This document shows positions 1-64,000 of a DNA stretch of 64,000 nucleotides, piece after piece (position 1 is the stretch's first letter; every line of letters starts with the position of its first letter). The stretch lies in NCBI GenBank assembly GCA_051313645.2, contig JBNRSN020000021.1, forward strand, positions 37,882,001-37,946,000, in the 5' to 3' direction. The position numbers were made by a program, and so were the translations under genes. The notes beneath the pieces are model-generated. The model saw nothing but the letters and a program-made list of their open reading frames with translations. It was not told where the DNA came from and ran no database searches. The DNA is from Centroscyllium fabricii. Its lineage: Eukaryota.

Positions 1-95
<95 letters not shown>

Positions 96-698
96 TGAGA
101 CAACGCTGGGGAAAAGTTACTCTTTATAGGATGCAGTAATGTTGGTGAGCATACTGGTCCAGTTCCTCACATTGTTCAAATGCCCAGAGTCGATGAGCAA
201 CTCAATGGAACAGCAGTTTGTATTATTACTGTGTTGTGCCACAACAGTGGTAGAATGTGCAACTATGCCAATGTTCGAGAACAGTATTGTGTTCTTGGTG
301 ACCCTAAAATCAAAATGCTTTTTGAGAGGGGGAAGCCAAATCATTCCCCAGGGGAAAGAAAAATATTAAGTTGCCTTGTCACATCTCTTTGCAGCCTGTA
401 TAAGCAAAGGCTGGTGGGTGGCACACGGGGACCTAAAAATGAAGAAACAATTGCCATAAAATGGGGGCGGGGGATGCAAACCTTGTCTTGCTTGGCAGTT
501 TAAGAAGTGGAACGAGTTTACTACTTGCAAGCTAAATCTGAAAATATGTTAATGATCAATTGATGGCTGTAATCTTATGGATGAAACCATTTTTGTGTCT
601 TTTTTTAAAACAGGAAAATGCAACTGCATTTGAAGCTTCAGTGCCTAGTTTGTGCCACTAGAGGTCCCCAGCAAGCTGTAGAAAAGCTGGTCATAAAA

Positions 699-862
699 AC
701 AGAAAATGCTGGAGAAACTCAGCAGGCCAGGCAACATCCGTCAAGACCCTAACCCGAAACGTCGACTCTATTTCTCTCCACGGATGTTGCCTGGCCTGCT
801 GAGTTTCTCCAGCATTTTCTGTTGTCATTTCGAATTTCCAGCATCTGCAGTATTTTGCTATC
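699..862. mobile_element. Penelope-type palindromic non-autonomous element (family A)
   Basis: Perfect 43-bp inverted repeat 699-741/780-822; the spacer holds the 3' half of a hammerhead core (CCC GAAACGTC GACT). Confidence 0.7.
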
Positions 863-904
863 GAAAAGCATGTCATCACTGGTCTGTACTATGAGCTGGT
901 ATTA

Positions 905-1064
905 CATAACATAAGAAATAGGAGCAGGAGTAGGTCAATCGGCCCCTCGAGCCTGCTCCGCCATTCAACAAGATCATGGCTGATCTGATCCTAACCTCAA
1001 TTTTATTCTTACTCTCCATCCCGCCCAAACCCATGTGATCACCCGGGAGAGGCGAAAAACCAGA
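905..1064 (-). mobile_element. CR1-type 3' end fragment, same variant as 3960-4347
   Basis: Reverse complement of the CR1/SINE tail GATCAGCCATGATCTTGTTGAATGGCGGAGCAGGCTCGAGGGGCCGA...CCTACTCCTGCTCCTATTTCTTATG. Confidence 0.7.
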
Positions 1065-2106
1065 TAATTGTTCAGATACAATTTCTAAAGATATATTTTC
1101 ATTCCTTTCTGTTCACCCACATGCTATAGAAACTCAGGCAATAAACCACCAACACTTTTCTGAAGGCTAAACTGTTATAAATAGAAACCTAAACTAACCA
1201 ATTGCAACAGTCCTGCAGACACAACGATACCAGATCCAACTTTTCACCCACTTTAATCTACACTCATACTATCAATTTTTCAATTCAATTTTCAATTTAA
1301 AAACTTTATTGGCATGACAGGATACATCCCTATGTTGCCAAAGTATAAAACAAAACAATAAAATATCCCTTTTAATTCTGCTTTCTTAGCTATTCTAACT
1401 CTTAAAATCGATCTTTCTTTCAAGTTATAAACAGAAAATACAACACGAGCCCATTTAATGCAGCATTTATTTAAACATGTTCTCAGCACATCTTATTTAC
1501 TCTGGGTCTGGAATATTGTGCGGCTGCAGTACTAGAGTTCTGCCACCTGAGACCCCCATTGAACCATGGAAGTCAGTTTTCCATAAAGACAGAGACCATT
1601 TAGCTCATTGTGTCGGTGTTGGTTCTTTGCTGGAAGAGCCAAAAACGAATCCCTTAGTCCTGCATCCTGCCTGTTTCAAATATTTATTCAACTTTGCTTT
1701 AAAAGATGTAATAGTAACTCCTCCATGTATCAAAGCATTTCATGCTTCAACAACCTTCCAAGCCCCTCATCTCACTATTTTAGTGACAATTTTCAATTGA
1801 TGACCTCTAGTCACTAACTTCCCAACCAGAGGAAATAGGGCAAATAGGGGAAAAAAACCTATCAAATCCCTTCATCATTTTAAAGGCTGCTATTAAATCT
1901 CAGCTGTCTCTGCTCCAATAGAAATAGTCCCAGTATCCTAATTCTATCGCAGCAAACTGTAAAAATTGGCTTCAGGAGAATCATAGTGTTGGTGACTCAA
2001 ATTTACCTTGCAAGTTCAAAGTCATAGGACATAAATCAAGATATATGCATAAGTGAGTGGTATTCCTCCCCTCCATGCTTTTACTGCCTTTGCTTGGTAG
2101 ATCACA

Positions 2107-2499
2107 GCGGCACGGTGGCACAGTGGTTAGCACTGTTGCCTCACAGCACTGGAGACCCGGGTTCAAATCCAGCCTCAGGTGACTATATGTGTGGAGTTTG
2201 CACATTCTCCCCGTGTCTGCGTGGGTTTCCGCCGGGTGCTCCGGTTTCCTCCCACAGTCCAAAGATGTGCGGGTTAGGTTGATTGGCCATGATAAATTGA
2301 CCCTTAGTGTTAGGGGGATTAAATATGTGGGGTTACGGGGATAGGGCGGGATATGTGTCGGTGCAGGCTCAATAGGGATCGAGGGATATGGGGAGAAGGC
2401 AGGGACAGGGTACTGGGTTTGGATGATCAGCCATGATCTCATTGAATGGCGGAGCAGGCTCGAAGGGCCGAATGGCCTACTCCTGCTCCTCGTTTCTAT
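2107..2499 (+). mobile_element. Full-length tRNA-derived V-SINE (HE1-like)
   Basis: tRNA head with A box (TGGCACAGTGG) and B box (GGTTCAAATCC), V-domain (GTGTGGAGTTTGCACATTCTCCCCGTGTCTGCGTGGGTTTCC), CR1-derived tail. Confidence 0.85.
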
Positions 2500-2580
2500 C
2501 ACATAGGTGAAATTAAAATATAGCTAACTGTACTGATCTTTGGTGCACAGAGGATAAATTGTGTTTGTGGAAATTAAACT

Positions 2581-2815
2581 TAGAAACATAGAAACTAGGA
2601 GCAGGAGTAGGCCCTTCGAGCCTGCTCCGCCATTCAATGAGATCATGGCTGATCATCCAAACCCAGCACCCCGCCCTGCCCTCTCCCCATATCCCTATCG
2701 AGCCTCCATCGACACATATCCCACCCTATCCCCGTAACCCCACATATTTAATCCCCCTAACACTAAGGGTCAATTTATCATGGCCAATCAACCTAACCCG
2801 CACATCTTTGGACTG
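2581..2815 (-). mobile_element. 5'-truncated HE1-like SINE
   Basis: Reverse complement of the 3' half of the 2107-2499 copy. Confidence 0.8.
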
Positions 2816-3057
2816 TTGCAGTATAGGGTGGAAAGGAGCAGACTTGTGTTTGATTGCACGCACAGGTAGTTTCTTGATTAATTGGCGGGGGGGGCAGTGA
2901 ACGGCTAGTTACAGAATGACATTGGTTTGAGAATATGATAGCAAAATGGTTTGAGAATATGATAGTAAAATACTGCGAATGCTGGAAATCTGAAATAACA
3001 ACAGAAAACGCTGGAGAAACTCAGCAGGCCAGGCGGCATCGGTGGAGAGAGAAACGG

Positions 3058-3094
3058 AGTTAACGTTTCAGGTCGATGACCTTTCTTCAGAACT
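3058..3094 (-). ncRNA. Minimal type I hammerhead ribozyme motif (intact core)
   Basis: AGUU CUGAAGA A AGGUC-AUC-GACCU GAA ACGU U AACU: stem I AGUU/AACU, core CUGANGA...GAAA, palindromic stem III ACGU. Confidence 0.65.
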
Positions 3095-3266
3095 GGAGAA
3101 ACCGGGAGAGGGGATAGATTTGAAAGCTGGTAGGGTTCTCTGCCAGAGCCGTTGGCACCTCCTCTCAGCCATCCTGTGTTCCTTGAATGTCTCTCAATGT
3201 CTCTTAATCTACCCTGCCTTCTATCCTGTCGCTGACCTTCCCTTTGTTCTTTCAGCCCCTCCCCCA

Positions 3267-3672
3267 GGGCGGCACGGTGGCATAGTGATTAGCACTGTTG
3301 CCTTACAGCACTGGAGACCCGGGTTCAAATCCAGCCTCGGGTACTATCTGTGTGGAGTTTGCTCATTCTCCCCGTGTCTGCGTGGGTTTCCTCTGGGTGC
3401 TCCGGTTTCCTCCCACAGTCCAAAAATGTGTGGGTTAGGTTGATCGGCCATAATAAATTAACCCTTAGTGTTAGCGCGATTGAATATGTGGGGTTACAGG
3501 GATAGGGTGGGATATGTGTTGGTGCAGGCTCGATAGGGATCGAGGGATGTGGGGAGAGGGCAGGGACAGGGCGCTGGGTTTGGATGATCAGCCATGATCT
3601 CATTGAATGGCGGAGCAGGCTCGAAGGGCCGAATGGCCTACTCCTGCTCCTATCTTCCATGTTTCTATGTTT
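3267..3672 (+). mobile_element. Full-length HE1-like V-SINE
   Basis: Same head, V-domain and CR1 tail as 2107-2499. Confidence 0.85.
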
Positions 3673-3959
3673 CCCCAGCCCCTACCAGCTTTCAAATCTA
3701 TCCCCTCTCCTGGTTTCTCCAGTTCTAAAGAAAGGTCTTCGACCTGAAACGTTAACTCTCTCTCTCTCTCCACCGATGCTGCCTGGCCTGCTGAGTTTTC
3801 CAGCGTTTTCTGTTGTTATTTTGGTTTGAGAACAGGTCATCTACCAGCAGTTTTTTTGATGGAGTAATGGTATCGAAAGCCAAAAAACCTTTTGGGAGGA
3901 CCGGTTGGAATGTTGTCTTTGACACCGAGGTCTGAATGGCAGTCTTTCCTTTTTCAGGT

Positions 3960-4347
3960 CCTACACGGAATGAGTTTGGAAATGTCTGGTGGTGTAGTGC
4001 AGATTTAAAACTGAGATAGACAGTTTCCTGGAATTAAAGGAAATTAGGGGTTATGGTGAGCGGGCAGGTAAGTGGACGTGAGGCTAGGTTCAGATCGGCC
4101 ATGTGATCTCCTGGACCAGTTTTCGATCACCTAGATGGGTCGGAGAGGAATTTCCCAGATATTTTCCTCCCAAATTGGCTACTGGTTTTTTTAATCTGGT
4201 TTTTCGCCTCTCCCAGGTGATCACATGGGTCTGGGCGGGGTGGAGAGTAGAAATAAAATTGAGGTTAGGATCAGATCAGCCATGATCTTGTTGAATGGCG
4301 GAGCAAGCTCGAGAGGCCGATTGGCCTACTCCTGCTCCTATTTCTTA
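3960..4347 (+). mobile_element. CR1 3' fragment with an inserted inverted-repeat module
   Basis: ORF2-end-like sequence, insert 4099-4228, then the CR1 tail ending CCTACTCCTGCTCCTATTTCTTA. Confidence 0.6.
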
Positions 4348-4430
4348 GGTTTTTCAGTATGCAGTGGATTGATGAAGAAGATGGCAAACTGCAGTTGCCA
4401 TCTCAATTTAAAATGTGCCATTCCTTGCAG

Positions 4431-4678
4431 GTCCATAACTCGAGTCGCAAACATCGACGACGCAACTCTGCGGAAAGCAGCTGCAGAAACAGCCATCCTG
4501 CTGAATCATGAGAAGGAATGGAAGTTGGGTAAATGCATTTTGCGATTTCCAGAAATCCTTCACAAAATCCTGGATGACCTATACCTACATACCCTCTGCG
4601 ACTACCTCTTTGAACTGGCCACAACCTTCACAGAGTTCTATGACAGCTGTTACTGTGTGGAGAAGGACAGGCAGACAG
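4431..4678 (+). CDS. RARS1: RARS1 penultimate coding exon (anticodon-binding domain)
   Basis: ttccttgcag acceptor and g|gtgag donor; SITRVANIDDATLRKAAAETAILLNHEKEWKLGKCILRFPEIL...YCVEKDRQTG; phase-compatible with both neighbouring exons. Confidence 0.95.
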
Positions 4679-4799
4679 GTGAGCCAAACTGGAGTTTTGC
4701 ACATTACTTGGTTCTTTGTTGTAAGAGTTCCTGTTTGATTAAAAAAATGACCACAGTAATGAATGTCAGCAAAATGCCTTTCAAATTGTAATGGGAAAG

Positions 4800-5180
4800 A
4801 AAGACTTTTGTGACACCTTTCAAATGCTTAAGCTGTCCCAAAGTGCTTCACAGCCAGTGAATTACTTTTTAAAATGTAGTCCCATAAACAGCAATGAGAA
4901 AAATGATCAGATAATCGGTTTTGATGGTGAAGGTTGAGAGAGAAATGTTGGCCAGTACAGTGAGAACTCCTGCTGCTCTTCGAATAGTGGTGTGGAATAT
5001 TTTACATCCGTCTGAACAGACATATGGGGGACCTTTCTCTAATGTCTCATCGGAAAGGCAGCATTTAAGACCGTGCAGCACGTCCTCATTACTGTATTAG
5101 CTTAGATTCTGTGCTCAAATCCTGGATTGAGTGTTGTACCCACAACTTTCTGGCTCAGAAGTAAGAGCAACCGACTGAGC
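4800..5180 (-). mobile_element. DeuSINE (SacSINE1-like), degenerate
   Basis: CCCAAAGTGCTTCACAGCCAGTGAA...ACAGCAATG...CAGATAATC...TTTACATCC...GTCTCATC recalled as Deu-domain SINE consensus, with a degenerate tRNA-like head near 5130-5180. Confidence 0.55.
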
Positions 5181-5716
5181 TAGATGTGATGCCTCTTCCC
5201 TCTGGTATGGAAGAGATTGGGAACTTGATGTGTGGAGAACTGAAAATGCAAATGTGGGTCTTTGAGTATTTTGCACACCAGTCTGTCTTAGATAGCAGGG
5301 TTCTTCAGTTTGGAATCGGATATGAAAGTTACTTTAGTTTAAGTATCATCCTTATTTTAAGGTGCCCTATTAAGTAACACCTGAAATCATAGAAGATAGG
5401 AGCAGACCATTCGGCCCTTCGAACCTGCTCCGCCATTCAATGAGATCATATACAAATAAGGCTTAACTTAACTTTTATTCCAAGTCTGGTTACAGTGTTA
5501 CAGATAGATGTAACATGTGAATCGCAAAGGAAGACCAAGCACAGTAGCGGTCAGCCTAAAGGGAAGCCATTTACTTTGTTTCCTGGACCTACGAGTCATT
5601 TGTTGCCCAGAAGTGGGAAACGTCCAGGTCCTTTTGCTCTACAACATAAAAAGGAGTTTTTGTTGTAATCAGGCAGAAGAGCGAGGCTCCTAATCATACT
5701 GTCCTTTCAGGACATA

Positions 5717-6605
5717 TTGGGCCCTGTCTTCCTGTGCTCCAGAAGAGCTGCACCCCCACGAAGGGGGGTCAAAAATGCCTCGTGTGGGTGCAGCTCGGGT
5801 GATTACCAGAAACGTGAACTTCCTGTGCTGATGGGCAAGGGGCTTCAGCTTCCTACCCAGGAAGACCTTGCACTGCAGACTTCCTGTAGGCAGCTGCTCA
5901 AAATGCGGGTGTATCACGTAGGCAAGTCTCTCTTTTGCTGCACATTTAAAAAGGAGTCTTAAGAGGCTGCAGGCAGCTTTGAGAAGTGAAAAAAACCCGT
6001 TTAAAGTTTAATTTTTTTTTATTCCTTTGGAGATATTTGTCTGTGGTCTTACAGCTTGTAAATGTGAAGGTTTATATATATTTTGGTGAAAGTTAAAAAA
6101 ATCGGGAATTTGAACGCGATGTCAGCCGCTCTGAGGCTCTCACAGCTGCTGACATCGTGTTCAAATCCCCGATTTTTTTTCACTATCACCAAAATATATA
6201 AAAACCTTCACATTTACAAGCTGTAAGACCACAGACAAATATCTCCAAAGGAATAAAATTTTTTTTTACTTTAAATGTGTTTTTTACACTGGAGAAAAAA
6301 AAACCCCTATCAGCAGAAAAGGCAGAAACTTTAAAAAACCAGCTTCCTAGAAACTGTAAAAAAAAAACATAAGGTGCTTCCTACCTGATATTCTTCATCC
6401 CGCTGGCCGATTCTGTGTTTCGTTCGGGGGTAAAGCCGACCTCAGTGGCGGACCAAAAGAAAGACGTCCCCTCCGAACGAAAAAAACCTGGGATTTCCCA
6501 CAGGAAGTTCACGTGAGAAAAAAAATAAAAATCACGTGCGCGTGCGCCGCGGGTGCACGTCAGCACGCACCCGCAGCAATCGGGCCACAGGAAGACAGGG
6601 CCCAA
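5717..6605. mobile_element. MITE with 20-bp TIRs, TA TSD and a central long palindrome
   Basis: TTGGGCCCTGTCTTCCTGTG ... CACAGGAAGACAGGGCCCAA flanked by TA; internal arms 6021-6126/6148-6254. Confidence 0.75.
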
Positions 6606-6954
6606 TAAAATACATTAATGTGCTCAGCAAATAAAGGAAGAGATATTTATTGTATTTTAATTGGTTCAATGGTCCTTTTCTGAATTTGGGAGCGAAGTCA
6701 CCGTGCTCCTTGCTGGGGAGAGAGTTTTACTCTGCCAACACTGAATGCCCAAACGTTCACCAGCATTTACCTATGGGGATGAATTGAAATGTTCATAATT
6801 CTGTGAGGTCTTTAAAGGGACTTGCTAGAAGGACTCTAATGATTCTTGTGGTGTCTACATCCACAGCTACAATCGACAGTTATGGTAACAGAACTTGCAA
6901 TGGCTAATTGCAGATCAGATGTTGACTCACTGCCTTTTAATGTACATTTTTACA

Positions 6955-7992
6955 GAGAAACATAGAAGATAGGAGGAGTAGGCCATTCGGCCCCTCGAGC
7001 CTGCTCCGCCATTCAACGCGATCATGGCTGATCAGCCAAATTCAGTACCCTGTCCCTGCCCTCTCCCCATATCCCTTGATCCTTTTAGCCTTAAGAAGTA
7101 TAACCAAACTTGGAGATATTACATCTAGTTCCCTCATTTAGATCATTAATATATATTGTGAATAGCTGGGGTCCAAGGACCGATCCCTGCGGCACCCCAC
7201 TAGTCACTGCCTGCCACTCGGAAAAAGACCCGTTTATTCCAACTCTTTGCTTCCTGCCTGCCAACCAGTTCTCTATCCAAGTCAATACCTTGCCGCCAAT
7301 CCCATGTGCCTTAACTTTTCACGCTAATTTCCTATGCGGGACCTTATCGAACGCCTTTTGAAAGTCCAAATACACCACATCCACTGGTTCTCCCTAATCT
7401 ATTCTACCAGTTACATCCTCAAAAAATCCCAGTAGATTAGTCAAGCACGATTTACCTTTTGTAAATCCATGTTGACTTTGTCCGATCCTGTCACTGTTTT
7501 TCAAGTGCTCAGCTTTACATCTTATAGAAACTAGGAGCAGGAGTAGGCCATTCGGCCCTTCGAGCCTGCTCCGCCATTCAATGAGATCATGGCTGATCAT
7601 CCAAACCCAGTATCCCGCCCCTGCCCTCCCCATCGAGCCTGCACCGACACATATCCCACCCTATCCCCGTAACCCCACCTATTCAATCGCCCTAACACCA
7701 AGGGTCAATTTAGCATGGCCAATCAACCTATCCCGCACATTTTTTGGACTGTGGGAGGAAACCGGAGCACCCGGAGGAAACCCATGCAGACACGGGGAGA
7801 ATGTGCAAACTCCACACAGATAGAACCCGAGGCTAGATTTGAACCCGGGTCTCCAGTGCTGTGAGACAACAGTGCTAACCACTGTGCCACCGTGCCGCCC
7901 TTTTATAATGGACTCTAGCATTTTCCCCACTACCGATGTCAGGCTTACCGGTTGGTCTGTAATTCCCCAGTTTCTCTCTACCACCTTTTTTT
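6955..7992 (-). mobile_element. Internally deleted CR1 (RT fragment plus tail) interrupted by a SINE
   Basis: [32 protein letters not shown] and [14 protein letters not shown]...ISK motifs with frameshifts. Confidence 0.85.
7525..7900 (-). mobile_element. Full-length HE1-like V-SINE inserted in CR1
   Basis: Reverse complement of the SINE consensus seen at 2107-2499; CR1 sequence resumes on both sides. Confidence 0.85.
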
Positions 7993-8135
7993 TAAGGACT
8001 TAAATGCAAGTCTTTTAAGCCTAATCTTACCTCCTGTTCCCTATTTCTTTGCATGTGTTCTATTTTTTGTTGTTGGTCATTTTCAACTTGCTCCTGAAAA
8101 CATTACAATTCATTCCCGTCTCTTTTTTCCTTCAG

Positions 8136-8245
8136 GTGAAGTGGTCAGAGTGAACATGTGGCGGATGCTGCTGTGTGACGCCACTGCTGCCGTCATGGCA
8201 AAGGGGTTTGCTATCCTGGGACTCAAACCTGTTCAGAGGATGTAA
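8136..8245 (+). CDS. RARS1: RARS1 last coding exon
   Basis: ttttttccttcag acceptor; [35 protein letters not shown] matches the RARS1 C-terminus. Confidence 0.95.
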
Positions 8246-8316
8246 TTTTGTGTTTGAATTCCACCTTGCCCTTTTATAGCGACTGCTACAACTGTTGCTG
8301 TGCAAAATATATCTCA

Positions 8317-8322
8317 AATAAA
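8317..8322 (+). terminator. Putative RARS1 polyadenylation signal
   Basis: AATAAA about 70 nt after the stop codon, followed by GT/T-rich sequence. Confidence 0.6.
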
Positions 8323-8598
8323 AATCTAAAGACCACGTGTTCATTGTTATGTACATTGGGGCGCAGACGGTTCAGCAATTCGACCCTGTTAATTGCTGGA
8401 ATCACACAGACTTGGAGAAATTATACAAAAGTCCCAATGTTGCAGATTTCCCAAAGTACACTGCACACGTGGTGACGATGAACTCATTGCAGCACACAAG
8501 GGACAAGAGGAGCTGCTACCTGTTGGTATTCTGTGCAGACTCTGTCGACCGGCAGCTGTCTTAGGTTTCTCTCACACAGAGCTCTGGCAAGTGGTATT

Positions 8599-8840
8599 TA
8601 GAAACATAGAAGATAGGAGCAGGAGTAGGCCATTCGGCCCTTCGAGCCTGCTCCGCCATTCAACCAGATCATGGCTGATCATCCAAACCCAGTACCCCGC
8701 CCCTGCCCTCTCCCCACATCCCTCTCGAGCCTGCATTGACACATATCCCACCCTATCCCCGTAAACCCACATATTCAATCCCCCTAACACTAGGGGTCAA
8801 TTTATCATGGCCAATCAACCTAACCCACACATCTTTGGAC
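8599..8840 (-). mobile_element. 5'-truncated HE1-like SINE
   Basis: Matches the 3' half of the other copies. Confidence 0.8.
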
Positions 8841-8932
8841 AACTTTGTTGTCAATTTGGCAGCTCTTTGGATGTTGTAGAGGGGTGGAGTTTAGGAGTTA
8901 AATATCTGAAAATAAGGTAGTTGTGTAAGTAC

Positions 8933-9560
8933 CATAAGAACTAGGAGTAGGCCAGTTGGCCACTCGAAGCTGCTCCGCCATTTAATGAGATCATGGCTGA
9001 TCTTGGGCTCTGCTCCATTTCTCTGCCTGCTCCCCATAATCCATCACTCCCTTATTGTTCAAAAATCTGTCTATCTCCACCTTAAATATATTCAATGACC
9101 CAGCCTCCACAGCTCTTTGGGGCAGAGAATTCCAGAGATTCATGACCCTCAGAAGAAATTCCTCCTCATCTCAGTTTTAAATGGGCAACCCCTTATTCTG
9201 AAACTATGTCCCCTAGTTCTAGATTCCCCCATGAGGGGAAAACATCCTCCCTGCATCTACCCTGTCAAGCCACCTCAGAATCTTATATGTTTCAATAAGA
9301 TATCCCCTCTCATTCTTCTAAACTCCAATGAGTATCGGCCAAACCTGCTCTTCATAAGTCAACCCCTTCATCTCAGGAATCAACCTCACGAACCTTCTCT
9401 GAACTGTCTCCAATGCAAGTCGATCCCTCCTTAAATAAGGAGACCAAAACTGTACACAATACTCCAGGTGCGGTCTCACCAACGCCCTTATACAGTTGTA
9501 GCAGGACTTTCCTGCTTTTATACTCCAACCCCCTTGCAATAAAGGCCAACATTCCATTAT
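8933..9560 (-). mobile_element. CR1 3' fragment
   Basis: LVRPHLEYCVQFWSPYL motif plus the CR1 tail. Confidence 0.85.
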
Positions 9561-9798
9561 GTTTATCAGCCATTTTTCTACATGAAACCAAAACCATCGC
9601 TTGCTAGCAGCCCTGAGTAACTTGTTCACTGAAATCTAGAAAGTCCATTGGTGACAGTTTCTGCACGTAAGTAATTTTGTTCTTTAGAAATGCCTGTCAA
9701 AATGCCAGAAAAAGGGGAGTACAGCCCTGGTTCACGGTGCAATGAAAACACAAGCCTATGGTCCAATCTCACATTGAAAGCAAACTGATTGCTGGCAC

Positions 9799-9804
9799 TT
9801 TATT
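9799..9804 (-). terminator. Candidate poly(A) signal of the DLC-family gene (alternative ATTAAA at 9998-10003)
   Basis: AATAAA on - downstream of an AU-rich tract (10030-10170) that resembles a 3' UTR end; would imply a UTR of about 4 kb. Confidence 0.3.
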
Positions 9805-10349
9805 TCTAACGTCCTGTTGTACAGTATCATTCGACTGGCGGTCTTTGAGTAAGCTAGAAGAGAAACTGCAGGAGAGTGGGGACAAGATGGGTACTTTACA
9901 ATGGTTATGTGCAGTCCCAAGAGACAAATGTAGCAAACTGGACTACATTTCACAGTACAAGGGAAACAAGATATAGGAAGTTGCTTCTGTCTACATATTT
10001 AATAAGTAGGATAGTAAACTGATGGCCATTCTGAATGTGTTTACGATGTAGTAAATATATTTACATCAATGAAAGTACAAAATGTCAATGTACATAAATA
10101 GATAAAATTGTAATTTGATTCTTAATCTTGGCATGAAGTAATAAAATCAGAAATAATACACTTTAAACATAAATATCTGCCGTTAATTTTTTTTGCCAAT
10201 CCAGCATCTTGAAAGACAGGTCTTATACCAGGGGTCAGCAGCTTGCATAGAAGTCAAAATGATTGACAGTTCAATATCCATGAACTTCCTGTCAGGGGAA
10301 CTATCTTGTACATCTTTAGCGAGTGAAACAATATAAAACATGTAGAAAT

Positions 10350-11523
10350 AACAACAGAAAATGCTGGAAAAACTCAGCAGTTCAGGCAACATCCGTGAAG
10401 AGAGAAATAGGAGTTAACGTTTCGGGTTGGGACCCTTTATCGAGACGGGGACAGGATTTTCCTCAAGGTCCGGCGATTTGGCGGGTTTTGGCTGGGTCAG
10501 GTTTCTGACCTGTCCACTCAAGGGCCTGGGAGGTCCACGCAATTTTGCCTCAAGTGGGCAATTAAATCCTTGCTTGTCAGAGCCGTTTCCAATACACACT
10601 TTGCAGTCAGGAAGCGTGGGGGTGTGGTTCCAGTTTGTGCAGCACCGGCAGGCTTTTGATTGACAGGCCTGAAGAGCTTGGTCAGTTTCTATGCAGAAGC
10701 AGGCCATTGCGATTCATAATGCAGTGTCAATAGCTCAGAAACCAAAGAGCAATTGATTGACAGTTTGGAAGTGGTTGTTTGAATGTTGACAGAAGGCATT
10801 GTGACTCAGAGCCAATGATTGGCAGCTGTTTCTCTTTCTGTGGTTTCAGAGCATTATGATGTCAATATGCTATATAAACAGATGAAACCACAAATCTAAG
10901 AGTGACAGCTTCAGGTAGGCTGGCTGTTTGTGGTTTCAGTGGAATGTAAACAGAAACTGATCCCCTGGGTGATTGACAGCTTGCTTCACAGACAGAGCTT
11001 GCATCGCGATGTCTGAATGAGTGCGACGCATCTGCAGGTAAGTGAATTTAAGTTCTTTGGGCACCAGCTGCACCTCCAGCATGGTGGAGGCTAGCAAGCT
11101 GCTGTGCCCATGCCTTGAAGGTGGCCGTCACCCAGCTGATTGGGTGCCCACCAGCTTTCAACGGCAGTGTTCCCACCAGGCGGGTTTTGAGTGGGAAGGG
11201 GCCCTTAAATTGGCATTACCGATGCCAATGAAGGTCCTCTGAACGAGCATCCCCGCCGATGCCGGGCGGGACTGAGGCGGGCCAACTGGACCCGCCGGGT
11301 GAAATTGACAAGCGGGCGGGAGGGGTCGCGGACCACCATCTCTGCTATTTTTGCTGCCGTCCCGCCCGGAAACCCGCCTCACGGCCTGAGGAAAATTCTG
11401 CCCAGGGTCTCGATAAAGGGTCCCAACCCGAAACGTTGACTCCTATTTCTTCACGGATGTTGCCTGAACTGCTGAGTTTTTCCAGCATTTTGGATTTCCA
11501 GCATCTGCAGTATTTTGTTATCG
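10350..11523. mobile_element. Penelope-type palindromic element (family A) with a nested TIR element
   Basis: Inverted arms about 10358-10446/11407-11490; 16-bp TSD TAAAACATGTAGAAAT at 10334-10349 and 11524-11539. Confidence 0.75.
10448..11403. mobile_element. Non-autonomous DNA-transposon-like insert
   Basis: Imperfect TIRs GGGACAGGATTTTCCTCA / TGAGGAAAATTCTGCCC; sits between the two Penelope-type arms. Confidence 0.5.
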
Positions 11524-13775
11524 TAAAACATGTAGAAATTGAGAGTCAAACTTGTGCAAGGAATATAAATTGAATCAGCTGCACAATTAGTGATTCAATT
11601 AGTTTACACCCGGTCCTACTGAAACACATTCTGCTTAATCTCAATTCAACTTTCCAATCTTTTTACCAACCACCATCTATGACGTTGACTGGCCAGTATT
11701 ATTTCAAACTAGGCCATCATGCATTCACCATATTTTTAAGACTGGAGCAGAGAAACAATTGGGGAAAGTTTAACTTTTTAAAACAGGAAGTTTAACTTTT
11801 AAAAACAGGGAATATCGCATCAAGTTAAAATGACCCCAAATGTAATATTGATCAGTAAACACCAGCAGAGCACAGAACCAGGCAGCCACAGTGGGTTAGA
11901 TACAGGGTACTTGTCAAACGAAAGAAAAAAAAATACATTCAGGCTTCTTTGATACCTGCTTGAATGCTGTTCTAGTTACAAATTCCACAACAATTTTCAC
12001 ATAACTAAAACAGGAGAGGAAGACCATTTCTGCCCCTCTTCGACTTTTTTGTCTCACCACCAAGTGGTGGTACAAAAGTAAAGCAATTCAACACATTTCT
12101 TATACAGTAGAGAATGAGAGCAGAAGCAAGACCTCCAAGACATAAACAAGTAACACAGACTATCAAAAGTCATAAACATTTCAGAAAATTCTCGTTTCAG
12201 TAAAGAAAGTCAAATGCCCTGCGAAACTGGATCGGTCCGTTCCAATGAAATTCTCATTTTAATTTGACCCATTAATTTCCCCTTCACAATTGAAATTTGT
12301 TCCTTCCCTAATCTTAGTCAAAAGCTTGCTTATTTTAATAAATTGTTATTAACTTTTTTCCCTTTATAGATGCTGACTGATGTGTCGATTTCCATCATTC
12401 TCCATTTCATTTCCTGTTATTCAATACTGTTTTAGAATTAAATTTTGTATATTATGCCATTAACTTGAAACAGACAGCGAGCGTGATCTGTTCACTTTAG
12501 GCATTATTGCAGATGCAGTTTGCCAAGACATTGGTGATGTATATGGGGTAACTATCTCGTAGGAAACCGTCTGCATATTGCTTTTAGAAGTCGCACTGCA
12601 AGGTTAAACCTGGTTCTGTGCCCATGCCACTGAGGTCTGCATATGTTCCATGAAATAGTGATAGCTTTTGAATGAAAAAACAAACTAGGACACTGAGCCC
12701 ATCGTTGCTCACACAAAATTTAGTCAAGATAAAAGGGGAAAAGAATGAAGTTAATACAGTTAAATTAGCTGACCCTTTACCCACTGCCATCCTCCCTATT
12801 CACACAGAACGAAAGGAGGATTTGTCTCATTGGCTCCGCAACAAGTCCACATGGCACCTTACTGAACTGCAGTAGGTATAAATCTGCAACATTTGCCAAT
12901 TTCATGGGGGGGGGGGTCATAATTTTACATAATCAGGTTAAGACGTTACAGGGTATAGTTGACCTTTTGTAGTTAAGAGGCACATAATTAGATGATTATA
13001 AATTGAGGAAAATCATATTTTGCAAGTAAATACCATTGCTCTTTGTATTTTGTTGACCTACAGGGCTGAGGTTAAAAAAATTCGAAACCAACCTATTCAC
13101 AGGCACCCTTCTCCGTAAAGCCTGTTGAGAAGGAAGAGACCCTAAAAGGAAAGTTATAAGCAGCTTTGCATGGCGTGGAGGACAAGAGTGTTCCTCCGAG
13201 TCCTATAAAGAAAGTCTGGGCCTCTGCAGTTATGGACGCCTCCCTTTCCCACCGATGAGACCACACCAAACCCTCTTACTTGCATGGTGACAGGCTGTCT
13301 TCACCTATCCGAAACTAGCCAGCCGCTCATTCCACCAGTTTGCGGGTGGACAGCTTGCCGGCAGGACGTTAGGCTTAGCTGTTAACTTTCGGCTTCCTGT
13401 GCAGCAGTTAAAATTCCCCTTTAGATGTCAAAATATATTGAGGAAATGCTTGCAAATGGGAAAAGACGACTTGTACGCATTTGGCCAGATTCAAAGATAA
13501 TTTAGACAGCAACATTCATGATCAACATACTCCAACCAGTAGCAGTTGTTGGTTCGTGCTTTCTTAAAATGAATTCCAAGCATCTCTTACTCCACCTAAC
13601 CCCCCCTCCCCCGCCCACCAAATCATAAGTAGATTAGATTTGCTTGGGACTCTTTCCCCTCCAGTCATTACCATTGCAGTTGCAGGCCTTTCTTCCAGTT
13701 GCTGATGAACGGCACTTAAAAACACTGTTGGGTTGGTCAAAGCACTCATTGTACAATTAAAACTGCATGACCATT

Positions 13776-13893
13776 TCAAATTTTTGTTTCTCGTAACTCA
13801 GCGTCAGTTGCTGTGAAGGAGTCTCTAATCTTGAGGAGTTCAGCAGCACAGCGATAGCCAAATACTTTGTTGTACCATTCTGGAGTTCGTCCT
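13776..13893 (-). CDS. DLC-family gene last coding exon
   Basis: ttgcag acceptor; GRTPEWYNKVFGYRCAAELLKIRDSF...RETKI* (TGA at 13776-13778); absent from the ORF track. Confidence 0.92.
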
Positions 13894-14296
13894 CTGCAAG
13901 AAACCAGAGCGCCAGAATGAACGAGAAGCTATGTATTCTAACACTCAGTAATTTCTAGAATTATTCTACAACAACAACTTGCATTTATACGGCACTTTTA
14001 ATGTAGTGAAACATTGCAAGCTTTTAAGGTATGGTACTAACGAACATTTTAGTGAAGGTGCTGCAAACTATTGTTGGTATGTATGCCAATTTTTCATTTG
14101 TAAGATGTCACTCAAACACCAGGTTATAGTCCAACAGTTTTATTTGAAATCACAAGCTTTTGGAGCGCTGCTCCTTCGTCAGGTGAAGTCGTTGGACTAT
14201 AACCTGGTGTTCATAGAATCATAGAAATTTTACAGTGCGGATAAGGGCCATTCGGCCCATCCAGTCCGCACCGGCCCAGAAAAACTCCTCACTGTT

Positions 14297-17188
14297 CTAA
14301 CCCCAGTTGCCCGCACCTGGCCCATAACCCTGTATGTTATGGTCCTTCATGTGCTGGTCCAAGTATTTTTTAAATGTTGTGATGGTTCCTGCCTCCACCA
14401 CCCTCACAGGCAGGGAGTTCCAGTCTTCCACCACCCTCTGGGTAAAGAAATTTCTCCTTACCTCCCCCCTAAACCTCCCCCCCCTGATCTTGAATCTATG
14501 TCCCCTAGTGCTTGACTCTCCCACCAGGGGAAACAATGCCCCTTTGTCTACCCTATCGTGTCCCCTCATGATCTTGTACACCTCAATCATGTCACCCCTC
14601 CACCTTCTTTTCTCCAAGGCAAACAACCCCAGCCTGTCCAGCCTTTCCTCGTAGCATAGGTCCGCCAGACCAGGTATCATCCTGGTAAACCTTCTCTGCA
14701 CCCTCTCCAGGGCAGCCACATCCTTCCTGTAGTGCGGTGACCAGAACTGCACACAGTACTCCAGCTGAGGTCTCACCAGTGTGTTATACAGGTTTAACAT
14801 TACCTCCCTACTTTTGTATACTATGCCCTGGTTAATAAAGGCGAGAATTCCGTATGCCTTCTTAACCACCTTGTTAACGTGTCCAGCAACCTTCAGGGAG
14901 CTGTGCACCTGTACCCCCAGGTCCCTCTGCTCCTCGGTCCTATTTAACGTTTTGTTGTTCATGGTATATTCCCTTACCCCATTTGGTCTACCGAATTGAA
15001 TGACCTCGCATTTCTCTGGGTTGAACTCCATTTGCCATTTTTCTGCCCAATTAACCATTATATCTATATCCTCCTGAAGCCCCTTACTATCCTCATCGTT
15101 GTTTACCACCCTTCCGATTTTCGTATCATCAGCGAATTTGCTGATCGTACCCCCTACTCCCATATCCAAATCGTTGATGTATACTAGAAACAGTAAGGGT
15201 CCCAAAACCGATCCTTGGGGGACGCCACTGGTTACTGGTTTCCAGTCACAGAAGCAGCCCTCTACCATTACCCTTTGTCTCCTATCCCCCAGCCAATTTT
15301 CGATCCACTGTGCCAAGTTACCCTGTATCCCGTGCGCTCTAACCTTTGTTATTAGTCTCCTATGTGGGACTTTATCAAAAGCTTTGCTAAAGTCCATATA
15401 CACTACGTCCACAGTACTCCCTTCATCCACCCTCTTTGTTACTTCCTCAAAGAATTCCAACAGATTGGTCAGGCACGACTTACCTTTGACGAAGCCATGC
15501 TGACTGTCTCTTATTAGACCTTGGTTGTCCAAATGCGAACTGATTTTATCCCTCAGAATTTTTTCCATTACTTTCCCCACTACAGATGTAAGACTGATTG
15601 GCCTGTAGTTGCCCGGTTTGTCCCTACTACCCTTTTTAAACAGGGGTACTACATTAGCCGTTCTCCAGTCCTCAGGCACATCCCCTGACGCGAGAGAGGT
15701 CCTGAAGATTTGGGACAGGGGGCCCGCAAGCTCCTCCCTGGCCTCGAACAGCAGCCTGGGGAACATTGCGTCCGGCCCTGGTGATTTGTCCACCTTTAAG
15801 CCTCCCAAGATTTCTAGAACTTCTTCCCTTGTAATGGTAATATCCTCAATTACCCCCCCTACATTCTGTCCGATTTCGATGTCGGTATCGTCCCTCTCTC
15901 TTGTGAATACTGAAGAGAAGAATTCATTTAGTACCTCCCCCACCTCCTCAGGCTCGACGCACAGCTTTCCGCTATCGTCTTTAATGGGCCCCACCCTTTC
16001 CCTCGTGATCCTTTTGTTTTTTATATAACTATAAAATGCCTTAGGGTTATCCTTGATTTTACCGGCCATTGTAATCTCATGACCTCTCTTGGCTTTTCTT
16101 ATCTCCTTCTTTAAATCCCCCCTATATTTCTTATACTCCCCTAGTGCCTCCTCAGTTTTTAGCCGTTTATATTCATTAAAAGCCCCCCTTTTTTTCTTCA
16201 TTAATTTACATATATCTCTAGACATCCAAGGTTCCCTTTGTTTGTCTCCCCCACCCTTAATTTTTGCAGGAACATGTTCCTCCTGTATCTTCCCGACTTC
16301 CCCTCTGAAGGCCTCCCACTGCTCTGATGCAGATCTTCCTCTGAGGAGATGGCCCCAATCTACTGCGGTTACATCGTTCCTAATTTTATTGAAATCCGCC
16401 TTCCCCCAGTTTAGTATTTTTACCCCTGGTCCATTTTTATCTTTCTCCATTACAATTTTGAAACTAACTGAATTGTGGTCGCTATCCCCGAAGTGCTCCC
16501 CCACTGTTACCTCCTCTATCTGCCCGTCCTCGTTCCCAAGTATTAGGTCTAGTACCGCCCCCCCCCTTGTAGGTGACCCCACATATTGTTTCAAAAAATT
16601 ATCTTGGCTGCATTGTAAGAATGCTGAACCATCCGTGCCCCTCACACTTTGATTCTCCCAGTTGATATTGGGGAAATTAAAGTCCCCTAGTATTGTTACT
16701 TTATTATTTTCACTAATCTTCGTGATTTGTTCACATATCTTATCCTCTACCTCCCCTTTACTGTTTGGTGGTCTATAATATACTCCCAGTAAGGTGCCCC
16801 CCCCTTTTTTATTTTTTACCTCCACCCATAGTGCCTCGTTTGAGGATTCGTCCATTAGGTCGACCCGCCTAATGGCTGTGATTGAATCCTTAATCAGTAT
16901 CGCTACCCCCCCTCCCCTTTTACCCTCGTCCCTGTCCCGCCTGAAAATTCTATACCCCGGAATGTTTAGCTGCCATTCTTGCCCCTCTTTCAGCCACGTC
17001 TCCGTGATAGCTACTATATCATATTCCCATGAGTCAACCAATACCTTTAACTCATCCACTTTGTTAGTTAGACTCCTTGCGTTAAAGTATATGCCTTTCA
17101 TTCTCTGTCCTAAAACTACCTTGTTTTGCTGTCTAGTCTGCTTTCCTTTATTAGGTTGTTGTGTTCCCCTATCCATTATACCTTCCAT
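14297..17188 (-). CDS. CR1 ORF2: APE endonuclease plus reverse transcriptase (963 aa, uninterrupted)
   Basis: YFNARS, ITETW, GDFN and SDHN (EN); [29 protein letters not shown] and FADD (RT). Confidence 0.95.
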   Translation of the reverse strand: MEGIMDRGTQQPNKGKQTRQQNKVVLGQRMKGIYFNARSLTNKVDELKVLVDSWEYDIVAITETWLKEGQEWQLNIPGYRIFRRDRDEGKRGGGVAILIKDSITAIRRVDLMDESSNEALWVEVKNKKGGGTLLGVYYRPPNSKGEVEDKICEQITKISENNKVTILGDFNFPNINWENQSVRGTDGSAFLQCSQDNFLKQYVGSPTRGGAVLDLILGNEDGQIEEVTVGEHFGDSDHNSVSFKIVMEKDKNGPGVKILNWGKADFNKIRNDVTAVDWGHLLRGRSASEQWEAFRGEVGKIQEEHVPAKIKGGGDKQREPWMSRDICKLMKKKRGAFNEYKRLKTEEALGEYKKYRGDLKKEIRKAKRGHEITMAGKIKDNPKAFYSYIKNKRITRERVGPIKDDSGKLCVEPEEVGEVLNEFFSSVFTRERDDTDIEIGQNVGGVIEDITITREEVLEILGGLKVDKSPGPDAMFPRLLFEAREELAGPLSQIFRTSLASGDVPEDWRTANVVPLFKKGSRDKPGNYRPISLTSVVGKVMEKILRDKISSHLDNQGLIRDSQHGFVKGKSCLTNLLEFFEEVTKRVDEGSTVDVVYMDFSKAFDKVPHRRLITKVRAHGIQGNLAQWIENWLGDRRQRVMVEGCFCDWKPVTSGVPQGSVLGPLLFLVYINDLDMGVGGTISKFADDTKIGRVVNNDEDSKGLQEDIDIMVNWAEKWQMEFNPEKCEVIQFGRPNGVREYTMNNKTLNRTEEQRDLGVQVHSSLKVAGHVNKVVKKAYGILAFINQGIVYKSREVMLNLYNTLVRPQLEYCVQFWSPHYRKDVAALERVQRRFTRMIPGLADLCYEERLDRLGLFALEKRRWRGDMIEVYKIMRGHDRVDKGALFPLVGESSTRGHRFKIRGGRFRGEVRRNFFTQRVVEDWNSLPVRVVEAGTITTFKKYLDQHMKDHNIQGYGPGAGNWG

Positions 17189-17211
17189 CTGGGTCCCCTC
17201 CCCCTGCCAAA

Positions 17212-17965
17212 TTAGTTTAAACCCACCCCAACCCGGCTAGCAAACCTTCCCGCAAGGATATTGGTCCCCCTCTGGTTCAGGTGCAATCCGTCCTGCGTGT
17301 ATAGGTTCCACCTTCCACAGAAGTAAGACCAATTATCCAAAAAGCTGAAACCCTCCCTCCTACACCAATCTCTTAGCCACGAATTAAGCTGCTCTATCTT
17401 ACGGTTCCTGTACTCATTAGCTCGTGGCACTGGGAGTAATCCAGAGATTACAACCTTTGGGGTCCTGCTTTTTAGCTTCTTACCTAGCTCCTTAAATTTA
17501 CTTTGCAGGACCTCGTCCCCCTGTTTTCCTATGTCGTTGGTGCCAATGTGGACCACAACTTCTACCTGGTCCCCTGCCCCCCTCAAGATGCCCTGCAGCC
17601 GCTCCGTGACATCCCGGACCCTGGCACCGGGGAGGCAAATAACCATCCTGGTGTCACGTCCGCGGCCGCAGAACCGCCTCTCTGTGCCCCTTACAATTGA
17701 ATCCCCTATTACTACAGCTGGCACACTAGTTTCCCTCCCTTTCTGGGCAGCCCCAGCACCCCCAGTGCCTGGAGGTAGGCTGCTGCCGCCCTCCCCTGGT
17801 GGGTCGTCCCCCTCCACAGTATCCAAAGCGGTATACTTGTTGCTCAGGGGGACGGCCACAGGGGTTCCCTGCACTTCCTTCCTCGCTCTGGCCCTCTTCT
17901 TGGTGGTCAACCATACTTCTTCTAACTGGTCTGTTTTAGTCTTTGGTGTGACCACTCTCTCATAC
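17212..17965 (-). CDS. CR1 ORF1 C-terminal part, SGNH/GDSL esterase domain (5'-truncated)
   Basis: VIGDSIVRG, CLPGARV, HIGTND and DGLH motifs typical of CR1 ORF1 esterase. Confidence 0.85.
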
Positions 17966-18200
17966 GTTGTGTGACTTCTTACATTTGTCCACCCCAGTCC
18001 AACACCTCCACATCTTGGCATTTTTCATTTGGAAGGGAGAGATTTACAGAGACCATTTGCCTCTTGTTTACAAATGCTCTTTTTAATTAAACATAGTTAA
18101 AAGTACAAAATATGTTTCGTCAACTTTAAGTGGCAACAGACTGAATCTGCCACAGCTTTGCCCAGCCAATGCACATGGCTCTTAGTAGCAATGAAGCTCA

Positions 18201-18475
18201 CAGAAACACGGAAGATAGGAGCAGGAGTAGGCCCGTCGAGCCTGCTCCGCCATTTTTGATGAGATCATGGCTGATCATCTAAACCCAGCACCCCCCTCCT
18301 ACCCTCTCCCCATATCGCCCGACACCCCCAACTCCAAGAACTATATCTTACACACATACTCATGGGCAATTTTTAGTATCTCCAATTCACCTAACCTGCA
18401 TGTCTTTGGGTGGTGGGAGGAAACCAGAGTACCTGGGGGAAACCCACACAAACACGGGGAGAACATGCAAACTCA
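18201..18475 (-). mobile_element. Older V-SINE fragment
   Basis: V-domain (GGAAACCAGAGTACCTGGGGGAAACCCAC on +) and CR1-type tail. Confidence 0.7.
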
Positions 18476-18523
18476 CCAGCAACATTTTTAAGGCGGTGGG
18501 GTCAGAGAGCGGTCAGCACAGGG

Positions 18524-19135
18524 ATAGAAACAGAAGATAGGAGCAGGAGTAGGCCATTCGGCCCTTCGAGCCTGCTCCACCATTCAATTAGATCATGACT
18601 GATCTTTCAGATTCAGTACCCTGTTCCCCCCTTCTCCCCATATCCCTTGATCCCTTCAGCATGAAGAAATATATCCAACTCCTTGAACATATTCAATGAA
18701 CTGACCTCCACCGCCCTCTGTGGCAGAGAATTCCACAGGTTCACCACTCTCTGGGTGAAGAAATGCCCCCTCATCTCAGTCCTAAATGGCTTTCCCCTTA
18801 TCCTTAGACTATGGCCCCTGGTTCTGGACTCCCCGACCATCGGGAACATCATTCCTGCCTCCAGTCTGTCCAGGCCTGACAGAATTTTATAGGCTTCGAT
18901 GAGATCCCCTCTCAATCGTCTGAACTCCAGTGAGTATAAGCCCAATCGACTCAATCTCTCCCCATACGTCATTCCTGCCATCCCAGGTATCAGCCTAGTG
19001 AATCTTCGCTGCACTCCTTCCATGGCAAGAACGTCCTTCCTCAGATGAGGCGACCAAAACTGCACACAATACTTGAGGTGTGGTCTCACCAAGGTCTTGT
19101 AGAGCTGCAGCAAGACATCCTTGTTCTTATATTCG
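18524..19135 (-). mobile_element. CR1 3' fragment
   Basis: LQLYKTLVRPHLKYCVQFWSP...FFTQRVVNLWNSLP plus tail. Confidence 0.9.
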
Positions 19136-19657
19136 ATATTTTGGTAACTCCCATTGTTTTACATCCAGGGACAATTTAACTTGGCAATAGATGTGCCACG
19201 CTTTGGTCATAGCCAATTAAAAAATAAATTAAAATTCCAGTTGCCTGATTGGAGACATTCAATCCAAGAAGTAGGGGCTCCAATGCTGGATTAAGTTGTT
19301 ATGGATGTACAGATCATAATAGCTCAGTGAAATAGTGCTCCACATTGAGATTTGTGTTGCCAGCTATTTGCTATGTACAAAAATCACAGAGATGGGTACT
19401 GAGCATCTTTGTGTTAGTACTTTGTTCGCCCGTTTTAAATTAACACATCTCCTGTCTCACCATGAACACTTGTATTCATGTTAAAATTCATAGAATATAA
19501 ACACTGTAATCAATCATATAAAATCTAGTCATTTTGTTTAGTAAAATTGTTACACATTAAAGGAAAGGAGCTCCCTTAGAATCTCTTAATAGCTTATCGG
19601 CACTTGGTTACCCTCTCTTTGAACCCTTTCCCAGTACCTCTAGATCTTTTCATTTAC

Positions 19658-19831
19658 CTGGTGTCTATTCGACAGATGTGAGAGAGCTTGGATTTTGATG
19701 GTCCGGCTGGTTCGATGAGATATTGGGACGTGATCACATTTGCTTGGACTCCTTGTAAAGGAGCTTCTTTGGCATCCACAAAGGTGGCAGCTAACACACA
19801 CATTCCTGTTTGAGAGTCTGTCTGCCAAATC
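19658..19831 (-). CDS. DLC-family gene exon (START domain)
   Basis: IWQTDSQTGMCVL...SQYLIEPAGPSKSKLSHICRIDTR; AG/GT boundaries. Confidence 0.92.
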
Positions 19832-19982
19832 CTGGAAGAAAATAAAAGCACAGTTAAAACACCATTTCGAACTGGCACAGCACACCAGAACGCAGGAGCT
19901 TTATCAACAAATTAATTTATATCCATTTATATATCTGATCTGCTAATTCAAAAGATCAGGCCACCAGCACAACATTTAAATA

Positions 19983-20335
19983 CAGGTTGTGCACCGTTAA
20001 TCCGGCACCCGATGGTCCGGCACCTTCAGTGGTCCGGCACAAATCCATCTGGCCGGCCCACGTGATCCCAGGGATGCTCGCGATGCGCGGGCCTCTCCCC
20101 GACTGGTCTGCACATGTGCAGTGGCCATTTTGAATGGTCTGCGCGGTGGCCATTTTGAATGGTCTGCACATGCGTGGTGGCCATTCTGAATGGTCTGCGC
20201 ATGCGTGGTGGCCATTTTGAATGGTCTGCGCATGCGTGGTGGCCATTTTGAATGGGCTGCGCATGCGCTCCCGAACCTTCAGTGGTTTGGCATCAGCCTG
20301 GTTCCGAGGGTGCCGGATTAACGGTGCACAACCTG
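19983..20335. mobile_element. Tc1/pogo (Tigger-like) MITE with an internal tandem repeat
   Basis: Perfect 28-bp TIR CAGGTTGTGCACCGTTAATCCGGCACCC; TA TSD at 19981-19982 and 20336-20337; about five 30-nt units at 20104-20267. Confidence 0.85.
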
Positions 20336-21004
20336 TACTCAATTTTGTTTATACAGGTTGTTAACCTCATGAAAAGGCACATGCTGTTGCATACCAGTTC
20401 AGTGATTGTGTCAGACCTTTACGTTGCTCAGATAATCATACCAAATATTAAAGGGTTATTTGAGTGATTGGAAACTAAGAAAAAATGATTGAATTGAGTC
20501 AGGGAAAGAGGTGCTTAAGACGAATGAGTGGGCACTCTGGAATCCTTTAGGAATTCCCACAGATAGTGTCCTTATGTTTTATTCATATCACATCAGAGAA
20601 GCTTTGTACATTGTTCTTATTAGCTTTCTTGCTTTGGAACACATGTGGTGGTACTTTTGAGAGCAATGAATTCAAAGTGCTTTTATCCTTTCCAATTCAT
20701 TTGCTTGGATTTCTTTACTGTTTCTCATTGAATTGAATAGCCTGAGCTGCAGACTACTATTGCTAGCAAGTACTTTAAATAAATGTGCTGTTCTTATCTG
20801 CTGACTTCACATTGAATGAATTCCCAGTTTTAAAAACATACCGAGCTAAGGGGGCACAATTATTTGAAGTATGTCACAGCAAGTACTGTGCAACATCTGC
20901 AGCCATTTTTCCCTAGAACTGCATCACCTCAATGTTGTATATCGAACCAAGATATATGGCAACACCACTTGTCCCAGCCATGGAATCCAGATGGTGCCAG
21001 GACC

Positions 21005-21487
21005 ATAAAATCATAGAATGGTTACAGCACAGGAGGCGGCCATTTGGCCCGTCAAGTCCATGCCGGCTTTCTGCAAGAGCAGTTCAGCCAGTCCCAATTC
21101 CCTGCCCTTTCCCCGTAGCCCTGCAAATTTTCAGGTGCTTATCCAATTCCCTTTTGAAAGCCACAATTGAATCTGCCTCCACCACCCTCTCAGGCAGCGC
21201 ATTCCAGATCCTAACCACTCGCTGCGTAAAAATGATTTTCCTCACGTCGCCTTTGGTTCTTCTGCCAATCACCTTAAATCCATTTCCTCTGGTTCTCGAC
21301 CCTTCTGCCAACAGGAACGGTTTCTCTCTATCCACTCTGTCGAGACCCCTCATGATTTTGAACATCTCCATCCAATCTCCTCCCAACCTTCTCTGCTCCG
21401 AGGAGAACAACCCCAGCGTCTCCAGTCTATCCACGTAACTGACTTCCCTCATCCCTGGAACCAATCTTTTAACTCTTTTCTGCATCC
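21005..21487 (-). mobile_element. CR1 3' fragment
   Basis: LGLFSSEQRRLGGD...FTQRVVRIWNALP plus ATTCTATG-type tail. Confidence 0.85.
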
Positions 21488-21961
21488 TTGCTAACTTGCA
21501 ACTCTGTCCCTACACAGATGTTCCAATGCAGATTTCACGATCACCTCCTGTCCCAGGGTTGCTGCAGAATGCAGTGGCCTGTGGGAAGACTGTAGGCTTG
21601 CTCCGTTGTAATGGCGTGGCAAATACTGCAGATATTTTTGTTGTTGTGTTGTCAATAACTAAATGATTCAAATTTTGTGGAATCTCCTTCCTCATTGCAG
21701 TTGCCAGTGGCTGAACCATCACCCAGTACATTTTGGAGCAGATCAAAATAGAAGTCAAGGGAAGGTAACAAATAGACAGACAAAACTGTTGCTTGTGCGG
21801 TAAACAATTTTACAAAATCAGGTTTTCCTCGACAGCACTGCCTGCAGTTCTGAAGTCAGAGCAGAGGATTCTCTCGGAGGAAGCTACTCTACTAAAATGC
21901 ATACTTTTAAAATAGGGTCAGCGCAAGTTTTAAATTTTGAGATTAAACCCTTGTTGCTTAC

Positions 21962-22179
21962 CTCAAAACAGTGTAATCTCTGTCTGGGTGCGGGAATGTA
22001 CTACTGGTGGTGTAATGATATATTTCAGACTCATCATCCAGAGTCTCAATGACCTTTGACTGAAGGAGGTCTTTTTCCCAAAGGTGATGCTCCCTAAGCA
22101 AACGCTTCAGGATCTCCTCTGGTGGCCTTTCCACCTCAATGGACACTTTCCACAGCCGCAAGGGATGGTGGTCATCAAC
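21962..22179 (-). CDS. DLC-family gene exon (START domain)
   Basis: VDDHHPLRLWKVSIEVERPPEEILKRLLREHHLW...PHPDRDYTVLR; AG/GT boundaries. Confidence 0.92.
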
Positions 22180-22540
22180 CTGAAAATATAGATCAATGAA
22201 AGTGAGTCATTCCAACTTGAAGTTCATCAACGTCAAACTTTGTCATTAAATCTGTAATGCTGATATGTGGCTCAGAGGTAATTTTTTTACTCTGATCAGG
22301 AAACTCCCTTTCTTGCCCTCCAGTCTGTCTGTGCTGGGTTAGTTCATCTCAAGCAGGGTAGCAGTATAGGACATGGCATCACTGGTGTAGTTAAAGGAAA
22401 ATCACAGATTTCCTGCTCCTAATCTCTATATATCAACTGGAAGTGCACATGTATAGATATCAGGTTCGAGCTCAGTCCTCCAGAATCAGATACCTCTATG
22501 ACCTGGGACTGAATCCAGTCAAGATGGATAGGATAAGTCT

Positions 22541-22802
22541 CCTTTGTCTCTTAATCTCTCCTGCCTTCCACCCCATCACAGACCTTCCCTTTTGTTCTTT
22601 CCTCCCCTCCCCCCTCTCCCTGGCCCTACACTTGCTTAAAAACCTGTTCCATCTCCAACATTTTCAAGTTCTGATGAAGGGTCATTGACCTGAAACGTTC
22701 ACTGTTTCTCACTCCACGGATGCTGCCTGGCCTGCTGATTATTTCCAGCATTTTCTGTTTTTATTTAAGATTTCCAGCATCAGCAGTGTTTTGCTTTTTA
22801 GT
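22541..22802 (+). mobile_element. Penelope-type element (family A), single arm with hammerhead core
   Basis: CTGATGA A GGGTC-ATT-GACCT GAAACGTT at 22671-22699; 14-bp TSD GATAGGATAAGTCT at 22527-22540 and 22803-22816. Confidence 0.75.
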
Positions 22803-24102
22803 GATAGGATAAGTCTGTTGGCTTCAAAGCTCCCAAGTGAAACGAGCCCAAAGCATTCTTAACCAAAGTGGCTGTAACTCAGTCTAAATTGACAATGTAT
22901 TCCATGAGACCACAAGCATTGTCTGTTTTGGGATGTGAATGGTATACTCATGCAGTAGGGGTGCAGCAGAGGTTGGTTTAAGCCAACGGAACAGTTAACT
23001 TTAACTCCTGACCTGGAGGATGCCTTAAGCAGGATAAAATTACTCAACTTATATTTTTTACATAAACTCAAAGAACTGAAATAGGCACAGTTGTCATAAA
23101 TTATGTTTCCCAACCTAAAGGGCCAAGGCACCCAGTATCTTTTTAAGTGGCATGAATTATTAAGACGTTTCACAGTGGAAGTTAATATCAGAATTACCCG
23201 GTTTGTGCACTCATACTGCTGACCTTCATTCGTTTGGCTACTGGATTCACATCAAATCACAAAGTTAAAAGCCAGATGGCAAAGGCCAACATTGTAAGAG
23301 TTGACATATTTTACTGAAAACAGTTTCAACACAAACACTGCTAATGGTGCTTAAAAATAGTGTAAACACAGGACTTGTGAAGTCAATCAATCCATTGCGA
23401 CACCATTCAGGTGAGGCAATAATAAAAGGCAATTATTTTGCAGCACTGTTGTAAGAGAATTAAACAGCCCACCACAGATTAGCGTGAAATGTCAAACAGC
23501 AATTGCCTCCACAAGTGAGGGTGAGCAGATAACTCCACAATTATTTCACAAGTGGCTGAAAGCCACCTCACAAATGGAAATATTTTGAGTGACACTATCT
23601 GCATCATCCGAAGTCATCATACCATCACTTATGATGCCTTTTCCTACTTATAACATATTCTAACTTTCCTTTTAAAGATGGACTTTTTAAAAGTTAAATA
23701 ATGAATCTATGAATTTTTACAAATTCAAGTTTTGTGATTTTATGCCAGTGGACCTACAGTTTTTGCGGGCATTGATTTTTTTCCACACAATTGTTGTAAA
23801 TAGATCTAAAGCAAGATTTTGGAGAAAAAAATAATTGGATTTTATTCACGGTTTGAAACTCCAGTTAAATTAACATCCAAAAGGAATATATACATTAATG
23901 GAAACATTAATGGAAACCCATAGATTTAAATATGCGTTACCAAGGTTCATTGGGTGAACACAGACGATTCCCAACTGGTCTTCAATGAGCTGCAATTTCC
24001 TCTAGCTAAGCACTGGAAAGACTGAAGCCATCATCTTTGGCCCCTCCACAAACTCTACCATTGCCATCAATTCCATCTCCCTCCCAGTCTCAGGCTTAAC
24101 TA

Positions 24103-24302
24103 TGATGTGGAGGTGCCAGTGTTGGACTGGGGTGGACAAATGTAAGTTGTCACACAACACCAGGTTATAGTCCAACAGTTTTATTTGAAATCACAAGCTT
24201 TCGGAGCGTTGCATTACACCTGGTGAAGGAGCAACGCTCCGAATGCTTGTGATTTCAAATAAAACTGTTGGACTATAACCTGGTGTTGTGTGACTTCTTA
24301 TA
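24103..24302. mobile_element. Penelope-type palindromic element (family B)
   Basis: Inverted arms about 24140-24212/24230-24300; 13-bp TSD TCAGGCTTAACTA at 24090-24102 and 24303-24315; mutated hammerhead core CTGGTGA...GAAT. Confidence 0.75.
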
Positions 24303-24685
24303 TCAGGCTTAACTAGACTGTTTGCAACCTTGGCATCCTATTTGAGCTGAGCTTCCAACTCCATATCCACTCCATCTCAAAGACTACCCAAGTCCATTTC
24401 TGTAACATTGCCTGTCTGTGCCGCTACCTCGGGTTATCTTCTGCTGAAACCTTCATCCATGCCTTTGACACCTCTGGACTCAAAACTATTCTAATGTTCT
24501 CCTAGCCAGCCTTCTATCTTTCACCCACTGTAAACTTCAGCTCATCCAAAACTGCTGCCCGTAACCTGTCCTGCTCACCCCATCACGCAAAGATTGCTCA
24601 ACGATCTACATTGGCTTTGTTTCCTCAACAACTCAAATTTAAAATTCTGATCTTCGTGTTTAAATCCCTTCATGGCCATATCCCG

Positions 24686-24943
24686 TGTGGTAAACCGGTA
24701 ATACTGTTTACCACTAATACTGTATTGTATATAGTTACCTCTTGCCCACCTGGGATCTACCTGGGATGCCTCAGCCGGCTCCGCCTCCTGGCTCCACCCA
24801 CAGACTGTGGTATAAAGGTGGCAGCCCTGCTGACCTCGTGGCATTCCAGGACCAGATAGTGACAAGACCTGTACTCCAGTTCTTTGCTAATAAAAGCCTC
24901 AATTACTTAACTTTGTCGACTCACTGTAATTGATCGTGCATCA
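24686..24943 (+). mobile_element. Solo LTR (Gypsy, related to the B and E LTRs)
   Basis: TG...CA ends, TATAAA, AATAAAAGCCT motif shared with the B and E LTRs, 5-bp TSD TCCCG. Confidence 0.85.
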
Positions 24944-25290
24944 TCCCGCCCCGTCTCTATAATCTGCTCCAGTCATACAATCTCCTTCCAAATCGTTCTA
25001 TTCCTTGGACTATGCCTTGTTCATTTATCTGCCTTGCCTCACATTTGCCAACCATACCTTTAGCCCCACATTCTGGAATTCTCTTGCATAGCCCACCACT
25101 GCCTCTGTACTCCCCTCTCCTCCTTAAGGCCATCCTTAAAATGCACCACTTTGACCAAACCTTTGGTCACCTCACTCTAATATCTCCTTTTTGGGCTCCC
25201 CGTCCATTTTCTGATTCCACCTCTGTGAAGCGCTTTACGATGTTTACAGTAAAAAGGTACCATATAGATAGACTCAAGTTAGTTAGTTAC

Positions 25291-25506
25291 CTTTTTGTAT
25301 GTGATTTCTGCATGCTCGACACTGGAGCAGCTGATCCAGCCTTTAAATTTGTCCTTCACCTCCTTCAGCTGGCTCTGCGAGGAGCTTTGTAGCGTCACCT
25401 TGGTATTAAAATACCACTCAGAGTTATTTAGACCATCATCACAGTCAGACTGGAAATCCTGGTTGATGGACAAGCCCTGGCACTGTTCTGCCCATTGTTC
25501 AGGAAC
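25291..25506 (-). CDS. DLC-family gene exon (linker and start of START domain)
   Basis: VPEQW...LKEVKDKFKGWISCSSVEHAEITYKK; AG/GT boundaries. Confidence 0.88.
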
Positions 25507-26210
25507 CTGGAAAAAAGAAAATAATTGCCATTGCCTTACTTCATAAAAGTTAAATTCGTAGGAAGGAACTCTGGCAGGAAAGGAAAAGATCAACGGGGAA
25601 AGAAAAACGAAAAATTGAATCAAACCATTCTGACTTTCCTCTGTATCCATTTCTAAATAAGTACAGGTAAGTTTAACACATTGGGCAAAATATTCACCTT
25701 GGCAAACATTGAAAGGGCACAGTAAAGCTAGTTGGAAAATTCCAGAACTGTTTGACTTCCTGCCATATGGATCCAAAAAAAAAAGCACCTCCGTATACGA
25801 TGACTCTCAGACCATGAGAGATTCAACCGTGGCTTAATTAAGCCCATCATTGCATCATAAGAGGGAGGAAAAATGCTATTTACATGGAGTTCATGCTCCA
25901 GTATTAGATAGGAGCTTTTATCAGGCCCGGTGAGCAGGTTTGTTGTTACAAGAAAATGCTCTTGCAATCTTCCTGTTACAAGATTTTGCTGTACATTTAC
26001 TGAACCTTTATTGTGTATTGAACTAGATTTTGACTTGCATGGTTCATAGTTTTGAAATTTAAAAAATAAATCACAACTCTGTGGTGCTTTATGAATGAAA
26101 CATATACAATTCATAAACATATTTGAGCAAATGGTAAACATTAATTAAATTGAGAACTTTACAATCAGAACTGATTAGCAAAAGGGTTACAGTTTGCAGA
26201 AGGTTATTAC

Positions 26211-26325
26211 CAGGAAGAGAGTTGTGCACTCTGCGATCATGTGGGCCAATCCTTGTGTGGCAGCGAGGTTTTCACTCAGGTCCCTCTGGTCAGGTTTCCC
26301 CAGACTGTACTTCCTCTGGCTCACC
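26211..26325 (-). CDS. DLC-family gene exon (end of RhoGAP)
   Basis: VSQRKYSLGKPDQRDLSENLAATQGLAHMIAECTTLFL; AG/GT boundaries; absent from the ORF track. Confidence 0.9.
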
Positions 26326-27179
26326 CTAGATAGATGAGAAAAAAAATGAACTATCTAAATCGCTATCTAGTTAGCTAGTGTTGTTCATTGAGCACAAGCT
26401 GCATGTAACATTTATTCCAGGGACACTATCTGGCAACATTCCTCTATTGCAGCACAGCTATCAGGAGACGATAAGCAGCCAGTCTGCAGCCAGAGGTTCT
26501 GGATGACTTGGCTTTGAAGTTTTAAAGCCAAGCTTGAGAAATGAAAGAGCAGCTTTATCAGTAATTATAAGTTCAAAGCTGCCCCTCTCCACAGGAGATA
26601 AACTAACATTCCCTCTTATGGGTGACTGCATTCAACATGCATTACAGATTGGGACTCAACCAGGCCTGCTGTGTCAGCGCATGAACCACAGTCCATTGTA
26701 CAATCCATTGAGTTGCTGTAATCTTGGGCCAATTGGATAATGTAGCACTCTTGAGCTTATGCAGTGACTGAATTGGGAGATAAATGTCTTTGAAATAAAA
26801 GAGAGGTCTGTGATGTGGTATTTTATTTTACAATTTCCCCATTCTGCCTGCCCATCCATGCCCCATCTGATTTTCCAGTACCTCACAAAATATCCTAAGC
26901 TAAAAAGGTGGCTCGGCACCAGGCCCCTGTCAGTGCGCTGCACCTTTAGCAGTAATTAGGAGTTGTGAAAGAATGCATCATCCATCCAGCAGGCAATTAT
27001 GCCTTCCATTCTTTTGAATTTTCTCTCTTTTGGGAAGCATTTGGCCTCTTGCTCATCAAAATCACAGACAGGGTACAGAGTTGTCAACAACATCAACTTA
27101 GTTGGCAATGCAGTTGTGAGCCAGCATTCTGTCGGGATGAAGTTGGGCACGTACACTTTATCCCATTGTCCTGCTTTAT

Positions 27180-27465
27180 AGAGTCACAGTCATAGCGTTA
27201 TACAGCACAGAAAGAGGCCCTTCGGCCCATCGTGTCCACGCTGGCCATCAAGCCCAACCTATTCTAATCCCATTTTCCTGCATTTGGTCCGTAGCCTTGT
27301 ATGCTGTGGCATTTCAAGTGCTCATCTAAATGCTTCTTGAATGTTGTGAGGGTTCCTGCCTCCACCACCCTTTCAGGCAGCGAGTTCCAGATTCCAACCA
27401 CCCTCTGGATGAAAAGGTTTTTCCTCAAATCCCCTCTATACCTCCCGCCCCTTACCTTGAAACGA
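27180..27465 (-). mobile_element. CR1 3' fragment
   Basis: FIQRVVGIWNSLPERVV...QGYGPNAGKWD plus tail. Confidence 0.85.
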
Positions 27466-27579
27466 TACGCATCTTCCATACATGCACAGGCGCAGGAATT
27501 TCTCTTATTTCCACTTCTCTCGCTAGTCTTTAACCTGTGAGGAGTTAAAGCTCCCTTGAGTACAAAGTTTAAAGCCTAC

Positions 27580-27793
27580 CTTGAGGTAGTGCTTTCCCTT
27601 CTCAGGGTGTTGAGGTGGAAGAGGGATGGAGCCAGGCAGACCGCAAGGTTCGTAGGGGTCATTTGGTTCTCATGGACGCAAGCCACAACATCACAGAGAA
27701 AGAAGAGGAGAGTCTGCAGAGCTTCACGGTTTTCATCTGGTAGGAGCAGAATGGCCGACTGCACTGCAGAAAGTTGCTGATCTGTTGGTAGAT
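27580..27793 (-). CDS. DLC-family gene exon (RhoGAP)
   Basis: LPTDQQLSAVQSAILLLPDENREALQTLL...ENQMTPTNLAVCLAPSLFHLN; AG/GT boundaries. Confidence 0.93.
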
Positions 27794-28958
27794 CTGTAGA
27801 AAAGGGCAGAGAAACAAGTCAAAGTAGGATTGACAAATGAGAACAATAAATAGCCATTTCTTGCACGCCGGTAGATCAATCCATCAACTTTACAAAACAC
27901 AGATTAATCAAAATGTTACCCATACTTCAATTTATCAAATTTTACAGCACGAAAGGAAGCCATTCAGTCCCATCACACTAATCTGGGGGATGGGATTACA
28001 TGGGCAGCTCTATTCTCCCCCCACCCCGGCCCGGCCATATATTCATCCACTTTCCTTTTAGAAGCTATTATAGATTATGTTTCCACCACTATTTCTGATA
28101 GACTACTCCATGTCCTACAAGCTGTGTAAAAATAATCACCTTTCTTTTTGATGATCTTGTATGAGTACCCAATTCTTTTTAATTAAAAGTAACTTCCTTT
28201 AACCACCAAATATTCAACTGCAATGTGGAAATTAATCTGTTTTATCGTCTTTTAGATGAGAAAGTGCACAACTAGCTTAGTAATTGAATGCAGTGTGTTG
28301 TAAAATGGGCTGCGTGAATAATTTTGTACCTCCCCCCCACCCCCCCAACAAGATGCCTCGCTCACCAAGTTAAAGATTTCCTTATGGCATGAGGAATACG
28401 ACAAGATATTAAGGGATATGGAGAAAAGGAGGCTAAATGGAGTTGAGGTATAGATCAGCTATGATCTAATAGAACAGCGGAACATGGCTTAAGGGGCTGA
28501 ATGCCCTACTCCTATGTTAATTGAATCTTTAACACTGTTTCAGCGTTTGAGAACCCTGCAGAAGTAGGAATCAAGAAACGGCATCTCTCCATCTGCTTTC
28601 TCATAAACAACCATTTAGAACACATTCAAAAAATGATGGCTGAAAGAAGCCAAGTGTTGAGACAGATTGCATTATTCCATTTCAAGGGAAGGCTAAAGGT
28701 CTCCTCATTGGCTTTGTGTACAGATGAAATGAGATCTGGCAATTGAAATCTAGTCGATAGTTGAAAACGGGAACAGCATGAAATAGCCTGAATGCCACAT
28801 CTGGCTCAACGGGAACATACAACTTTTATAAAGGGAGGGATTGCATTAGTGTTGTATGGTAAAAAGAAACATCTGGTTATTCAAATCACTTCTAAAAACT
28901 GGGCTGCAAACAGCCAATACCGAGGAGTTGGTGAGTCTATAGCACGAGTTGCACTTAC

Positions 28959-29157
28959 ACTGATATATGTGAAGGAATGATTCGCAGAGCTTGGTGGTCA
29001 ACAGGGGTTCAGGTAGGTCTCGGAAATACTGCTTCACCATGTCAGCTACATCAAATGCAGATTGGCCTTCATAGCTGACACCGTCCGGACAGCTCTCATT
29101 CATTTCTCTCAACGCCTGGATCCTCGATTTTACTCCAGACTTTCTGAATAATCCAAC
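28959..29157 (-). CDS. DLC-family gene exon (RhoGAP with arginine finger)
   Basis: VGLFRKSGVKSRIQALREMNE...DVADMVKQYFRDLPEPL...HIYQ; AG/GT boundaries. Confidence 0.93.
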
Positions 29158-29461
29158 CTAATGTGATGAATAATTTGAAAAATACAATTAAACTACCATT
29201 GCATCAGAGGAAACAAACTACTTTTTGAAAAGCATATGATCAGCTTTATTAGCAGCAACTGACACAAAGATCAAAGTCAACCTGGAGCTAAACATTTCAA
29301 ACGTGATGCTTCATTTGAACCTTTAGGTGAAGCCACTGGAGTTAGAACTACACCAAAGTAGAGGGGGCATAGTCAGTGATAAGGTTCGATTTAAATGTAA
29401 GAATTAGCACATAAAAACATATTAATGTGCTTTATTAAAGGGGTAACTCATTATAACACTG

Positions 29462-29560
29462 GGACGACACGGTGGTGCAGTGGTTAGCACTGCTGCCTCG
29501 CAACAAGGAGCTCCTGGGTTCGAATCCTGCTTGGCCTGGGACCTCTATGCGTGGAGTTTG
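29462..29560 (+). mobile_element. V-SINE head, truncated at an LTR element
   Basis: A box TGGTGCAGTGG, B box GGTTCGAATCC, start of the V-domain. Confidence 0.7.
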
Positions 29561-31576
29561 TGTGGTAATCGTGTAATATAATACGCGCAATGGGTCCCCC
29601 GGTACGCGGATAAGGCCAGACCGCTCCTCAAGGCCGACGTCTTCCCCCTCTCGGCCGAAGCCCAAACGGCATTAGCCCGGATCAAGGAAGACATCATCAA
29701 GGCGACCAGTAAAATTTCTATGATTCTATGATTCTATGCACGCCGTTGAGGAGTCCATTCCCTTCCAGGTGGAGAGTGACGCTTCGGACTTCGCCTTGCC
29801 GCCACCCTGAACCAGGCAGGCAGGCCTGTAGCGTTCTTCTCCCGGACCCTACAGGGACCCAAAACTCGCCACTCAGCGGTGGAAAAGGAGGACCAGGCCA
29901 TCATGGAGGCAGTGCGCTACTGGCGTCATTATCTGGCCGGTAAGCGTTTTACCCTGCTCACCGACCAACGGTCGGTGGCGTTTATGTTTAACAATAAACA
30001 ACGGGGTAAAATCGAGAATGATAAGATCCTTCGGTGGCGGATCGAACTCTCGACATACGAGTATGACATTCTTTACCGTCCAGGCAAGCTCAACGAACCC
30101 CCGGACGCCCTGTCCAGGGGAACGTGCGCCAGCGCCCAGCTTGACCGGCTGAAGGCCCTCCACGATCGCCTCTGCCACCCGGGTGTCACCAGACTCGCCC
30201 ACTTCGTCAAATCCCGTAGCATCCCCTACTCCATCACGGAGATAAAGGCTATGACCAAAGAGTGCCCTGTCTGTGCCGAGTGCAAACACCAATTCTACAG
30301 GCCAGACACGGCACACGTCATCAAAGCCACCCCGCCCCTTTGAACGCCTGAGCGTGGACTTCAAAGGCCCCCTCTCCTCCACTGACCGCAACTCTATTTC
30401 CTTACGGTCATGGACGAGTTCTCACGCTTCCCCTTTCCCTTCCCCTGCCCAGATATGACGAGCGCAACGGTGATCAAACACTTCACCACGCTGTTCGCCA
30501 TTTTCAGTCTGCCCAGCTACATCCATAGCGACCGGGGGTCGTCGTTCATGAGCGACGAACTGCGTCAGCTCCTGCTTCAGAAAGGGGTTGCCTCAAGCAG
30601 AACGACCAGTTACAACCCCCGGGGGAACGGCCAAGTAGAAAGGGAGAACGGGACCATCTGGAAGGCAGTCAACCTAGGCCTGAAATCCAGAGGCCTTCCA
30701 GTCTCCCGTTGGCAGGAGGCCCTCCCAGACACGCTCCATGCCATCCGCTCTCTGTTGTGTACCGCCACTAACTCCACACCTGATGACCTGTTGTTTTCCT
30801 TCCCCAATAAGTCGACTTCGGGGACGGCACTCCCACTGTGGCTCACAGCGCAGGGGCCAGTATTGCTTAGGAAGCACGTCCGCGGCCACAAGACCGACCC
30901 CCTGGTGGAACGGGTGCACCTGCTCCACGCCAACCCACAATATGCTTACGTGGCATTCCCGGATGGGCGCGAGGATACAGTCTTGATCAGGGACCTGGCG
31001 CCCGCCGGGAGCACTAGGGCAGAACCCTCGGTCGAGCCTCAGCTCGACCAGCCACCACCCACCGAATACTGGCCCCCATATACACACACACCGGGGCCCT
31101 CAACACCACCGATCGACGACCCGGGATCGGACACCGCACTGCTGGCACCGTTGGTGGAGAGCTCGATCCCGGCTCTGCAACCAGCACCACCATCGCCGGC
31201 ACCCCGGCGGTCCCCCAGGCAGACGCGACCGCCGGAGAGACTGATAACGCAATCCTAATTGATTATGGACATATAGAGATCTTTTCTTTCTCCCAAAGGC
31301 ACGTTCACCCCGCCGGACTTGTTTTTAAAGAAGGGGTGAATGTGGTAATCGTGTAATACCACTGTAAATAGTTGCTGGTTCGCCTGTACTGTATTGTAGG
31401 CCAGGTCAGCCATACCCCTAACTCCTCCCCTCAGGTCGGAGCATATAGGTGAGTGCTGACCTGCCCCCGCTCATTCTTCACCTTGACCTCATCAGGAGAC
31501 CAGCTCCATTCTTAGTTAATAAAAGCCTGTAGTTTAGGTAACGACTCGTTTTTGTGTATTAATTGACGATACATCA
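29561..31576 (+). mobile_element. Gypsy element E (same clade as B), deleted: 18-nt 5' LTR stub, RNase H-integrase remnant, PPT, 3' LTR 31341-31576
   Basis: TGTGGTAATCGTGTAATA at both 29561 and 31341; EAVRYWRHYLAG, HPGVTR, HSDRG and GNGQVER motifs with frameshifts; PPT AAAGAAGGGGTGAA. Confidence 0.9.
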
Positions 31577-31917
31577 AGATGAAAGTCTCCTCTGGCTACA
31601 GATTATAAGGAATCTCAAATATGGGACATTCTGGTTTTATATAAACATAAAACTGGCCACAAATTTGCACTAAATTACCTATTTCACTCAGAGGCGCTAG
31701 AAAACTGCTTGGTATAGGAAGTGGAATAATTCATAAATGGTCCATTTGGAGGGAATACTTCCAAGATTGGGGTAAAGACACATCTGGCCTATGCTACATG
31801 TGACCAGGGTGCGCTTGATAAAAACACTGGCCGACAAAAAGGAACTGGACATCCGTACCTTGGTGATGAGCACAAACATGCATCAAAAAACAACATTTTA
31901 AAAGGAACTACACCAAC

Positions 31918-32077
31918 CTGATCCAGACATTGGCTCCTGAGAAAATACATGGCCTGCAGAATACTCTTTGGTAGAGGATGTCCTGTACGCTGCACGTTCA
32001 GCAGCAAGGGAACGCCAAATACCACTCGGTCCTTATAATCAGGTGCCTTTATCTTCCTGATAAACTTGGGCACTGTC
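31918..32077 (-). CDS. DLC-family gene exon (start of RhoGAP domain)
   Basis: TVPKFIRKIKAPDYKDRVVFGVPL...FLRSQCLDQ; AG/GT boundaries. Confidence 0.92.
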
Positions 32078-32799
32078 CTACAGAATCAGAAAGTCAACAG
32101 TTAATGTGATTCTAAATAAAACACCTTGTGCAAATTTTAGGATTGAACAGAACATCAAGCATTTTGTATTAAAAAATATATTGAAGTGGGAATATCATTA
32201 TTATGAATCCTCTTTGAGAGGGCATGTCATGAAGTTTTATGAATGGCACTTAAAGGCTGTTATTCTGTATTAACTGGCTTATAAGCCCCTCATGTTCAGG
32301 ACTAAAAGTATTGCCAAACAGTTCTGGAATTTAAGGGGAACGAATTTTTTTTTTCACGGCAAGGCCAGCATTTATTGCCCATCCCTAATTGCCCTCGAGA
32401 AGGTGGTGGTGAGCCACCTTCTTGAACAAAGACACACATCATAGCATTCTTAAGAAATATCCAAAAATTGAAGTGCCATAGAGTTGTCAGGTGCTTCTCC
32501 ACAAGGAGAAAAGGATAAAATGTATTAACCACAAAATAGAAATTATGTAGACTGATAATTTAAAATGTTTTGATATCATAAGGCACTGACACAATATTCT
32601 GTTTTTATATATAATGCAGTTGTAAATAATTTGGAATGGATCAAAAGATGCCAGTGGACAATCTATAAATAGATGCAATGAAATGGAGATACAATCCTCG
32701 ACTAACAGATAGCAAATGTTTTTTCAAATACTGCAGAAACGCAGTGCCACATCATGGGGTACGGCTTTGATCTTTAAAGAAACAGTATTCTATAGTAAT

Positions 32800-33028
32800 T
32801 GATGTGACAAAAGCGACTTACACATCAAATACTTTAAGCAAAGCTTTAATCAGCTAATTACAGAGTTGAGAGTTTTAACATATTTACATAGAGAAGCATT
32901 ATCTCAGACTGAATAGTAGCAGAATTTATACTACTACACAGGAAGTGACATGTACAGGAAGTGATGTCACTGGAAGTTCATAAGCAGAGTTCATCCGACT
33001 TCCTGCCGGAAGTCTCAATATCATTACA
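32800..33028. mobile_element. Solo LTR with clustered GGAAGT (ETS) motifs
   Basis: TG...CA ends; 5-bp TSD GTAAT at 32795-32799 and 33029-33033. Confidence 0.65.
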
Positions 33029-34599
33029 GTAATTACATCAAAACAGTCTTGCAACCTTCAATCAATGTCATTTTGATATTGTTTTTAAATGCTTTGGAAT
33101 GGTTTCATTTCAGGTGAGGCTGTAACATACATAAAAGTGGTAAATGGTAGGGACCAACGAAACAGCTTTCACTTAATCTAGGGATGCAGAGGACATCAAT
33201 AAGACACTCGAGTTGTACGCTTGTGAATTATGGGGGAACAATTTGGTTGCTTGTGCCAGCCGTTAGCGCCCTAGGAGAGAGGCGGTAACGTCAATCGCTG
33301 TGGGCAGCGCCCTGCTTGCGCCCCGGCCGCGATCTTCAGTCGCGCCCCCTGATTTACCGCTGGATGCTATGACCGACAGGATCAGGGGGGCGTACTTGCA
33401 GCCGGGGGAGCGCAAATTAAGGCAGAGGTGCCGGGCGGCCATTTTTGTTGCTGGTCACCTGCCAGCATCTGCCCCCTTTGCCGTCCCCGGCCTCCTGACC
33501 AGCACCCCCCCCACTAACCAGCACCCCCCCGCAGAGTGCCGACTGCGCTCCGTGAGCCCGGCACTTCTCTCGAGTGCCGGGCTCTTTTGCTGGCACTCTG
33601 ATCCCCAGTGGCCCACCGGGTCACGCTGCGCAAAGGCCCCTCCCCTTTAAGAAGGGTGTGGTGTATGGACAACATACACCTATGTACTGATGATGCGAGA
33701 CTCTACCTCGGCATCACCCCTCTATATCACCCCGGTGCTATACGATGGCCTGTGCCTTTAAGGATGGTGCTGGGCACTGCATCATGTGATGTTACCAGGC
33801 TGCAGTACCCTTACCAGCCACTGTCATGTGTATATAAGCTCGCATGTGTAGTTCCTGTTCAGTCTTCCATTAGTCCTCAGTCCTCGATGAGTTCGCTATT
33901 AGTCCTGTACTAGACTAGGCTCTAAGCTAATGTAAATATGTTGGCGCGAGAAGCGCCACGGGTTAAGTTGTGATTTTACCATGCCAGTAAACATCACCCA
34001 GTTGAGAACTTAACTTGAGTCTGTCGTTATTTGCCTCGTAATAACCTTAGACTTAACAATGGTGATAGATTTAACAGTGGCGATGAGATCAATCGAACGC
34101 ATAGCTGTGCATTCGGCCACACTAGCGGAATGAGGAGAGTTCTTACCGGAACAGATCCATCAACGGCTAAGGCACACCCTGCTCCTCGAGTCTAGGAGGG
34201 GCAGCGTTTTGAAGGAGGAACTCGGAGGCCTACACACTGAAAGGAGTGTGGCGAGGTGCTCAAACGAGATCCAGCAGCAGCTTACAGCAGACAGAGAAGC
34301 TCAAGACAGAAACCTGCAGATCAACACCGGCGATCACCAGCAGCAGCCTTCAGCGGACGGCGACAGCAGCCAGAGCAAGCCCCACAGCGACCTGCATAGT
34401 AAGGCAACAGCAGCCAGCAGAGCTCCGCAGGGGTGGGGGGGGGGAGAGAAGGCCAGCAGAAATCGAGGTCCAGATCCAGCAGCAGGGAGACCCGAGGTGA
34501 GAAATTGCTGACCAGACCGTAGGGGGGAAAATAATTTTTTTTTAAAACCCCGCGGGGAAGCGGCACTAGGGCGGGAAACGCATTGTTGCCGCGAAAATG

Positions 34600-34968
34600 C
34601 CGGAAGAGAAGAGCAGGGGGGCGGGGAAAGACGTCCGAACCCCCCCCCCACCCAGGACCGGAAGTGACGCGCAAAGGGGCGGGGCCAGACGTCCGAGCGA
34701 GCGCAGAGAAAATAGAGAGAACCGGAAGTGATGCGCAAGGGGGCGGGACCAGATGCCCGAAAGAACGCAAAAAAACCCCTGGAAGTGATGTGAAAGGGGG
34801 CGGGACCAGACACCCTGAAGAACACAAAAAGACAGGAAGTGACGCAAAAAGGGGCGGGACCAGACACCGAACGAACGCGGAAAGACCGGAAGTGACGCGA
34901 AAAGGGGGCAGGATCAGACGCCCGATCGAAAACGGAAGAGAAGCACAAGGGGGCGGGACCAGATGCCA
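34600..34968 (+). repeat. Tandem array of 6-7 imperfect 50-65-bp units in the element A leader
   Basis: Unit core (CC)GGAAGTGACGC...AAGGGGGCGGGACCAGA. Confidence 0.8.
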
Positions 34969-34988
34969 TTTTACCCCAATAAACCAGA

Positions 34989-36444
34989 ATGGGGGAAGAA
35001 GAAAACAGAGACAGAGGAACGCCCAGCAGATTTGGGACCTTTCAGCCTGAGAAAGAAGACTGGGAATCGTACTTAGAACGATTCGACATACACTGCGAGG
35101 TGCAGACAATAGCTGAAGGTAACAAATTAAAGGTTTTGTTAAATTCTCTAGGACCCGAAGCATACGGGTTATTGCAAACACTGGTATCACCCACGAGAGG
35201 GGATAAATCTGCCCACGAGGCCGCTGCAGGAGGAGCAGCTCAGATAAGGAACAGTGGTGGTTGTGTAAAAGCCCACAAGACTACCTGGCACAAGAAAAGG
35301 TGCTTCAGGTGTGGCAAGACCACACACGCCCAGAACAAGTGCTGGGCCAAAGATAAAGATTGCTGGCAGTGTGGCAAGACGGGCCACATTGCAGCGGTAT
35401 GCTGGTCCGGGAAGCTGACAAAAGGACCAAGAAGACAAAACTGTAAACAGGGCAGGGCCAAGAAGGTCCACGGGATTACAGAGGAAGGTTCAGGGAGTGA
35501 ACCAGAGAACCAGGGCAAAGAGCACTGGGGGCTAGGAAGCCTAACGGTCCATAACATGGGTATACAATCGGACCGGGACCGGAAGATTATGCGGATTCCC
35601 CTCAAGGTGGCAGGGGTACCCATATCAATGGAGCTCGACACAGGGTCAGCTCTGTCCGTAATAAGTGAACGGTTTTATAAGAAAACCTTTAAGGGGATTC
35701 CCCTAGAACAGTTACCCGTAATTTGTAAAACATATACGGGACAGAAGTTAAGGACTTTGGGTCGGTTAGCCGTCTCAGTGAAGTACGAAGGCAAGCAGAC
35801 TAAAGGCCTCTACCTGTACGTACTGGAAGATGGTGGAACACCACTCTTGGGACGTGAATGGATGAAGAAAATCAATATAGATTGGAACTCTACCCAGGAT
35901 TTACACATCAAGGGTGAAGAAAAGAGTACAGCCACGTCGGACAGACTGGAGATACACCAGAGACATATCTCTCGTCTGACTCAGGGGCTGAAGGAAGCCC
36001 GAGACCAAATTGAGTTGTTGTGGACTGCACAAAACGAGCGGAAGCATCAACACATCGGATCACGGTTGTACGGAGCACTTCAGACAACTGAAGGAGGAAC
36101 AGTGAGTGAACTGTTGCCTTACGGTGCTGGACTGAGTTACGCACCTCCATTACGGATATCGGCAAGCACCCCAGACACAGAAAGGGGCTGCAAGGACTTG
36201 GCTAGCAATAGCCAGAGGCCATTAGTCGACTCTAAAGCTACAGTGGCTGCTTCGCAGGACAGAAATGAGTCACTGGAGGAGATGCACAAAGAAATGAACC
36301 AACTCAAGTCGCAGATGCAGGAGTTGCTTGAAACAAACAAGGTACTGCAAGACGATCTGCACGAGGCCAAGGAACGAAATAAGGATCTCCAGACACAGCT
36401 GAGCTCCAAAATAACTGATTATGAGAGCAAAGTGGAGCAGCTCT
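34989..36444 (+). pseudogene. Element A gag-protease ORF with coiled-coil tail, interrupted by element B
   Basis: Gag N-terminus EDWESYLERF...LGPEAY, two zinc knuckles (CFRCGKTTHAQNKC, CWQCGKTGHIAAVC), protease LDTGSALS...LLGREW; the frame resumes at 54747. Confidence 0.8.
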
Positions 36445-36900
36445 TGTAACCTTCAATAACGTCCTCGGAGTCGAGTAGTAGGTTAGAACAATCAGGCTTT
36501 TATTCACTACACCTGGAACATGCACCAGCAAGTTGACTGTCCCCGGGAATGGCATGGGGGATGGGAGCAGTCACTTATATACCACCTCCTGCGGGGGAGG
36601 AGTCGTGGGCGGAGCCAACCTGGGCATGTCCCAGGTATCATCTCACAGTATAGTACAGTACAGGTATAGGTTACATCGTGATACATGGTAGTTAAATATA
36701 TACAAGTGATATACACGTTTATCACATTCACCCCTTCTTTAAAACGAAAGTACGGCGGGGTGAGAAGACTAATAATTACAAGTGAGAGAGAGGAAAAAAA
36801 TTATTTCTTTAAAACAAAGTTCTTTTGACTACAGATTGAGTCTTTCAGGCGGTCTGGTTGACCGCGTCGATCTTCACACCGCTGGTGGTGCCTGTGGTGT

Positions 36901-38327
36901 TCATGGTCGTGAAGCGGCTGGTTGTGTCGGTTGCTCCATTGATGCCGGTCGACTAGTGGTGGTTGTTATGTAACTTCTGGGTGGCGGTGGTGCCCTCCTT
37001 ATTCTGACAGCAGGGGGCGCGTTCTCTCCTTCGTCCTCTGACTCTAGGGGGCGCGCGTTGTGGATCCAAGCTTGGGGCCGGGTCGTGCTGCTCGCAGGTG
37101 CCTTGTGGACATACTGGGGTACTGGGCCCACGTGTTGGGGAGCGTACTTTGGCTTCGGCGGCATGTGGAGCGTCACAGGACGTTTTGGGTGCGCGGGCTG
37201 CTGGGCGGGGCTTCTTGGAAGCGCGGGCTGCCTGGCGGGGTTGGGTTTGGGGACTCCTGCTGGGGCTAGATCCTTTATGGACACGGTGTCCTCCCTCCCG
37301 TTGGGGTATGCTATGTATGCGTACTGGGGATTGGCGTGCAGGAGGTGGACCCGTTCGACTAGGGGATCTGCCTTGTGTCCCCTCACATGCTTCCGAAGCA
37401 GGACCGGTCCCGGAGATAGTAGCCATGATGGTAGCGAGGTCCCGGAAGCTGACTTCCTAGGGAAGGCAAAAAGTCTTTCGTGAGGGGTGGCATTAGTGGC
37501 AGTACACAGGAGGGACCGGATAGAGTGGAGTGCTTCAGGGAGGACGTCCTGCCATCGGGTGACTGGGAGGCCTTTAGACCGTAGGGCTAACTGGATGGCT
37601 TTCCAGACCGTGGCGTTCTCCCTCTCTACCTGCCCGTTCCCCCGGGGGTTGTAGCTGGTAGTCCTGCTAGTCGCGATGCCTTTTGCTAGCAGAAACTGAC
37701 GCAGCTCGTCACTCATAAAAGAGGCCCCCCGGTCACTATGGATATAGTTGGGGTACCCGAACAGGGAGAAGATGCTATTAAGGGCTTTGATGATGGTGGC
37801 GGAGGTCATGTCCTGGCAGGGAATAGCGAAGGGGAAGCGGGAGTACTCATCTATAACGTTAAGGAAGTACACATTCCTATTGGATGAGGGAAGGGGCCCT
37901 TTAAAATCGACACTGAGTCGTTCAAAGGGGCGAGTGGCCTTGATCAAGTGCGCCCGGTCTGGCCGGTAGAAGTGCGGCTTGCACTCCGCGCAGACCTGGC
38001 AGTTGCTGGTCAGAGTCTTGACCTCCTCGATGGAGTAGGGGAGGTTGCGGGACTTCACAAAGTGAACCAACCTGGTGACCCCCGGGTGGCAGAGGTCATT
38101 GTGAAGGGTTTGGAGGCGGTCAGCCTGTGCGCTGGCACAGGTACCGCGGGATAGGGCGTCTGGGGGTTCGTTAAATATCCCGGGCCGGTATAAGATATCG
38201 TAATTGAACGCAGATAGTTCAATTCTCCACCTTAATATCTTGTCGTTCTTTATTTTACCCCGTTCCTTGTTGTTGAACATGAATGCGACTGATCGTTGGT
38301 CAGTCAGTAAGGTAAAACGTTTGCCGG
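36901..38327 (-). pseudogene. Element B pol 3' part (end of RNase H, integrase)
   Basis: Resumes GKRFTLLTDQRS; HHCC (HNDLCHPG...CQVC), SVDFKGP, HSDRG and GNGQVER. Confidence 0.9.
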
Positions 38328-40171
38328 TGTAATTATTTGTTGCGAGCTATGGGGCACTATAACCTCATTCATGATGGGTCCGGGATCCCCATCCACGGTG
38401 TCGGGACCCCGCCTCGTCTCTCGAACCGGACACATGGGTGCTGTAAGGTCGCAATATTCCAAGTCAAAACGGATTTACAAAGACCAGAAACGAAGGGATG
38501 GAGTATACATGTTTCTTTTATTGTACAATGGCAGACAGGACAGGCTGCGGCCTGATCAGAGAAAAAGGGGCCTCCAAGATGGCCGCCGGACCACATGGCA
38601 TAGTGTAAAACGAAACCAAAACCCAATTCGGAAAAGCCCGCGAAGTAGCCAGACATGAAGGCGCTGTTAAACCTGTAAATAAGTAGCCAGCCCCTTAGAA
38701 ACCGCTCAGCCCCACAAAGAAATGCACCCAGTTAAATAAGCACCCGATAAAGCTGCAAATATTGAAATTACTGGCCGTTTAGCCAGACACAAGATTTACA
38801 CAGCAAGCCCGCATTAAAGCGATTAGCACCCTTGCAAAAACAATGGGGGCTCTAACGGAGAGGTTAGGGTGCCATCAAACCATTACCAGCAGGCTTGGCT
38901 GGACAAAGGAATGCAGTAACCGTTTTCAAAACACAATACCTGCCTAATGGGAAAGACATTAGCTTCACAGTATAACTGGCAGGACATTTCTACAATTCGC
39001 TCTCTTGGGATCTCTTCTTCATCTGTGGGCTCTCTGGAGAGGGCTCTCTTGGAAAGCGCTTGGAAACTCTTCACATCTCTGACTCTCTGGAAGAGGGGGT
39101 CTCTCGAATATCTCGCAGCGTGGAAATCTCTCTTGGGAAAGAGCTCTTGGAGAAGGCTTTTGGAGGCGACCTCTTGAAGCGGTGAGGTCCCTGAACTGAG
39201 CTTTAGCAGTAACTTTGGGTGGGCTCTCTGTTTTCGAAGACTCCAGTTCAGCTTTCTGGGTGCAGGGCAAGCAGGGTGCAGGCTCTGGCAGGACAGCAGA
39301 GTTGGGTCAGGGCAGTATCGCATCGGAAAACCATTGCTGGTGAGGTAGTTGGTTGTTGGGCCCCATTAGTAGCATCTTGTTGAACACGGCGATTAAGCTA
39401 GCGTCGGAAGAGTGGGAAAGCAAGTAGGCTAGCAGCCCGTTACAGTTCGGCTTGAGAGGGCAGGATCGGCATACCCCAGGGTCCGGTTCAGCCAGGGAGA
39501 CGGTGCGGTTGGTGCGAGGAGATAGAGCAGCCTCGAGGAACCCGTCCGGGACCAGCCCGAGCAGGAGCGACCGCCGCCCAAAGGGAGAAGACAACAAGTG
39601 GACTCCCGAATCTTCCACAGCCACGTGACGACCGACGCTGCAGCCGAGGAAACGAAGGACTTCGTAGCAGACCCCGAGTATTACCGAGTGGTGAGCATGT
39701 GCCTCGATCCTACACACCTGGACATAGCTAGGCAATAGAGGGAAGGGTGGTTTATTTGGGGTGTATTTGTAGAGTCATTGCCCCGATTTACGATGTGCCG
39801 TGCGTTCCCCATCCTATAAGTTACCTGTGTATGTGCATATATATATATATCTGTTTGGGAAACAATTGTTGGTGTATCATATTGTGTCGTTCCGATGAAA
39901 TACAACCTAACTGCTGTAAATATATCCTGTGGTGTAATAAAATCTTCCAACTTTGCAAACTTTTATTCGAGTCTAAATCTGAGTCCAATCGGTATCCATC
40001 TCGTCTCTCTCTTCTCCTGCACCTAAGTCCAGCGTCTAGAACCGTAAGGGTGAGCGATTCGAACCGCTCGCGGGGGAGGAGGTTATTGCGCGAGGCCTAG
40101 CGGACTGCTAGCGCAAGGCAGTAACGGACCCCAAGTCGTACATAAAATATACGGCGCACGCTCCTTACAGA

Positions 40172-42094
40172 ATGGCGACCGCGGCAGGACGTTGGCAGCA
40201 GGAGAGAGATATATTGGACTCAGCCTTGAATAAAAGAAGCGTAATGGAGGAAAGGATTGCTGATTATGTGTTCAGTAAGGTGAACTTAACAAAGCAGTGG
40301 ATTGGGGACCTGTTGGCAGACAAACGTCCACTGGATGCAGCTATCCGTTGGATGGGTAGCAAGGGGCATAAGAAAGCAGTAGAAAAAGCAGTATGGCTAA
40401 TGTGCTATAAAAGGCAGGTCCAGCTTTCGGACCAGGTGATTGCGGCGCAGACCGCGCAGATCAAGGGGTTAGTCCTAGAAGTGGAGGAAAAGGTCTCAGA
40501 GGGGCAGCGGTTAATCACCGCGCTAGAGGCTCTGAATAATGAGCGCCAGGTGAAGACCAACCGCCATGAAGCTAGGGTTGAGCTCCTAGAAAGACAAGTA
40601 GTAGAGGCCATGTCAAGTGAAGGGAAGCTCAGGGAAAGGTGCGTCCGCCTAAGTGGCCAATTGAAGGCACAGGAGGAGGATTTACTGGGGATGAGGGCAG
40701 CGTACAAAATGTCCCTTGAGACCAAATATGAGGACGCCGATCATGGCGCTTGTTTAAAGGAGATTCAGGACCTTAGGGAGGCCCTGAACAGGTCAAACGG
40801 TCTGGTGTGCCTCATCGACCCATCGGTGGGTGAGGTAAAGGTGGTTAAGGAACCCCCGAAGCCAAAGCTAAGGAGGAGGGCGCCGGAGGCACCAGCCCCC
40901 GCGCTCCCCGCGCGATCACCCCACTATACGCAAGCATGGGAGAAAGGGGACAGAGAGGAGGTGGCGGCGAAGGTTCCCAAAATGGGGAATCCAGACCCGG
41001 CACCCATGTGTCCGGTTCGAGAGACGAGGCGGGGTCCCGACACTGCGGCTGGGGATCCCGGGCCCATCTTGAATGAGGTCATAGTGCCCCATAGCTCGCA
41101 ACAAATAAGGAGCATGATAGGGCATTTTAGGAAGCTGTCCGCAGCAGGCGATCCGTCCCTGCATTTTAGGGAGGTCGAACAGGCAGCAGCGGTAAACGGC
41201 TGTGACGAAGGAGAGCAAGCCAGGATGTTGCTTTTCTCTTTAGATAGCTCTATCCTTCAGTGTCTCTCCGACGAGAGCAAGAGGGGGGATAAGGGCTATG
41301 ACGACCTACGGGATGAGGTCTTAGAAGTGCTGGGAATGGACGATGAAGGTCCGTTTGTAAGGCTGGGTAGGACCGTGCAGATGGAGGGAGAACCCCCACG
41401 GGTTTTCGCCGGGAGGCTGTGGCCTGTGTATCAGCGCAGCTGCCCAGATGTACCTGCACGGGCTGTTTTGCGCGATGCCGGGAGAGCCCAGTGGCTCCGG
41501 TGTTTAGTTGCCAACAGCCTACCCGCCGTTAGAGAGCAGGCTAAGGTGTGGTTTGACCCCACCGATGCTCAAACCACAGAGGAGATGGTCCTCAACCGAC
41601 TCACGGTTGGGTACAAAAACACGAGGAGTTTGGTGATGCACTGCGATAAGGGGAAGGTGTATGCGACTAACGCAGACGCCCCAGCGCAGAGAGAGTGGTA
41701 TCAGGAGGGGGGCAACCCGGGGCAGTCTACATGTCATAGATGCGGGAAGGCAGGCCACTGGCGCAGAGACTGTAGAGCCCCGTGGAGGGAGGTCAAGGAA
41801 AGAGCTCCCGCAGCCCCAGCCCGAGCACCCACTCCCACAGGAGGTGCCGGCGCCACTCTAAGTCCCGAAACAATTGAGTCCATGCTGGAAGCCATGAAGT
41901 TTTATATGACTTCCCAGGGGAAGGTAGCCCCAACCCGAGCACCCGCTCCCACAGGAGGTGCCGGGGCGACTTTAAGTCCCGAAACGATAGAGTCCACGCT
42001 GGGGGCCATGAAGTTGTATATGGCTTCCCAGGGGAAGGCAGCGGTGGCCACCGGTTCCGCAGGCACCGCAGCCCCTCACGTGGAAGCCCAATGA
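40172..42094 (+). CDS. Element C Gag (640 aa)
   Basis: Coiled-coil N-terminal region, CCHC knuckle CHRCGKAGHWRRDC, 38-aa C-terminal duplication; homologous to element D gag. Confidence 0.88.
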   Translation: MATAAGRWQQERDILDSALNKRSVMEERIADYVFSKVNLTKQWIGDLLADKRPLDAAIRWMGSKGHKKAVEKAVWLMCYKRQVQLSDQVIAAQTAQIKGLVLEVEEKVSEGQRLITALEALNNERQVKTNRHEARVELLERQVVEAMSSEGKLRERCVRLSGQLKAQEEDLLGMRAAYKMSLETKYEDADHGACLKEIQDLREALNRSNGLVCLIDPSVGEVKVVKEPPKPKLRRRAPEAPAPALPARSPHYTQAWEKGDREEVAAKVPKMGNPDPAPMCPVRETRRGPDTAAGDPGPILNEVIVPHSSQQIRSMIGHFRKLSAAGDPSLHFREVEQAAAVNGCDEGEQARMLLFSLDSSILQCLSDESKRGDKGYDDLRDEVLEVLGMDDEGPFVRLGRTVQMEGEPPRVFAGRLWPVYQRSCPDVPARAVLRDAGRAQWLRCLVANSLPAVREQAKVWFDPTDAQTTEEMVLNRLTVGYKNTRSLVMHCDKGKVYATNADAPAQREWYQEGGNPGQSTCHRCGKAGHWRRDCRAPWREVKERAPAAPARAPTPTGGAGATLSPETIESMLEAMKFYMTSQGKVAPTRAPAPTGGAGATLSPETIESTLGAMKLYMASQGKAAVATGSAGTAAPHVEAQ

Positions 42095-45000
42095 CTAAGA
42101 CCCGCGCTGCCCATTTACCTGTGTCCGCTCCGTTATGATGCATGGAGGAGACCTCTGGTGGAAATGGAGGTGGAGAGACAGGAGGGGAATTATCTGTTGG
42201 ATACGGGGGCCTCATGCACCGTGATCCACACAGAGAAGCCGTTTAATTCCCCAATGTCCACCGGAGTCCCTTTTGCATTAGCAGGGTTTATGGGCAAGGA
42301 ACAGGGGGGCGCGCGCTCTAGGCCACTCTCCGTTCAGTTAGGAGCGCTCCACACCACTTGGGAGTGCATCCTGCTGAAATGGGAAGAAGGAGGTGGCAGA
42401 GGTATAGTAGGAGCAGATTTTCTGGGAGCACACGGGATCATGATCGACCTAAGGAACCACTGTTTATGGGCAGCCGAAAGTGGAAGAGGTGAAGTTGTGG
42501 TCATAGGGGAGGAAGAAGAGAAGGGGACCCTATGTACCGTGAAGCCGGCCGGAGGTTACGACCTCGATAGTTTGTCCAAGGGGGTTCCGGCCGACATGCA
42601 GGCGGCCGTAACGTGTAATATAAACGCCTTTGCGACCCACAAGCACGATTGTGGGAGGGTCTTAGGGTTTGAGGTTAGCATACAGGGGCATCCCATGTCC
42701 CGACCCTAGAAACAGTATAACTTCCCTAAGGAAGCGGAGTCCGATCTGGAGACAGCGATGTCTTCACTGGTGCGGCAGGGCGTGTTGAGGCCGATAGCCA
42801 CCCATGTGAACTCTCCGTTGTGGCCCGTACGGAAGCCAGACAACTCATGGAGAGCCACGGTGGATTATCGGGTCCTCAACAGTAACATCCCCGCCTGCGC
42901 GCCCACGGTGGCAGCAGTTGCCGACCTGATCGGGAGTATTCCCGCTTCCGCCACGGTGTTTACGGTGTTGGATATTTCCAACGGGTTTTGGTCCATCCCG
43001 CTGCGGAGGGAGGATCAGTACAAGTTTGCCTTTACGTTTAAAGGGCAGCAGTACACGTGGAATTGTTTGCCGCAAGGCTTCCACAACAGCCCCAGTATTT
43101 TCCACCAGTGTATGGCAGGGAGTTTAAAGGAGTTTAGTCAGCCCAATCAGATAGTGCAGTATGTGGACGACTTACTCCTGTTCACGGACACGAGGGATGA
43201 GCACTTGCCATTGCTAGGCGAGCTGCTGGAATTACTGGCTAGGAAGGGTTTCAAAATAAACCCGAAGAAGGCACGGATTGGCCAGACAGAAGTAAAATTT
43301 CTGGGTTTGACCATCCGCGCGGGGGAAAGGGCCATAGATAAGGCCAGGAGGGAGTCGGTACAGGAGCTACCGATCCCGACCACCGTAAAGGGTGTGAGGT
43401 CCTTTTTGGGATTGACCGGGTATTGCAGAGACTTCATTGAGGACTATGCTGCCACAGCAGCTCCGCTGCTCCGACTCTTACATAAGGGAGTTGGGTGGTC
43501 ATGGGATGAGGGCTGCCAGGCGGCGTTTGAAAAGTTGAAGAGGGACTTGCAAACCGCGCCAGCCCTGGGGGCCATAGAGGGGGGGAAGGAGTTTTCCTTG
43601 GAGCTAGCAGCCGGCGAGGACAGCTTGAGCGCGGTGCTGCTCCAAGAGCGGCACGGCAAGCTGCGACCGGTGGTGTATTCCTCAAGGGTACTCACGGAGG
43701 TGGAGAGGGGGTTCTCCAACTGCGAACGGCATCTTTTAGCCACGCATTGGGCCGTGAAGAGATCATTAATCTTCACGGGAACCTCTCCCATTACTCTCCT
43801 CACCCACCACACACCCACCAGGATGCTCCTGGATGGGAGGATAAAGGATGGGACCGTGAGCAGCGCGAGAATTGCGCGCTGGACTCTTCTTTTGTCCCAA
43901 ATGGATTTAAAGGTGGAGGGTTTGTGCGAGCCTAAGCACGCAGCAAATTTGATGTACCCCGGAACGACCCATCGGTGTTCCGTGGAGGGGGTATGGGAGG
44001 TGAACATAGGTCTGCGAGCCGGGATACATCCCACGGGCCGCGAGATCTATGTTGATGGTTCCAGCACGGTGGTGGCTGGCGAACGACTCACGGGCTGCGG
44101 GATTTTTGACCCTAAGGCAGACATTGCCTTGGCGGTTAAGCTTCCCCGCACCATGAGCGCGCAGCAGGCCGAGCTGTCGGCGGTGGCGTACGTGGTAACC
44201 CACCCCGAGACCTTCCCAACCCCGTACACAATTTGCTCCGATAGTATGTTTACGTGCAACTCGTGCACGGAGTATCTGGCCATATGGTCACGTCGCGGGT
44301 ACACTTCCGCGGACGGGCGGCCATTAACGGTAAAGCCCTTGTTGGAGAAGATCCTAGCGGCAGTAGGGGAAGAAGGGGAGATCTTCATCCACAAGGTGAA
44401 GGCTCACTCTTCCACGGAACCACGTGGGGGAGGCAATCAGCGGGCGGATGCGCTGGCCAAGGAGGGTGCTCGGGAAGGCACTTTCTGGGACCCCTACGGG
44501 TCCGGACCTGTGGCAGCGATCCGGGATAAGGAGGGGAATCGCCCCAGGGTTCCCCTGCCTTTGGATCTCAAAATGGTCCAAAACCAGGATCCCGTTTTAA
44601 AAGCTGTCCTCAAAGCTATTAGTGAGGACAAGCAGGTAGAGGGCCCATACAATAGGGCGACCCTCTCCGTTAAGGAAGGAATGTTGTTCAGGGAGGAACA
44701 GTGGGTTGTGCCGCAGCAGCACAGGAGGGAATTTCTCCAATTGGCCCACGAGGGTCCAGGAGCAGGGCACCCCGGGCCAGAGGTTACGTGGCAACGGGTG
44801 GAGCAGGCAGGGTGGTGGCCGGGACTCAGGGAAGATGCCCGCGAGTTCTGCGCCAGCTGCCTGGTGTGCGCTGCGAACAACCCAGACCCCCAAAGGAGGA
44901 AAGCGCAGATGGGGCACGTCAGGAGGGTGGAGGGACCGTGGCAGTCGATACAAGTCGACTATATAGGGCCCCTACCCACCGCCCAGGGAGGCTATAAATA

Positions 45001-46735
45001 TTGTCTCGTCCTGGTGGACGTGTTCTCCAAATGGGTAGAAGCTTTCCCCTGTAGGACGGCTACGGCCTTAGGTACTGCCAGGATTTTGGTCCGGGAGGTG
45101 TTCTCACGGTGGGGACTTCCCCGTTTTGTGGAGTCCGACCAGGGGAGTCACTTCACCGGCCAGGTCATGCAGAACACCCTCATGCTCCTAGGCATTGAAG
45201 GGAAATGGCACGTAGCGCACAACCCCCAGTCGTCAGGGATTGTGGAACGCATGAACCGTACCCTTAAGGAACGGTTGAGGAAAGAGGCGATGGGCTCGCC
45301 CCAGAAATGGGCGGAGATCCTGCCTTTAATCCTCATGGGGATCAGGGCCAGCCAGTCGAAAAGTACGGGATATTCCCCGCACGAGCTAATGACTGGAAGG
45401 GCCATGCGGACCCCCACTCATGTACTAGCTCCGGTGCTCACGGAAGGACAGCTCGAGGAGGTAAAGAAGGACAGGTTTGCCCAAAATCTGTTCGAGCACC
45501 TAAAGCGAGTACACGAGCAGGCAGCAGGGAACATGGGCAGACAGCATCAGGGGAACAAGCTGTTGCTGGAGCCCCGAAGAACGCAAGAATGGGAAGTGGG
45601 AGACCTGGTCATGGTGAGGAACTATGCCCGGGTCGGGAGTTTAGAGCCACTGTACATGGGGCCCTACAGCATTGTAGATAAGGCAAGCCCCATGGTTTAT
45701 GCGGTGAAGGTGCCCCGACGCACAAAGTGGTTTCATATAAACCAATGTAAAATGTATAAGTCGGGCACGCAGGGGTCGACCACAGGGGCAAGCCCTGTGA
45801 GTAGGAACGCCCAGCCAAGTGCAGGACCACAGGTCGCGCAGGCAGGTAAAGTAGCCTGCGTGAGAGGAGAGGCCCCGATGGAGGAGAGGAGGGTCTCTCG
45901 TGCTGTGTGGGATTCAGATGGGGAGGAGCCGGACCAACACGACCAAGTGTTGGATCCGATGGACCAACACGACCAAGTGTTGGACCCGATTGGCCAACCC
46001 GACCAAGGGTTGGACCTGATTGACCTACGCGACCCAGTGCTAGAGTCAATCACAGGGGAGGAGGAGGGGTCTGAGGACGGGGGTTCCGTTCTCGACTCGA
46101 ATGCCGACGAGGTAGGGATAGCGGGCGGAGACTCACCACCTGAGGAGATAGGTGAGGTGAGGTCAGAAGCCGCAAGAGATCCCAGTCCCGGGGAAGCGAA
46201 GCTGAAGGAGGGAGGGTCGGTGCTGGCAGCTGTGAAGGAGTCACAGGCTGCAGCACGATCCGGCCCGGCCTTCAGTTCGTCGACGAGGCGAGAGGAGGGA
46301 GCGTCGATGCGTGCAGATGTGACGGGGTCACAGGCTGCAGCACGGCCTGGCCCGGTCCTCAGGTCGTCGGCCCAGGGGGCTCTCGGTCCCAGGGAAGCGA
46401 AGCTGGAGGGAGAGGGGTTGGTGCTGGCAGCTGTGAGGGAGTCACAGGCTGCAGCACAACCTGGCTCGGTCCTCAGTTCGTCGGCCCAGGGAGCAGTACC
46501 TAAAGGCACCCTCCGTCGATCGGAAAGGGTACCCCCGCCCAGGAAAGCTTGGCCAGAACCGTCATATGCCCTCAGGTACAGGAAAAGCCCCCGCAAAAGG
46601 ATAATTATCCACCCCCGACAAGCAGCGCCAGGCTGCGGAGAATCAAAAGCAGCGACAGGCTGCGGGGAACCAAAGGGAGGGGTCAGCAATGCACCGCCAC
46701 GGGGAGCGGCCCACTACGACCCTGACAGGGGATAG
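42095..46735 (+). CDS. Element C Pro-Pol (protease, RT, degenerate RNase H, second RNase H, integrase, GPY), in frame with gag; one internal TAG at 42707-42709
   Basis: LLDTGAS; NSPLWPVRKPD, LDISNGFW, LPQGFHNSP and YVDD; IYVDGSS...AQQAEL...SDS...KVKAH...GNQRAD; HHCC, QVDYIGP, ESDQGSHF, SSGIVERMN and GPY. Confidence 0.9.
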
Positions 46736-49358
46736 GTAGGCCGCCCGGGAGAGGCGGCACTGTATATAATGAGAAATAAGTTTGGTAGTGTCAAGGGAGT
46801 AGCCCGAATTAATTTTTGAATTTTGTTAAAGGTGTGACGTTTAGCATAAAGGTGAAGGGGAGTGTTTAGGTAATATGGGATCTGTCCAGGAGGCGTGCAC
46901 ATCTCACCACAGCCAGGCGCTCTTGGGAGGCCGGCAACCCCTTTGTTTAATTACAGAACCCAGAGAGGCGGGGATTCTGATGACGCTTGCGGTCATCAAA
47001 GATGGACTGGCCTGTCGGGGCCACACCGGGGAGTAAGGAGCAGATGCCCAGGGCGGCTGGGAACGGACCCAATGGAGCATCCCAGCACGTCGGAATCTGC
47101 TTGTGGAGAGACTTGGTTTTCTGTGCCCCGGATCGAGACCATCGCACCCAGGACCGGCGCTATCATCGGTAGAAGGACTTACTTCCGTTGAGGGATAGGA
47201 AGATCCCAGCGAGCCGATGGTGGTGGCTGCGGAAGACCGCCAGAACACTGTAAAAACTTTGGGACAAATGGGGGGATTGATGAGGGGAGATATGTGTGCT
47301 TTATATTTTCCGGATGGTTGTGTGATGTCTCTGTCAGATAATAAATGATATGAACAGGTGGAGACGAAGGCATCGGCCTGGCAGACGTGGAAGGAACCAG
47401 GAGGTGTAAGGAATGGTTGTGTAAATATACATGGTTGTGTAAATATACGTTGCCCAGGGTAAAGGCAATGCGAGGTTGATCAAAGGGAATGGGAACCGCA
47501 TGTGTCATGGGGCAAGAGTTAATTTAGGTAACCAGGAGAGTTGAGGTGTGGAGAATCGGGAATCTTGCTCAACCTTTATTAATTGATTCGCTAAGCGGGG
47601 TTATGCTAATCAACAGGAGGGACTGTAAGGTCGCAATATTCCAAGTCAAAACGGATTTACAAAGACCAGAAACGAAGGGATGGAGTATACATGTTTCTTT
47701 TATTGTACAATGGCAGACAGGACAGGCTGCGGCCTGATCAGAGAAAAAGGGGCCTCCAAGATGGCCGCCGGACCACATGGCATAGTGTAAAATGAAACCA
47801 AAACCAAATTCGGAAAAGCCCGCGAAGTAGCCAGACATGAAGGCGCTGTTAAACCTGTAAATAAGTAGCCAGCCCCTTAGAAACCGCTCAGCCCCACAAA
47901 GAAATGCACCCAGTTAAATAAGCACCCGATAAAGCTGCAAATATTGAAATTACTGGCCGTTTAGCCAGACACAAGATTTACACAGCAAGCCCGCATTAAA
48001 GCGATTAGCACCCTTGCAAAAACAATGGGGGCTCTAACGGAGAGGTTAGGGTGCCATCAAACCATTACCAGCAGGCTTGGCTGGACAAAGGAATGCAGTA
48101 ACCGTTTTCAAAACACAATACCTGCCTAATGGGAAAGACATTAGCTTCACAGTATAACTGGCAGGACATTTCTACAATTCGCTCTCTTGGGATCTCTTCT
48201 TCATCTGTGGGCTCTCTGGAGAGGGCTCTCTTGGAAAGCGCTTGGAAACTCTTCACATCTCTGACTCTCTGGAAGAGGGGGTCTCTCGAATATCTCGCAG
48301 CGTGGAAATCTCTCTTGGGAAAGAGCTCTTGGAGAAGGCTCTTGGAGGCGACCTCTTGAAGCGGTGAGGTCCCTGAACAGAACTTTTGAGCTTTAGCAGT
48401 AACTTTGGGTGGGCTCTCTGTTTTCGAAGACTCCAGTTCAGCTTTCTGGGTGCAGGGCAAGCAGGGTGCAGGCTCTGGCAGGACAGCAGAGTTGGGTCAG
48501 GGCAGTATCGCATCGGAAAACCATTGCTGGTGAGGTAGTTGGTTGTTGGGCCCCATTAGTAGCATCTTGTTGAACACGGCGATTAAGCTAGCGTCGGAAG
48601 AGTGGGAAAGCAAGTAGGCTAGCAGCCTGTTACAGTTCGGCTTGAGAGGGCAGGATCGGCATACCCCAGGGTCCGGTTCAGCCAGGGAGACGGTGCGGTT
48701 GGTGCGAGGAGATAGAGCAGCCTCGAGGAACCCGTCCGGGACCAGCCCGAGCAGGAGCGACCGCCGCCCAAAGGGAGAAGACAAGTGGACTCCCGAATCT
48801 TCCACAGCCACGTGACGACCGACGCTGCAGCCGAGGAAACGAAGGACTTCGTAGCAGACCCCGAGTATTACCGAGTGGTGAGCATGTGCCTCGATCCTAC
48901 ACACCTGGACATAGCTAGGCAATAGAGGGAAGGGTGGTTTATTTGGGGTGTATTTGTAGAGTCATTGCCCCGATTTACGATGTGCCGTGCGTTCCCCATC
49001 CTATAAGTTACCTGTGTATGTGCATATATATATATATCTGTTTGGGAAACAATTGTTGGTGTATCATACTGTGTCGTTCCGATGAAATACAACCTAACTG
49101 CTGTAAATATATCCTGTGGTGTAATAAAATCTTCCAACTTTGCAAACTTTTATTCGAGTCTAAATCTGAGTCCAATCGGTATCCATCTCGTCTCTCTCTC
49201 TTCTCCTGCACCTAAGTCCAGCGTCTAGAACCGTAAGGGTGAGCGATTCGAACCGCTCGCGGGGGAGGAGGTTATTGCGCGAGGCCTAGCGGACTGCTAG
49301 CGCAAGGCAGTAACGGACCCCAAGTCGTACATAAAATATACGGCGCACGCTCCTTACA

Positions 49359-50178
49359 GTGCCGGGTCCGGATCCCCTACTCTGGGAACCTTCGCCGCCA
49401 CCTCCTCTCTGTTCTCTTTCTCCCATGCTTGCGTATAGTGGGGTGATCGCGCGGGGAGCGCGGGGGCTGGTGCCTCCGACGCCCTCCTCGGCCTTGGCTT
49501 CGGGGGTTCCTTAACCACCTTTACCTCACCCACCGATGGGTCGATGAGGCCATTTGACTTGCTCAGGGCCTCCCTAAGGTTCTGGATCTCTGTGAGACAG
49601 GCGCTATGATCAGCGTCCTCATACTTAGTCTCGAGGGACATTTTATATGCTGCCCTCATTCCCAGCAAATTCTCGTCCTGTGCCTTTAATTGGCCACTTA
49701 GGCGGACGCACCGTTCCCTGAGCTTCCCTTCACTCGACATGGCCTCTACCACCTGTCTCTCTAGGAGCTCAACCCTTGCCTCATGGCGGCTGGTCTTCAC
49801 CTGGCGCTCTCTATTTAGAGCCTCGAGTGCGGTGATTAACTGCTGCCCCCCTGAGACCTTTTCCTCTACTTCGAGTACTAACCCTTTGATCTGCGCGGTC
49901 TGCGCCGCAATCACCTGGTCCGAAAGTTGGACCTGCCTTTTATAGCACATAAGCCATACCGCCTTCTCCACTGACTTCTTATGCCCCTTGCTACCCGTCC
50001 AACGGATAGCTGCGTCCAGTGGACGTTTGTCTGCCAGCAGGTCCCCAATCCACTGCTTTGTCAAGTTAACTTTGCTAAACACATAATCGGCAATTTTCTC
50101 ATCCATCTGGTTCCTCTTATTCAAGGCTGAGTCCAACACATCTCTTTCCTGCTGCCAGCGTCCCTTCGTGGTCGCCAT
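49359..50178 (-). pseudogene. Element D gag N-terminal part
   Basis: MATTKGRWQQERD... aligns with C Gag; broken at PDPA|PMCPV by the insertion of C. Confidence 0.88.
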
Positions 50179-51917
50179 TTCTGTAAGGGGTGTGCGCCGT
50201 GTATTTTATTCACGACTTGGGGTCCGTTACTGCCTTGCTCTAGCCGTCCGCTAGGCCTCGCGCAATAACCTCCTCCCCCGTGAGCGGTTCGAATCGCTCA
50301 CCCTTACGGTTCTCGACGCTGGACTTAGATGCAGGAAGAGAGATGAGATGTATAATGATTGGACTCAGATTGACTTTGAATAAGGGTTTCAAAAATTGGA
50401 TGATTTTATTACAGTGAGACGTAGGTTCATATACAGCAGTTAACTTGTACGTCATATAACAAAACACAGTATGAAATACAAACTTCGTAGCCCAATTATA
50501 TATATATATATATGCGAATACATGAATAACTTATAGGATGGGGAACACACGGCACATCGTAAATTGTGGCAAGCACTCTATAAATTCAACCAAGTAAACC
50601 ACCCTCCCCTCTATTGCCTAGCTATGTCCAGGTGTGTAGGATCAAGGCACATGCTCACCACTCGGTAATACTCGGGGTCAGCTACGAAGTTCTTCGTCCT
50701 TTCGGCTGCAGCGTCGGTCGTCACGTGGCTGTGGAAGATTTGGGAGTCCACTCGTTTGCTTCTCCCTCTTGGCGGCGGCCGTGTCTGCTCAGGCTGGCCC
50801 TGGGCGGGTTCCTCAAGGCTTCTCTACCTCCTCGCACCAACCGCACCGTCTCCCTGGCTGAACCAGACCCTGGGGTATGCCGATCCTGCCCTCTCGAGCC
50901 AAACTGTAACAAGTCTTTTTCGAACTCACTCGCTTTTACCCATGCATCGAACGCCAGCCCTTGTGGTGCCAGACAACCGACTATCTCTCCAGCGATGGCC
51001 CAGCCCAGATGCGATGCCACTGCCCTGCCGGAACCTGCACCCTGCTCGCCCTGCACTCTGCTCGCCCTGCACTCTGCTCGCCCTGCACCCAGAGATCTGA
51101 ACGGGAGTCTTCGAAGGGAGAGCCCACCCAAAGTCACTGCTAAAGTTCAAGAAGTCCTTCAAGTTCTGCAAGAGAACTCTACCTAGTTCCAAGAGCTTCC
51201 CAAGAGCTCCAACCGCTTCCAAAGAATCCGAGATCTGAGCGCTAGAGACCTCACCGCTTCAAGAGGTCGATTCCAAGAGTAAAGTCAGCCCTCTCCAGAG
51301 AGCCCGCGGAAGAAGAAGAAGAGAAGAGATCGAACTGTAAAATGTCTAACAGTTATACTCAGAAAAATGTTGTGCCTAATGTCTTTCCAATCATTGCCAT
51401 GTATTGTCCCATTTCAAAACGGTAACTGCTTCTTTGTCCAGCTAACCTGCTGAAATGGCTTGAGAGCAGCCCTAACCGCTTCTGTGAGCGCTGCATTATC
51501 TAAAGAGGGTGCAAATCGCTTCTGCTAAGTTTGCTGTGCAGTTTCTAAGCCTGGCTATTTAGGGCCAGTTAGTCCATATTTGCGATATATTGGGTGTTTA
51601 TTCTCTGGGTGCAATTTCTTTGTTGGGCTAAGCGGTTCTGAGGGGAGCTGGTTAGTTCTTTACAATCGAATACTGGGTCTTGGCGCCCCCAAGTCTGGGT
51701 TTTCGCGCACTTTCTGCAAGGCTTTGAAAATATATATGTGGTTTCGTTTTCGGCTCTGGCCGTTAGGTCATGTGGTCCGGCGGCCATCTTTTGAGGCCCC
51801 TTTTCTTTGATCAAGCCGCAGCTTGTTTCTCTGCTGCTAATAAAAAAATGCTGAATCCATCCATCTGTCTCTGGTCTTTATGAATCCTTTTTAACTTGGG
51901 AATATTGCGACCTTACA

Positions 51918-54437
51918 CCGGCCAGGTAGTGCTTCCAATGCCGCACTGCTTCAACAATGGCCTGGGCCTCCTTTTCGACTGAGGAGTGATGGGTCTCGGG
52001 GCCCTGGAGGGTACGTGAAAAGGAGGCCACGGATCTGCCCGCCTGGTTAAGGGTGGCGGCCAGGGCAAAGTCTGATGCATCGCTCTCTACCTGAAATGGG
52101 ACGGACTCATCCACAGCGTGCATCGTGGCTTTTGCAATATCGTTTTTAATTCTGCAGAACGCCGAGTTGGCTTCTGCAGAAAGGGGAAAAGAGGTCGATT
52201 TAAGTAGTGGGCGAGCTTTGTCCGCATAATTAGGGACCCACTGGGCATAATAGGCGAAAAATCCCAAACACCGTTTAAGGGCTTTGGGGGAGTGGGGGCG
52301 GGGGGGGGGGGGTGAGCTCCATGAGGGGGCGCATGCGGTCCGGGTCTGGACCGATGACTTCATTCTCCACCACGCTGCCGAGGATGGCCAGGCGGCCGGT
52401 GCTAAATACACATTTCTCCTTATTGTACGTTAAGTTCAGGGTTTTGGCCGTGTGGAGAAATTTTTGGAGGTTGGCGTCATGGTCCTGCTGATCATGGCCG
52501 CAGATGGTCACATTATCAAGATACGGGAAAGTGGCTCGCAGCCCGTACTGATCAACCATTCGGTCCATCTCCCTTTGGAAGACCGAGACCCCATTCGTGA
52601 CGCCAAACGGCACCCTAAGGAAGTGGTAGAGGCGACCGTCAGCCTCGAAGGCTGTATAAAGACGGTCCTCTGGGCGGATGGGAAGCTGGTGATAAGCCGA
52701 TTTAAGATCGATCGTGGAGTACACTTTAAATTGGGCGATTTGGTTCACCATGTCCGCTATCCGGGGGAGGGGGTAGGCATCTAGTTGCGTGAACCGGTTT
52801 ATGGTCTGGCTGTAGTCCACAACCATCCGGTTCTTCTCTCCGGTTTTTACTACCACTACCTGCGCTCTCCAGGGGCTATTACTGGCCTCTATGACCCCCT
52901 CTTTTAGGAGGCGCTGCACCTCAGATTTTATAAATGCCATGTCCCCAGCACTGTAGCGCCTACTTTTGGTGGCGACGGGCTTGCAGTCTGGTGTGAGGTT
53001 GGCAAAGAGGGATGGAGGGGCAACCTTAAGGGTTGAGAGGCCACAGGTAGTGTGCTGGGGGTACCGCCTTGAGCCGCGGTTTCTGACCGTGAGTGAGGGA
53101 AGGGGTCCGCCAAATGCCATCGTAACGCTCTGGAGGTGGCACTGGAAATCCAGTCCCAGGAGTAGGGGGGCGCAGAGCTGCAGCAGCACGTAAAAACTAA
53201 AATCGTTAAACATTGCGCCCTGGACATTAAGTGTTACAATGCAGCGCCCGGTGACGTCAGCAGATTCCGACTTGGACGCCATAGATATTCTCTGGCGCGC
53301 AGGGATTACTCTAAGGGAGAGGCGCTTTACAGTACTTTGGTTTATAAAACTTACTGTGCTCCCGCTGTCGAACAGGCACACCACCTCTTTACCGTTGATT
53401 TCCACCGGCATCATAGATTTCTCCAGCGGTTGAGTCTTCCTCTGGTCTATGATCATTGATGCTAACACCGGGTCCTCCGAGTTGTCTTGATCCGGATAGT
53501 AGTCCTCCGAGTTCGCTCCCCAAGATGGCTGCCGCCATGTGGTGTACTGTGGAGGTGGAGGCTGAGTCCAAGATGGCCGCTGTTGCTGCTGCTGCTGCCA
53601 CGAGGGATACTGAGTGGGGGATGGGTGAGCCCAATATGGCTGCTCCCATGTTCCACACGCGGCGCTACCCAGTTTTGATTTAATGCTAGTGTTTTTACAG
53701 ACCTTCGCATAATGTCCTTTCTTGTCGCATTTCGAGCAGGTCGCTTCTCTAGCAGGGCAGCTGCGTCTTGAGTGCTGAGATTGTCCACAGAAGTAGCATT
53801 TGGCTGCCGTTTTCGCGTGGGCAGCTGTGATTAGTTCTTCTGCCGGTCGTTGCGCCGGTACTGTCCAAGATTGCGGGGCTGGGCCTGTATAGTTACTTGA
53901 GTATGAGGATAAGTCCGTTGAGGCCCTATCCAGCGTGTGCCCCAAGTCTGTAGTCGCCTGTAAGTCCTGGCCGTTCTGCTCCAGCAGTCTCTGCCTGACA
54001 TAGTCCAATTTTAAGCCTGTTACGTAAGCGTCTCTGATGAGGCTGTCTACATGGACTAGGGCCGTTAGCGCTCTGCAGTCACAGTCCCGCGCCAGTACTC
54101 TGAGGGCTCTTAGGAACTCCACACTTGACTCACCGGTTTGTTGCTTTCTGGTGGCGAGTAAATGTCTAGCGTGGACTACATTTGGTGCCCGATTGTACTC
54201 CGTCTCGAGAATCCTGATGGCCTCTTGGAACGATGGGGCGTCCACTATCATCGAGTACACCTGAGGGCCCACCCGGGTGTGGAGGAGTCGCCGTTTTTGC
54301 TCTTCAGTCACTATGACCGCTGCATTGGCTCTGAGGTACCCTTCGAGCACATTGCGCCAGTGTGAGAAGGTGTTCGATGCTCCTGATGATCGGGGATCCA
54401 ATTCGAACACTGCTGGCTTGAGCATCGTGGTATCCAT
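51918..54437 (-). pseudogene. Element B gag-pol 5' part (Gag, protease, RT, start of RNase H)
   Basis: Two CCHC knuckles, FDSGS, SPWRAQVVVV, DLKSAYHQ, PFGVTNG, YLDN and VESDASD; frameshift in a poly-C run near 52300; broken at HYLAG by element D. Confidence 0.9.
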
Positions 54438-56070
54438 TTTTAACAGTAGTGAATAAAATTGTAACCTTCAATAACGTCCTCGGAGTCGAGTAGTAGGTTA
54501 GAACAATCAGGCTTTTATTCACTACACCTGGAACATGCACCAGCAAGTTGACTGTCCCCGGGAATGGCATGGGGGATGGGAGCAGTCACTTATATACCTC
54601 CTCCTGCGGGGGAGGAGTCGTGGGCGGAGCCAACCTGGGCATGTCCCAGGTATCATCTCACAGTATAGTACAGTACAGGTATAGGTTACATCGTGATACA
54701 TGGTAGTTAACTATATACAAGTGATATACACGTTTATCACAGCTCTCAACTGAACTTAAGGAGAAACTGGCTGTAATGGAGCACGAGAATGAGCTATTGG
54801 TGGAAGGGAAGGCGGAGTTGGAAAAAAACGTGATCGTATGATTGCTCAACTCGGGAAAATGGGTTGGTCGGAGGGGACAGCTGGAGAGCAAGGCTATCCA
54901 GAGACGACTGACGCTGAATGGCTTGGAAGCCACGGCTACCAGGTTGCTGATGAAAGCGATGGAAGCCATACAGTCGAGGAACCGACCACGAAAACAAAGA
55001 AACAACACCGTCGGAGAAACACGAGAAAGCATTGAATGTTTAAATTGTTAATAATGTTAGAGTGTTCAAATGTAGAGTAGAAGAAACTAGAGAAAGTTAA
55101 ATGTTAAAATTGTTTACAATGTTAGAACATTCAAATGTATATAGTGAATGCACCATGTTAAGGAAGTGTACAGGGTGACAAATGTACGTTGAATATTGTT
55201 GTATGAAAAAGGTTATACTGAGTTGAATGGGTTAAAAATGATGGTGAGCGACTAGCTAGCATCGAACAATGTATGTACAAAAGTTAATTGTTATATTTCT
55301 GAGTGTACTTATCATCGTACCCGTACGATTGAATTAGGAAGGGAGGAATGTGGTGTATGGACAACATACACCTATGTACTGATGATGCGAGACTCTACCT
55401 CGGCATCACCCCTCTATATCACCCCGGTGCTATACGATGGCCTGTGCCTTTAAGGATGGTGCTGGGCACTGCATCATGTGATGTTACCAGGCTGCAGTAC
55501 TCTTACCAGCCACTGTCGTGTGTATATAAGCTCGCATGTGTAGTTCCTGTTCAGTCTTCCATTAGTCCTCAGTCCTTGATGAGTTCGCTATTAGTCCTGT
55601 ACTAGACTAGGCTGTAAGCTAATGTAAATATGTTGGCGCGAGAAGCGCCACGGGTTAAGTTGTGATTTTACCATGCCAGTAAACATCACCCAGTTGAGAA
55701 CTTAACTTGAGTCTGTCGTTATTTGCCTCGTAATAACCTTAGACTTAACAATGGCGATAGATTTAACAAAGGGGAGGAAGGCCTGCATTACCACGTCGCG
55801 ATGTGCCGCAGAGCGTGGCGCTGCAGCATGCAATGCTAAGATATTCAGTCGCAGCACCCCAGGAAAGAGTGAGTGCTTCCAGTAGCGCCCCGCATCCTGC
55901 TTAGGGTGCTACAGCTGAATTTGCGGCACAACGGCGCTAACTTTTGCCGAGGTTAGCACGACTCAATTTTCCCCCCACAATGTTTACTGAACCAAGATTA
56001 AATGATATCCATGTTATCCACCCACAATTATCCCGGTTTCTAAATATATACATATTGTATTAATGCCTAC

Positions 56071-56241
56071 CAGTTCCAGCCTTGCCTGCTGGAGGGGGAG
56101 TATTTGTCCATTAGGGTAGTGAGCTTCAGGAGAGCCAGCTTCTGCAAGAGGTTGAGCTGGGCAGCAGACTGGCCGTCAATCTGTAGATGTAGATTCTGAG
56201 GATTCAACTTCTGCTCACTGGGCCAACATAACCTCTGCCGC
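56071..56241 (-). CDS. DLC-family gene exon preceding the RhoGAP domain
   Basis: RQRLCW...LQIDGQSAAQLNLLQKLALLKLTTLMDKYSPSSRQGWNW; AG/GT boundaries, phase-consistent. Confidence 0.92.
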
Positions 56242-57621
56242 CTGCAACGTAAAAACATCATCAGTCTGGCAATCCAAGTTTCTACCAGCTGGGTGTAAAA
56301 ATTATACTCTTCTCCCAATAAAGGTAAGCTGCCAAAAAAGATTTCGCTTTGGCCGCAAGTTGCACTGGTTAGATTACCAGTTCAAGCTTCCGCTAAAATG
56401 CATGAACATTATCACAAACGTAAAATCTTCCAGGAACTAACCCAATCGGTTAGTGCAATAGAACGTAATTGGTGTTTTACTTTGCATTAAAAAAGATTAT
56501 TTATTTTTAAAAAGTTTTTTTTTAATAAAAAAAGAGTGGTAACCTGGTGCAGTTTAATTAATACAGCTGAAAATAGGTTGATCACAAAAAATATATTTTT
56601 TAAGCAGTGTCTAGGCCACCACCTATGTGTAACCTGACTTTAAAAGCGCAGAGAATGTTTTGGAAACTATACTGAATCATTTACTAGTTTCATTGATCAG
56701 ATTTAGTAAATTAAATATTTTTTTAATGTTTAAAATGTGCCTACTAGTGCCTGTGCGTCGACAAAAACAAGTTCAATTTGAGCGTACCAAGCGTATAGGG
56801 TTTACTCTGTACACACTTGAAATTCTCAGCCATTTTCAGCAAGACGCATTGTTATGAAAAATTACTAATCATCTTTCTCACTACAAGATAAACAGCTTTA
56901 TGTATTTACTTTTGCAGATTTAGAATCTGACTCAGTTTTTCTCATAACATCTCACCTCTGAAGACAGGCTGATCTTGTTTCATATCATATTGTTACAACA
57001 ATTTGAAATATCCTTGCAGAATCAGCAATAAATCATACTGTAGTAATTTTTCCAATGAACTGAAAATCTTCTAAAGTTAGCTTTAATGTACCACCAGTCT
57101 GAAACTGGCATCCATTACACAAAACCCATATTATTCAAAACCAAAAGTCTTGTGTTTGGATTTTATGCTCAAAGTGAGAGATGGCAATGGAGGAGAGTGG
57201 AATGCTTTCCATCGCCCAGGTTAGACATGGTATGGGTTATAGGTCGGGTAAATTTCATTATCCCAGAAATGATTTTAACTGCAATCTCAGCAATGAGGCT
57301 TTCCCACACCAGAGGTTCTTGTGCTCGGAGTTCCCTAGCTGCCCATTGAAGTGGTCTTGACTGTGTCCAAACTTCGTGCACTTTTTGGCCCCAAACCAAT
57401 CTTCAAAAGTCCATCACCAAGGGTACTTCAACCTTAAATATTTCCCGCCTCTACCTCTACATCACCTACACGACTTAGTCACCTCCAGACCTAACTTTTC
57501 TAACATCCTATTCAGCTACCTCCAACTTATCTCGAATTCCAGCACGTACATCAAGTATCACCAGGTCTTCATCAGCTTCCAATTACTCAATATGTTAATC
57601 TCAAATCCTCATTCTTGTCTA

Positions 57622-57883
57622 TAATCCAAAGATGTGCGGGTTAGGTTGATTGGCCGTGATAAATTGACCCTTAGTATTAGGGGGATTGAGTATGTGGGGT
57701 TACGGGGATGGGGTGGGATATGTGTCGGTGCAGGCTCGATAGGGATCGAGGGGTAGGGGGAGAGGGTAGGGTCGGGGTGCTGGGTTTGGGTGATCAGCCA
57801 TGATCTCATTGAATGGCGGAGCAAGCTCGAAGGGCCGAATGGCCTACTCCTGCTCCTATCTTCTATGTTTCTATGTTTCTATG
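57622..57883 (+). mobile_element. 5'-truncated HE1-like SINE
   Basis: Matches the 3' half of 2107-2499; (TTTCTATG)n tail. Confidence 0.8.
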
Positions 57884-58099
57884 TTAATCCTTCCATGGTC
57901 TCATTTCACCTCCTCCTCCAGCCCAATAACGCTGCCTGTACAATCTGCTCTTCCAATTTTGGTCGACTGTGCATTAGTTCGGCTACATCAATGACACCAG
58001 AACCTTCAGCTATCCGCCCATGATACTTTGAAATTCTAACATCTATTCTTGCTATATATCTGTCCACCTTCTAAAGCCTCCTTAAAAGGTTACCACAAA

Positions 58100-58315
58100 A
58101 TATCCAAAAATCTATCAATCTCTATCTTCAATATACTCAATGAATGAGCATCTATAGCTCCCTGGGGTAGAGAATTCCAAAGATTCACAACCCTTTGAGC
58201 GTAGAAATTTCTCATCTCAGTCCAAAATGGCTGACCCTTTATTCTGAGACTGTGACCCCAAGTTCCAGACTCCCCAGCCAGGGGAGACATCCTCTCAGTG
58301 TCTACCCTGTCGAGC
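58100..58315 (-). mobile_element. CR1 fragment
   Basis: GHSLRIKG...QRVVNLWNSLP. Confidence 0.75.
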
Positions 58316-59109
58316 CCAGAAAGTTCACAACAGGTATATTCACAAGACGACATAGACTGGAGAACTCACGAGTGAGGGAAGTGGAGATTGATTTATGGTC
58401 ATGTCATGAATAGAAATGTTGATCTATCCTACTGATATCACACAGTTAAAATAGAAATTGAAATAATTTTTTTTGAAAACTAGCTGTTCCATTTTCAGAT
58501 CCCATGTGTGCAAACATTTCTATATGTATTATTCAGAGAATAATTTGAAGTTTTCTAAGCTGTGTTGGATTCACTGCTCAGAAAAGCTCACCAGGGGCCG
58601 GGGGGGGGCGGGGGGGGGGGGGGGGGGGGGGCGGGTGGGGGTACCTTATCTTTTTCAATAAGCTTTGCAGAGTAGAAGTGCCTCAGTGTCATTACCCTTG
58701 GGAACTCTCAACTTGATTGCATTAACTGACTCTTTCACTAACTCAAGTCACTCTGCATTACTGTTACCTTTAAAATGCACAAGCCAGTCACTGTATCATT
58801 ACATTACTTCTATATTTAATCTTCTGAGAATATAAATGGTAGATCCAAAACTGTAAGTGTTTTTAAGAGCCTTATTTTACTGCAGACATATGACACAAAT
58901 CTCAGTTGAGCTTATCACTTGCAGATGCACATGGTGTAAATTTGCTAATAGCTGATCACGTTGAATATGGGTTGTACAAGGGGGATAAACATACAAAAAC
59001 AGCCCAAGTTTTTGAAAATGATCACATTGATTGATTGATTATGTGTGTGTGAAACCCTTCTGGTCCTTCACGCAATTCCTCGTCAAGGCAAATGATCAAT
59101 AGTTAATAC

Positions 59110-60524
59110 CTGTTAGCATGCGTTAAAGATGAGCCAACTCCAGAGTCTCGCTCAGAATGGACTGCTGAGGGGTCCAATTCATTGACAGGCCTTTCAGCAC
59201 TATCCAGGTTATTAGCTGGTGCTTCCTCATTAACACACCCAAGGTGTTTCTCGATCTCCAGATGGATGTCCTTTGGAGAGGATGGGTAAGGAGAGGTCGA
59301 GTCATTTGTCGAATCTGATTCTCCTTCATCAGAAAACTTTTCTGTCCACTTGTTCACTAGTCTTTGGAGGTCATTCACATGCTCCATGACATCATCTAGT
59401 TCTGCAAACACATCATCATCAGCTGCATCTGCTACCTCTCCATTGTCCAGGTGAACGTGGACCCCTGGGACATTATCATAAATGCTCATCCGATTGTCCA
59501 ACAAATTATGGGAGTCGTGTCCACTATCTATCTCTTTTGAACTGCTCACCCTACTGTCCCTCCCAAATCTACCCCGACGATAACCATGGAAACTACCAGT
59601 TCTCCAATTTACTGAAGTGTTGTCTATCGGTAACAAAATGCCATGCTGAAGTGCTTTAGGAAATGTTCCCGGTTTGTGACCCTGTGGAATCTGAAAAATA
59701 AGATGATCATGTTGACCTTTCTCATTCATATAGTTCTGTTGGCCAACACTCCTGCAAGGTGGTGGAGCTGAATTAAAATTCTCCACATACATTCCACCTC
59801 GTTTTCTACCCAAGGTTTGGCTCCGTGTTCTTGGGACAGGGCTGGGTGTGCTCACAGTACTACTGTTTTCTGATTGACTGCTACTGCTGCAGGTTTGGGA
59901 GGAATAAGATAGGCTTTGTCCAAGAAAGGGCTCATCAAGCTCTTCAATGTCAACACAATTGAGATTTTTCAATTTTTCTTCATCAAATCCCTCTTGAAGC
60001 ACAGGTGCACTGATAAGTGGCCTGAGCTTTGGGTGGCTGCCCTTTTTCTGGCTTGAACTTCTTAATCGAAGCTTTTCCATTTTCTTTAACAAACCCTTCC
60101 CCTTCGTCTTTGAGCATTTTTTGGTGATCTTTTCATCAATGCTAAAACTCGAAAGCTCATTAGGGGATGGTGGGCCGCTGAAGGAAGAGTCTGCAGAAGG
60201 CAATTTAACTGAGGAACACCTTGAGGAACTTCGACTAGTCTCAAAATCTGTAATGTGGGTTTCAGAGTTCTTTGGTAAGCTGATACTATCACTGCCTCCA
60301 CTGCTGCTGCTGCTGTGAATTGATGACACCTCGTGCTTCTCTCCCATCTCCGGGAAAAGGAGATCATCGCTGTCGATGCTCTTCAAACATGGGCTACCAG
60401 GCAAGGAGATATTTTCTGGGTGAAAAAGCTCTAATGTCTCCACACGAGACCATCGCTTGTAGTCCCTTTGAAAAGTCCATTTATTGCTGATGGCACAAGG
60501 CTCTTCATCATCAGAATCATCGCT
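59110..60524 (-). CDS. DLC1/STARD13/STARD8-family RhoGAP-START protein, large serine-rich exon
   Basis: SDDSDDEEPCAISNKWTFQR, HKPGTFPKAL, SVNWRTGSFHG, MSIYDNVP (tensin-binding), LD-like motif ELDDVMEHV and RDSGVGSSLT; attcag acceptor and AG|gtatt donor. Confidence 0.92.
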
Positions 60525-60769
60525 CTGAATGTGGAAAAAGAAAAGAAGCAAGAATTGACTCTGCGCAAAGACTGATAAAAACAAATGCCAACACTCAACA
60601 TGAATCTTTGGTGAATTATTGAATTTCTTCTCATCTATCATGTTTCATTTTTATCATCAGGGCTGGGAGTGAGCAGAGCAAAATTTGCTCATAGTTATAT
60701 TCAAAGAAAACTTTAAACAGAATCCTCAACATGTAACATAATTGATTACATAAAATGAACAATAATTTG

Positions 60770-61430
60770 CATTTATATGGTGTTCTTCACATGCTGAAAT
60801 TTGTTTGTGTTTTCAAATAAGGAAAAAGCACTCTACAGGATAAAAGGAAAGATGGAGAAGCTAGCGAGGAATCGAAGGCATGGTTAAAAAATGATGTTTT
60901 GGAAAATGATTTTTTTTAAAGGAAGCAGGGCAAGGTAAACAGAACTGGGTAGAGAGTTCCCGAGGGGTGGAAAGTATAGGTTGGATGATCAGCTGCTGAT
61001 AGTGGAACAGAGGGAGGTAGGGGTGAGAAATTCAGCGTTAAGAGGAGCAGACAGTGCATGCTGGGATCATGATGCTGGTGTGGGATGAGCTGAAGCCATG
61101 GAGAGATTTAAAACAAGAATTTTGGCATCAATATGCTGAAGAATGGGTTGCCAGAAGAACTTGGGAGAGGTCAGCAGTGATGAAAGTGTGGGGCTTTGTG
61201 TGGGTGAGGACATGGTTTGTGGTGTCTTGGATGAGTTGAAACTTTGAGGGTTGAGGTGGGGAAGCCAGCTAGGAGGGTGGTAGAAACCTTGGATGATGAA
61301 GGCATGGTTTTTGGCAGTGGAAGGAGAGGAGGGTCTCATTGTAGAGATGGAAATAAAATCAGTTTTGCTAATGAAGCACGTGTGGAAAGGAAGCTGAGCT
61401 CAGGGTCCAGCAGGGTGTAACATTTCACAC
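60770..61430 (-). mobile_element. Highly decayed L2-like fragment
   Basis: Purine-rich + strand, TTTGCATTTATAT tail-like end, HAFIIQ remnant. Confidence 0.35.
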
Positions 61431-61549
61431 CCCGCAACAGTCTGAGATGGCAGCCTAGCATGATGAAGGGCGTTGAAGCTAGAAGCAATTAAAATAAGTG
61501 ATTTTGAAGTGGGAGAGTACATTTTATACATCTTACAAAATGAATTAAA

Positions 61550-63283
61550 TAGAAACATAGATGATAGGAGGAGTAGGCCATTCAGCCCCTCGATCCTGCT
61601 CCGCCATTCAATGAGATCATGGCTGATCATCCAAATTCAGTACCCTGTCCCTGCTTTCTCCCCATATCCTTTGATCCCTTTAGCCATAAGAAATATATCT
61701 AACTTCTTCTTGAATATATTTAATGAATAGGCCTCAACTGCCTTCTGTGGCAGAGAATTCCACAGGTTCACCACTCTGGGTGAAGAAATTCCTCCTCATC
61801 TCTGTCCTAAATGGCTTACCCCTTATCTTTAGACTGTGACCCCTGGTTCTGGACTCCCCCTGCATCTAGTCAGTCTAGTCCTGTTAGAATTTTATAAGTT
61901 TAAATGAGATCCCCTCTCATTCCTCTAAACTCCAGCGAATATAAGCCCAATTGACCCAATCTCTCCCCATAAGTCATTCCTGCTATCCCAGGTCTGGATG
62001 TTTGCTTCTAGCTTCAACTCCCTTTATCAGCCTGGTGAATCTTCACTGCACTCCCTCCATGGGAAGAACATCCTTCCTCAGATAAGGTGACCAAAACTGC
62101 ACACAGTACTCAAGGTGTGGTCTCACCAAGGCCCTGTACAACTGCAGCAAGACATCCTTGTTCCTGTACTCTAATCCTCTTGCTATGAAAGCCAACATAC
62201 CATTTGCCCCCTTAACCGCCTGCTGCACCTGCATGCTTACCTTCAGCGACTGGTGCACAAGGACACTCAGGTCTCTTTGCACTTCCCCCTTCTCCCAATC
62301 TATTGCCGCTCAGATAATAGTCTGCCTTCCTGTTTTTGCCGCGAAAGTGGATAACCTCACATTTATCCACATTATAGTGCATTTGCCATGTTTCTGCCCA
62401 ATCACCCAACCTGTCCAAATCATACTGGAATTTCTCAGCATCCTCCTCACAGCACACACGCCCACCCAGCTTTGTGTCATCTGCAAACTTGGAGATATTA
62501 CACCTTGTTCCCACGTCTAGATCATTAATATATATTGTGAATAGATGGTGTCCCAGCACCAATCCCTGCGGTACCCCACTAGTCACTGCCTGCCACTCGG
62601 AAGAAGACACGTTTTTTCCAATTCTTTCCTTCCTGTCAGCCAACCAGTTCTCTATCCAAGTCAGTACCTTACCCTCAATCCCATGTGCTTTAACTTTTCA
62701 CGCTAATCTCTTATGCGGGAACTTATCGAAAGCCTTCTGAAAGTCCAAGTACGCCACATCCACTGGTTCTCCCTTATCTATTCTACCAGCTACATCCTCA
62801 AAAAATTCCAGTAGATTAGTCAAGCACAATTTACCTTTTGTAAATCCATGTTGACTTTGTCCAATCCTGTCACTGTTTTCCAAGTGCTCTGCTATTACAT
62901 CTTTTATAATGGACTCTAGCATTTTTCTCACTACAGATGTCAGGCTTACTGGTCTGTAATTCCCCATTTTCTCTCTACCACCTTTTTTGAATAGTGGGGT
63001 TACATTAGCTACCCTCCAATCCATGGGAACTGTTCCAGTCTATAGAATTTTGGAAGATGACCAGCAATGCATCTACTATTTCTTGGGCCACTTTAAGTAC
63101 CCTAGGCTCACTTTAAGTACCCTAGGCTGTAGATTATCAGGCCCTGGGGATTTATTGGCCTTAAATCCCATCAATTTCCCTAACACCATTTCCCTACAAA
63201 TACTGATTTCATCCAGTTCCTCCCTATGTTCCCCAACATCTCTGGAAGGCTATTTGTATCTTCCTTTGTGAAGACAGAACCAA
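61550..63283 (-). mobile_element. CR1 ORF2 3' half with frameshifts
   Basis: DWRVANVTPLFKKG, DFQKAFDK, KFADDTKLG and RPHLEYCVQFWSP plus tail. Confidence 0.9.
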
Positions 63284-63681
63284 TGGGGGGTATTTTCATG
63301 TCCCCGTGAGGTGGGGTTTTGGGCGGCCCGGCCAGCAAAATAGCAGAACCGGCGGGTCGCGCCCCTCCCCACTGGATCTCCGCCGCTTTCTCATTTTCCC
63401 CTGCCCAGATTCCCCGCCCCGAAACCTTCCCACCGTCGACCGGCGGGGATGGGTTGTTACCTCGTTAAGGGCCCTTAATTGGCATTTTTAATGCCATTTT
63501 AAGGGCCCTCAGCCATTTTGCCCTGTTTCCGCCCTAACCCCGCCACCTTGAACCCCGCTGGGTGAAACCCAGCGGGAGCACAGCGCTGGTTATAACTTCT
63601 GGACTATAACCTGGTGTTGTGTGACTTCCTGAATTTATTACTTTCTCCTTTAAGGTGTGAAGGACATGCGGCCAAATGCTT

Positions 63682-63848
63682 TGATGTGGAGGTGCCGGTG
63701 TTGGACTGGGGTGGACAAATGCAAGAAGTCACACACCAGGTTATAGTTCAACAGTTTTATTTTAAATCACAAGCAGCTGCTCCGAAAGCTTGTGATTTAA
63801 AATAAAACTATTGGACTATAACCTGGTGTTGTGTGACTTCTTGCATTT
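63682..63848. mobile_element. Penelope-type palindromic element (family B)
   Basis: Inverted arms; 11-bp TSD GCCAAATGCTT at 63671-63681 and 63849-63859; hammerhead 3' half GCTCC GAAAGCTT GTGA. Confidence 0.75.
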
Positions 63849-64000
63849 GCCAAATGCTTGGCATGCCTCCAGCACCTTAGAGGAGATAGTAACTCCGTTC
63901 TGGCTTCAGTATCAGCTGAGAACAGAAACTGAGCAATCTCAGTTCTCACAATGGCCTCACAGCCGGTGCGAGCTGTGAGGGATTCGGAGCCCGCCCGCCC

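What the first reader, a model, noticed from the sequence alone, without database searches (positions are those of the whole stretch)
40165..40195. tRNA primer-binding site doubles as the Gag start, so the primer tRNA may write the Gag N-terminus
Seen: in C the 5' LTR ends at 40169 and gag begins at 40172 as A-TGGCGACCGCGGCAGGAC, so the TGG of the PBS lies inside the ATG (MATAAGR). In D (minus strand, 50178) it reads A-TGGCGACCACGAAGGGAC (MATTKGR). The LTR-to-ATG spacer differs by 1 nt between C and D, arguing against an upstream in-frame start. Recalled: these two 18-mers are the complements of the 3' ends of two vertebrate tRNA-Arg(UCG) isodecoders (...GUCCUGCCGCGGUCGCCA and ...GUCCCUUCGUGGUCGCCA). 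Established: the PBS is recopied from the primer tRNA during plus-strand synthesis. Inference: host isodecoder choice can recode Gag residues 4-5 at each cycle, and tRNA annealing would mask the start codon, giving a translation versus reverse-transcription switch.
Basis: partly seen in the sequence, partly recalled or inferred. Interest (0 to 1): 0.8.

Follow-up and report, generated by a model that had tools for sequence, protein, structure and literature searches.

The report
Host tRNAs rewrite a retroviral Gag
In a very large retrovirus-like family in a cartilaginous-fish genome, the site where the host tRNA primer binds is also the start of the capsid gene, so copies primed by a different version of that tRNA end up with different first amino acids in the protein.

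Summary
Observation confirmed. Elements C and D belong to an env-less, retrovirus-like family with over 11,700 LTR-PBS junctions. Its 18-nt PBS begins at the T of the gag ATG. Each PBS is the exact complement of a host tRNA-Arg(UCG) 3' end plus CCA (83 loci C-type, 1 D-type).

Copies fall into discrete classes. In the D lineage, 20 of 92 copies carry the C-type block within about 32 nt of D-type flanks, needing at least 12 changes on a tree. The reverse change occurs in a third lineage. A third class (Gag G6R, over 1,100 copies) matches three variant host tRNA genes and recurs in all three lineages. This is the expected footprint of retroviral tRNA-copied PBS inheritance, here rewriting Gag residues 4-6.

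ATG1 is probably the real start: A precedes the PBS in 7,892 of 7,901 copies, codons 8-24 show purifying selection, and skate and catshark relatives share the N-terminus. No RNA evidence was obtained. Switching is biased, not free at each cycle, and the translation/reverse-transcription switch is untested. PBS switching is known (HIV, MLV, ETn, SERV); a coding PBS rewritten by tRNA was not found in nine paper searches. The scan reported the same idea before in another genome.

The parts
38438..38441 (+). left target-site duplication of C (GTGC)
38442..40169 (+). 5' LTR of element C (TG...CA, 1,728 nt)
   Evidence: 99.0% identical to the 3' LTR; ends
39936..39941 (+). AATAAA in the LTR, candidate polyadenylation signal; the ~230 nt between it and the PBS are nearly free of ATG
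   Evidence: 142 of 179 copies have no ATG in the last 230 nt; function inferred
40170..40172 (+). LTR-PBS spacer GAA; its last A is the A of the gag start codon (spacers GAAA and GGAAA in other lineages)
40172..40174 (+). gag ATG1, purine at -3 and G at +4; its T and G are PBS positions 1-2
   Evidence: A before the PBS in 7,892 copies, another letter in 9
40173..40190 (+). 18-nt PBS of C, complementary to the major host tRNA-Arg(UCG) 3' end; encodes most of Gag codons 1-7
40193..40243 (+). gag codons 8-24, between the PBS and the second Met; synonymous changes in excess
   Evidence: S 18, N 15 against a neutral share of 0.27, p = 7e-4
40244..40246 (+). second in-frame ATG (Met25, MEERI), the rival start; conserved in position, -3 letter variable
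   Evidence: 218 of 219 copies; -3 is C or T in 111 of 218
40172..42094 (+). gag ORF, 640 aa: predicted N-terminal helices and coiled coil, capsid-like domain, CCHC knuckle; ends in TGA in frame with the protease region
42095..46735 (+). pro-pol: protease-like region, RT, tether RNase H, second RNase H, integrase; interrupted in this copy by an in-frame stop at 42707-42709
47610..47623 (+). purine-rich tract before the 3' LTR (candidate PPT)
   Evidence: function inferred
47624..49358 (+). 3' LTR of C; no env-sized ORF between pol and this LTR or inside it
50182..50911 (-). element D: 3' part of a 5' LTR
   Evidence: about 86% to the C LTR
50160..50178 (-). element D: ATG (A at 50178) and PBS 50177-50160, complementary to the single-locus tRNA-Arg(UCG) isodecoder
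49363..50178 (-). element D: 5' part of gag, cut by the insertion of C; a further piece lies at 38333-38441

Best explanation
An env-less endogenous retrovirus-like family of cartilaginous fishes has no leader between PBS and gag: the spacer's last A plus the PBS's UG form the Gag start codon, and the PBS encodes most of codons 1-7. [quoted passage not shown] Shown here: three PBS classes match host tRNA-Arg(UCG) genes and replace each other as a block confined to the PBS, repeatedly and in both directions. Inferred: a genome RNA is often primed by a near-cognate isodecoder (8 perfect pairs at the 3' end; about -27 against -38 to -41 kcal/mol), and about half of such products fix the tRNA's letters, turning Gag residues 4-6 among A-A-G, T-K-G and A-A-R. 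The bias towards the C type probably reflects tRNA supply (83 loci against 1). The recoding is most likely a tolerated by-product rather than a regulated function.
For: Exact host matches. Discrete classes: of 219 examined copies (not a random sample), 103 are all-C and 96 all-D at the four sites, 19 are one letter off (8 of these at a CpG site), and 1 is half-and-half. First 100 GAAA junctions: 72 D-body/D-PBS, 20 D-body/C-PBS, 6 C-body, 2 with mixed flanks. All 21 switched copies with a D-type gag keep D letters at -8 or -10, the GAAA spacer and +14. Tree of 90 D-body rows without PBS columns: 14 changes, at least 12 forced, shuffled mean 16.9. Reverse change in the GGAAA lineage: D-type L212 is 98.5/97.5% identical to C-type L222. 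Third class: 3 host genes, 1,077 + 92 copies, 25 changes on a 99-row tree, at least 13 forced. It is also found in a D-like body (L288) and in L289, whose nearest relative among 40 GGAAA copies is D-type, five letters away in the PBS. Start codon; skate MATTKG.WQQ with Met25; catshark MATAAG.RWF with Met26. Mechanism in HIV and MLV: PMC7472051 section 4.3.
Against: No RNA, ribosome or protein data show where Gag starts. Met25 is as conserved as ATG1, one relative (P0049) lacks the MATxxG start, and another (P0074) was called from an upstream ATG. Selection on codons 8-24 is weaker (about 0.31) than on 26-42 (0.14). PBS class is strongly linked to lineage overall (18 changes against 59 shuffled), and within D it is slightly clustered (13 of 500 shuffles as low), with one D-only clade of 22, so not every switched copy is an independent event. 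Eleven switched copies have an isolated C-like letter within 25 nt of the PBS. Host tRNA genes carry many single-letter variants (15 of 24 possible transversion types among 100 rows, my count), so the third-class match is weak on its own. Gene number is not tRNA abundance. Samples were the first listed copies of one contig, partly enriched for variants.
Confidence: 0.72

Rival explanations
1. The switched PBSs come from recombination or gene conversion between co-existing C and D elements, not from the tRNA.
For: Both lineages coexist in thousands of copies; chimeric copies exist (2 of 100 with mixed flanks; intermediate gag sequences among the 13). The C lineage outnumbers D about five to one, which would also bias the direction.
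Against: It needs two crossovers within about 32 nt in some 20% of copies, while breakpoints elsewhere in the ~800 nt of flank compared are rare. A single template switch between co-packaged RNAs gives a U5/gag chimera, not D-U5 + C-PBS + D-gag (inference from the retroviral scheme). The adjacent spacer is not co-converted in these copies.
Confidence: 0.1
2. The PBS is rewritten by the tRNA, but Gag starts at Met25 (MEERI); the overlapping ATG is incidental or minor, so no protein is recoded.
For: Met25 is kept in 218 of 219 copies and in skate and catshark relatives. P0049 lacks the MATxxG start. Residues 8-24 diverge between families. RNA signals could constrain this stretch.
Against: ATG1 comes first, has purine -3 and G +4 in all three spacer classes, and no lineage without it has amplified (9 against 7,892). 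The -3 letter of Met25 is a pyrimidine in 111 of 218. Synonymous excess is frame-specific (0.31 against 1.3 and 2.6), and 1 of 218 copies has a stop in frame against 218 and 211 in the other frames. The Met1-Met2 distance changes by a whole codon in distant relatives.
Confidence: 0.13
3. PBS variants are recurrent point mutations favoured because they escape 3'-tRNA-fragment silencing, as proposed for ETn, MusD and IAP.
For: Proposed in PMC7472051 and for SERV in PMC8775094 (passages). The position-15 class rose to high frequency in one sub-lineage.
Against: The C/D change is four letters at once, with almost no intermediates, and each end state is a perfect tRNA complement rather than a mismatch. 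Selection could still shape which class spreads.
Confidence: 0.05

Closest known systems
tRNA-copied PBS inheritance in HIV-1 and Moloney MLV; PBS reversion and Lys3/Lys1,2 switching in mouse ETn/MusD (PMC7472051, section 4.3 read)
   Same: 18-nt PBS; classes scattered across the element tree; explained by 50:50 inheritance of the tRNA-copied strand
   Different: there the PBS lies in the 5' UTR, 2-4 nt after the LTR; here it is the start codon and codons 1-7 of gag, so each switch changes protein
Simian endogenous retrovirus SERV, PBS Lys3 versus Lys1,2, possible Lys5 use (PMC8775094, passages read)
   Same: two PBS classes mostly tied to genotype, with cross-over copies; a minor isodecoder suspected
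   Different: 81 proviruses against over 11,700 junctions; no overlap of PBS and gag start appeared in the passages read
Yeast Ty1 (PMC3592414, passages read; PMC7472051)
   Same: priming signals lie in the GAG region (5' UTR only 53 nt; PBS position inside GAG partly recalled)
   Different: 10-nt PBS for tRNAi-Met, not overlapping the AUG, and strictly inherited from the RNA, so the tRNA does not recode Gag; copia-type element
Odin retrotransposons and lokiretroviruses (PMC9040795 passages; PMC7947760 parts 1-2 of 4 and a supplement search)
   Same: dual RNase H; Odin also lacks env
   Different: loki was found in 0 of 3 chondrichthyan genomes and carries a fusion-protein env; the loki RT stretch seen in the supplement has a different motif from the LPQGF.NSP of this element and of its vertebrate ERV relatives; neither main text mentions a PBS
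Class III frog ERV XtERV-S (PMC8278194, passages read) and snakehead retrovirus (PMC12193657, passages read)
   Same: XtERV-S has gag and pol in frame across a TGA and a tether plus RNase H; SnRV-like ERVs occur in elephant shark (PMC4422223, part 1 of 2 read)
   Different: both have a non-coding stretch between PBS and gag (158-bp leader in XtERV-S) and an env; relationship to this family not tested directly

Membership tests
Endogenous retrovirus (Retroviridae-like) | Two LTRs with TG...CA ends and a short target-site duplication | tested here: met
Endogenous retrovirus (Retroviridae-like) | 18-nt PBS complementary to a host tRNA 3' end | tested here: met
Endogenous retrovirus (Retroviridae-like) | RT grouping with retroviruses, not Ty3/gypsy | tested here: met
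   starred 17-row clade with vertebrate ERV-like RTs (no labelled reference viruses in the tree); best solved matches E 4e-67 to 8e-49 against Ty3 1e-40 (their identity as gammaretroviral and foamy RTs is recalled from the entry codes)
Endogenous retrovirus (Retroviridae-like) | Tether domain plus a second RNase H | tested here: met
   PF17917/PF17919 then PF00075
Endogenous retrovirus (Retroviridae-like) | env gene | tested here: not met
   no ORF over 76 codons between pol and the end of the 3' LTR on the + strand of copy C; other copies not examined over this region
Lokiretrovirus | Env related to Mononegavirales fusion proteins (PF00523) | tested here: inconclusive
   absent from copy C; the genome search found nothing, but its control rang nowhere
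Lokiretrovirus | RT within the loki clade | tested here: inconclusive
   no labelled loki sequence in the tree; the RT motif in the supplement snippet differs by eye, which leans against
Lokiretrovirus | Integrase closest to CGIN1/NYNRIN | not tested
   only a source name, 'protein NYNRIN-like', on a shark hit
Retroviral tRNA-copied PBS inheritance (HIV/MLV type) | PBS classes match host tRNAs and change as a block limited to the PBS | tested here: met
Retroviral tRNA-copied PBS inheritance (HIV/MLV type) | Direct demonstration of a heteroduplex PBS in new DNA | not testable with these tools
   needs replication intermediates
Retroviral tRNA-copied PBS inheritance (HIV/MLV type) | PBS located in the 5' UTR | tested here: not met
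   PBS overlaps ATG1 and codons 1-7
Ty1-type coding PBS | PBS strictly inherited from the element RNA | tested here: not met
   repeated block switches
Ty1-type coding PBS | Copia order (IN before RT) | tested here: not met
   RT-RH-RH-IN

The most novel reading that the evidence does not exclude
The overlap is an old, selected device, kept from skates to sharks. Gag-chaperoned annealing of the primer covers two of the three AUG bases and codons 2-7, which shuts Gag translation on the RNA chosen for packaging, a one-site switch between mRNA and genome. The host's tRNA pool meanwhile templates the Gag N-terminus, so changes in isodecoder expression over time steer which Gag variant a lineage carries (a D-only clade of 22, a C-only clade, and the rise of G6R), a heritable tRNA-to-protein information flow with an effect on element fitness.
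Probability: 0.22. Interest if true: 0.85.

Novelty: new variant of a known kind. Interest (0 to 1): 0.58.

Why it matters
It turns a textbook detail of retroviral replication into a route by which a non-coding host RNA writes amino acids into a viral protein. It also offers over 11,700 natural trials of primer choice: the PBS classes record which host isodecoders were used in the germline, and when. That could test at scale the 50:50 inheritance that was only speculated for ETn/MusD, and whether rare tRNA genes, one of them with a T-stem mismatch, are expressed. If the overlap also gates translation, it would be a very compact link between priming and Gag synthesis.

Tried and rejected
Expression: no RNA holder listed; the four runs laid were contigs and cannot show a start site. 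Upstream in-frame start: rejected for the C and D lineages; a stop lies 9-25 codons upstream in 179 of 179 copies, 6-68 codons upstream in 39 of 40 GGAAA copies, and only 6 of 219 copies have an in-frame upstream ATG. Upstream ATGs near the polyadenylation signal vary in place and length and mostly have weak contexts. A special RNA structure hiding the AUG: not found (z = -0.16; folds of five single copies disagree). Reading the position-15 variant as a plain lineage mutation: dropped. Extending the tRNA-match argument to all single-letter PBS variants: rejected, since 6 of 7 observed transversion types match against a base rate of 15 of 24 (my counts). An apparent second family with an ATG-PBS overlap (MGALT..., L012, L017, L029): no long ORF follows. 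Lokiretrovirus as the family name: not adopted. The env search was uninformative. The Gag fold gave only weak capsid matches (best E 0.03). PMC5454406 could not be read.
Full report
1. Observation. Element C has LTRs at 38442-40169 and 47624-49358 (99.0% identical) and a GTGC target-site duplication. After the 5' LTR come the spacer GAA and an 18-nt PBS (40173-40190). The 640-aa gag ORF starts at 40172, so the PBS begins at the T of the ATG. Element D, on the minus strand, has spacer GAAA, ATG at 50178 and a PBS differing at positions 9, 12, 13 and 14. D is a fragment: C is inserted in its gag in the opposite orientation, and both lie within two nested Gypsy-like elements.

2. Element type. 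Pol holds RT, a tether RNase H, a second RNase H and integrase. RT falls in a starred clade with vertebrate ERV-like RTs, nearest to unnamed and coelacanth proteins and apart from Ty3/gypsy (35 rows, no labelled reference viruses). A shark protein is 90% identical over a fifth of the query, so I infer a cartilaginous-fish host. Copy C has no env-sized ORF, its gag ends in TGA in frame with the protease region, and its pro-pol is interrupted by a stop. I first suspected a lokiretrovirus. That paper's supplement lists 0 of 3 chondrichthyan genomes, and the RT motif seen there differs, so I did not adopt the name.

3. Host tRNAs. With a T-loop anchor, the C-type 3' end occurs at 83 loci and the D-type at 1; controls gave 0. 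Each PBS is the exact complement of 15 gene-encoded bases plus CCA. Predicted duplexes are -41.5 and -37.8 kcal/mol for cognate pairs and -28.0 and -26.8 for crossed pairs, with the first 8 pairs perfect. Thermodynamics therefore allows cross-priming and does not explain a direction.

4. Census. There are 8,607 junctions with spacer GAA, 1,680 with GAAA and 1,457 with GGAAA or GGAA. Only the first 100 of each are listed, all on one contig; they hold 0, 73 and 10 D-type PBSs (my counts). Genome-wide, 13 GAA junctions carry a D-type PBS; none has a true C body (LTR identity to C 81-89%; all outside the C clade). Of 219 copies examined (enriched, not random), 103 are all-C and 96 all-D at the four sites, 19 are one letter off and 1 is half-and-half.

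5. Block switches. All 100 listed GAAA copies were fetched: 72 have D flanks with a D PBS, 20 have D flanks with a C PBS (22% of 92; 95% interval 14-32%), 6 are C bodies with an extra A, and 2 have mixed flanks. All 21 switched copies with a D-type gag keep D letters at -8 or -10, the GAAA spacer and +14, so the replaced tract is at most about 32 nt; 11 of them also show an isolated C-like letter within 25 nt. On a tree of 90 D-body rows with PBS columns removed (5 long or chimeric rows and the 6 C bodies left out), the class needs 14 changes, at least 12 forced by starred branches, against 16.9 for shuffles; 13 of 500 shuffles were as low. One clade of 22 is D-only and sits above C-type rows. 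Across all lineages, class is strongly linked to lineage (18 against 59). In the GGAAA lineage (40 copies, D-type enriched) the reverse change appears: D-type L212 is 98.5/97.5% identical to C-type L222, and the tree needs 6 changes, at least 5 forced.

6. A third class. A G-to-C change at PBS position 15 (Gag G6R) occurs in 1,077 copies in one flank context and 92 in another. Three host tRNA-Arg(UCG)-type genes end in exactly its complement, one of them intact apart from the resulting T-stem mismatch. On a variant-enriched tree of 99 rows it needs 25 changes, at least 13 forced, against 30 shuffled. It also occurs in a D-like body (L288) and in GGAAA copy L289, whose nearest relative among 40 is D-type, five PBS letters away. 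Caution: host genes carry many single-letter variants (104 ends with one anchor; 15 of 24 transversion types in the 100 listed, my count), so this match counts through its recurrence, not alone.

7. Is ATG1 the start? The letter before an intact PBS is A in 7,892 copies and another letter in 9, across three spacer lengths. The context is purine -3 and G +4 in all 219, partly by the way they were sampled. In-frame stops lie shortly upstream, and 6 of 219 copies have a sporadic in-frame upstream ATG. Codons 8-24 show 18 synonymous and 15 non-synonymous recurrent changes against a neutral share of 0.27 (p = 7e-4; ratio 0.31; 1.3 and 2.6 in the other frames; 0.14 for codons 26-42). One of 218 copies has a stop in this frame, against 218 and 211 in the others. 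Three of four skate cluster members start MATTKG.WQQ with Met25. Catshark and unnamed relatives at 33-43% identity start MATAAG.RWF with Met26. Against: Met25 is equally conserved, P0049 lacks this start, P0074 was called from an upstream ATG, these are gene predictions, and no RNA data exist here. The fold model places residues 4-36 in one helix, with low confidence for the first ten.

8. How it most likely works. Established (PMC7472051, section 4.3): HIV and MLV copy the primer's 3' end into one strand of the PBS, inherited about 50:50, whereas Ty1 and Ty3 inherit the PBS strictly. Shown here: block replacements confined to the PBS, between states that match host tRNA genes. Inferred: frequent near-cognate priming. 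A 22% share would need roughly twice that rate of cross-priming if all were fresh events, but some are inherited from switched parents. The bias towards C probably follows tRNA supply. Because the PBS is codons 1-7, Gag residues 4-6 change with it. I expect this to be tolerated rather than regulated, since lineages with each form have amplified.

9. The proposed switch. The tRNA's CCA end would pair with two AUG bases and the +4 G, which is a matter of geometry. No special fold hides the AUG. From general knowledge, tRNA annealing happens with Gag during packaging, and a tRNA bound anywhere in a scanned leader could hinder translation, so the overlap is not needed for such an effect. It remains untested.

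10. Comparison and novelty. PBS switching is known in ETn/MusD, MLV, HIV and SERV (passages), always described with the PBS in the 5' UTR. Ty1 has its priming signals in the GAG region but does not inherit the primer. Snakehead retrovirus and XtERV-S have a non-coding stretch between PBS and gag. Nine searches of the held library listed no title or abstract on a PBS that overlaps the gag start and is rewritten by the primer; the phrase 'PBS overlaps' had no occurrence in the 20 papers listed. Most subscription papers and repeat databases were not searchable, and the loki supplement was held only in cut form. Verdict: real, well supported as tRNA-templated recoding, a new variant of a known mechanism; interest 0.58.

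Noticed in passing
L031-L040, L239, L241; arrays on G000 contigs C811 and C922: Eight of ten C-type tRNA-Arg(TCG) genes examined carry a 16-18 nt intron, and many lie in arrays about 1.9 kb apart. From memory, introns in this isoacceptor are unusual in vertebrates; not checked.
   Followed up: partly
window 42092-42097: The gag stop is TGA followed by CTA, in frame with the protease region; this resembles a recalled UGA-CUA readthrough signal. Conservation across copies was not checked.
   Followed up: no
window 33657-55768: Four nested elements: Gypsy-like A (LTRs 33657-34076 and 55349-55768) contains Gypsy-like B (LTRs 36444-36726 and 54459-54741), which contains fragment D, which contains C.
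   Followed up: partly
window 54437-54459, minus strand: Element B has no TGG-type PBS after its 5' LTR, and its ORF starts 22 nt downstream. It might prime without a tRNA, as in scan note e1-7879976; not tested.
   Followed up: no
window 34076-34095: Element A's LTR is followed by a one-letter spacer and a TGGCGA-type site with no A in front, a neighbour without the ATG overlap.
   Followed up: no
window 45750-46735: Pol continues for about 300 residues after the integrase, with acidic and repeated segments; function unknown.
   Followed up: no
L041: The D-type tRNA is a single locus here, yet D-type PBSs dominate one lineage and a skate relative; why D-type lineages persist is unexplained.
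   Followed up: partly
G000:C1377:128155477-128155504; L021, L088: A tRNA-like 3' end matches a one-letter intermediate PBS seen in two copies; chance cannot be excluded.
   Followed up: partly

Follow-up and report, generated by a model that had tools for sequence, protein, structure and literature searches.

To our knowledge, Tf1 is the only element for which self-priming has been demonstrated, and the trait is regarded as characteristic of the Tf1/sushi group. In HIV-1, the poly(A) hairpin has a stem lying wholly inside R, and priming is carried out by a tRNA. According to the accessible text of three reports (PMC4600332, PMC10085805, PMC5341516), Tf1, Tf2 and Tj1 of fission yeasts and the Tf1/sushi chromoviruses have no tRNA site, and a primer site complementary to the LTR is located just past the 5' LTR. 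A self-complementary primer site outside the Tf1/sushi group has been predicted for the plant Ty1/copia TAR lineage (Houba, Osr-1), as stated in the accessible part of PMC6317226, and self-priming has also been predicted for the moss Tcn1 clade. In the accessible portions of the TAR and Tcn1 accounts, we found neither an internal primer nor an overlap with a poly(A) signal. The accessible portions of the literature, which also included PMC3601003, PMC13524379, PMC12440569 and PMC2871265, described self-priming only in Tf1/sushi, Tcn1 and the plant TAR copia elements; subscription papers and Repbase notes may mention the pairing. Whereas TAR belongs to another superfamily in plants and Tcn1 is chromoviral, the clade of element B described here belongs to the Ty3/gypsy elements of animals. 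It likewise has an LTR-complementary primer site just past the 5' LTR.

Structure of element B and its post-LTR sequence

Element B is located on the minus strand at positions 36445-54741 of the window (the whole 64,000-nt stretch of DNA analysed) and is a Ty3/gypsy retrotransposon without a chromodomain. Its 5' LTR (54460..54741, minus strand) is 282 bp long, has TG...CA ends and shows 99.3% identity to the 3' LTR (36445..36726, minus strand), and the element is flanked by a 5-bp target duplication (54742..54746; other copy, 36444-36440). Pfam domains of gag, protease, RT and the start of RNase H were found at 51918..54437 on the minus strand, where the frame is broken near 52275; this part is 97.6% identical to one full-length copy. 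Other LTR elements nested in element B (38328..51917) split its coding region at 51918/38327, and the remainder of RNase H, an integrase without a chromodomain and a polypurine tract adjoining the 3' LTR follow at 36727..38327 (minus strand). All three full-length copies of family B that were fetched were 4.69 kb long with a single 1342-codon frame. The LTRs with their TG...CA ends, the 5-bp duplication and the purine tract are Ty3/gypsy traits. Furthermore, the pol order was protease-RT-RNase H-integrase, and the RT was nearest to Ty3 among solved structures.

Tf1/sushi elements carry a chromodomain at the C terminus of the integrase, and chromodomain-bearing, sushi-like elements do exist in the same genome. 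In contrast, no chromodomain match was obtained at E 0.01 in the full-length copy of element B or in four relatives. The RT/RNase H identity between the element B clade and the sushi-like elements was 29%. In a quick RT/RNase H tree, which had only five outside rows, did not include Tf1 itself and was unrooted as to origin, the clade formed a group of 31 rows (SH-aLRT 100) separate from three sushi-like rows. Judged from its sequence, element B is no member of the Tf1/sushi group, although it would work like Tf1, and we infer that self-priming in its clade arose independently of that group.

The clade presumably resembles the Cigr-1 clade of animal Ty3/gypsy elements and is possibly identical with it. 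For the candidate clade name 'Selfy', no match was found in the literature searched. Members of the Cigr-1 clade have short LTRs, a single gag-pol frame and tunicate and mollusc hosts, and the protein relatives of element B include one from a tunicate. The clade is named in the accessible text of PMC6238403. The RT motifs of the element B clade were absent from the searched supplements of PMC6238403, PMC2871265 and PMC8556966.

The 5' LTR of element B ends in TTACA, which is followed by a single A (54459..54459, minus strand) and then by a 13-mer at 54458-54446. This 13-mer is the exact reverse complement of 54525-54513 within the LTR, a stretch that contains AATAAA (54519-54514) and ends in AATAAAA. 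The gag ATG is located at 54437, 22 nt after the LTR, and TGG is absent there. In all of these points the original prediction, which had read the element as lacking a tRNA primer site, was correct. We refer to 54446..54458 (minus strand) as the primer-binding site, which complements the element's own LTR and not a tRNA 3' end, and to 54513..54525 (minus strand) as the arm. Exact complementarity and the covariation described below mark the arm, RNA nt 41-53, as the putative 3' end of a self-primer. The 53 nt that make up the rest of R and U5 (54460..54512, minus strand) start with a conserved GCC and are looped out by the duplex. Within the window, the 13-mer occurred only in both LTRs (second arm copy, 36510-36498) and, inverted, at the primer site. 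As in Tf1/sushi elements, the leader to gag is short, and the 1-nt offset is shared by non-shark relatives and by sushi-like elements. Unlike in the HIV-1 hairpin, the partner strand is here the primer site outside the LTR.

RNA folding of element B gave a pair probability of 0.66-1.0 for each pair of the duplex. In 99 relatives sampled from the genome, the loop spanned by the duplex was 48-62 nt long, and the mean pair probability of the duplex was above 0.7 in 82 of the 99 leaders. Tf1/sushi elements have a three-duplex 'pretzel' around the primer duplex; in the element B clade, helices were predicted within the loop, and these varied by family. Two partners are available to a CTCC(A) word located 4-6 nt upstream of the arm, namely an adjacent upstream GGAG and the gag start (ATGGAG). 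Pairing of the leader with the gag start codon, considered as evidence for transcription from upstream, was common, yet it did not covary in B-like families; the alternative pairings of this word would make a possible switch between translation and priming.

The nesting in the window resembles a Russian doll: a Mag-like element with 420-bp LTRs and a TGG-type primer site (33657-55768) encloses element B, which in turn encloses further LTR elements (38328-51917). One element with 1.7-kb LTRs (38441-49359) has two RNase H domains in its pol, one gypsy-type and one PF00075-type; its gag ATG lies 1-2 nt past the LTR and overlaps a TGG word, and its branch in the tree was long.

Covariation of the primer site with the LTR arm

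Among the 30 best gag matches in the genome, the post-LTR 13-mer was kept in all 30 and the LTR arm was unchanged in 29. A family-free junction pattern, in which the fixed parts were duplex positions 1-5, the GCC that follows the arm and the end of the LTR, was found 238,193 times in the genome and its reversed form 56 times. Because the gag relatives keep the pairing and the junction pattern outnumbers its reverse to this extent, the pairing in element B is not due to chance.

For covariation, we used 99 of the first 100 junctions listed, one near-duplicate having been dropped. At the free positions 6-13, 764 of 792 cells were Watson-Crick pairs, 9 were G-U and 19 were others; each position was Watson-Crick in 89-98 of the 99 copies, where the column make-up predicts 28-98%. 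Pairing stopped sharply at 13 bp, position 14 being Watson-Crick in 41 of 99 (31% expected). Seventy-five copies were perfect over the 13 bp, and these represented 26 different 13-mers. The primer sites comprised 43 different sequences, each following its own LTR arm, and an arm matched the site of another copy in 357 of 9702 cross-copy pairs. Because the sampled copies are related, the cells cannot be counted as independent events, in contrast to the many distinct matched pairs. The near absence of G-U and the strictly Watson-Crick covariation are explained if the primer is copied into the site, which fits a rewriting of the site. The covariation between the post-LTR sequence and the LTR that the original prediction had asked for was therefore present in this genome, and it was also present outside it, as described below.

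The prediction had further specified the primer site that should belong to the LTR at 31342-31577, which is part of a plus-strand 3' fragment of the sister family C (29580..31577; arm, 31512-31524). The arm of family C differs from that of element B at two positions, both of which were compensated in its primer site, and the predicted site agreed with the observed one in 13 of 14 bases. Twenty family C relatives were fetched and nine had an intact 5' junction; four of these carried the exact predicted 13-mer and five differed from it by one or two bases. A third family of the clade is represented in the window by a plus-strand solo LTR (24686..24943; arm, 24883-24895) with a 5-bp target duplication, and a stingray gag query recovered further subfamilies with other matched pairs of arm and site. 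The sushi-like chromoviruses of this genome, with at least 5,777 junctions, had an 11-nt self-primer looped over 410-460 nt that also covaried between families.

A primer formed across a splice junction was considered and rejected. The LTRs have donor-like and acceptor-like words; at positions 12-13, however, the sites of family C and of two D subfamilies matched the unspliced arm and not the joint.

These data also bear on priming by a host tRNA or tRNA fragment with an incidental LTR match. TGG was found in none of the 99 sampled junctions, and the longest match to 11 tRNA sequences was 6 nt, in a comparison that covered the Lys and Cys isotypes only and thus leaves this explanation some room. 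The 43 site sequences that track their own arms speak against any tRNA, and the covariation opposes a tRNA fragment in the same way; we regard tRNA priming as exceedingly improbable.

Named protein relatives of the clade were found in stingray, Trichinella, sea cucumber, tunicate, shrimp, woodlouse and aphid, and no relative was found in the viral contigs searched. The stingray protein was the nearest named one, and together with the SINE-like repeats of the genome it suggests that the host is a cartilaginous fish. The non-shark loci were taken from metagenome and MAG contigs that are presumably host-derived; 28 had a gag start, and four of these were too short upstream. Among the remaining 24, the same register held a perfect duplex of 10-17 bp in 20 (reached by 0 of 30 shuffles for each), one had a 9-bp duplex and three had no duplex. 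Together, the non-shark loci represented about 12 families. Some of the contigs carrying these animal-type LTR elements are filed as bacterial MAGs, which is likely to reflect host contamination.

The original prediction had offered, beside or instead of self-priming, a hairpin that hides the 5' poly(A) signal. In the present genome, AATAAA or ATTAAA was contained in the arm of 98 of the 99 sampled copies, and the arm thus often spans the poly(A) hexamer, unlike in Tf1/sushi elements; hiding the signal is a possible added role here. Outside the shark, one of the two hexamers was in the arm in 6 of 12 families and in none of the arms of the other six, three families having a hexamer located further downstream. 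Hiding is hence not the clade-wide reason for the pairing. Since half of the families lack the hexamer in the arm, what is conserved is the 1-nt offset, the length of about 13 bp and a TAAA-(G/A)CC border. A stronger version holds that the duplex mainly masks the 5' signal by means of sequence unique to the flank of the 5' LTR while another primer is used. Although the hexamer counts in this genome and in the six families fit such masking, the six others do not, and masking requires neither a fixed 1-nt offset nor a sharp 13-bp limit nor the near absence of G-U. Moreover, with TGG missing, there is no alternative primer site, and the integrated palindromes described below reveal DNA 3' ends in the primer site. 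Masking as the main function appears improbable to us.

Probable RNA start site and inverted by-product copies

A TATA box (TATATAA) is located at 54590..54596 and an initiator-like motif at 54561..54567, both on the minus strand. From these we infer that the RNA of element B starts at the A at 54565, 31 nt after the first T of the TATA box. The 40 nt from there to the arm (54526..54565, minus strand), which are unpaired with the primer site, would form the 5' part of the primer RNA; this leader was found copied as an inverted stretch in aberrant insertions. In the 99 relatives, a TATA-like motif lay about 70 nt upstream of the arm (91 of 99, with a loose pattern) and an initiator-like motif lay 39-40 nt upstream (87 of 99, at -36 to -42). 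In four sushi-like copies of the same genome, the 11-nt primer started about 30 nt after the TATA box, as is expected if the primer is the 5' end of the RNA (accessible text of PMC4600332 and PMC10085805). In Tf1/sushi elements the self-primer is the RNA 5' end, whereas that of the element B clade would lie 39-40 nt inside the RNA and measure 13 nt instead of the 11 nt of the four sushi-like copies. Inspection of the 12 non-shark families by eye revealed no TATA box or initiator at a constant offset.

In one sampled copy, the primer site continued into an inverted copy of the entire upstream LTR; TG...CA ends were present, together with a 5-bp duplication. When the genome was searched with a pattern for the main families, 787 such aberrant junctions reading from the primer site into the inverted upstream LTR were found (control, 0). 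The rate was about 0.55% (787 of about 142,000; 59 of the 99 sampled leaders fit the search pattern). The same rate would give about 30 cases among the sushi-like junctions, where 0 of 5,777 read four bases past the 11-nt primer; this control is not matched, as the sushi-like duplex is shorter and its loop is 410-460 nt long.

Ninety of the first 91 listed junctions were examined; in 20 of them, damage to the local LTR meant that the end had to be determined from the LTRs of other copies. Forty of the 90 ended within -21 to +20 of the initiator A, with 13 at 0, four at +1, two at +2 and no other position above two. When shared jump sites were merged, 12 of 33 ends fell at 0 to +2 (p 1.5e-6 versus uniform), and 10 remained after removal of one deletion and one likely duplicate. 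Past this stop, the by-products carried on in coding parts of the same clade (gag, protease, RT, RNase H or integrase), in either strand orientation and in some cases via microhomology, and five of the 40 short arms returned to the gag start. In family B, 16 by-product junctions were found, 15 of them distinct: eight ended 44-57 nt out (the start being at 53; 1 of 15 exact), three earlier and two at 79 and 84, and two more, one of which had a duplication, extended as far as the LTR start. In seven copies belonging to different subfamilies, the sequence jumped from the RNA start to one and the same place in gag, which may reflect either a recurrent switch or a spread non-autonomous form.

In the other 50 of the 90, the inverted arm passed the RNA start into U3, and a DNA or 3'-end template was accordingly used in those copies. 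Of the 90, 16 were palindromes made up of LTR sequence only, with TG...CA ends and a flanking 5-bp duplication (exact in 15), 24 reached the LTR start with no visible duplication, and six crossed the inverted polypurine tract into internal sequence. Integrated palindromes require a plus-strand 3' end inside the primer site. In Tf1, according to the accessible text of PMC11042837, about half of the cDNA keeps a single-stranded copy of the PBS at its 3' end.

A stop at the start site requires an RNA template whose 5' end is located there and which is either joined to the primer site or annealed with it. The primer itself, still attached to minus-strand DNA, would be the simplest template of this kind. 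The same stops could also come from a plus-strand end in the primer site switching onto intact RNA; in that case, the stops map the RNA start and do not tell what the primer is. In either case, the by-products appear to place the RNA start upstream of the arm, unlike in the sushi-type elements of the same genome. The original prediction that the geometry differs from that of Tf1/sushi was thereby borne out by both the motif offsets and the by-products halting at the initiator.

These ends weigh on plain Tf1 geometry, in which a second start at the arm would make the arm the first 11-13 nt of the genomic RNA. Many arms have a YYAGT-like word, Tf2 has alternative start sites (accessible text of PMC5341516), and our start assignment covers the families of this genome. 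On the other hand, the by-products copy the 40-nt leader and halt at the upstream initiator, the bases upstream of AG (positions 12-13) covary as well, and AG is replaced in some families. We consider a start at the arm very unlikely.

A somewhat less remote alternative involves the arm copy in the R at the 3' end of either the same RNA or a second packaged one: paired with the primer site and cut after AAAA, it would let the 3' end of the genome prime, and the 40-nt leader would provide the strand-transfer overlap. The arm does occur in both LTRs, the transfer overlap would be longer, and the six inverted arms running through the polypurine tract indicate that annealing of the primer site to a 3' LTR template is possible. 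However, a primer whose 5' end lies at the start site predicts the observed peak of by-product ends there, and the high pair probability predicted in 82 of 99 leaders belongs to an intramolecular 5' duplex. Priming from the 3' R is thus, in our estimate, unlikely.

Proposed priming mechanism and its implications

The original prediction proposed self-priming from the AAUAAA region, and this is supported by the covariation, the lack of TGG in all 99 sampled junctions and the by-product copies. From these sequence patterns, priming by the arm in some form appears highly likely, and a capped 5' fragment of about 53 nt, cut just after AAUAAAA, is probably the self-primer. We propose transcription from the initiator, 39-40 nt before the arm, after which the arm (nt ~41-53) would fold onto the primer site across the 48-62-nt loop; in this genome, the duplex would also cover the 5' AAUAAA. 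The RNA would be cut directly after AAAA, probably by the RNase H of the RT as in Tf1, and the capped ~53-nt fragment, of which only the last 13 nt are paired, would prime minus-strand DNA at a distance of one base from the LTR edge. First strand transfer would rely on the short segment that separates the cut from the poly(A) site. Plus-strand synthesis would then copy the 13 paired bases of the primer, and the primer site would be rewritten from the arm in each cycle.

In Ty3 RT, about 13 bp separate the two active sites (accessible text of PMC5371799), and by analogy the 13-bp length of the duplex may be linked to this spacing. On the whole, we lean somewhat towards the broader view that an animal-wide, chromodomain-less Ty3/gypsy clade evolved its own self-priming, with an internal capped ~53-nt primer, a 13-bp duplex of the RT span, a helix that both primes and masks, and slips that would have produced hundreds of inverted and palindromic LTR insertions recording the RNA start. 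The inverted by-product copies and the start-site evidence drawn from them are new here.

If the proposed mechanism is true, an LTR clade that ranks among the most successful in this 7.2-Gb vertebrate genome, with about one 5' junction per 30 kb, replicates without a tRNA, and its relatives in rays, tunicates, echinoderms, crustaceans, insects and nematodes would be tRNA-free as well. The clade would also escape control through tRNA supply or tRNA fragments. An internal primer would end the rule that a self-primer is the first bases of the RNA and raises the question of how the RT picks the cut. From the genome sequence alone, the by-products allow the start site and the primer end of an LTR element to be mapped; they also account for one class of palindromic LTR insertions. 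Annotation tools based on the PBS would miss or mislabel the element B clade.

The poly(A) site was sought through retrocopies, which gave 16 matches at seven places; one verified true LTR copy placed the site about 15-17 nt after the arm, implying a short overlap for strand transfer. LTR breaks were also examined in 30 of 121 matches, a sample confounded by many nested insertions, and no peak was seen at the predicted cut: 4 of the 30 fell at +1 to +3 and 15 at +12 to +15. Junctions with the LTR ends of other elements and with SINE tails were frequent 12 to 15 nt past the arm, which suggests a preferred insertion site near the poly(A) signal's cleavage position, the poly(A) site, of the clade's LTRs.

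Finally, a serine-rich host exon of 512 codons was observed on the minus strand of the window at 59103-60641. We take it to resemble DLC1/STARD13-type RhoGAP genes, and the elements of the window may sit in an intron of the host gene that contains this exon.
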